A stretch of DNA of 44,397 nt, taken from positions 1-44,397 of the forward strand of contig BDIP01000023.1 in assembly GCA_003568945.1 (NCBI GenBank), given 5' to 3'. The translations under genes were made by a program, and so were the position numbers. Under the pieces are notes generated by a model that saw only the letters and a program-made list of their open reading frames with translations, was not told the DNA's origin and searched no databases. This DNA is from Kipferlia bialata (lineage: Eukaryota). Positions within the stretch are counted from its first letter, which is position 1. Every line of letters starts with the position of its first letter. Of this stretch, positions 1 through 44,397 are shown one piece after another.

Positions 1-3000
1 TCGAGGTTGAGACTGATGCTGGTGTGTCTGTTTCCACAGCGGACAAGGCCACCCCCCCCCCCCCCCCCCCCCCCCCGGCCGATATTACTTCTCCTCTTTC
101 CCATTTTGCTTCACTCCCTGTTCTCATATCGGATTGCAAAATCCTTATATCATGGATATTTCTACCTCAATCTCTCCCTGTCTCACACACAGGTGACGTC
201 TCTGCCAGTTCCAAGATCCAGGTCGCCATCGACGGTGTCATAGAGGAGCAGGGTCTAGTTGCTCAACAGGCAACTCTAGGTGGGGAGTTAGGGTGGGGGG
301 GGGGATGTTCGTGGTCTGATACTGATACTTGGATGTCAATATTAGTAGTTAGTTGTCAGTACTTGGAGGATACTCAACTTGTATGTATTGGACTTTTCTC
401 CCCATTCTAACCCAGACACCCAAATCAACTTCATGGATGCGAAGGGACAGTCCTTTTTCCAGCAGCTGCTAGAGGCAAGTGCCTCTTCCCAGGAGGCAGC
501 TGGGACACTCGGAGGCGAGGCAGTATCCTCTGTGGCTCTTCCAAAGGAGCAGGGGGCTACAGGTGCCAAGACTCCCCCTGAGCACGGAGAGCCAGTGCCA
601 GAGGGACTCCTATCAGAGGACCAATTAGGGCATCTGAGGCAGATTAAGGCGGAGGTGAGTTCGACTCAAGTATGCTATCAGAAATGCAATCATTACTTCT
701 ACTGAGAGACAATAAGCTTATTTCACAAGATTATTTTCATATTTCTGATACTGTGATGACCCCAGATTGTGAACTGGCACCGTGAGACCGACCGAGCCGA
801 GATGAACTGCCTACGCGGTGAGAGGAATGCCCTGAGGGACTCTCTCGCCAGAGCAGATAGAGTGATGTACCAGGGGAGAGCGACAGGTGTGTTCATATGT
901 ATACATATTCACTGGGGAAGCAAGAGAGGTAGTGTGGTCGGTTGTGTATCTATTCACTCAAACGCCCCTTCAGCTGTCAACTATCCTGATGCTACAACTA
1001 TTCCAACCTTGACTCCAGGTGAGTGGAAGCTCCGTCCAGACGCCCCACCTCTGGATTATGAAGCAGAGATCAAGCACCTGAGGGAGAGAGTAGATCAGGT
1101 GGGGGTTGTAAGAGTATCTCTTATCTATTTCTCCTATATTATATGTGATTTCTCTGGCTCTGATATCCAGGGATACAAGGCCAGAGAGTCAAAGGAGAAC
1201 TTGGTAGATCACTACTGCCAGTATCTCAGGAAGATACACCAAGATCTTCTCAGGTATATCTATCATTGTGACATATTGTTCGCCATACCAGAGATGTATA
1301 GTATTCTTTCGGGTACTCTTCTGTTCCCTTATGAGTTACTGTCTCATATGCAGAGTGTCCTATGGTCGGAAGGTAGATGCCGGAAAGGTGAAGGTCCTCC
1401 AGAAGGACTTGGCCGCACTGCAGCTCAGGTACGACAGAGAAACCAAAGCATTGAGGAGGGACCTTGCTAAGTCCGAGGGCCGCAGAAAGACTGAGAGGGG
1501 ATCTGCTGCCATTCTGCTGGCCAAAACTAGGAAGGCCAAGGGCCTGGATGGACCCACCAGTCAGGTGATACTCCCATACAACTCTTAGTTATACTGTATA
1601 GTGTTTATAGTATTATATCGATACTGATATGTATGGATGTGGTCTCTAAGACTTAGGTTCAGAAGGACCTCGACCAGGCAGAGAGAGAGGTGGAGCGGCT
1701 CACTGCTGTAGAGGCTGAGTTGAAGGGGAGGCTCAAGGAGAGTGAGGTTGGTGGTGTTTGTAGCCGTATACTCCTGGGTTCCTCCATACACCCCCTAATT
1801 GTTGCATCTGCTGACCTATCAGACAGCCCTGGTTGCCAGTCAGAACGAGGCTAAGGAGCTGAGACGCCAGACGGAGGCCCAGACGCAGGAGGTGTCTGTG
1901 GTGAGGGAGAGGATGAGGGAGCTGGTGGAGATGCAGGCGGCGCATGCGGAGATGAACCGGGTGGCCAGGTGCGATTGCTTCTCTTTGCTACACACAGTAT
2001 GTGACCCTTGTCTATACTCATTCCATATCCACTCGTCTAACACTTCAGCGCTCGGAGAAGTGCCAGAGAAGTGGCTGAGAGGGAGGACAAGGAGTCCCTG
2101 GCGCGGATTATGAAGGAGGTTGAGAGCCTCGCTGCTGATTTCCAGCAGGCTGTTGCTGAGGCAGAGAGAGAGAAGGGACTGAGGACCCAAGTGGAGGGTG
2201 AGCTCAAGGTGGCCAAGGCTGAGATCCAGAGACTAGTCGAGGCAGAAGCAGACGCAGAGGCTCGTCGGGAGCAGGAGAGAGAGGCAGAGGAGTCTGAGTC
2301 AGATGAGCCTCCAGTGGTGAGTTATATGTCTACATATATATGGCAATATCTTAATCATGGCAACACACTCATATTCTCACTCAAGGTCTTTGATGCGAGC
2401 ACTGTATCCCAAGGTGGTGAGATCCATGTCATGGGGGGAGTGCACTCTACGCACAAGGTACATATATGTATAGGATTTACACAACAACCAAGGTGCAGGC
2501 ATCTATACTGGTGTATGTTAGAGACACTATTGATACACTTACCCCAGGTGCAGGTGTATAACACAGAGACTGGGCTGTGGAGGCACTTAGTGGCACCTCC
2601 CTCCTCCTTCCAGAGGGGTACACCCAGTGTGGTGATGGAGACAGAGAGTGAGACAGACTCTGAGGGCGAGGACTCTGAGCCGAGTGAGGTGCAGAGAGAG
2701 AGGACGCAGCGGGAGGAGGCCGAGCGCACTGCCCTCTGTGCCATGTGTGTCCCTCTAGGTGTAGACATCGACGACCATCACTGCTGCAGCCTAGGGGATG
2801 TTGTCCTGCCCCACCTGGCTACTAGAGTCACCTCTCTGGAGGCTGATCTGGCGGGTCTCAAGTCGAGTGAGCAGGATGACTCTAACCTTGCCATCGCAGC
2901 AGTGGAGACCAGACTCTCCAGTCTAGAGGCACTCAGCGACGCATTCTGTGCCTTTTCCGACGACAACCTCAGTGACATCCGCTCCCTCATCGAGCGTGTC

Positions 3001-4027
3001 ACGGCGTTTGATATCCCCTCTCTTCACTCATCCATCGAGGAATTCCAGAAGTACCTCTCAGTGTCCCAGAAGTATGACAAGGCTTCTCTTGATCAATTCT
3101 TCGACGATCATCCGCTTACAGAGGTGACTCTTTTATTTCTTGGCGAGTGGCAACGTTTGCCACTCTTCCCGTCTGTAGCTATTGGCGGTATGCATATATA
3201 CTTCCATTGATACTAGTTTTGTAGTTCTCACCATTAGCTTGTGTCAGCAGACTGTGATGAAGTCAGCCGTAGGCTCCTCCCCCTCAATTACCAGATCATC
3301 AAGCAGATGAATTTTACTAGGACCTTTGAAGAGGGCTTACCCAAAGTCCTAAGGGATGCACTAGAGCTCTGCAGTGATGTGATGCGTGTGAGGCTCATCC
3401 CCCTGCCTCAGAACACCACTATCCTCTCCTTCCCCGACCAGCAGAAGTACTTCAAAGCCGAGGGGTACAACACAGAGGTGCGCACTCTCTTCTCGGTAGC
3501 CAGTGTGCTGCTCGACTCCCACAGTGTCTTGGAGGAGTATGAAGAGGCCCATAGGGCAGCTCCTCAGAAGGCTAAGGACCTTTTGCATCTGATCAGGAGG
3601 GCCAGGACTCTGAGGGAGCGGCTCTCCAGTCTGAGTGCCAGACACACTGAGGCCACTGCCCTGCTGCATGAGTACCAGAGTCTGTTTGTGGAGGCAGAGA
3701 CGGAGCTGGCAGTGACTGAGGCCTCCATAGCCAGTGGGACCAAGCAGCTCCAGCACCTGCGCAACTCTGGCAAGCGCAGCAGGAAGCTCAAGGTATAACT
3801 GTACAGTGTATAACCTATATACAAATGTATTCCAGATACATACTTAGTGTGCCAGTAATGTCTTATGCCAGGAGCTGGCCTCCCTCCGGACCAAGCTGAT
3901 GGGACTGCAGAAGCAGGTGGAGCAGAGGGATAGCATCAGGGAGAGACTGACCCACCATCTCATCTTCCCAGAGGTGGCAGCAGCCCTTGGTCTGCCCCAG
4001 CAGCCCCTAGAGCCAGAGGAGGAGTAG
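1..4027 (+). CDS. Multi-exon coiled-coil protein with a remnant kelch-like blade; 5' end lies upstream of the window
   Basis: About a dozen phase-compatible GT-AG exons can be chained (approx. 194-279, 416-654, 766-886, 1019-1098, 1171-1253, 1354-1565, 1657-1746, 1823-1968, 2049-2316, 2386-2457, 2548-3123, 3238-3792, 3872-4027). They encode E/R/K/L-rich heptad segments and one kelch-like stretch (IHVMGGVHSTHK|VQVYNTETGLW), and end ...HLIFPEVAAALGLPQQPLEPEEE* (TAG 4025-4027). Confidence 0.8.
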
Positions 4028-4928
4028 CTTCAGTGAAGCGGTAGACTATCACTGACAGTATGTATGACACATACTATGTCATCAGCTTGGACAGCACCAT
4101 CATTTTCAACTACATATTCATTCACTGCTTTCTTTAGCCCTCCAATAGATTGACACAATAATTGTTGTTTAGACTCGATATAACGATTTCTGCATATTCT
4201 TGAGACTCTCAAGGTGAGAGGCAACTGAGGTATGTGGTCTTTGCGTTGCCATGACCACGACAACCTCTGACCTGGTGCCTAAAGGCCTAGTAGTAGTAGG
4301 CAAATATCACGTAGTGAACAGAGATCACTCAATTAGTACTGACTTTCTATATCGGGTCCCAGTGTATCATGTTGAGCCTCTAGGATGAAGAGAGGAGAGG
4401 TATGCAGTGTTCATATGCCAGACACTGAGAACTTCTCAGTGAGAAGCATCCATAAATAGTGTTCACTGCATTAGGGACTATATGCAATACCTGTTAAGTA
4501 TGATTGACCCGGGAAGATATCAAAGAAGCGCGTATGAAATACAGTCTATTGGAATAGAAATTTAGGCAGCAACATGGGGATGAGTGTTGTATAGGACAGG
4601 GGGGACACTGGAGAGACTCTCAGTAACAGTGTTCACAGCATCAGTCTACGCCTTGGATGTTTCATTGTGCTGACCAGGGACTTGTTGTCTTGCCTAATAG
4701 CATCTGGTACCTCTTGCCAACCTTGGGGTGAGAGAGATATGGATTATGTGGCATCGGCGACAATGAGGACAACTTGGGAAATGGCAATGTAATCTGAGAA
4801 CTATAACACACTGTCACTAGAGTAGAATCCAAAGAGAAGTATTGTTACACACATGGTGGAGGAATAGGATTGGGATCCAATTGTATTTGATGACATATGA
4901 CTATGGATGTACGGTACATCCGATGTAC

Positions 4929-5573
4929 CTCCTTCCATGTCCTCCCTGCCACCAGTGAGGCCGCACTCCTCCAGCCCTCCCTGGTGTTGCCTGGAGTGAG
5001 AAGAAGTTAGAGTAACATGCAATTGTCTCTTATCAAAGGATACGTTGTAATACTAGAGATGTGTGTAGAGGGTACCACTCACCGAAGTATGCCACTCCCT
5101 CCAGTATCACACTGTCCTCCTCTGGGGAGAATGGCACACACTGCATATCCCTAGTGCCCCCACCGCACACTCCAATCTTGGTCAGGAGGGCAGGACTAGG
5201 GAGTGTCATATCGATGAGAGAGCCGTTGTGAGAGGACATGTGAGGTGAGGACACCTCTCCCATTGGCACAGCACTACTCTCTAACACAGGGGTGTTGGGT
5301 GGGAGCGATAGGTCCCATGTCGCTCTTACAGTAGGTGTACCCTCCAGTGCACAAGTATCAGCTGAGGCACCAGAGTATCTGTCCCTGTCGATGGTCTCTC
5401 CATAGACGTGGCAGGATGCTGACTGAATGGCATCCCACTCATACTCCATGGCAGACAGCACCTTGTGTGAGAAGTCTCTATACCAGTTGGGATACCTCAC
5501 CATAATACTACTATACCTGCCCCGTGACGCACTCTCCCAGGCCCAGGGTGTAGTCCTCAGGGCTTGAGCACAT
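4929..5573 (-). CDS. Hypothetical spliced protein; 3' end unresolved (continues below 4929)
   Basis: ATG 5573 MCSSPEDYTLGLGECVTGQ, phase-0 intron 5516-5462, then in frame with the 5033-5503 ORF (VLSAMEYEW...GVAYFG|gtgagt) and a further exon GNTREGWRSAASLVAGRTWKE|gtacat. No domain recognised. Confidence 0.5.
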
Positions 5574-6006
5574 CTCTGGGAGATGATCTCTCTCTCTTCG
5601 CAAACTGTGTGTGTCTTAGGACTCGCAGATATGACGTTCTAACAATTCAGAACCAAACTTGTACCGGGTTTGTGTGAGAGATAGCCACTCTCTTATAGCA
5701 ACAAGGGTGTGAGGCTATCTATTTGTGGACCAGCTCTCCTGTAGTGTCAACAGTGTATGTACACTACAGTGAGATCAATCACTGAAGCGGCACTAAGTGG
5801 AGACACCAGAAGTGATGGCTGTTGAGTGATAACCTTGATGTCTACAGTGATACTATCTCAGTATACTGTTATCGGCAGGGCATACACGATTCTTTACAAC
5901 CAATCCATTCTGACTCTATACCTCAACCTTTGTGCCTGAGTCTCAGACTATTTCAAGTGGCTCATATCCAACGTGTGAACTCCACACCCTTAAACCCCCA
6001 TAGACA

Positions 6007-8485
6007 ATGGAGCTGTCTCTGTCACCAATTGGTATCCCTCACTACCCTGTGCAGCGGTCTGCTGTAGCATGGATGAGTACCACCAACCCAGATGGTACCA
6101 TACCCACGCTGCGAGAGGGACAGCCATGGCAGGTCATGGTTGTCGGGGAGAACGCCCTGAGAGCCGAGCACTGCGTCGTGTTCTCCATATTCATCAGCCA
6201 TGGGGAGGTTGGGTGCAGGGCTGTTGAGAGCTTTCGTCCTCCCTGTGAGGGTACTACCAACCACCACACCCTCACACGGGTAGGTGGTATCGTGTATCTC
6301 TTTGGGGGAGCAACAGGCCCCCTCCCCCCATCGAGGCAAGACCTAGTCAGAGGCTGGTATGGCTACATGAACAGAGAAATGGGTGTCTACACGGTGAGTG
6401 ACCACAGTTGGTCCAAGGTCTCACTGGACGGAGGAGTGCCACCCAGGTACATGCACACTGCATTTGCCTGCAACAACGAGCTGTGGGTGTGTGGAGGTGT
6501 TGACAAGTCGGGTAGATACCTCTCAGATACCTGGTGCTACAACCCGTCCAGCAAGTGCTGGTCCATGGGGCCAGCACTGCCTGTTACTCTGGTAATGGGC
6601 GCTGGATGCACAGACTCTAAGGGGGTGGTGCATATAGTGGGGGGCCAGACATCACGTAACCTACATCTCTCTCTCATTAACGGGGTATGGTCCAGAAGGT
6701 CCCTTCCATTCTCCTGCTATGGTGCAGGAGTTGCCTGCATTGAAGACCATATGTGGGTGGTAGGAGGGGTAGGCCATGAGGCAGGTGTACATGGGTACAA
6801 CACGAGCACAGGTCTTTGGACAACACCCGCACCTTCTGCGCCAAACCTCACTCTTTCAAATGGGGATGTTCAGTACAGAGAGGTCATGACAATAGTAGAC
6901 TCCTCTGGACCAGTGGGTCACAGCAGTATTGGCGGATACACAGACATGTGCATCCTGGGTCCCCATGGGGTGCTTGTCCATGGCACATCAGGCACCTACA
7001 TTGGTGTCGACACCCAGGTGAGAGACAGGGTTGCTGCTGAGTCGGATGCTGTTCAGATGGCTAACAAAGCTTTGTGTGAGTTTGTCTCGCTTTGCCGGGA
7101 GCTACATGGCCAGTGTGCGAAGATGTCGGAGAAACTATCCACACTCTCTCCTCCCACACTCGCAACACTGATGGATCACCACGCAATGCCGGACACACCC
7201 TCTTTACCAATGGTTCATCTATACAGTGGAGACCAGAACACTTTGGTGTCCATGCTGCGCAGTATGAGCGTACAGCAACCTGTAGGCGGTCTTGCAGTTC
7301 CCCTTATGGAATCTCTTGCAGACGCTGAGTTTCCAATGGGTCCCTCGCTGGCTGCATGTAGTCTCTACCGGGAGGGAGATGCAGAGACCAAGGGTCAGAT
7401 AGCCGCTGCATATGGTGCCCTCGGCCGCCTCCTTGCAGTGACAATGCTGCAACAAAACATCCCTGACGGTGTGTTAGGGACCACTGTCATAGTTGGTCTA
7501 CATCCAGAAGGAAAGGCACTCCTACACGATCCTAAGATAGTCTCAGGTCTCTTCAGGGCCGACTTTCCTCGGCAGTGCCAGTCCTTAGACACCGTATGTG
7601 CTAATCCTACTGGATTGGATGTGCGCTTCTCTGACATACCTGGATGTACCAGCACTGAGGTGTTTGGTTTGCGATAACTGTTCTAATACATATCTAATAC
7701 CTATTTTCTTACTCTCTGCATCAATTTTAACCCATGTGCTATCTGTTGACAACGTGGCTGCGTTCCGTCCAGCCTATGAGAGGGGTTATGTGGATCTGAT
7801 GATGGAAGGAGTGTCTCTGATTACAACTGGATTCATGTCTGTAGACGACCGCTGGGAGACTGTTGTGACTGGGCTTCCCTTCCACTGCTTCTCTCGTGCA
7901 TTCCAAGGCATACCTACCTTATCTGCAGAGCGGTATCTCGGTGTCCTTGATATCGCCGACGACTCTCTTCGTCAGTCATTCAGGGGTGTAGTGAATAGGC
8001 TCTGCAACACTGGTGACCAGGCAACACTGCGCCACATTCTGCTCTTTGCCACTGGGTCCGGTGTGTTTCCACGTGACAAGATCACTCTGGTCCTCCAGTC
8101 AGACGAGACGATCCCAGTAGTCACATCCCATACATGCAGCCGCACCGTCAGTGTCCCCAGTTCTGCTCTGGATCATTTAGAGGCAGCACTCAAGGATAGT
8201 ATGCAGGAGTGTTGCCAAAATGCAGGATGCACCAATGATAGCGACACCCCCCAGTGGATGATACTCGAGCAACTCATCCTGGACACCCTTAACAGCACCC
8301 TCAATGAGTTCAGAATACTGGCCCCTGGTATCCACTCCTGTCCAAGCTGTGGAGTGGCAGTGATAAAGACAGAGGGGTGCAACCATGTGGAGTGCAGATG
8401 CGGCACGCACTGGTGCTTCGAGTGTGGGTTCAAAGGTCGTGCCAGGGAAGAGGTGTACAGGCACATGAGCAAGGCAGGACACTAA
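6007..8485 (+). CDS. Kelch-repeat + HECT + RBR-type Rcat (RING2) E3 ubiquitin ligase, ~800 aa, two exons (6007-7659, 7736-8485)
   Basis: Kelch blades: HTLTRVGGIVYLFGG, PPRYMHTAFACNNELWVCGG...YLSDTWCYNPSSKCW, HIVGG, WVVGG. HECT motifs in the expected order: GGLAVPLMESLADAEF, YGALGRLLAVTM, DFPRQCQSLDTV, LDVRFS, VLSVDNVAAF, TGFMSV, LRHILLFATGSGVFP, TSHTCSRTVSVP (catalytic Cys codon 8135-8137). Rcat: CPSCGVAVIKTEGCNHVECRCGTHWCFEC...VYRHM (GCNH Cys codon 8378-8380). Confidence 0.88.
7660..7735 (+). other. Candidate non-canonical GT-AT intron (76 nt) in the E3 ligase gene
   Basis: AT-rich segment gtgttt...ttttaacccat containing no AG dinucleotide. Removing it joins the two ORFs in phase 0 and restores HECT continuity (CTSTE|VLSVDN). 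Confidence 0.6.
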
Positions 8486-8750
8486 TTGTTAGTGTGTCAC
8501 CCCATTATTGCGAGATATTCCCAGCCACCAATAGATAATGGTGCACTATCGACAGCCGGTACTTAACAGTTGTTGAATCACTCGTTTAGCATTACTCAGT
8601 TCCATCATGGAACTTCCATGCGAAATTACTTCGGTATTCGTCCTCTATTGACGTGATACTATATTGTATGTGTTTCTAGAGAACTGTAGTGGTGCAAGAG
8701 TACTAAGAAGTACAGTGGCTTCCTTATATTCTCTCCGGTGAGGAGGACCG

Positions 8751-11700
8751 CTAGGCCTTCCTGGTGCAGAAGTAGAGGCATCTCGCTGCGTTATTCCACC
8801 GATGGGCTAGGAAGACCCATCCTTCACTGGTGGTACCAAGAAGGACCACTCTCCCGTATTGCGCCGCAGTGTCAGTTGGCTGATGTGAGGGTATGCAGAG
8901 ACACTTAGCTCTACCCGAAATCCCATAAATCATTCGCTATTCCTATATCCGTACCCTGTCTGACTCTGTGAGGTAGCCACTGACTGTATCGTAGCTACTG
9001 ACACACATCTCTACGCAAGGTAGTGGAGAGTTGTCCATCCAGCAGCGTAGCCCGTCTGGTGCAAGGAGATACTCCCTACCAATGACCAAGGGTATCCCTT
9101 GCCAACTACCATGTACACTTACGACGTAGTTTGTGTCCTGCGGTGAACTCCCCCTTACAGACACGCCGCTGCAGTGAGGTAGAGTGTCATGACTCCAGTA
9201 CGCACAAGGGGACAGGGACGCATGGCGTTTGGTCCTCGGTGAGTAGTGCACAATATGGGCTGTGTCGTGAACCAGAGCACAGTGCAGAGACGTGCGACAG
9301 TTACCATCAGTATCAGGCCAGCGCATCCATTGCTGTGTGGTAAGGCCTATTCCATGTAGATTGACGATATGTTGTATGGGTGTACTTGGTAGCTTACCTC
9401 CTCTTCTATGTCGAAGGCCAAGCACAGGTGCTTGTGCAACAGAACCAAGTAGTTGGGAACATATATCAGGCTAGGCAAAGAAAGTCCTGTCGACTTGAGC
9501 TCGTCATGCCGGAGTCTAAGGCTCCATTCTGGCATTCGGACTCTGCTCCATGTGTGAGTTGCGAGGTCAAACGTCACGATGGTATCCGAGTCGGGGATAC
9601 ATAGATAGACTCTACTCTCGTCAGTCACTACTTTAGTGCGCATCGCATTGATTTTTCGCTGGCTAACAGTACAATCTGAGAAGGGGCCTCCTGCAACTGC
9701 TGTCCAAGTGACGGATGGGCGCATCTCATCACTCTGAGTTCCACTCTCTACCTTGGAGAACCACCACTGGTCTTCTATCAGGAGCAGAGCGCACGCAGGG
9801 GGTATTGCATAGGACAACAGGACATCTCCAGTCGGAATAGTGTGTTGCACTTCTAGCAGGGTGTATGAGAGCTCGGCAACCGCTGGGGCTTCGACCAGTG
9901 AGACTCGCTCAATGTATGGTTTGACAGCGCGGTCCCTATTGGTAGTATGTGCAGATGAAACCGCAGCACTTGTCACCACAGTGCGTATAGCAGCAGGTGT
10001 TGTTGGGTGAAAGCGAACACTAGACACTACTCCAACCTGGTGCAGGAGGGTGAGAATGTGTCTCACGTTGTGACAAGTGAGTGACGCTTGGTTGAGGTCT
10101 AAAGTGTGTGTGTGGATTGTGGGTCTCTTCGGTAGCATCACACTTAGGACCAAGGCGTGGCTCTCGGTGACACTCTGTAGCCGAGAGGCAATAGTGCAGA
10201 GAGCAGCTATCACTGGTAAGTCATCCCTCGGCATACCAGGGTTGAACAACGGAGTCCCGTCCGCGATCTGGCTCTCCGTGGCAGAGTTTAACAATGCATC
10301 CTTCAGTATCTGCAATGGGTGAGTACCGTCCATAAGAAGGGGTAGCAGTTTGGGAATGCTGGCGTCACCACATACTCTCTGCAGTGATAAGGCTATACAG
10401 TGGCACATGTAGTGCAGAGCAGGTGACATCGAGAGGCAGTGCTCAATGGCAGTTCTCAGACATGACGCTAGCGCTATGTCTTGACATACATATGCTGCGA
10501 GGTACAGTTGCACAGGTGTGTCTCTACCATCTCTTGGAACACATCCAGTGTCAAGGTATGTTGACATACCAGAATATATCTGGTCTACTCTTCTCTGGAG
10601 CACTATCTCAATGTATGCTTGATAGGTTGGAAGACCAGTGTACATGTCTCTGAGAATACAGCTGTATTGGGCTGACACATGTAGACTGCTGACCACTGAG
10701 TCTATGGCAGAGACAACCAGACCACCGATCAGGTGATGGGTGTCAGGACACTCCACTGCAAGATGCAGGAACTTCTCGATCAGAATAGGGGTCTTAGACT
10801 CCATCTCATGTGGTGGCGTTGAACGTGTTGTAGCAGTTCCCCCACAACTGAGGTGTTGAAACACCGCAAGGATAAGGCTGGGCCAGTTGTAGGAAACCTG
10901 GTAATGTGACAGGATATCTCTCAGTGTGTCGTTCAAAGACGGAATACCGAGTTTAGCCACAGCCCGTGCCACTAGACACATCCATATAGGAGGGGTGCAA
11001 TCAATCGTCTGCCAACGTCGTGCAATGTGGGTCAGAACACTCTGCGGATCCATAGTGCAGTTCTGTGACGTGTCTGAGAGGGCCTGAGGACTCTGAACAG
11101 ATAGTAGGGACGTGCTGGGACATATACTTACTTCAAGGTCGTTATATACCAAGACCCTTCGAGCTCTGTAATGGCGAGTGTCATACCCGGCTAGAAGGAG
11201 CAGGCATGTATCCACCCCTGTGCGACAGCCAAAGGCATTTGTGTCAAAGGGAGGGCAATGACTCCCACGTGGTAGTATTCGTGATACTTCGCTGGCCCAA
11301 TGCAATTTCACAATACTAGGGTCGTCATCTGTGAAGGGATCCTGGGTGAGATACACCCAGTCCCCCAAACATGTGGCTGTTGTACATCTCCCAAGTGGTA
11401 GCGGGTTGTGTATTCTCCAGCCTGCACAGGGTGACAGTGAGAGATGGAAACCATTTAGCCCAAAGATGTGAAGGTCGTCTGCTATCCATTGAACAGGACA
11501 GCCGGTGTCCATAGGCAGAGCGTGTCCTCTATCGTCTGTTGGAACGTCCATAAGGGTCTGCCACACCTGCAAATCGGTCTCATATCTCCAGGTGTCACTC
11601 AGGTAATCTCCACGCCTTTGCGGCAAATGCGAGAATTGAGGATAGCCCCCAGCAACAATGACAGAGGGGCCATCTGAGGCAGTGACGCAATTGGCTCTCC

Positions 11701-12477
11701 CAAGAGGGTACATACCAGGATCCATTGCCTCTGGAGGTACTTCCATCACCCACTGCATAGCGTCAGTGTCCAGTCGGAGGAGACCCATAGGTGAGCCGTC
11801 CACCTCAGGATGTCGTTGGACGGGATAGTACACGCTGTTGCCGACCTGAGCGCCCTGGGGGTCAGACGTGACACTTAGGGGATACGCAGTTGTTGTCTTT
11901 ATCCGTTGGAAAGGGTGTCACTTTACCTTGAGGTTGATGGAGTATAGTTGCATCTCTGGTGGCATGTGCCCAACAGCCCTCCACTCCCAGGTCACGCAGG
12001 GGTCATGTTGTCTGTCGGTGAGGGGATAATGATCACTATAGCGGCATATACTGTATACTGTACAGTGCCCACTAGAAGGCCTCAGAATTCAAAGAAGACT
12101 TCAGTGCCGTTGTGGAATGATTGGTGTGTCCCACAGTTTGTAGTTCATAGTGTATGAAACCACACAAGTACAGTCATATGTTTGTGTCTTGTTATAGCAG
12201 GTGACAACACCTACCTCCGTCTCCCCATGTACACCTGACGGCTGGGTACTGGCTGAGAGCGTCTGACAAAGAGGACGCGTCCATCAGCGAGGCCCGTGAG
12301 TCCAGCGTCTAGCATGTGGACAGTGGTGTCTCTAGGTAGATATGGCAGCCACACTACCAGCTCTCCATCCTGGTCTCTCTCAGGCCCATGCCTCACTCCC
12401 TGTACAGTCCGGTGGGCATCAGTTGGTTGGGGGACACTAAGGATTGGTATCAATTCAACCTCAGGGGGGTTATCCAT
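8751..12477 (-). CDS. Large multi-exon protein: kelch-like propeller, helical region, second kelch-like propeller (paralog A)
   Basis: Start ORF 12477 MDNPPEV...RR|gtaggt; exon ~12012-11926 (QHDPCVTWEWRAVGH...LK|gtaaag); long exon ~11855-9396 (kelch: VIVAGG...YLSDTWRYETDLQVW; RVYLC...VTFDLATHTW); exon ~9333-8954; last exon PTDTAAQ...CTRKA* ending 8751. Junctions are phase-compatible. Confidence 0.75.
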
Positions 12478-13289
12478 GTTGGTGTGGTATGTCTCTGTTA
12501 CTGGTATTCCAATTGATGTCAGTTCGACACTAGGGTATGGTGGAGAGGGTACCGGATGATTCAGGTGTGCTATTGATACTCATTGGGAGTTTTGATGGTT
12601 TCAAAGGTCCGGACATCATAGGTCAACAGTGATGAATATCATTCTTGTACTATGGCGATACTATTAGAGCCGGAAACAGATATTTGTGATATCTATTCAT
12701 ACACTCTCCCACCCTATGGTTCTATGCGCTGGTATGGCGCCTCTCTCGCCTTGACCCCCATGGTCAGACCGACCCAGAAGACCAGCACCCCCCCTGCTAT
12801 CACACCCACCACCTCCAGCACTGTCCACAGTGTGGACTCCACACCACACCCTCCCACTAAGAAGGGGGGGCAGGGTGGGAGTCTAGGTACATAGAGCCTA
12901 GCGTGTAGGGCAGGTCTCCCACAATGTCTTCCACATAATGAACATCCAGTTGAATGGCTGTGGGGAACGGGCCAGCAGATGTGCTTGATGGAGTTCATCT
13001 GCGGCTGAGAGTATTCATATATATAATAATGGGTACAATTGTCATATATGTTCAGTGACTTTCCATGGAGTATGGGCCGATAGTGGTGTAAATATATGGG
13101 TGTACTATGATGCATGCAATACATGTATTTCAAATTCAATTTATCGCGCAGTGGTCAAGGAAGGAAGAAGACATAGAAAAGGGGTCACTCATTCTGAAAC
13201 CCGTTTCCGATATCATCACACTCATTTCACTCACTCCACGTCCTACATCAACTCCTGCCTCGCAAATCTCAACAGCCGTCTCCCAAGTT

Positions 13290-16200
13290 CTAGAACTCCA
13301 GTAGAGCCTCAGGGAAGTCAACCTCCACAAAGTACATCCCTGAGAGGACCACCACGACCCCAGCCCCACCCAGGGGCAGTACATGGGAGGGAGTGTTGGT
13401 GTAGTCGTAGGGGTACTTGACTGTGGCAAGTGGGAGCCACTCGCCAGTTACTCTGTCACACAAGCACACACGAACACCCAGTACTTCTCTGTCTAGAGCA
13501 TCGTCATACTCAGCATGGACCTTGAAGAGCCCCACAACATGGCGACCCACTCTGACACTGGTGAGGTATTCTTTCAGAGAGGCGCCAGGCACACCAACCC
13601 GAAGACCCTCGTCAATCTTGGTGAACGACAATGCAAAATCGCCCCATTGCGACTTTCCATGACAGGGGAGAGCTATGGCCGTTTCATGGCCTAAAGCGGG
13701 CTCATGACGACACTGGTCAGAGCAAGGTAACCCGGCACTAAGGCATGCCCACTCTCCAGCACACGACCTGTCTGTATCGTCGTAGGCCCACACCTGGGTC
13801 GCCTTGCCTACTCTCCCCACGACACAGACGCACCCTTGCAGCACGCCGAGGGAAAAGACGGAGCTGATATCGGGCCCGCCCTCGGTCTGGGTCCACTCTC
13901 TAGTTGCAAGGTCCAGCACTACCAACTGCAGTGGCACATCACCGTACTGTGTAATGCAAAAGTACACACTTCCTCCCACCAAAACTGGTCTTGTGGAGGT
14001 GATTAGTAGAGTGCTGAAGGTACACTGGGGTATGGGGGACTGATCTAGGGACAGTGACTCCCAAGAGTGTGTGAGGTTGTGAGTGTGCGGATCCTCAGCT
14101 CTGTGAAGAAACCCAATGGTGCCCTCATTGCTGTACATCCCATTTCTCCTTCCTACGCATAGGATCTGGTGTGAGCGGGAGATCAATGACTATCAAAAAC
14201 TAACGTAGAGTCCCCACACAATATATGAGAGTATACCATTTACATACCGTGTTCTCTGAGACTGGAAGCATGAACCTCACACCTTCCAGCGTTGCGTGGT
14301 CACGTAGCACTCTTCCCCGGCTCTCTAGAGTTAGTTATCTTTGAAACGTCATTATGACCTCAGGTCAATTGAAAGCAAATACACTAGTCTCAATGTGACA
14401 ATTCAGTGACCACACTGTAACATGTTGATTCTGTAAATGGGTACCTTGTGCTGCACGGTCAATCATGACCTCAGGCAATAGCACACCCTCCACACCTGAC
14501 CTGTGGTACAGCACAGTCACGTCACCAAACCTACTCTCCCTCACCACCTCACCAATCAGAGGAAGGACTCTGCTCTTGGGCTCATGGGTTGTACCAGTCA
14601 CAGTGCAGGAGGGTGTTGTGTGTTTGGCCAACAATGCACTGACTATAACGTTGCGGCAGACATCTGGAGTGGAGTGGTTGAACACTACTGAAGGACCAGT
14701 GTCAGGCAAGACGAGATCCATGGAGTGGAGGAAGTCGAGTAGACGCCGCATGTTCTCACCCTGATCTACACCGACCAGGGTCACAGCGGAGAGGTCGAGT
14801 GCAGCATGCTCGGCAATATCCAATGAAGAGTGACTCCTGTACATGTAGTGCCAGAGGGGTGTGTAGAGTGGCAGTGCGACACAAGCTGTGGCCATGACAG
14901 AGGCCATTTCCAGTGGGCTCAGGTACTGTGGGGTGAAAGATGGAACAGCCCCCTGTCCTATCATGTTGGCCACAAGTGTGGTGAAAGTGGCCATAGATGC
15001 ATAGTCTGGGAGTGCCAGAGTGCCCTCCAAAGAGCTGGACACCCCCACCTCGATTTCCCTCTCCCACCGAGCCACAGCTGCCGCCACATACACCAGCCAT
15101 GCCTGAGTCGCTCCATCCTTCTGAGACGTGACGCGGCAGGTAGGGTAGGCAGCAGTCAGAGCACCCAGAAGGTAGGCCAGGACAATGCCTCTCTTGGTAT
15201 ACCCCGCCCCAGCCTCCTGTTGCCCCTGTGTTGACACCACACTCGTCACAGTACACAGTAGCTCCATGAGCCTGGTAGCCAGTGAGGACACAGCACCCTC
15301 TGACTCAGACTTTGTGTTCTCAGACACCAGCTCTGCCACCTCTACACCCAGAGAGCAGAGCACTCCATCCTCACCCTGCAAGGTACACCCCTCCAGTACT
15401 CCAGCGGTACTCTTGAGCCTACGTGCCAATCTGTATGCCAACAGACCAGGGTGGACATGGAGCTGGGCCGAGGTCTGTTGCAGGTACTCTCCACCCAGAC
15501 ACTCGATGAGAGAGTCTGGAAGTGAGAGCAGGATCCGCCCTTCATCAGTCTCCATGGAAACAGTGTCGACGTCTGTGAGCTGTCCAACACCATTCATGAA
15601 GTCAGACTGGACTGAGAGGCTCCCACGCTCAATCCATGTATCACTAGGTACATGATATGGGTAGACTGCGTTGGGTTCCCTGTGACCGCCGCTGACAACA
15701 GCGAGAATGAAGGGTCCTACTGCCACTAGGATAGGATGGCGGGCTGGGAACGGGGGCCTGGCAAGAGACACCCACCTGCCATCAGCAGAGAGCCGGAGGT
15801 GCCTCTTTGGACTCTCGGTCCAATCTGCCATGAGGCCAACGACATGGAGATCTGAGCCATGGGAGACAGCACTAGAGCCTACGAGGGGGAATGGGAGGGA
15901 GGGAAGACGACCCCATCCTGTGGGCCCCTTAGTCCAAGCGTCAGTATGGCAGATGGGCTCATAGCCTACTGACTCGTCGCTAGACTGCCCACCGACCAAC
16001 ACTAGCTGATTGTGGAGACACGATGTGATGCATGCATGCCGTCTCTGAGGCCCACTCGATGGAGTAGTAGATATGACCTCTGTGGCCTTGCACACCAGAG
16101 TGCCGGGTACCAGTTCCACCACAGAGACCTGGGTACCTTGGGGGCGAGAATCGTACTCATTCCCATCTCCCAATCCCTCTACCAGGAGTAACTGGTCACC

Positions 16201-17734
16201 CACCCAGGTGACACCACCGACGAGTGCCAAGGGGATGGTAGCTGGGACCGGCACCATCCTTTCAACGGCATGAGACTCAAGTGTACGAAGGACTCCCTCT
16301 AGCTGAGCTGTCTCCCTATCATCATAGTCGCTGCCCCTCCACGACTCACCAGGCACACTGAGTGCCATCCGGGGTGCAAGGGATACCATATGGGAGGGAG
16401 CCTCATGATAATCACGGGTAACACTCACAGTCAGTGGTGTCGATGAGAGGCCAGGGGTGATACGCTCACACAGGCCTACCCGCTTACATGCTCCTCTGAT
16501 GAATGGAAGAAGGGGAGTGATAGCTAGCTGCCAGGGAGAGGCCTCGCCAGGGGTATCTAGAGAGACGACCACGTCAAGAGAGAGGATATGCAGAGCAGCC
16601 AGGAGCCTGGGTCCAAGCCAGGAGTCGGCAGGAGCACAGAGAGGAGCCTCTGACAGATACTGACATACCAGGTCTAGATCAAGCACTCCCTCGGCTCCAT
16701 CACACACCCCACCCTCAATTAGGACCGTCATGGGCACACGCAGGAGCTCTGTGAGGGATGCGAACTCCACACCAACGGCCATGATTACAGCAAGCACACT
16801 CCTGGGAGGGAGGTCAATGAGAGATGAATGCCCTGTGTCGACCGGAGTAACACCGTCCCTCACTCTCTGCAGTAGTGTGCACAGAGCCTCGAGGCCCTCA
16901 TGGCTCCGGCATAGCGCTCTGGCAGCCCACTGAGGCTCAAGTCCAAGGGAGACTGCCTGATGCAGTGTGGGGCTGCACGCATCAGGAGGTGTCTCCACCA
17001 CACAGCAGGTGCTTCTGGCGGCATCGCCTGTCTGCAGAAGGATGGGAGCTCCCTTCTTCCGCAGAAGGAGGACAGAGGCTGGATCTACTGCGCACACTGA
17101 GTGACAGTCCACATTGAAGGTGACCTTGCCCTTCTTGCCCTTCACGCCACACTCTCCACTCAGTTGGCAGAACTTCCAGCGCCCACCATCCCCTCTCCCA
17201 TCCGCATTAGGAGTAAACACGTGCACCTGGTTGAGGTGTCTCTTTCCCCCAATGACCAGCATCATAGGGGAGGGGGAATGTACACGCACTACACAGAGAG
17301 ACTCTGCCCGGAACACAGGCGCCGGCAGCTCAGTCCAGGCATCAGATGTCAACCCCCTAGTCGCCAGTGCGGCCACGTGTAGAGTCAGGTGTCTGAGAGC
17401 CCCATCGCTGTTCCCCAATAGCACATGGAGGTACTCACCCAGCACACTTGTAGCCCAGCGTCCCACATGGAATCTCCCAGGGGGGGTCTGTCTCGCAGTT
17501 CGGACTCTCCGACCACCAGAGGACGGGACAGGGGATGGGGTGGGGCACAGAAACTGGATGTGCCTGAGAAGGGATGCCATACCCCATCCCTTCGACCCAC
17601 CCCCCAGTCTGATACTTCTCTCTCTCTCCCCCTCTCCCACACCAAATGCTTTCTCAGGCGCATCGCCTTCAGATGGGGTATCGCCTAGTACACGTCTCCT
17701 GCCGGATACAGGGGCATGGACAACCCAGAAGTAC
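13290..17734 (-). CDS. Large multi-exon kelch-like propeller protein (paralog B); 5' exon(s) lie in or beyond the N gap
   Basis: The 14365 and 13290 ORFs join via introns 14444-14325 and 14247-14166 and a 77-nt exon (AQ|ESRGRVLRDHATLEGVRFMLPVSENT|ILCVG). Kelch-like motifs: MLVIGG...VHVF, RRHACITSCLHNQLVLVGG...TDAW, SVYFC...VLDLATREW. A possible first exon MRQNGKE|gtaagt lies at 18674-18654. Confidence 0.75.
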
Positions 17735-17863
17735 CTGGGTAAGGGAAATGGAACTGATAGATGGGTTGGGGTTCTTGAGTGACCACAGTGCTTGTCGGGA
17801 TATTGCCGGATTGGGGGGGTGGGGGGGGGGGGGGGAGACTCTATATCTGGTGTACATATTATT

Positions 17864-18457
17864 NNNNNNNNNNNNNNNNNNNNNNNNNNNNNNNNNNNNN
17901 NNNNNNNNNNNNNNNNNNNNNNNNNNNNNNNNNNNNNNNNNNNNNNNNNNNNNNNNNNNNNNNNNNNNNNNNNNNNNNNNNNNNNNNNNNNNNNNNNNNN
18001 NNNNNNNNNNNNNNNNNNNNNNNNNNNNNNNNNNNNNNNNNNNNNNNNNNNNNNNNNNNNNNNNNNNNNNNNNNNNNNNNNNNNNNNNNNNNNNNNNNNN
18101 NNNNNNNNNNNNNNNNNNNNNNNNNNNNNNNNNNNNNNNNNNNNNNNNNNNNNNNNNNNNNNNNNNNNNNNNNNNNNNNNNNNNNNNNNNNNNNNNNNNN
18201 NNNNNNNNNNNNNNNNNNNNNNNNNNNNNNNNNNNNNNNNNNNNNNNNNNNNNNNNNNNNNNNNNNNNNNNNNNNNNNNNNNNNNNNNNNNNNNNNNNNN
18301 NNNNNNNNNNNNNNNNNNNNNNNNNNNNNNNNNNNNNNNNNNNNNNNNNNNNNNNNNNNNNNNNNNNNNNNNNNNNNNNNNNNNNNNNNNNNNNNNNNNN
18401 NNNNNNNNNNNNNNNNNNNNNNNNNNNNNNNNNNNNNNNNNNNNNNNNNNNNNNNNN
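17864..18457. other. Assembly gap (594 N) flanked by poly-G tracts
   Basis: Directly visible run of n. Confidence 0.99.
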
Positions 18458-18473
18458 GGGGTAGAGTGGGGGT

Positions 18474-18513
<40 letters not shown>

Positions 18514-18940
18514 ACGAGCGCGCGAGTGGTTAGATGGCCAAGAAGACTCTTCATAAAGTGGACACATATACATAGCCATCTGACTGTATCTCCCATGTCC
18601 ACACCTGTATCGATAACACATAGTAATGTACTTATACACCAATACATACTTACCTCTTTGCCATTCTGCCTCATCCAGTGCAGTGACAGGGCTGTCCTAA
18701 CGTCCCCCCCTGGGTGGGAGTCTGGTATTTTGAAATGCCCTCTCTAGAAAGGGACTCTCAAAGAGAGTAGACTCTCTAGAAGAGACTCAAGTTCAAGATT
18801 GTCTATTGAAGTGAACCCTTTCTTTGCCAAAAACAACAGCCCAAGGCAAAGCTACTGCTAGGTGAGCCCATGAGCCAGGCCTAGTGGGAAACAATATCAG
18901 TCATTCACACTCTCATTGCCATCATCATTATATTGAATAT

Positions 18941-21900
18941 CTATGCATCCATGACGCTGGGCACTTTGGAGTCCGCCTTGGTCTCACTTGGAAGCAGAGT
19001 CCACGAGGCGGCAATACCAACAACCTGGTATGGGTCACACTCACCAAGAGAGATGTCAAGACGCGACATACATTACATAAGACGTACCTCAATTGCCACA
19101 AACACCCAGAGCACCGTGTCGTATCCCTTGGTACCCGGTATGGCATCGACGATGGCACCCACAAGAACCTGAGAGGTTAGCCTCTTTCTATGCCTACTTG
19201 GTAGACTAAATAGTGATTGTGTGATAGCTGTGCAGTATGTGAATATAGCTTCACCTGCAAGACACCGGCACTGACGAACATGGACCCATTGAGGATACCA
19301 AAGAGAGTGCCCTGGATGGTCTAGGGTGAGAGAGAGGGATGGGTTGTCTATATATGCATGGTCGTATGTGAATAAGAGGAGAGAAGTGACTGCATGTACA
19401 CTGATGTACCTTTGGATACCGCCGTCTCAGTAGGGACATGGTACCTGGAGGTGAGAGATGGAGGGTGGCTACGAATAGACGATTTCGAATCAGTGCTGGT
19501 AAGGGCGGGGCACATATCATGTCACATAATCAATGCTTATAACAGAGGACTAGAGAGTGATGTACCCACCTATGACGAGTGACATTGCCTGCATGGCAAA
19601 CAGCAGTATGTACAGAGACCACATTGGCAGGACAGTGCCGAACAGGACGAGGATCAGCATGAGACACACACCCTGGGGATCAGTAACACGAATACACACT
19701 GAGTCTGCATGATTGAGAGAGTATGTTGCATGCTCCGTACCACTATATTGTATGCCCTGATGTTGGCCACCTCTCCCATCCTGTTCACAAGGTAGGACTG
19801 CACAAAGCCACCCACGACCTGGCCTAGTGTCAGAGAGAGAGAGAAGGTGACTCACTCACATATATATGAATAATTATTAGCTAATACACGACAATACCAA
19901 TAGCCGCAGCCACCAGGACGATATATCAGATATGGGTAACAACAAAGAGACAACCAATAGAATAGTATATACTATATACACACACGACACTACCTATAGC
20001 CGCCGCCCCCAGGATGGATGATGCCTCCTTGGTCGAGTACCCCCCTGCCTCAGTGAAGTAGGTCACAGCCATGAAGCCTCCAAAGGCACCCACACAGCCA
20101 GTCTGGAGATGAGACAGGAGGAAGACAGGTCGTACAGTCACACTACACTGTAACACCCAAGCCAATAATGATACAAATACATATATGTATAACTATAACC
20201 CCCACCTGCAGTGCCTGTGCCATGATAAGTCTCCACAGAGAGGAGGGCTTGAGGTACACTGGCTCTGTGGAGTCAGTAGCCTCAGCTTTAGTCTCATCCT
20301 CTGGTATCTGCACCACAACATCACCCACACCCTCACACTCACACTCACACTCCTGTCCAGACAGAGGAGGAACCTCCGGAACGGGTCCGTCAAGAGAACC
20401 TATATCTGTCTCATGCTCAGTCAACATAGAGACTAATTGAGCGCCAGGAGAGACGACATTATCAACCAATTGGGAGTCATTGCCAGCGCCTGCCACATTG
20501 TGCAACAGTTGTCCTCCAACTGAAACAGCATCAGCAGGTGAGGGTATGTCCTCAACCTCAGGGCCCTTATCCTCTGTGGCAGTACCATCCTCTTTATAAC
20601 TAGCATTGGTAGCTAAGACGGTATCAGCAGGGGCAGTGTCAGTATTTGTACCCAGGACTGTGTCTTCTGACCCGTTAGCCTCTGGGGTCTGATCCCTGAG
20701 GCCCACTTTAGAGGGGGAACTGTACACAGTACTGGTATGAGAATACACTGACATAACCCGAAACATTCGGAAGGCATTAAAGGATGGAGGAGACATTACA
20801 TATTTCCTAAGATACGTACAGTGCCACTACCACCCCTGATGCTGCCAGGATGATGGTATTCCACTCAAAGACAGACCGCCAGCCTGGGGGTTAGGATGGA
20901 GACACAACTACAAAAGCATCCTCTTGTATATATGGATATATGGATATATATATACTCCACGTACCCATCCAGCTGAGCATGGACTCCATATCACCTCTAT
21001 ACTAACATCATAATTATATACACATATACATATGAGAGTGTGTATATGTATACTATTCCCATACCCATCCAGCTGAGCATGGACTCTACGTAACCTCTAT
21101 ACTAATATCATAGTACACATATACATAGTGTGTGCGTATATATATACTATTCCCGTACCCATCCATCTGAGCATGGACTCTACGTAACCTTTACATAATC
21201 CTCTCTCTCTCTCTCTCTCTCTATATATACTCTCATCGTACCCATCCAGCTGAGCATGGACTCCAGGGGTGACGATGCAAGGTACACACCCAGACCACCC
21301 ACAGAGAGAGACACGCCTGGGAAGGTGAGTGTGGGGAATGAATACACCTAGGATTATTTGTACGCCTCTTGACTGGTTTAGGCAATTAATAGGAAATGCA
21401 AATTTTTTTTTGGGGGGGGGGATATACAGGTATTCATATATGTACCTAGCAGGTATGGATATGCCTCCTGACTGAACCAGTTGGCAGCCAGCTTGTTACG
21501 GGTCAGGGCCACGGAGGAGGCACCACAGGCCAGAAGGACCCTAGGTATCAGCAGACATCTAACCAATAGCACTGCAACCTATGAGATCACATTGCTAGTG
21601 TACATACCTCCCTGCAAGAGCAGTGGCTAGTACATTAGCCTTGCTCAGAATCAGACTGCCGACTTGAGGTCAGGAACTAATTGAAGTCATATTAAGTCAC
21701 ACTAACATAACTGGTGGCCACCAGCTGAAGGCTTGGTGACAAAGAGAGAGTCAAGGTAAGATATAAGGGAGTGTGTGTATGTTTTCTTACCTGCTGACAC
21801 TGCAGACCCAAGGGCCAGGAGAATACGCAGAGACATCTGAATGTGAGAGATAAGACAACAAGAAATACTGATGAAGCATATAATGATATATGGTACTCAT

Positions 21901-22343
21901 TAGGTATGGACAGGAGGGTGTAGGAACACAGCCTTATCTATCCTCCAGGACAGAGAGAGAGAGAGAGAGAGAGCACCTTGTCACTGAGGATGCCTGCCAG
22001 TGGCTGTGTGGCTGCATACACGTATAGGAACACACTGGACACCAGTGCCATCTCAACGAGGGATATGCCAAGGCCACCTGGGGGTGATTAGATGACTACT
22101 AGTATCTCAAGAAATGGATGGTACATAGGAGAGAGAACACACTACTTGGGGAAGGTGGGGAGAGAGAGAGTGAGAGAGAGAGAGAGAAGTATAGTGCTTG
22201 AAGAGTGTGGTGTGAATGTGTGTATGATATACCTTCAGACACTGGAGCTGTGAGGTATGGGGTCAATACAGCTGGTGCCAGACGGTGGAAGCACATGACA
22301 CAGTATATGACAAGGGCTATGAACTGAAGGTCAGACTGGGGGG

Positions 22344-22383
<40 letters not shown>

Positions 22384-22668
22384 ATGTAATCTTAGAGGGG
22401 GGGGGGGGGGGGGGGGGGGGTAGAGAGTGGCTTCCCCTCACTGGTATTGCCATTTAGCGCAATATAGGTTATAAACCCAATACATGCCCAATCTTAGACA
22501 GCTATACCAAATCAGTGGCATAGGTGCACTATATATATGTATACATATATATATAAACATACCTCGCAACGGGTCCTCCACCTCAGCCACCCTCACCACA
22601 TCGGGCAGTCTATCAGTCGATGGGTACAAGGAGGTACGCTGCTCCCTCAGCCACTTGGCAACATCCAT
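18941..22668 (-). CDS. Major facilitator superfamily transporter (OPA/GlpT-like motifs), multi-exon
   Basis: Exons encode FHRLAPAVLTPYL, GLGISLVEMALVSSVFLYVYAATQPLAGILSD, NKLAANWFSQEAYPYLLG, GGLGVYLASSPLESMLSWMG|WRSVF, GAFGGFMAVTYFTEAGGYSTKEASSILG and LVGAIVDAIPG, ending ...VPSVMDA* (stop 18943-18941). Start MDVAKW at 22668. Confidence 0.85.
20961..21265. repeat. Tandem ~85-100 bp repeat, 4 copies, each containing an MFS exon end plus 5' splice site
   Basis: tacccatccagctgagcatggactc at ~20962, ~21062, ~21156 (one mismatch) and ~21239, with shared flanking intron sequence. Confidence 0.95.
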
Positions 22669-22941
22669 GCTCTCTCTCTCTCTCTCTCACTCACTCACTC
22701 ACTCCCTCGAGTCTCCCCCTCTCCTACTCTCCTCTTGAGCCTCTCTCGGTTGCTCTCCTTCCCTTATCTATCTTAAGACGTGGGCTGTTTCGCGTACCCC
22801 CACGTATGGGCCTGTCTCTATGCTATGAGAAGGAGTAGGTCAACGGATTGCAGGACCCTTTTCCTGTTTTTGTTTGAATCTAACTCGATTGTACGGTACA
22901 CAACATCCTAGTAGATGCAGGGTCCACCTCCTGCCAAGTCC

Positions 22942-25447
22942 TTAGTCTTTATTGAGTGCTGGTGATGGTACAACCGCCTTCTGATGCACCCTCAGCCTAC
23001 TGCTAGGCAGACCCGGGAGAGTGGTGGGTAGTGCTGGACTTGGGATGGCAGTTGCAGTGTCGTCTTTGCACTTCTCCTCACTTGCAACCACACTCTCCGG
23101 GAGAGTCTCCCTCCGGGCTCTCTGCTTTCTGACAAAGCAGCAACCTGTGACTACACTCACCACAAGCACCACACATATGCCCAAGAGAATGCTGGCCGAT
23201 AGTCCTGTGTCAGAAGAGTCATACAGTTTACTGGTAAACTGTATGAGTGTATAATAGTGCCTACCTGCACTCATTCTAGAGAAGGTCACAGGTACTTGCG
23301 GCGCTATCAGCTGCATCTCCTTGCCTGGCTCCAGCAACAGTCTGTGCTTCTCGGTCACAGTCTTCCACCTGACGCAAGTGAAGGAGGGATTGACACGACA
23401 TAAGACGGACTCACCTAGACTGGTCCTCCGCCACTATGTAAATATGTAGGTTAGAGAGTATATATATATGTCACATATATAATATATGTGTGTGTTGGCC
23501 TACCCAGACTGGTCCTCTTCCACTATGAATGTGACAAAACTGAGGTCTGGACTACCACTACCAGAAGCGGAGGGGGAGAGAGTGAGGTCAAACATCCTGC
23601 ACCCGGACTGCACGTCCCAACTACGATAGCTTGTCACGCCCATCTGAGGTAAGAGTGACTCTAGAAGAGTCTCAAGTAGAGGAAGCAGAGCCATATCTCT
23701 TACGACACTATCTCGGCGGAAGTAGATTGGGATTCTTCGTATCGATATACAGGATACCTTTCCCCCATAGCATAGTGACACAGGCCTTGCAGCGGTAGGG
23801 GGCTGCACTGTCTCGGGTGTTTCCACACAGTACTTGTTGAAGTGCTGGTGGCCAACAGATATCGCGTAGACATTACCAAGGGCTGACAGTATCTCGTTCA
23901 CAATGCCTGTATGAGAGTAAGGATGTTGTGTGCGACAAATTGTCGCCGACAATATGAGGAGAGTAGGGGACGTACCGTTCTCCTTCGTAGGACCCCACAC
24001 TTTGGACTCCTTCTGGCCCTCGTACACAACCTCTTCCCCACCAGTTGTGGTTGCAGTGCCATCCTCCGCCACATCTACCTCCCACTGAGCAGTGGGTATG
24101 TGCCAGAACACTAGAGACGGGGGTATGGCACCACTGACCGTGTTTGTGTAGGTGCTTGTCACAAGGTCTCTTGCCCACTCCGCTTGAGTGTGCTCCACAC
24201 ATCCGAATGTGGCATACTCTCCCTCACAGTAGTGGGAGTGGGAGTCAAAGGCCCACACCAGTGCACCCACCCCACTCACTGAACCACTGTCCACATATAC
24301 AGGCACTACGTAGTCTGTCCCATGCCCCTCAGTGCTTGTGGGGACACCCAGCTCTGCCAGGAAGAGAGGGTTGTCTTCCCCGCACTCGTCGATGATGTAG
24401 GTCAGAAGCTCCTCCCTGGTAATCAGTCACTGGACCTGTATGTCTACATGTATTGAGTGCATCTATAGTGTACCTCCACCCCACTTGCTCTTCTAGGGGT
24501 AGGTCCTCCCTGGGGTCGCTGTCGTGGTTACTGGGTGGTAAGTATGGGTAAGCGACTGTGAGTATATGTGGTAAGATAGAGTATCCAGCAAAATGAAGTG
24601 CACAATGGACTCAATAGGCAAGAGAGCACATACCCAAATATCAGCATGTACGGCACTTCCAGAACCTTAGTCACAACTGATGGTTAGTGTCTGAGGACTC
24701 ATCACTGATGAGTCATTAGGTTAGTAACCCCCATCAGAGTCTGATGAGGGTCCACTGAGTGTTGGGAAGAAGTCACGTACACTTACACATCTCAACGTGC
24801 TTCCGTCTGATCTTCTCCTCTGGGCCTAGAACGGTGTCACCTGGGGTAATCAAATGAGCATATAATTGTAATATATATATAATATATAATTACGACGCAG
24901 ACATAGGGGCATGTTGATGTAGATACGTATATAGTGTATACTATACATATATGCCTCTCCATCTATGTGAGCATTATGAGTATACTATGGTACGGCAAAG
25001 ACATACATACAACAATATATGTGTAATGAATACTATATATATACATATTGTATATGCGTAGGTGCCCTAGTGGGTATACCCACCTGTGAGCACTATGAGT
25101 CCAGGATGGTACTTGTCCACCAGCCACCTTAGCTGGGTGTATGTATTAGCCGGGACTGGGGTCAGAGGGTCAGTAGTGTATGAGTGTCTAGCAGTCTGAG
25201 TCGTGTTAGACCCTAACAGTAAGAGTGTTATAGTCACTATAACTTATAGTGTAATAGTGTCTAGTAGTGTGGGTGGAGTACCTTCATAGAGATGGGTGTC
25301 TGTGATCTGCATCACACTGAACCTAGGGTCTGACCCACCCTCACTCTGGAACTCCAGTCGCACTATCTCACGCACACTCTCTCTCCCTGTGGCGCACATG
25401 CACACGGCGAAGTAGCATGCTAGGACCAAAAGGGTATCGAGGTGCAT
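22942..25447 (-). CDS. Calcineurin-like metallophosphoesterase (Dcr2/PAP-like) with signal peptide and C-terminal TM anchor
   Basis: Hydrophobic N-terminus MHLDTLLVLACYFAVCMCA. All five MPP motifs occur across exons: MQITDTH, VLT|GDTV, IFG|NHD, FWHIP, VGHQH, followed by LCYGG and GCRMFDL. Phase-2 intron 23503-23369 joins EDQSG to WKTVTEKH... of the 22942-23358 ORF, which carries TM ILLGICVVLVVSVVTGCCFV-RKQR. Confidence 0.85.
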
Positions 25448-25661
25448 GTGTGCGTTGGAAAGTACTGGTCTCGGTTTCGGTCGTGGTGTCGCGTGAGACG
25501 ATCACTGTAGAGAGGAGACTGTACAGTGTACAGTGTTCCCCTGATGGTACTTTATGCGGTGCTAAGTCTCCAAGAGTAGTTGTAATACCAGTTCTGTAGC
25601 AGTCAAAGACTTTGACTCAAAGTCATTGTGTATATACAGACCTTGGTTAAAGTTATAGTCT

Positions 25662-28600
25662 CTAAACCACATATCTGTCCCAATTTAGTCGCTCACCCCA
25701 GCCGTCCCAACCCCCTGCCACTTCACCACAAGTGCTTGGTTGATAGGCTATAGGACACGTCCAGTTGTCACTGTAGCCCGTCCACAAGTCTTGAGTCTCT
25801 TCTGAACATCTGCCCTTCGCATCATCTGAAGTTAGAATTAATCAATCAATCAATCAACCAACAGCAGCACCTATATAGAGTATCCCTATAGGAATTGAAA
25901 GATCTAGTAGATCTAACAATATGATGATATCAGAACCACCGGCAACACTTACTTGACATATAGAGTATCACTATTGGAATAGATAGATCTTACATGGCCG
26001 TGTCAGCTTGACACTGTTAATTATCGTACACAGAAGGCTAAATATATATAGCTTTGTGAATATGCACCATTATGCATCACCTGGCATATAAAGCCACTGG
26101 GGAGTATGCGGCCATTGCTCCTTGCCACTCCGGGCAGTCCGACCAACTCGGGAAAGTGCACGCCTTTCTCTCTCTTCCCTCCCTTCCCTCCCTTCCCCCC
26201 TTACCTCCCTTCTTCTTCTTCTCCACAGACTTAAGGAGTGCATCAAGCGGGCACCACACGAGAGCACATACCTGACAGGAGCTAGACATAGCATAGACAG
26301 CATCGAATAGAGTACAGGTATCCATGAAACACGGATGGGCAGGATTAAGTAGAGACATATCAAACGCATTATACCTCTACACTAGGTGTGAATGTGTCAG
26401 GCAGTGTGTTTAACATGTGTCCCGGTGGAACCCACATACTGAACAGAGTGTACTTGCCCTCAGGGACGTATACAGGCTCCACACTGGGTGGAAGCAGACC
26501 CTCCACATCCTCACTCGAGAGGGTCTTGCCGGTCTCCTCCCAGAACTCCCTAGACATCAATATATAATAATAACTATATATATATGGATGTCTTTCAATA
26601 TAGAGCTCAAATCGAGAGTAGAGGGACCTTCTTACGGAATGATATTGTAGTCCAAATATCACATCTACTTCTCCTGTGGTTACTGTTACGTTGCTCATAC
26701 CTTACTGCAGTCTGTCGTAGAGCTCAATCAGAGAGATGGATATTGCATTCATATAATCACTCTTACTCCTGCGACCACTCTATGTAGCATCATGATACTC
26801 ATACCTAACTGCAGTCTGCCGTGTTGTCTCTCCAACCTCTCCCTTGCCTCCTATCGTGAGGTAGGTGGATGTGTCAAAGAGACAAGTCGACATGAAGAGA
26901 GAAATGAATCCAATGGATGAGTACCTAGAACGTGGAGGAGGACATAATTCTTCCACTGACGCTTCTCAACGGAGAGCAGTACTTGACGCACCCCCTCCAC
27001 CTCTCTCACCGGCAGGATTCCTGAGGTTATGGGCAGAACTCTAGACATATATAGAAGTAGTTTAATGATCCCTGGGAATGGGGGCAGAACATATATTAAT
27101 ATATAGTATATTGACACACTGCTAGGTGTAAAGAATATTAACATCAATATATATGGGAAGTAGAGCAAAGGGTGATATACAGCAAGCGTAAATAGGGACT
27201 ATCCCAGTGCAGTCATTCCAGTGTACATATGCAGACATAGAGTACATGTAAAGGAACAGAGAATGCTCTCCCTGAACATGGAGAAACGCACCTGCAGGTG
27301 GCATCTTCGGCTCTACTGGGTCCTTGACAGTGGGTGGGGCAGGATCGTCAAGAACAGTCAGCCCAAGGGTGGCTGCTTGTGTACGCAGAGACTCAATGGC
27401 AAGTGGGTGGTGCTCGACGATCCGGATCTGCATGCCCCCCTCTCCATTCTTATCTCTCTCCTTCTCTTCCTCCAGGAACCCGCGCACAGCAGTCACCAGA
27501 GCGTAGTGGTACCTGGGCTGACTCTCCGCGTTACCCTTAGTGACACGAACATCGGCAAGTCTGGGGAGGGTGACGGTACCAGCACCTAGCTCCCGTGCAG
27601 CCTCAAGCACGTCATGAATAGTTGTCCTGAGACGGTTGTACGCCTCCCCTTTTAACATCTGCATATCCCTGAATCTCAGGTACGGAGCGTGGATGACGGT
27701 GACACCCTCGGGGTGTGATGTAGACACACAGCCTGTGATGAGAAGAGAGAGGTAATACTTAGACTAAATATGCACACGGTTCATACAATACAGTGTCTAC
27801 ACAGAACAGCCTTAACCCATAGACTCTACACAATAGCGATGGCTGATCGTATTCAAAGAATATGCATATGGTATGAATTCGTTAAAGGAACAAACCTCTG
27901 TGAATGGCTGTGCCCTGTCCCTTGAGCTTTCCCGTGCACTCCTCTGCGACACCCTCGAATATGTATGGCATCTCCTGGTATCAGTATCAGCAATAGTATC
28001 TATCACATCTCTTAGCATCAGTACTAGCACCATATCAATAGTATCTACAGCATCTCCGGATATCAGTACAAAAATCAGCAATAGAATAAATCTATCGCAT
28101 CTCCTGGTATCAGTACTAAGATCAGCAATAGTATCAGTGTCAGCACTAGCGTCAGTAATACTGTCAGTAGTATCAGGTCTCAAACCTCGTATCAGTACTA
28201 GTCAGTATCAGTATCAGCTCTCTAACGATTAGTGTCTAACCTTGTAGATGGAGGTGCGTAGTGGCTCAGGCACGCTCTTGTTGGGTAAGGAAGGCACCAC
28301 CACCAGGCTAGAGCCCCTCCAGTATGACCTGTCGGCACATATGGTGACGTGTGGTGCGGCCGGAGGGAGTGTGGAGTCTCTCGCGGTGAGTTCTACGACG
28401 ATAGCAGTACCTATAACACTTGCCACATACCGAGACATGGTGCTGTACTTAGTTATACCATACCTGGATAGTGCGTCCTTGACTGTGCTTGACTGTGTTT
28501 GACTGTCCTTGACTGTCTGAGTGACTGGACTGACTACCCCTGGCACACTAATCACTCTGCGGGATAGCATAGAGAGAAAGAGGGGGTAATATATAATATA

Positions 28601-29484
28601 TATAATAATAATCCCTAGCATAAGACAAAGACGGCATCTCTCAAACAGATGAAATTACCATACACAGTGAGAGAATACCTCTTGGATGCCGGTTGCACGT
28701 CCAATCCAGAACCGGCGGGCCTCTTTGGCAGATAGGTAATGCCTGGAGGGATGGCATTCCTCCTCGCACACTTCTCTCTCTCCCTCTCTGCAGCTATTGC
28801 TATCTGCATCTGCAGCTCCTTCTCTCTCTCCCTCTCTGCAGCTCTTGCTCTCTGCATCTGCATCTGCCTCTCCCCCTCTCTATTTCTCTCTTCTTCTCTC
28901 TCCCTCTCTGCAGCTAGTGCTCCCTGCCTCTGCCTCTCCTTCTCTCTCTCCCTCTCTGCGGCTCTTGCTATCTGTGTCTGCCGCTCTTTCTCTCTCTCCC
29001 TCTCTGCGGCTCTTGCGATCTGTCTCTGCCTCTCATTCTCTCTCCCCCTCTCTGCGGCTCTTGCTATCTGTATCTGCCGCTCTTTCTCTCTCTCCCTCTC
29101 TGCGGCTATCTGCATCTGCCGCTCTTTCTCTCTCTCCCTCTGTGCAGCTATCTGTATCTGCCTCTCCTTCTCTCTCTTTCTCTCTGTCTCTCTCTCCTTC
29201 TCTGCGGCTCTTGACTTCTGCATTGCCCTTCTCTTCTCTCTCTCTCTCGCTCTCTCCTTCTCGCTCTCCTCTGCGGCTCTTGACTTCTGCATAGCCTCTT
29301 CCCTCTCCCTCCTTCTCTCCTCCTCTCTCTTCCTCCTCTCCCTCTGTACCTCCATCACTGCAGCTCTTGCCTCCTGCAACTTCCTCTCCTCCTCTCTCTC
29401 CTTCACCCTGCCTCTCTCTCTGCTCTTCTCTCTCCCGCTCTCTCTCTTCTTCTCTCTGCCTCTCTCTCTGCTCCTCTCCGACAA
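25662..29484 (-). CDS. Charged-repeat coiled coil + degenerate Macro domain + NUDIX hydrolase; true start unresolved (upstream of 29484)
   Basis: The spliced NUDIX box G-GKGEVGETTRQTAV-R|EFWEETG fits GX5EX7REUXEEXG, flanked by GILPV...QVLLSVE and E|VCALVWCPLDAL. Macro-like order: VAEEC...RG|CVST...VIHA...LRTTIHDVLEAARELGAGTVTLP...AVRGFLEE...IRIV. The last exon ends ...WDRYVV* at 25664-25662. Confidence 0.8.
27968..28220. repeat. Intronic degenerate tandem array (TATCAG/CAGTA-rich) derived from an acceptor site plus exon start
   Basis: gcatctcctggtatcagta is identical at 27968-27986 (real acceptor on the minus strand) and 28097-28115, with degenerate copies near 28005 and 28050. Confidence 0.85.
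28760..29330 (-). repeat. Coding tandem repeat encoding (R)AAEREREKERQxQIA units
   Basis: About ten imperfect peptide repeats in the 28615-29484 ORF; the plus strand is almost purely C/T microsatellite-like. Confidence 0.9.
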
Positions 29485-29775
29485 ACAGCTCCTTCAGACG
29501 GAGACCCCAACGCGAGAGGGAGAGAGAGAGACCAGAGAACACCTTCTCCCTTGCCTTACCTGCACCGGCGCCCTTGGATGTGTGTCTACCCCCTCTCCCT
29601 CTCCCTTCTCTCCCTCGCCCTTCTCTCCCTTGTGCACAGAGTCCCTGAGGTTAGAAGAAAAAGAAGAATAAAAACAAAATAAATAGTTTCAAGAATTAAG
29701 CTTAGAAGAATTAGAAGACCTGTCCAATAGTATGGTGTATGGAGAGAGAGAGAGCGAGAGAGAGCGTGTGTGTGT

Positions 29776-29807
<32 letters not shown>

Positions 29808-29857
29808 CGGCCGGGGAAAAAAAATTTTTTTTTCCCTCTCCCCCCCCCCCCCCCCCC
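29776..29857. other. Poly-G / A-T / poly-C low-complexity block, probable assembly junction
   Basis: G-run, cggccgggg, A-run, T-run, C-run. Genes on both sides lack a recognisable start. Confidence 0.6.
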
Positions 29858-29919
29858 ACACACACACTTCCTCTACCTTTGTCTCATCCTGTCTCTCCCT
29901 CTCCCTCTTCCTCACCCAG

Positions 29920-32276
29920 GCTTACCTCTGGCTGATTGTCTCTCTCTTCCTCATATCAATGGGGTCCCTCAGGAATGTCAACATGACAATGACACAGGAC
30001 AAGGGTGGGTATAGATGTGAATATGCTATAAATACATGCTATTTGTACGACACTATGATATATGTGTATACACTCTACATTATACTAGTGAGATGGTGTC
30101 ATGATGTAGTTCTTGTACACCTTCCCCCCTCTCACCCCTAGGCAAGGAGTGTGCCAAGTGGCTCCTGACTTCATGGGATGCATCACTCCCAGACGCTGTT
30201 GCAGTGCGGTACGTCAGTTCCCGTCATTTATCTGCATGTAGACTACTATGATGGCTGCCTGGCACTAACCCCAGGTCAGCGCAGATCGACCTCCTCAGCT
30301 ATGGGAAGCGTCTGCACAAGCGACTAGTGACCTTAGCCCGGCGTGATGTATCGCCATCAAGACATATGCGAGTGAGGGTGTTTGTGGACAAGCACCTCCT
30401 TCTCATATCCACTCTGATCGGGACTATCATAGGTAGGGGGTAACACTCTGTGTACGCTGTGGGTATATATGTGTGTCTTCTCTGACCATCTGGTATCGTC
30501 TTAGCTGCCATGCTCCCTCTGGTCATGGACGAAGAAGGGAACGGGGCATGGGCCTACGCAGCCCTTATGCTTACTGGGCACTTTGTGGGGTCAAAGGTTT
30601 GTGGCAACTATGGATACTTGGTAGAGTGTCTCTCTCTGTGTGCTCTACTTCTCACTATATGTTACTCTCCCTCACCCCCAGCTCTTGGCCGTGGCCAGGT
30701 CTGTGTCTTTTAGCTCTCTATGTCCTTCTTGTACCCTCATCACCCCCAGCTATCTCTGTGTGCCCTGTCTCTATATAATTTACTCACCCCCAGCTCTTGG
30801 CCGTGGCCAGGTCTGTGTCTGCAGTGGAGAAGCCCCAGGAGAGAGAGTCCTTCTCCGGTGTCATTGGGAACCTCACCATCACATTTATCACAATCTTGAG
30901 GTATGTATAGATGATTGACTATTATTACCATGGGGGGGGGGGGTCGTTTGGGCCTGTTATGGTGTCTTAACTTAGTGATATGTGCATTCCTACTCCCCCG
31001 TCCTTCCCTCACCTCAGATATGGTCTGGCCTTCAAGGATCCTGAGGATCCCATGCCTTTGCCCTACTTCAGGCACCACTACGAGTACATCTGGCTCTGGT
31101 TAGCCTACGGCGGCATAGTGATCTCTGTGTTCCTCTCCGTCCTCACCCGCTACCTCCTCCTCCCCTATGTCAACAATGCCCGTGTCCGCCTCGGCCTCGT
31201 GCACTCAGCCATCATGGTCCATGGCCTCACCTCCCTCTTCACCCTCTACGGCATCATAGGTGCATGTGCCCACCCCGCTTCATTCGCTGGCCTCTGGGCC
31301 ATTCCCGTTCTGATGGCCATATGCTCAAGGGTCTCCCACTGCGGCTCCCTCGGCCTCCCTGCCAGCCCAACTGCAGTGCTCAGGAGCACCAGCATGATGG
31401 TATTCATGATGTCATCCCTGGCACTCCTTGTGGCCATCAGATGCTCAGAGACAGAGGGGCTGTTCCTAGGTGAGGGGTCTCCCCCTCTCTGGAGGTACCT
31501 GGGGCACACATACCAACACTGGGAGTTCAGGGGGACCAGCCTCTTAGATGTGTACAACTTCTTCAATGGGGACATATTCTTCATAGGTGAGTGTGTGGTG
31601 TGTTCCAGGAGGCACAGGTTTACTCGGGTCATATGATACTCTCTATTGTATATTTCACCTCTGAATCAATCTCTCTACCTTATACTTACCCCCAGAGATG
31701 GTTGTCTTCCTGTCTGTGGTATGGCTGTTCATAGAGGCCCAGGAGTCACAGTACCAGAAGAGAAGGTGAGTGCGCCTATGTATGTATGTGTATAGTCTGG
31801 TATATCCCCCCCCCCCCCTCCCTCACCCTAGCTACAAGGCCACTCTGACTAGCCTCTATTTTAATACTGCTTATTATCTGAGTGAACCTTGCACCCCTCA
31901 CCCCAGCTACCAGGCAACTCTAGCCAGGGTTGAGGAGCAGATGGCTGGGGCCAAGCTCTACACACACCTGCACTACGCCTCTGCGTCCCACAAGGCCAGT
32001 ATAAGGAGGCGCCGCAGCCCACTCGCTGCCGCTGCCCCCAAGGCCAAGGCCGCGTACCGCCTGCCCCTCCCTGCCACCACTGTGTCTGGCACCATCCTGC
32101 GTGCCGCAACTGGGTCCAGCCAGATACCTAGCCCAGAGCCTTCCCCTAGAGGCGTCATCGAGAGACTCCGAAGGAAGGGGTCGGGGATGCTGTCTAGGTC
32201 TCTCCCACCTGTGCTATCTGTACCCACCCTGGCAGAGAGGGAGGGAGAGGGAGAGGAGAGGACGCCTGGCCCGTAG
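29920..32276 (+). CDS. Multipass membrane protein of unknown family, 5' portion missing
   Basis: Begins at an acceptor (cacccag|AYLWLIVSLFLISM). Later exons carry hydrophobic helices (LLLISTLIGTII, AWAYAALMLTGHF, IWLWLAYGGIVISVFLSVL, AIMVHGLTSLFTLYGIIGA, MMVFMMSSLALLVAI, MVVFLSVVWLFI), and a basic Ser/Pro-rich tail ends at 32276. Confidence 0.7.
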
Positions 32277-32653
32277 GTGACAGGGCGCAACACGTTAGCG
32301 ACACAGTATGCCCCAGACGGCCGCTGTGTCAACGATCGGGGGAGACTCTGGGGTCTAGAGTCTAGAGACGACCTCAGTAGTACTTCCCCTTGCAATCCAA
32401 CAAGTTCAAGTGTACAGTGCGATAATGTACACAACGCTTTTCGATACCGTACCGTCAATGATTGACGTTAAGGTATTCTCACACTATTTCCTGAAAGCAT
32501 CTTGCATTTCTAAGTTACCACCAAGTCTGGGAGCCTATTTCTTAGCACCATAAATGTATGTGTATGAGTCTTTGTAAGTGCGACGGGCCGACGGCTGACT
32601 TACGCTGTTGTTCTTTTTTGGAGTCACACTCGTCTGACTGTATAAGGACACCA

Positions 32654-34808
32654 CTACCTTCTCCTCCTTCCCCCCTTGCCCTTTCCCTTTCCCTTCTTCC
32701 CCCCCTTCCCCCCCTTGCCACCCTTCTTGGCATGGGACTGGGGGTGCTTCTTGGGGGCAGTCTCCTCTGAGGCAGTGCCAGCAGCATCCTCCTCCTGAGG
32801 CTCACTCTCCTCCTCCTCCTCCTCCTCCTCTCCCTCTCCCTCAGCATCTGCCTCTCCTGTCTCAGCGGGGATGACCTCGACAGCAACCTCCTCAGCAACC
32901 TCCTCAGCGGCCTTCACAACACCCTCAGCTGCGACCTCAACTGCCTCTGTCTCAGTCTCAGCAGTGATCTCCTCTCCCTCTCCCTCCTTGACCTCTGCCA
33001 CTACTGGGGTTGTCTCCACCAGGATCATCCTGTCGATGTCGGCATCCACCTCCTCAGCAGTAGGCACCTCCCCCACCTCCTCTGCCTCTGCCTCGACCTC
33101 AGCACCCACTGATACTGGTGCTGTCTCTGGAGAAGACTCTGGCTCTGGTAGCTCCTGGTCACGGAAGACATCCCCCTGGGTCTCTCCAATGAGGTAGTCG
33201 GCAGCCTGCACCTCCTCTAGGGCAATGGCCACCTCCGCGGCCACACTCTCTGTCATGGCCTGAGTGTCCTTGGCACTGACGATGAGAGCGTCGTAGTCTC
33301 CTGCTAGGGTGGCCCTCTCTCCCCTCTCTCCCTCCCTCTCCCCTGTCTCCACCTCGATCATGGCGTCGATGGAGGCCTCGACCTCATCGGCAGTGACGGG
33401 GACACTCTCCTCCTCACCCACCTCCTCCCTCTCTCCCTCTGTGGTTGGGACCTCAACCTCCTCCACCTCCACCTCAGCAGGGGTCTCAGTCACAGCCTCG
33501 CTCTCCAGGTCAACGACGTCCACCACTGACACTGGCACCTCCCCAGCCTCAACAGGAGAAGTCCCCTCCACCACTGGCTCCACAGCAGGTGTCTCCACCT
33601 CAACCTGGGGCTCTGTCTCTCTGAGTGTCTCACCCCCCTCTCCCTTGGGGGTCAGCACGGCAGGTGCCTCTCTCTTGGGGACAGGCTCCTCCACAGCTGG
33701 GGAAGGAGGTGTCCCTGCCCCACCCTCTGCCTCTGGGGGTAGGGCCGTGGCAGGTGTGGTGGGGGTCACCTCCCGGTGGTGCCTCTTGGTGGGGCACTTG
33801 ATCTGGGAGTGAGGGGGGTTGCAGACACTCATAGAGAAAAATGCATGGGGGTAATGTATCCAGGTAGGTGCAGATGGGGGGGGTACACACCTCTGGAGAG
33901 GGAGGGACCACCTGAGGGGCCTCCACTGCTGGGGGTGCCTCTGCCTCCTGGGAGTGAGGGGGGGGGTACTAGGGCGGCACTTACAATAAGGCGTCTACTT
34001 GGATATGCATATATAGCAAGAGGGTTGGGAGTCCAGGAGACAGTGATGACAATAGTAGTACATAGTAGCCAATGATCTGAAGAGAGTGTGTATTGTACTA
34101 ATAATACCCACCTCCCCCTCTGCCCCCTCCTTGAAGCCCTCGAAGTGCACAGGCTCGATGGACTCATACTGGGGACTAGCCTTGCCCTGGACCTGGGGTC
34201 AGCATAGCATACACAGTGTACTATCATACACAGTGAGTGAGAAGCGACATACCTTTGGGTGGGAGTGAGCGAGGACTGTCTCAATTGTGGTTGTGACAGG
34301 CTCCACTTCCCCTTCCCATACAGGGGATGACACGGCAACTATAGGCTCTCCAGGTGGGTGTCTCTGGGGGTCTGTCAGGTCATGCACAGTGTCCACAGCA
34401 ACAGGCTCCTGGTGGTGAGGGAACAACGGTAATGACTAGAGACAGCGGATATAGATTCAATACAGTATGATACGTTCTTTGCTCTCACCTTGGCATCCAC
34501 CACTGGGGCAGGAGAGACAGTGGAGTCTGGGACTGGGGGTGCTACCAAGCCTGAGGGTGAGAATGAGTCACCAGATACACACTATAGTGCAGTACATGGA
34601 GTGTGTATAGAGGTGGTACCTGGGTAGCTGGCCAGTGGCTTAGAGGGGATGGTGGGCTTGGGGGTGTCCCCCGCCGTACTCCGCTTCGAGGGCTTGCCTC
34701 CCATTGGGTCTCCCTTGCCGTCAGATCAAGGGTACCCGGTGTTATAGCAGAGTGTGGGTGCTCATACACCATCGACAGTACTGAGTGTGTGTGAGGGTAT
34801 CTCTCCAT
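32654..34808 (-). CDS. Pro-rich then highly acidic (E/V/A/T) disordered protein with a Lys/Gly/Arg C-terminal tail
   Basis: ATG 34808 (MERYPH...ATQ|gtacca), several short Pro-rich exons, and a long last exon (QIKCPTK...KKGGKGGKGGKKGKGKGKGGRRRR*) ending 32654. Confidence 0.7.
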
Positions 34809-34984
34809 ATTTCGTCCCCTGAGACGTCATCACCACTCTACAGTGCAAGTCGCTGTTTGAGGTCCCTCTCTCAACAGTGACAGTTCAAACCCTCAGCACT
34901 GTAGAGTCAAGGCTCATTGATACCTTCACTGTAAAGAATGTGTCTCAACCATTCATATGTACCTCCCATGCTCTCTTATGACCT
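34809..34984. promoter_or_regulatory. Short divergent intergenic region, probable bidirectional promoter
   Basis: Only 176 bp separate the head-to-head ATGs at 34808 (-) and 34985 (+). No specific element identified. Confidence 0.4.
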
Positions 34985-37900
34985 ATGTCTAATGTCGCCA
35001 TTTCAGGTGGTGGTATCCGATCGGCATGCTTCCTGGCAGGTGAGTCTCACCGTGAGACCTATCGTGTAGGTACAGTGTCTCTAGACTGAGATGATCCCTT
35101 TACTCTCAGGTGTACTGTCTAGTATGTCTGAGGCCAGAGACCTGCTAAATGAGGGACATGAGGATGAACCCGTTGGCACACGCCCTGGAGATGCACTGCA
35201 GGTGCAGCACCTGTCCTCTGTGTCAGGAGGGGGATTCCTGGCTGGTGCCCTATATGATGCAGCGGCAGACACACAGCAGACTGAATCAGTGTCTCCACTG
35301 CTACCATCCCCTGTGGGTAGTAGGGTATTGAGTCAGGCCCTGCCTAGTACAAGGGTTCCTTCTGATGGCGAGCCTCTCTCTGCACAACTTAGACAGACTG
35401 ATAGGGTGGCGTCAACAGAGGATGAAACTCACAGTGACAGTGATGTGAGTGAAGATTCGAGTCCCTCTGAATCAGAGTCAGACACAAACCCAGCTCCAGT
35501 GGACCCTGCCTCTCTCGAGTCTCTCTCCTTCACAGATGGTTCTGGGCCTCATGAGACTGTGGAACCGGAGTATGAGACTGTCATCTCAAGAATGCTGGCC
35601 AACCCAAACTACGTGAGTGCATATTACCAACAACTGGCTACCTCTGCACTGCACTCTCTCTAATCACAGATCCTGGGCACAAAGACCCGGTTCGTCTGGG
35701 CGTCTGTATGGGTCATCTTCCTAGGTATTTGATTTTCGTTGACACTGGCGCCAGAGTGAGTTCTCTTGTGTATCTTCACACCATACTGTTCATTGTAACA
35801 CTCTGCAGGTGTAGTCTAGAAACCCCCCTCTGATCCATTAGCGGCGCTCTTTCTGCTCCTTGGATCCGCCCTTGTCTTCACATTGAGTGGAGTACTAATT
35901 GTAGTTCTGTTCGACTGGTTTGGCCTCAAGTGAGTTGAAGTGTCTCATGTATACTTCGCAGAGCTAGAACCTCACTCACAGGCCCTTTACCTTCCAACAG
36001 TCCATCATAGGGTTTGGAGTCTTTGCGATTGTGTGTGGAGCAAGTGTCGTTGCGCTCGCCTTTATGGTCAAGTACCTGTCGACAATAAGGTAGAAGAGTA
36101 CCGTCTTATGTATCAGTCTCCAAGGTATCAGAGTGTGTGACATTCAGGTTTTGGAGTCCCTCTTGGCGCCTCACCAATCTGTACAAAGCAATGGTACAAG
36201 TGCTGATTGCTGTCTCAATGGTGAGTCTCACGGATTTCACTTGACACACTGAGTCTGAACAACAATATTGCGCGTTAGCTGACCTCCCAGATATCCTATA
36301 TAGATAGTGGGATGGCTAATTAACCAAGTATGTCTCTGACCTCAGGTCAGTCTCTTGCTCAGCTCCTACTACCTGCGTTCCTTTATTGACCGGCTAACTG
36401 AACGTAGGGTCTCTGTGGCCCAGGTGAATATGTCCACTTATATCATAATGCACCACTGTGTTGTCACGTATCAAATCACCATCCAATGAGCGTTTAGAGT
36501 CACTTAAGCACTGACAGCAGACCCTTGTCTGGGTTGGCCTGGGTGTTCTTATTGCTGTAGGGATCATCCTTCTTAGGGCGTTCTCCTTTGCAGGTTGGCT
36601 CCACTGTATAGTAGCTAATTAGCACATAGTAGTACTAGGCTATTGGGCCAAGCTTTTCTCTCCTCTAACACTAGATTGGTCCATCATCATCATCGTGACT
36701 GCCGTTGGTCTGGTTACCGTTCTGCGGATGATTCGATTCAGTCAAGAGGAGGATGAAGTTGACCCGTTCTCAAGTCTGGCAGGTACAGTCAATTGAAACA
36801 CTATCTTTATATGCGCAGTACATCTCTGCCAATGCCTTACGATAGCGCTTAGTTGGGCGTTTATGGGCATACTCCTCGCCTATCCCTTTCTGGCTATGAT
36901 TAGAGACAAGGGGGCACATAGGCTGTACAGGTACCAACCCGTAACCGTAGTGTCTCTGCGTGTACTAGCAACGTACTGCTATGGTTGTCTTACCTATCAG
37001 GGGATCCATACTACACAGCTTCTTCCACGAGGAAGAGACTCCACTCCATGAGTTGTTCTCCAATGGATCAAGACCGATGAGGGATGTCAGCCCAAGGTGG
37101 GTGCAACTGACATTGCTTAGGGGTCTCCGATGTTTCTGGCCTAGTCTAACCCAGATACTCCCTTGTGTGCCACATGGCCTATATAGCAGAGGACAGCCTA
37201 AGAGGCATGGTGGTGCTCACAAACACAGGCAAGGCAGACATATACCATACTTATCCCACGGCTGCAATGTATCAAATCTGTATCAGGTGCATTACTCACC
37301 ACCAGGTGGCACCATGTATCAGTTCAGACCAGACGAGAGGGACCCCCCAGGGGACACAGTACCAGAGGTACAAGTGTGTGTGACTGGTGTATAAGGATAC
37401 CCGTACTGACCCCCTAGGTCACTGTCCCATGGCTCAAGGACATGCGACTAATCACTGCAGTGGCGCTGAGCGGGGCTGCCATTGCACATCACATGGGGAG
37501 GCTTCAGGTGTCAATCGCCGTCACGTGCATTTGTTTACCAACGAGTGCTTGTTGCGTGGCTGAATACATTGCTCAGGAGCAACCGTCTAACCTCACAGGG
37601 TGGCATGAGTGGCATTGGCAGCCTGGTGTCCTTCCTCTCCATCAACCTGGGGTCTTGGGTGTTTCCGCTACAGTAAGTTAAACTTAATAAATTTCCACAA
37701 ATAGTAGCATAGACACAACTGCTGTTTTCCAGCGCCCTGCTTACTTATAAGGTCCATTGTCGCCCGATACTGGAAAGATGTCCTGAGTTCGGCTGTAATT
37801 GTGGGTCTCTTTCTTATGGAGTACTTCATATTTCGGTATGTGATCGGACACAACCCATAAGTAGTGTATTCTATCAGAGATATCTACTCTCTCAAGTAAA

Positions 37901-40900
37901 TGTAGACACTCACTCACAGGTACACTACTGGCTTTGGGTTTGATGAAGCATTCTGTCTTGCAGTCCTAGCAACTGCTGGTACAACTGTTGGAGGTCAGTA
38001 GCTATAATCATGACTCAAGCTGGCATTGATATATATATACCTTTGATGTATGGACCATGCAGTATGGTTATACATAGAAGTCTACCCTAAAACTATTCTT
38101 ACGCTGCAGTTTCTATCATTCTTATGGTCCTGCCCGCCACTCGCCGGTGGAAATACATTCTAGGTCGATTGCTGACAGTTCGTTTTGACCTCGACCCAGG
38201 TGTGCCACGGACCAGGTACCGATACATAGAGCTGTATATCATATATATGATCTTTCTACGCGATTACTAATCCAGACCTGACATGGAGACTACCATCTCT
38301 AACCTGCCTGCTGTGTTTCTATCCGACGGGTGGCACAGTGACAACACGGGTAGCTGGGCACAGCTGGTGAAGGATAGGTACCAATGATACATACTATGGA
38401 TATTGCTCCCATTATAGTCAGATAACTCCAATATATACCCCATCATAGAGGTTCTCACTCAGGTATCCTACCTTCGTGGCTGACTCTGACCCCCACCAGA
38501 CAGGATTGACCATGTCTCTCAGTACGTGAACAACTAAGTAATTGTCAGTCAAATGATAGTATGGTTCATACACCTCACTGGTTGACAATCACCTACTGAT
38601 GCGAACTCAGTGTTAGTATCCCAATGATTGAGTCATACTTGTTGCCACTCCTAACTCTCAGTGTTGATCAAGGCTGCTGAGAGGCTCGACATGGAGACTG
38701 CCGCAGCTCTACCATCCTCTCTCGCGTTCTGCCAAGGTGAGTGCCGATCACACGTCTATTGTGGTATACTATGCGTCCATGCTCTCTCTTAACAAGCAGA
38801 AGACGACAGTTACCCTGCACCTCAGCAGGCTGATAGGGCTGCAACTCCATCGGTTAGAGAGAAGCAGGATTATCAAGTTCGAACAGATGAGTCAGTGGAA
38901 CAGGACACTAGCATTATTACTGCATCTCAGGAGCTACAGGCTGATGTGACTCTGTTGAAGGTACTAATGAGAGTCACCCCGTGTTTCAAGCCAACTAGTA
39001 TGATTGTGTCATCTAGAAGAATGTGTACTACAGCACTAGGTCTAATGATGGAGACTGTCGTGTACACAGTAACTCTTCGATTCTAGTCTCACCCTCAGGG
39101 GTGTGTGCAGGTGTTGGGCGCTGATGAAGACCTGGATGTTGGTCAGGTAGGGTGCAATACATACATATCCGGAGATCGCGACCTGTTGGTAATTCTTTGT
39201 TATCTGCCAACATTGTATTGGAGTTGCGTCTAACACACAGTTGCCTAGTACCCTACGAAACCGTCTAGCTGCATCAACACGGGTCTTGAATGCTGCACGA
39301 TGGAGTAACAGGACCATCGTGTCCACGATAACAGAGACATTTGTCACACCTGCTGGAAGAAGGTAAGTATGATTCCTATTGGGTGGATCACTGTATATGT
39401 CTGCTCTACTATAGTCACATTCTGACCAAGGCTTGATCTGGAGTGGCTGGACAAGGCGTGGCTAGGAGTGGTCATTATGGCTGATACCAGTAGAGGTACA
39501 CATTTGGGTACATTCATGATTATAGCTCTCTAAGGGGGCCTTTCATGCCAGGCATGATACTTAGGTCCCAACCACGTGCGGCTAGCACAATGGGTATTTC
39601 TCGGGCCAGACCGGGTGCCTCAGTAACCCAGTATAGGTGCACCAACAATATTACATAGTGTTTGTACATATTACCCTTACAAAAGGGATGACTTCCGCCA
39701 GCAGGCCATAGCACCAGGGTCCCGGGTGTCATACCAGTCTCGAACCAGACTCAGTTCCCAAGAAGGTACCTATTTGCGTAGTGTTCTTTTTGACAATGCA
39801 GAAGTAGACTAACAAGCAGTTCAGGATGAGGAAGAGATTATAAACCTGGCAGCTCAGGACCTGATAGATAGCCTGGCCGGTAAGAACGTCCGGCCAGCTA
39901 GTGTGCCTGTAGTAGGAATGAAGTCACTGGTTGGTGAGACTAGTCATATGGAGTCGAGAACGTTTTCCAGCCCATACATGTCTGCACGTCTGGGTACGTC
40001 TCCTGCTGTACCGAGAGAGATACTGCAAGACTTGCCAGCTCCAAGGCCTCTCAATGGAAAGGGCATTGACCTGACCCAAGTAGGTGCTACCCTACTATCG
40101 CCGGTAAGTATGGGGTGTTTCACACATATGAATGAAGCTTACCCGTCTCTCTTTGACCTTGCAGACAGGTGGTCTGATGTGGTTCTGGCTTGTGCCGCGG
40201 GCAGGGTCATTGAGCATACAGGCCGCAACAGGTATGTAACATAACCACACACATCCACTATCAGACCCCGTAAATGCCACTGTATAGCGTAATGATTCCC
40301 AGGTGTGACCTGTTGTGACCCTGGAAACGCTGTTCTTCAGAGACAACTTGGGAGTACTATTGAGTGTCGGTGAGGAACCCAAGACTCACGGTGTAGTAAT
40401 AGCTATCATAATCTCCCTCTTCTTACCCCCAGTATTCCTGATATGGCCGTTGGCAACCAGTTCATGACACCTGAGACAGCTAGGTACACTCGTAGTATTG
40501 AGTACTAAGCATACCAGTGACACTAGTACGGTATGTCTGGTATCTGCGTTCTGCAAATGACACAGGCTATTCCATCGCACTGGCGTCTATGCGTATGTGT
40601 CAGTGATAGAGGTGTCGTTGGCTACTATGGGTGAGTGCAGTTCTGCAACCGACGAAGAGTATGTGTCGCACTTAAACACTCACTCAGGATACCGCAACGC
40701 AGCCCCCACGTCTTACTGGCTATGGCTGGCAGACATATATGGAGAGGCTGTGAGTGACGCATCACGACAGGTAACCCATTACACTCGATCTTTCACCCTT
40801 TGTGTCTCTAACCTTAGCTCCCACTACTACACGATAGACCCCTGACTCGGTGTATCGACACTGTGACAGCACTGGCCAGGATAGTGCATAGAGTGCGTCT

Positions 40901-41737
40901 TGAGTGCAGAGGCGGACTAGCAGACAAGGGTATGGGGAGGGACCACCACATATCCACTCTACCCTGGATTACGGGGGTCGAAGATGCCGTGCGGTGAGTA
41001 CTTGTGTTCCAAAACCAATGCGGTGAACACTGCTGGGAAACTGACCTCCAGTCTATGCCGTAGAGACGCCCGTCTAGCTGGATGTGGAGTCCCATTAGTA
41101 CCAGTGGGACGGGAGAACGTCCCAGGTATTGACTACACATCACCATATCTTGTGTCATCTATCGCCAAAGACTATTGAATTTGGTTGAGATCTCATTGCG
41201 CACTGTTCTCTGACAACAGACCCCCTGGAGTCCGAGACCAGAGACACACTCAGAGTGACCGACGCATGTGTCTTACCAAGCACTGAGGCTCCCAATAGCG
41301 TACCTATCCAATCTGACACAGTGACTGGTGATCCATATTACACCTGCAATGGAGGAAGCAGCGCAGAAGACTCTATTCTTGTTCTTGGCGATGCTTCAAA
41401 CCATGGACAGAGTCAGGATATTGAGGTAATCGATGGGTCTCTAGCAGATCTTCCCGTACACACCAGCGAAGGTACGGGGGATAGCAGGGAGGACGGAGGT
41501 ACCACCGAAGATACGGTTGATCCTCCTCTCCCAGCAACCTCCTACAAGTGGAAGAGAGCAGGGGAGAGAAGGGCGGCTGAGAAGGCCAAGATTGCTAGAA
41601 GAGCAGCCAGGGAGGAGGAGAGGGGGCGGCAGGAGAGGGAGAGAGCCGCTGCCAAAGATATAGCTGGTCAGTGTGTGTTACTGGCTGAGGTATCGATGGA
41701 GGCACTGCGTCGGTACATGGAAGAGAGGAACTCTTAA
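34985..41737 (+). CDS. Membrane-embedded cPLA2/patatin-like (Ser-Asp dyad) acyl hydrolase, many exons
   Basis: First exon (not in the ORF track) MSNVAISGGGIRSACFLA|GVL gives the oxyanion loop plus Arg. Nucleophile elbow HLSSVSGGGF (Ser codon 35223-35225). Multiple TM exons ~35670-36900 and ~37600-38150. Further motifs: LITAVALSGAAIAHHMG, LVSFLSINLGSW, VFLSDGWHSDNTG (Asp codon 38325-38327), IPDMAVGNQFMTPETAR|LFHRTG. Disordered tail ends 41737. Confidence 0.8.
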
Positions 41738-42342
41738 AGTAGCCTCTCTAAGTTATCCGGTGGAACCACAGTATAGATAGCCGGTTAGACTGGCTGTTAT
41801 TATGTATATATATACTAAAGCTTGATGTTTTACTTGATAATAGATAAGAGTTGTGTCGCTTGTGGCCCACAATGTGGGTTCCCCGAGGGAACTTCCCCCA
41901 TATTCAGTAATGTACATTAGTACTACATACTGATTCAGCTTGGAAACACAACACCCCGATACACAGGTAGTATAGCAGACGGGAGTGGCCATGCAAACCA
42001 ATAGAGTGACTATATCGATTGCGAGTCGCGACTCTCAATGAGACCCACTGTGTACATGCAGCGTTGAGAGATGGGTGTGAGGGAGATGACGGTGGGTCGG
42101 ACTTCTAGGCCTGTGGAGTGGTTCTGGTACCATGTGGTAGGACAGTGGTATCAGTGGCTGAGCATTCTCTGCGGAGGTAATTGTCCTTGATACAAGCAGA
42201 GAGAGGTGACTACTTCAACACGGACATCACCCTCAAGTGCAAAAATGCTGGTCTATTGATCGTGTAACAGTATCTCTACTGTAAGATCGAAACACACCCT
42301 CCCCGCACGGCTTCTCTACACATACACACCGAGGTCACCGTT

Positions 42343-42749
42343 ATGACTAGGTCTACCACGCCTGTGTACCCACCTGACGTACTGAGTGTATTGGAGACAC
42401 TGGGGAAGATGGCCAAGTATGTATAGAGACTTGGTATACCATTGCCACTCATTATTCATAGTTGGGCCTCTAACTCTAGGTGCCCCTGTGGGGAGGTGTA
42501 TGTGGTTGGGGACTGTGGGCTTCCCTGGGAGGTGGCCAGGTGTCCCACCTGTGGCTCAGCAATTGGTGGCACGGGAGACCAGTACGTTCAGGACCAGTGC
42601 TATGATCGTGTATAATACACGACGTGTATTCACTGTAGACTCGTGACTATATGTTGTATTCAGCCTTTTCACATATCTATATGACGTCTTATCCTAGCTT
42701 TGTACCTGGGAATGCTACAGTGACAGCCGCAGAGCTCCTCAACCAGTAA
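42343..42749 (+). CDS. Stand-alone RZ-type zinc finger microprotein (RNF213/ZNFX1-like), 75 aa, 3 exons (42343-42416, 42480-42581, 42698-42749)
   Basis: Two phase-2 GT-AG introns (gtatgt...ctaactctag; gtacgt...atcctag) give MTRSTTPVYPPDVLSVLETLGKMAKCPCGEVYVVGDCGLPWEVARCPTCGSAIGGTGDHFVPGNATVTAAELLNQ*, matching the RZ pattern CxxGHxYxIGxCGxxxxxxxCPxCGxxIGGxxHxLxxGN. Confidence 0.8.
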
Positions 42750-43508
42750 CTCAGGCTGAGTCTCAGCTCCTGCGGCACAACCCGCCTATTGCACAATACG
42801 GTATTGTGACAGTACCATAGCCTCCTTGGATAGAGTATTATTACCTATCACCATGTTCGGACTCTGTATGTCTACTTACTGGCAATAGATGACTCATAGA
42901 GAGCGTTAGGCTTTGTCCTTTTTCATCGTGTGACACACCAGTATACCACCAGTATATGTGGAATGATACTATGTTAATAGACAATCAATACAGTGCCCCA
43001 CGTCCTATTACTCTGTCTTGATACTCACAGGAACCGTAACCAATGGATAAGTTACCAAATTAGTGAACAAATAGTCTGACACCAGACATGAGATACGTAT
43101 AAAGACGGGTCGAGAAGGCTCATAGATGGACCGCGACGAGTTGGCACAGTACTTTGTTTGACATTTGCCAATGATTTGCATGTTTACAACATTTGAATCA
43201 CTGGTAACATATAGATGTGGTGTTGTACATCGAGAATAGCTGAGACTACTGAGATTTATAGCTAAGCCGAGTGATAGACCTACACCAGTGTCCATTCTAA
43301 GGGGTTAGTGACCGTTCGTTTCTTGACCCACTGTGTTTTCTGTGTAGAATTGGTTCTAGGACCTCCCAGCCCTGTCTCTTCTATTCGTATACTTCTCAAT
43401 GACTCTGCCCCTCCTGTGTGTGTGTGCTGTGCTCTTGGGGCTTTGCCTCGCCCAGGTATCGATCTTTACGTAAATATATGCATTTTCCTTATATGTGCTG
43501 TTGGTGCG

Positions 43509-43541
43509 TGAACCAATGAACCAATGAACCAATGAACCAAT
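43509..43541. repeat. (TGAACCAA)x4 short tandem repeat
   Basis: Four perfect 8-mers, giving four CCAAT motifs, followed by a degenerate copy. Confidence 0.9.
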
Positions 43542-43839
43542 CATGAATCAATGATTGGCGATGCTTCCCCCCCCCCCCCCCCTCAGACCCACTCACAGTC
43601 AGTCAGCTGACCATTCCGCATATAGATGCGACGTGTGTGATCTCTGGATGGAGCAGGTATGGTGTCTTTGGCTTATAGATATAGATATGACTAGATACTG
43701 CTTATCTCTCTCTTCGATGTGTGTTGCCCCATAAGCCGCTCTAATATCCATGTCTGATGCTGGTAATAAGTGTGTAGTGTCCTAGCAAGAGTGTATAATG
43801 AGTTCATACTGAGTTATGTTAGGATCTGCCCCCCTCTCT

Positions 43840-43875
<36 letters not shown>

Positions 43876-43890
43876 CTCCCTACCCCCCAG

Positions 43891-44234
43891 CGGTCCGGTG
43901 CCCTCGGGGGTCTGTACAACGCCGTGTTCCTCATCTCGATGGCCTTCTTCATGGCCATCGAGGCATTCCAGAGGTATCACTATCACTCTCAGTATCAGTA
44001 TCTATCAGATATGGCCATCGAGGCATTCCAGAGGTCAGGACGCTTGCTGGGGATACTCTCTAGATCCATTCGCTGTGTTAGTATCTGTCTTCTAATGTAG
44101 CATTCACTGACTATGTCAGGCTAGATGTACCCATAGTCCTCCCCTAATTTTCAGGTTCTTTGCCCCCGAGGAGATTGAGCAGCCCAACCTCGTGCTGATT
44201 GTGTCCACCATAGGACTCCTCTTCAACTTCATAG
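43891..44234 (+). CDS. Cation diffusion facilitator (ZnT/SLC30, Zrc1/Cot1-like), two internal exons (43891-43973, 44155-44234); partial
   Basis: RSGALGGLYNAVFLISMAFFMAIEAFQR|FFAPEEIEQPNLVLIVSTIGLLFNFIG matches the CDF TM3-TM4 pattern RAEILGALxNAVFL...EAIxRFxxPxxIxxPxLVLxVxxxGLxxNxxG. The gene continues past the window end. Confidence 0.85.
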
Positions 44235-44347
44235 GTATATATAGGTATATATAGGTATATATATAGGTATCAGGGTGTCAGTCTATACACTATGTTCCGC
44301 TGCTGATACCTCTGTTGCTAGCTCGTACTCTACCCTGAGCAGTATCC

Positions 44348-44397
<50 letters not shown>

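Follow-up and report, generated by a model that had tools for sequence, protein, structure and literature searches.

HECT E3 ligases such as HUWE1, Smurf2 and Rsp5/NEDD4 have a bilobed catalytic fold, an HxC motif in the C-lobe and substrate-binding repeats at the N-terminus. It has been reported that HECT ligation requires a Phe at position -4 and that C-terminal tags hinder activity (PMC3738095). In Rsp5, the F806L mutation, which lies 29 residues after Cys777, impaired ligation and left thioester formation unaffected, and the mutant could be rescued by an N-lobe aromatic residue (PMC3738095). HECT domains take no C-terminal domains, according to a published survey. In RBR ligases, E2 is recruited mainly via RING1, and the helix before RING2 binds the donor ubiquitin (PMC9834252). 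The RCR ligase MYCBP2 has two catalytic Cys residues in one chain, and the ubiquitin relay between them spans about 24 Å (PMC9527308). Unusual HECT proteins have also been described. A highly divergent HECT domain is combined with a protein kinase in Naegleria and Ectocarpus (GL-Bikonta), and human G2E3 carries a non-functional divergent HECT domain beside active RING/PHD-like zinc fingers (PMC3673628).

In this study, we analysed a window of 44,397 nucleotides from Kipferlia bialata (assembly GCA_003568945.1, contig BDIP01000023.1, positions 1 to 44,397). A locus on the plus strand at 6007-8485 may encode a kelch region, a HECT-like domain and an Rcat/RING2 finger in one chain. It spans two ORFs in different frames, one at 6007-7677 (556 aa) and an open frame at 7589-8485. 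Coding exon 1, taken from the ORF list (551 codons, 6007-7659), holds the kelch region and the start of the HECT-like N-lobe. The second coding exon (7736-8485, 249 codons and a stop) holds the remaining HECT part, the linker and the Rcat. The two are separated by a predicted 76-nt GT...AT intron at 7660-7735, with the junction set by paralogue alignment between E551 and V552. A branch-point/3' splice-site-like motif, recognised by sequence, lies directly 5' of the ATG at 5990-6003 on the same strand and may mark where a 5' UTR intron ends. A first-pass annotation had claimed a kelch propeller here. This was borne out at 6007-7011 by a Pfam Kelch_1 match (E 1.3e-12 at aa 146-191 of the first ORF) and by 31% identity to the kelch of the paralogue P0007 (aa 84-271). 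The propeller is likely to have six blades; three fit the strict GG-blade pattern and the others were read by eye.

The HECT-like domain begins at 7174-7659 with the first part of the N-lobe (aa 390-551), delimited by the family profile and blastp, and continues at 7736-8206 with the N-lobe end and the C-lobe, delimited by the family profile, Pfam and the Atlas model. The Pfam HECT match of exon 2 was weak on its own (E 0.19). A profile of the Kipferlia family matched the locus at profile positions 5-180 in frame 1 (121 bits) and 177-337 in frame 2 (136 bits), crossing the frame change gap-free, and the first part of the N-lobe showed 32-42% identity to paralogues by blastp. The Pfam cut-off was seen to be passed solely by the paralogue P0006 (37.5 bits, profile 28-299 of 306) and by the HECT stretch of P0153. 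At E up to 1, PF00632 matched eight of the ten aligned family rows. P0008 was modelled with AlphaFold2 (12-row alignment, mean pLDDT 69.9), and the model gave the HUWE1 HECT domain as the top Foldseek match (E 9e-10), but with an rmsd of 10.7 and a TM of 0.37 by target; Smurf2 was at rank 15, and the remaining listed rows were kinases. The VIA-align lists for this model were full of kinases and did not reach the HECT part. The Atlas model of exon 2 had a TM of 0.47 to a HECT cluster and also resembled RBR clusters. A poor single-sequence fold of exon 2 (pLDDT 34.5) gave no Foldseek match at E up to 0.001, and the family profile matched no solved HECT among PDB sequences at E up to 10. These sequence and model comparisons indicate that the HECT identity holds at the family level, remotely, and that the predicted domain is very divergent. 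For the locus copy the identity comes from this family evidence and is weak from the copy alone.

The bilobed domain of about 350 residues is found at the family level, and the locus would span profile positions 5-337 if spliced. The SHTC motif that had been claimed is present at 8126-8137, within the Pfam-aligned stretch, and places the predicted catalytic Cys of the C-lobe at 8135-8137 (aa 685 of the 800-aa reading). The domain is not C-terminal. About 90 residues including the Rcat come after it in the locus copy, and an Rcat with its Cys comes after the HECT part in 11 of 13 paralogues. The next segment, 8207-8332, comprises a HECT tail lacking the Phe and a linker predicted to be helical from the paralogue alignment and the P0008 model, in which the linker helix has low confidence (pLDDT under 50).

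The Rcat/RING2 finger occupies 8333-8482 and has a predicted catalytic Cys at 8378, a His at 8384 and eight candidate zinc ligands. Among solved proteins, the best match was RNF216 RING2 (E 6.3e-7), whose catalytic Cys aligned with the predicted one; parkin and ARIH1 came next, and Pfam gave an IBR-clan match on this last finger (IBR_1, E 1.5e-4). An Rcat with intact Cys and His had been proposed, and these matches agree with it. The locus Rcat is 54% identical on average to those of nine paralogues. The zinc-ligand pattern was seen in all 12 family Rcats examined, as was a His at the third triad position, where RBRs have Glu/Gln; this His also occurs in 118 of 123 other matches. The residue two after the Rcat Cys is His or Arg in the family, and Arg in RNF216 too. 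We found no Pfam match to RING families in the locus ORFs or in the ten paralogues scanned. Each of these proteins had one IBR-clan match, which was always the Rcat itself, so that no IBR was seen between a RING1 and a RING2. In the locus, the 81 residues from Cys to Cys are taken up by the HECT tail, the linker and the Rcat start. Because the two Cys lie so close, there is no room for RING1-IBR, and the absence of both domains reported earlier is upheld. The Cys residues at aa 710-716 were considered as a RING1 remnant and rejected, as paralogues carry a G-[IV]-[TS]-[LIV]-G tail there. A tree of the Rcat (73 columns) was too weak for naming an Rcat donor. Outside Kipferlia, many of the closest relatives of the Rcat are proteins of about 1000 aa (P0022, P0029, P0030, P0045, P0064 and others) in which an Rcat is accompanied by a RING-like finger and a further cluster of Cys residues. 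Their Rcats share a YxHMxxxH tail with the Kipferlia family. At E up to 1e-7, most of these proteins matched nothing in Pfam, and a fungal protein belongs to one of the clusters. They are possibly an undescribed RBR-like family.

A search with exon 2 against 1.84 billion representative proteins gave 826 matches, the best 150 of which were listed. Eleven of the listed matches span the HECT part and the finger, namely the locus's own model P0002 and ten paralogues, P0003-P0012 (E 2e-44 to 1e-22); the others match mainly the finger alone. A second search added P0153-P0155. With P0152 omitted as a cluster mate of P0003 that is identical across the aligned part, 13 paralogues have the HECT-like part in common with the locus. 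All 14 paralogous records looked up were named Kipferlia bialata proteins. In the family plan, a variable N-terminus is followed by a helical region and a protein kinase, and these by the HECT-like domain and the Rcat. The N-terminus is kelch (P0006, P0007), LRR (P0009), ankyrin-like (P0005) or helical. The kelch that had been suggested as the substrate-binding part is present at the locus, but it is not the family's constant partner. Kinase catalytic-loop motifs were found in 10 of 13 paralogues, with a pseudokinase-like version in P0006; P0010 and P0011 are short models in this count. The kinase lies directly 5' of the HECT part in most paralogues. In the locus copy, the kinase and the helical region are lacking, and the kelch adjoins the HECT N-lobe.

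We also looked for this architecture beyond Kipferlia. A protist-wide search for HECT followed by Rcat had been proposed. The protein searches made here recovered about a dozen such genes, all from Kipferlia bialata, and no HECT-Rcat protein was found outside Kipferlia among the matches listed. Pfam found no HECT in 63 of the 139 listed non-family matches at E up to 1e-7, a threshold that would overlook most family HECTs themselves, and none in six more at E up to 0.1. The local family profile is blind to canonical HECTs, and its blank on other matches says little. By these comparisons, the predicted HECT-Rcat architecture is real, is shared by about a dozen genes and is no one-off.

We then compared the two predicted catalytic Cys residues across the family. 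Of the 13 paralogues, 11 retain the HECT Cys, which is replaced by His in P0011 and by Ser in P0012; in nine of the eleven, a His lies two residues before it. The Rcat Cys is also kept in 11 of 13; it is lost in P0012, and the P0154 model stops short of the Rcat. Both are retained in 10 of 13, which strengthens the two-cysteine reading. The spacing between them is 73 residues in seven of the ten two-Cys paralogues and 75-77 in the other three, against 81 in the locus copy, whose linker is eight residues longer than in most paralogues. Pairwise identity among nine full-length two-Cys members is 34-73%, with means of 47% for the N-lobe, 51% for the C-lobe, 49% for the linker and 62% for the Rcat. 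At the HECT site, 11 of 12 full-length rows have the Cys; as 54 of 319 columns reach this level of conservation, the site is not uniquely constrained. At +29 from the HECT Cys, a position taken as the -4 Phe by residue count from Rsp5 Cys777/Phe806 rather than by structural alignment, 11 of 13 paralogues have Leu, Ile or Val, and none of the 14 sequences including the locus has Phe. The locus tail has a small insertion and no Phe, in line with the first-pass annotation, which had noted the missing HECT terminal motif. The G-[IV]-[TS]-[LIV]-G tail motif is conserved in the paralogues. Partial losses occur naturally in P0006 (pseudokinase-like), P0011 (HECT Cys), P0012 (both Cys) and P0154 (ending before the Rcat), and these would be useful controls.

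The family resembles HECT E3s in its bilobed HECT-like fold, C-lobe HxC and N-terminal repeats, and differs from them in lacking the -4 Phe and in having further sequence after the HECT. Like the RBRs RNF216, parkin and ARIH1/HHARI, it has the Rcat Cys, a His or Arg at +2, eight candidate ligands and a predicted preceding helix; unlike them, it has a HECT-like domain in place of RING1 and IBR and a His at the third triad position. As in MYCBP2, two Cys residues predicted to be catalytic lie in one chain, with a relay proposed by analogy. In MYCBP2, however, a RING binds E2 and both Cys are in one unique zinc-binding domain, whereas in the family they are in the HECT C-lobe and the Rcat, and the RING and tandem-cysteine zinc domain of the RCR class are lacking. 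Since defining features of each class are absent, the family fits none of the HECT, RBR and RCR classes; if active, it would work like a thioester-forming E3. Compared by description, the Naegleria/Ectocarpus proteins share with it a highly divergent HECT and a protein kinase (PMC3673628); the main text of that report mentions neither an IBR nor an Rcat ('IBR' has 0 occurrences). G2E3 has a second E3 module in the chain like the family, but there the HECT is the non-functional partner (PMC3673628). The first-pass annotation knew of no described E3 class with this architecture. The literature search, with subscription journals outside its coverage, agreed in finding no HECT-Rcat ligase and no report of the Kipferlia family, and PMC7029713 and PMC6679479 added nothing on HECT-Rcat.

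Frame 1 of the locus copy is closed by a stop codon at 7675-7677, and 7660-7735 must be removed to give the 800-aa product. The donor looks normal, with a preceding exon ending in AG and an intron starting GTG (AG|GT), as does a branch-like TTAAC at 7727-7731, four bases before the end. The acceptor is CCAT and not YAG; the intron ends in AT where a canonical GT-AG intron has AG, and none of the four equivalent slides gives GT-AG. Its GC content is 0.32; a neighbouring gene has seven introns with RNA support, and theirs is 0.33-0.46. Six of these seven joints were shown as GT-AG by the RNA-type run X2 and one further was deduced from piece ends; nine further joints from X1 or X2 stand outside this count. 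All seven are GT-AG, end in CAG or TAG and follow an exon ending in AG. One neighbouring intron ends TAACCCAG, one base off the TAACCCAT of the locus. The simplest reading would be an ordinary intron whose last G became T. The first AG downstream, at 7771-7772, is out of frame from donor 7660 and leads to a stop after 559 aa. The AG at 7780 is in frame from this donor and loses 15 conserved residues, and a donor at 7667 with AG 7772 loses about 10. In Kipferlia bialata, 124,912 GU-AG introns have been reported (PMC5874029), and in the related Giardia one GT-AT junction is listed, spliced in 1.3% of reads (PMC10711314).

Public gene models split the locus into two genes of 556 and 216 aa. P0001 runs to the stop at 7675, and P0002 covers just 7835-8482. 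Regarding the 800-aa spliced product proposed earlier, the exons are open as expected, but the GT...AT intron, which the first-pass annotation left unmentioned, and the split models count against it. Because the intron has no acceptor AG, the 800-aa kelch-HECT-Rcat protein itself may not exist as one piece. We give an even chance to the copy having been recently disabled by the predicted AG-to-AT change. That it is spliced at GT-AT is rather unlikely, and that a cryptic AG rescues it, at the cost of 10-15 conserved residues, is improbable. An assembly error at the acceptor was considered unlikely, as X1 contigs match 86-12242 with 0 differences, though X1 is possibly the source of this DNA itself. 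Of the two-Cys members, the locus copy has diverged most (end branch 1.87 against a median of 0.41). Nine paralogues are invariant at 72 columns, and the copy deviates at 13 of these; with midpoint rooting it branches outside the other members. Given this last position, the long branch fits early divergence as well as decay. Its 800 codons are open save for the intron and its Rcat branch is short (0.34), which argues that the copy was constrained until at least recently. X2 gave no contigs over 4500-9500 at at least 90% identity, though neighbouring genes were covered, and this is not taken as evidence on expression; at 80% likeness there was slight depth in bins 7593-8760, from short pieces that diverge from the gene further on.

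The published rule allows no domain after a HECT; the HECT-Rcat family provides a natural exception to it and would part the two half-reactions of HECT catalysis. On the sequence comparisons, the predicted HECT lacks what the second half-reaction needs, and the predicted Rcat lacks what the first needs. Since these losses are complementary and the two modules lie at a nearly fixed spacing, a relay, as proposed in the first-pass annotation, is the best single reading. We put a little short of even confidence in the locus being a kinase-less member of the Kipferlia HECT-Rcat family, the family being a two-cysteine relay and this copy needing a GT-AT splice. The family does combine a HECT-like domain and an Rcat with no RING1-IBR and with both Cys in most members. 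By analogy with HECT biochemistry, the N-lobe would bind E2~Ub and the HECT Cys would receive ubiquitin as a thioester. The HECT would then be poor at finishing ligation, with Leu, Ile or Val for the -4 Phe and a tail that is not the protein end. The linker helix and the Rcat would move ubiquitin to the second Cys, as RBRs take it over from E2; the family keeps a conserved segment at the place of the pre-Rcat helix, though without RING1. Finally, the Rcat would unload ubiquitin onto a target picked by the variable N-terminus (kelch here), and the kinase of most paralogues would be a likely switch. It is possible, if tentative, that these proteins form a new E3 class in which the HECT only discharges E2 and passes ubiquitin to the Rcat, with about a dozen receptor-like members having swappable sensors and mostly a kinase. 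If the relay holds, the family would join MYCBP2 as a second two-cysteine E3 of independent origin, made from both classical thioester-forming modules, and an Rcat would be able to take ubiquitin from something other than an E2 held by RING1. The family provides ten natural two-cysteine constructs and natural single-site losses, for which standard assays suffice. Against the relay, the HECT is so divergent that the family profile matched no solved HECT, its Cys column is not uniquely constrained, and the -4 position was set by count and can be bypassed in Rsp5 F806L by an N-lobe aromatic. P0011, with an Rcat and no HECT Cys, and P0154, with a HECT Cys and no Rcat, show that the two sites are separable. 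For the locus copy in particular, the changed invariant columns, the non-AG acceptor and the split public models also count against it.

P0011 bears on a second explanation, which we consider improbable, in which the HECT N-lobe is an E2 dock replacing RING1, E2 passes ubiquitin directly onto the Rcat Cys, and a structural or regulatory role is left for the HECT Cys. Its intact Rcat without the HECT Cys would fit, but P0011 is a short 208-aa model lacking most of the N-lobe. The Rcat is the best conserved part (62%, vs 47-51% for the HECT lobes) and G2E3 is a precedent for a non-functional HECT beside active fingers (PMC3673628), whereas retention of the HECT Cys in 11 of 13 paralogues and of the His at -2 in 9 of 11 speaks for more than docking. 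To a third explanation, that the modules are independent, we likewise give a low probability. The HECT would ligate in a non-standard way, as the conserved G-[IV]-[TS]-[LIV]-G tail could replace the Phe and the Rsp5 rescue would allow, and the Rcat would be loaded separately, extend chains or merely bind ubiquitin. The P0154 model, with a HECT Cys and an end before the Rcat, agrees with this, but the Rcat has no RING1 to bring its own E2, and the near-fixed Cys-Cys spacing of 73-77 suggests geometric coupling. A last explanation, which we find very doubtful, is that lineage-specific shuffling of domains produced the family as a by-product, with idle ubiquitin modules as scaffolds and a decaying locus copy. 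In its favour, only one species was found among the matches listed, the helical and kelch parts recur in other combinations even 2 kb upstream, P0012 lacks both Cys, P0006 is pseudokinase-like and the locus has an AT acceptor and a long branch. Against it, both Cys, the His/Arg at +2 and the zinc ligands persist across 34-77% identity, where idle sites would drift.

Several neighbouring genes were also observed in the window. A spliced gene at 1-3798 (+), under one X2 contig, encodes a kelch-like fragment and a helical region that is homologous (E 3.6e-11 to P0153) to the one before the kinase in the paralogues. Neither a kinase nor a HECT was seen in this gene, which combines the family's parts differently. 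An open frame of 201 codons at 5033-5638 (-) stands head-to-head with the gene about 370 nt upstream and has no Pfam match. Long unbroken ORFs lie at 9347-11917 (-), 13290-14189 (-) and 14365-about 17700 (-) in this intron-rich genome. The first has Pfam kelch matches, and the last is weakly similar to the P0006 kelch; an N run of about 600 bases at about 17860-18450 breaks the ORF 14365-18696 (-). Look-alike X1 contigs at 80-90% were found over about 10.5-12.9 kb, which suggests recent duplicates.

What the first reader, a model, noticed from the sequence alone, without database searches (positions are those of the whole stretch)
42343..42749. Hidden 75-aa stand-alone RZ-finger protein with altered ligands
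Seen: three tiny exons, absent from the ORF track, splice into a protein that is almost entirely an RZ finger. The second splice exactly restores the IGG-x7-GN spacing, which supports the model. Established: RZ fingers are the RING-independent transthiolating modules of the giant immune ATPases/helicases RNF213 and ZNFX1, and RNF213 uses its RZ finger to ubiquitylate bacterial LPS. The catalytic G-[DE]-C cysteine is kept (GDCG), but CxNGH has become CPCGE (a Cys probably replaces the His ligand) and the distal His is shifted by one (IGGTGDH). Inference: a free-standing ubiquitin-accepting module acting in trans with a separate E2-recruiting partner, or a decoy/regulator, in a presumably bacterivorous protist.
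Basis: partly seen in the sequence, partly recalled or inferred. Interest (0 to 1): 0.85.

Follow-up and report, generated by a model that had tools for sequence, protein, structure and literature searches.

The report
Lone RZ finger in a protist
A bacteria-eating protist has a small three-exon gene model, already in the databases, that encodes only the ubiquitin-handling zinc finger of the giant immune enzymes RNF213/ZNFX1; it likely binds and accepts ubiquitin but would pass it on slowly, because its catalytic histidine is out of place.

Summary
The three exons are real and give exactly the public protein KIPB_000245 (75 aa, labelled RZ-type), so the gene is annotated, not hidden. It scores 57 bits on Pfam ZnF_RZ-type (cut-off 27). 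The CPCGE ligand change is not special. Cys(+2) replaces His(+4) in 18 of 123 scored homologues and in the same species' two other RZ proteins, including a 3,451-aa AAA+RZ giant that keeps its own catalytic Cys and His. The one motif change peculiar to this protein is Asp58 in the general-base His column. The extra His59 sits in a variable column and is not shifted by an indel. No RNF213/ZNFX1 remnant flanks the gene and the upstream gene ends 605 nt earlier, so it is unlikely to be a tail. It keeps the helix reported to bind ubiquitin and to be needed for activity of an isolated ZNFX1 RZ fragment. Most likely (0.4) it is a selected minimal RZ module that binds and accepts ubiquitin and discharges it slowly. 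A young relic (0.3) or a trans module (0.15) remain possible. Expression and activity are untested.

The parts
42343..42416 (+). Exon 1 (residues 1-25): start codon, P-x-x-P-x-D entry motif, predicted helix 12-20
   Evidence: adding it raises the profile score from 71.2 to 76.7 bits
42388..42390 (+). [quoted passage not shown]
   Evidence: I/V/L/M in 96 of 96 ZNFX1-type homologues with the same spacing; mapped through the helix-ending Gly; role from preprint passages
42417..42479 (+). Intron 1, 63 nt, GT..AG, CTAAC branch box at 42470-42474
42480..42581 (+). Exon 2: RZ core with Cys26, Cys28, Cys46, Cys49 (predicted zinc site), Cys37 (catalytic position) and Asp58
42514..42516 (+). Cys37, equivalent to mouse RNF213 C4462 / human ZNFX1 C1860 (first Cys +11)
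   Evidence: spacing; Cys in 123 of 123 scored homologues
42577..42579 (+). Asp58, in the column of the general-base His
   Evidence: His in 94% of 264 fixed-register homologues
42582..42697 (+). Intron 2, 116 nt, GT..AG, splits the His59 codon; alternative acceptor at 42638
42698..42749 (+). Exon 3: restores the x7-GN motif, short terminal helix, stop
41220..41737 (+). Last exon of the unrelated upstream gene, open to its own stop 605 nt before the RZ start codon
   Evidence: RNA joints into it; joined frame open to the stop; no Pfam hit

Best explanation
The locus is a separate three-exon gene model encoding one RZ module and nothing else, which likely folds round a four-cysteine zinc site, likely binds ubiquitin through its N-terminal helix, would accept ubiquitin from a UBC4/5-type E2 on Cys37, and would release it slowly because Asp58 occupies the general-base position. 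It would thus act as a low-turnover ubiquitin acceptor, a buffer or damper beside the species' full-size AAA+RZ ligase, rather than as the missing half of that ligase. Shown: exons, reading frame, motif residues, family membership by profile, absence of detectable flanking remnants. Inferred: selection, zinc binding, ubiquitin binding, thioester formation, slow discharge, cellular role.
For: Pfam RZ 56.9 bits against 52.7 for the giant's own finger. 11 of the 12 columns conserved in at least 90% of homologues are kept. Identity to KIPB_004190 is 10 of 12 at those columns against 11 of 30 elsewhere (p 0.015). The closest relatives found are only 46-50% identical and none closer was found among 34-2000-aa proteins, so it is not a fresh copy of a known gene. 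In a neutral-decay simulation the gene stays intact in 12% of runs at 0.05 and 1% at 0.1 changes per site. Coding GC is 58% against 40% in both introns. Its ends match the RZ domain limits of mouse RNF213 (4433-4499, about residues 8-74 here). AF2 gives helix plus beta strands at pLDDT 85; the Atlas's nearest models are RZ domains (TM 0.63). A GST-fused ZNFX1 RZ fragment auto-ubiquitylates with UBCH5B and needs the helix residue I1835 (preprint passages). H4483A lowers RNF213 activity without abolishing it.
Against: No orthologue was found, so there is no dN/dS test. With the looser column cut-off (60%) the constraint contrast is not significant (16 of 27 against 5 of 15, p 0.20); the 90% cut-off was chosen afterwards. 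Loss of the base is also what early decay looks like. A second acceptor with an equal branch box would remove His59 and the GN motif. RNF213 needs its C-terminal domain to dock E2. The active ZNFX1 fragment was a GST fusion whose limits I did not see. The buffering role is inference only.
Confidence: 0.4

Rival explanations
1. A young relic: a domain-sized piece of an RNF213- or ZNFX1-type gene that recently lost constraint, Asp58 being the first lesion.
For: General-base column lost (His in 94% of 264). Seen in one contig only, cluster of 1. Long branch (1.3) in the tree. The assembly is fragmented (11,564 scaffolds), so a near-identical parent could be unannotated.
Against: Start, stop, four splice sites, a perfect branch box and all five cysteines are intact. 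A relic would have to be under about 0.05-0.1 changes per site old, yet no parent above 50% identity and no flanking remnant was found. RZ fingers with no His at all occur in long proteins too (6 of 123, among them the 1,890-aa helicase P0034).
Confidence: 0.3
2. A catalytic subunit working in trans for an E2-binding partner that lacks its own finger, for example an RZ-less ZNFX1-type helicase, with His59 serving as the base.
For: It ends 26 residues after the last Cys, like the terminal fingers of ZNFX1-type helicases, and these tie with KIPB_004190 as best pairwise matches (63-65 bits). [quoted passage not shown]
Against: No such partner is known here. Both other RZ proteins found for the species have their own finger with Cys and His in register. 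His alone at the +1 slot is seen in 1 of 123 homologues, there through an insertion. No helicase or AAA gene was detected in the window.
Confidence: 0.15
3. The model is the tail, or a part, of a longer mis-modelled gene.
For: A weak acceptor lies inside exon 1 (42350) and an exon-like piece lies at 41939-41966. The 5' end is not mapped. Short RZ database entries are often labelled fragments.
Against: The upstream gene is spliced into a last exon that runs to its own stop. No acceptor that could feed exon 1 in frame reaches the branch score of the weakest of 12 RNA-joined introns. 274 RZ-bearing proteins and two flank profiles find nothing in the gaps at E below 0.08, though small exons could escape this.
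Confidence: 0.1

Closest known systems
RZ finger of RNF213 (mouse C4451/H4455/C4471/C4474 metal site; C4462/H4483 dyad; PMC12075652, PMC11549300)
   Same: Same spacing of first, catalytic and last two cysteines (0, +11, +20, +23); helix followed by beta strands; almost the same domain limits.
   Different: Cys at +2 instead of His at +4; Asp in the base column; no AAA ring, E3 shell or E2-docking C-terminal domain.
RZ domain of ZNFX1 (C1860/H1881; ubiquitin-binding helix with I1835; bioRxiv 10.1101/2025.10.14.682297 and 10.1101/2025.09.05.674436)
   Same: Terminal finger with a preceding amphipathic helix; Val16 in the I1835 slot; resembles the engineered RZ fragment reported to be active.
   Different: A natural gene model; no helicase and no Miz/Z-RING E2-binding domain; shorter helix-finger linker without the usual Trp-Tyr.
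KIPB_004190 (3,451 aa, AAA + internal RZ) and KIPB_008245 (237 aa) of the same species
   Same: Same CxCGE ligand variant, same loss of Trp-Tyr before the first Cys, 46% identity over 63 aa to KIPB_004190; grouped together in the tree (99/68, not firmly supported).
   Different: Both keep the His in register and continue into the downstream E3 region; the 75-aa protein stops.

Membership tests
RZ-type zinc finger (PF20173) | Profile score above the curated cut-off | tested here: met
   56.9 bits against 27
RZ-type zinc finger (PF20173) | Canonical metal ligands C-x3-H ... C-x2-C | tested here: not met
   Glu30 at the His position; Cys28 present instead, a recurrent exchange (18 Cys-only, 103 His-only, 1 both, 1 neither of 123)
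RZ-type zinc finger (PF20173) | Catalytic Cys 11 residues after the first ligand | tested here: met
   Cys37
RZ-type zinc finger (PF20173) | General-base His 21 residues after the catalytic Cys | tested here: not met
   Asp58; His59 is at +22 with no indel before GN
RZ-type zinc finger (PF20173) | N-terminal helix with hydrophobic ubiquitin-contact residue | tested here: met
   Predicted helix 12-20; Val16 in the I1835 slot; sequence and model only
RZ-type zinc finger (PF20173) | RZ fold by structure comparison | tested here: inconclusive
   PDB searches give only weak zinc-ribbon matches (best Z 3.8, rmsd 2.7, 50 aligned; no Foldseek E under 0.001); Atlas models of RZ domains match at TM 0.63
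RZ-type zinc finger (PF20173) | Zinc binding and transthiolation | not testable with these tools
   Needs biochemistry
RNF213 / ZNFX1 E3 ligases | AAA ring or SF1 helicase plus E2-docking domain in the same chain | tested here: not met
   75 aa, one Pfam family only; no such homology detected in the window

The most novel reading that the evidence does not exclude
A natural free-standing, four-cysteine RZ enzyme: the smallest transthiolating E3, which takes ubiquitin from E2 on Cys37 and, with His59 or Asp58 as a re-wired base, passes it to substrates on its own or lends catalysis in trans to a partner in a bacterivorous metamonad. Some other short C4-type entries (P0028 cluster, P0094, P0142) could be further members of such a class.
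Probability: 0.2. Interest if true: 0.8.

Novelty: new variant of a known kind. Interest (0 to 1): 0.42.

Why it matters
RZ fingers are known only as mobile, poorly resolved parts of 200-600 kDa immune ligases. A natural 75-residue version with the helix and catalytic Cys would be an easy object for structure and for testing whether Cys can replace the His ligand and what the general base contributes. The by-product, a recurrent all-cysteine RZ subtype and an RNF213-like giant in a metamonad, suggests that this ubiquitin chemistry reaches far outside animals. If the gene is a relic, only that by-product remains.

Tried and rejected
Expression: no RNA holder was listed for 41200-43400. The one offered run (X1, contigs, RNA by guess) joins 13 introns in upstream genes at depth 3-6 but has no cover at 41906-43837; this is no evidence either way. 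No whole genome is held, so other RZ genes and RZ-less partners could not be searched by tblastn. Longer-protein word search with P0002: 0 of 88 candidates. Viral contigs: no relative of P0028 (12 stretches) or of alignment A1 (4 stretches). Metagenome contigs: no relative of P0002 among 598 stretches; alignments A1 and A2 were too loose to scan. The genomic context of other short RZ entries (46 of the fetched proteins are 110 aa or less) was therefore not established; many may be exon calls or fragments. Fold searches listed no RZ domain, which says little because the domain is poorly resolved in the RNF213 maps. The RING/IAP hit (E 0.064) and S27e/rubredoxin hits were rejected as generic zinc-knuckle likeness. 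P0006 (bacterial T9SS repeat protein) was dropped as a chance hit and P0003 (tandem half-fingers) as repetitive. The first count script had an offset error and was redone. No complex prediction was sent: no ubiquitin or E2 of this organism was at hand. Earlier scan findings: none. Literature searches (listings only, and 72 and 85 returned off-topic papers) showed no paper on stand-alone or all-Cys RZ fingers. Supplementary alignments of the RZ papers were not seen and may show the Cys variant.

Full report
Observation. Joining 42343-42416, 42480-42581 and 42698-42749 gives a 75-residue frame identical to stored protein P0002, which the collection names KIPB_000245 / GIQ79582.1 of Kipferlia bialata, 'RZ-type domain-containing protein', a cluster of one. 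The species' genome paper (PMC5874029, passages only) says models came from AUGUSTUS with transcript hints, over 97% had transcript support, the assembly has 11,564 scaffolds, and the cells feed on bacteria. It does not say whether this model is among the supported ones. Pfam PF20173 scores 56.9 bits against a cut-off of 27. A motif pattern matched once in the window and never in 100 shuffles.

Splice sites. Run X1 joined 13 introns upstream, 12 of them GT..AG. All 12 carry a TNAY branch box 4-7 nt before the end. Intron 1 has the full CTAAC box, far better than the rival acceptor at 42461. Intron 2 has two acceptors with similar boxes (42638, 42697). Homology decides for 42697: it is the best of 24 AG sites against a profile of 267 non-Kipferlia RZ cores (76.7 bits, next 71.0), and it aligns with the GN region of KIPB_004190. 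His59 exists only with this acceptor or the box-less 42663.

Stand-alone? The upstream gene is spliced into an exon that is open to its own stop at 41737, 605 nt before the ATG. The next apparent start is at 43399. tblastn with 274 RZ-bearing proteins, full helicases and AAA giants among them, gave 109 hits away from the RZ exons. The best has E 0.001, at 5.3 kb, and six weak ones (E 0.087-0.46) lie in the gaps. Profiles of the regions before and after internal RZ fingers found nothing there (the positive controls were in the training set, and small exons could escape). KIPB_004190 and KIPB_008245 hit exon 2 only. No acceptor that could feed exon 1 in frame has a branch box as good as the weakest verified one. 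The 5' end is not mapped.

Ligands. In mouse RNF213, C4451, H4455, C4471 and C4474 bind the metal, C4462 is the nucleophile and H4483 the proposed base; H4483A lowers activity (PMC12075652, passages; PMC11549300, passages; bioRxiv 2025.09.05.674436, passages). Here the matching residues are C26, E30, C46, C49, C37 and D58. The search of 1.84 billion representatives gave 475 hits at E 0.001, of which 150 were listed. Of the 149 non-self rows, 24 lacked the fixed spacing and 2 lacked the first Cys. Among the remaining 123, 18 have Cys at +2 without His at +4, 103 have His only, 1 both and 1 neither (Fisher p 2e-19, inflated by kinship). The Cys form occurs in AAA giants (P0111, P0114, P0125) and in a helicase (P0109), and in several parts of a weakly resolved tree (64 of 145 rows). 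So Cys28 likely supplies the fourth ligand, and the variant is common.

Same species. P0004, third on the list after the protein itself and a repetitive protein, is KIPB_004190: 3,451 aa, AAA domains plus an internal RZ, 46% identical over 63 residues. Its best PDB matches are RNF213 chains, weakly and at the RZ (E 0.003). KIPB_008245 (237 aa, 6.2-kb contig) is a third. Both have CxCGE, both lack the Trp-Tyr before the first Cys as this protein does, and both keep the His in register. Parentage is not settled: ZNFX1-type helicase tails (P0005 cluster, 48-50%) tie with KIPB_004190 pairwise, while the tree groups the three Kipferlia fingers with five internal C4 fingers at 99/68.

The His. The base column is His in 94% of 264 fixed-register homologues (redundant set). 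Here it is Asp, and His59 lies in a variable column (His in 3%) with no indel before GN. His only at that slot was seen in 1 of 123, through an insertion; 6 of 123 have no His nearby. I could not measure distances in the model, so whether His59 reaches Cys37 is open.

Constraint. 11 of 12 columns conserved at 90% or more are kept. Identity to KIPB_004190 is 10 of 12 there and 11 of 30 elsewhere (p 0.015, cut-off chosen after the fact); at a 60% cut-off p is 0.20. Simulated neutral change leaves start, splice sites, frame and 11 key residues intact in 44%, 12% and 1% of 4,000 runs at 0.02, 0.05 and 0.1 changes per site. A relic must therefore be young, yet no close parent or flanking debris was found. 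Coding GC is 58%, introns 40%.

Mechanism. AF2 on a 60-row alignment gives pLDDT 85 with a helix at 12-20 and strands after it. The Atlas places it with RZ clusters by features (0.95) and structure (TM 0.63), including clusters of 65-91 aa, one labelled fragment. A preprint (10.1101/2025.10.14.682297, passages) reports that a GST-fused ZNFX1 RZ fragment auto-ubiquitylates with UBCH5B, that the N-terminal helix is predicted to bind the ubiquitin I44 patch, and that I1835A kills activity. Exon 1 encodes that helix, and Val16 falls in the I1835 slot, which is I/V/L/M in 96 of 96 like-spaced homologues. The protein thus has what is needed to bind and accept ubiquitin, but lacks the in-register base, an E2-docking domain and a substrate-finding domain. 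I infer a slow acceptor that would buffer or damp the full-size ligase (0.4). Rivals: young relic (0.3), trans subunit (0.15), part of a longer gene (0.1).

Verdict. It works like an RZ finger and passes the profile, but fails two canonical features (His ligand, His base), so it is filed as a variant, and it is not a member of the RNF213/ZNFX1 ligase families as a whole protein. No paper on a stand-alone or all-Cys RZ finger appeared in the listings; supplements were not seen. Expression, zinc binding and activity are untested, and whether free RZ genes recur elsewhere is open. Interest 0.42.

Noticed in passing
window 35040-41219: All 12 RNA-joined GT..AG introns (50-140 nt) have the branch box 4-7 nt from the 3' end, fused to the acceptor.
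   Followed up: partly
window 37229-37305: The one RNA joint without GT..AG ends fits a GC..AG intron when the cut is moved by three bases.
   Followed up: partly
P0004 (KIPB_004190) and P0150 (KIPB_008245), not in the window: An RNF213-like AAA+RZ giant, and a second RZ protein on a short contig, in a metamonad; both have the all-Cys finger.
   Followed up: partly
P0028 cluster, P0094, P0142: Short (57-107 aa) all-Cys RZ entries seen on 4-5 contigs each, up to 36, 89 and 19 kb; could be free genes or exon calls.
   Followed up: partly
P0034, P0140, P0052, P0146, P0029, P0059: RZ fingers with no His near the base position, one in a 1,890-aa ZNFX1-type helicase.
   Followed up: no
P0003: 272-aa EukProt protein made of tandem RZ half-repeats ending in one complete finger.
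   Followed up: no
window 41939-41966: Exon-like piece in the 5' gap with a good branch box and a GT donor; may be UTR of either gene.
   Followed up: no
window 2041-14189: Cluster of Kelch-repeat ORFs on both strands, with a sub-threshold IBR hit (E 1.5e-4) at 7589-8482.
   Followed up: no
window 14365-18696 (-): 1,443-codon open frame with no Pfam hit, next to a 27.5% GC block at 18001-19000.
   Followed up: no
window 43399-44200 (+): Downstream gene starts with a signal-like peptide; later exons look like a cation-diffusion-facilitator transporter (recalled likeness; no Pfam hit on a 27-aa exon).
   Followed up: partly
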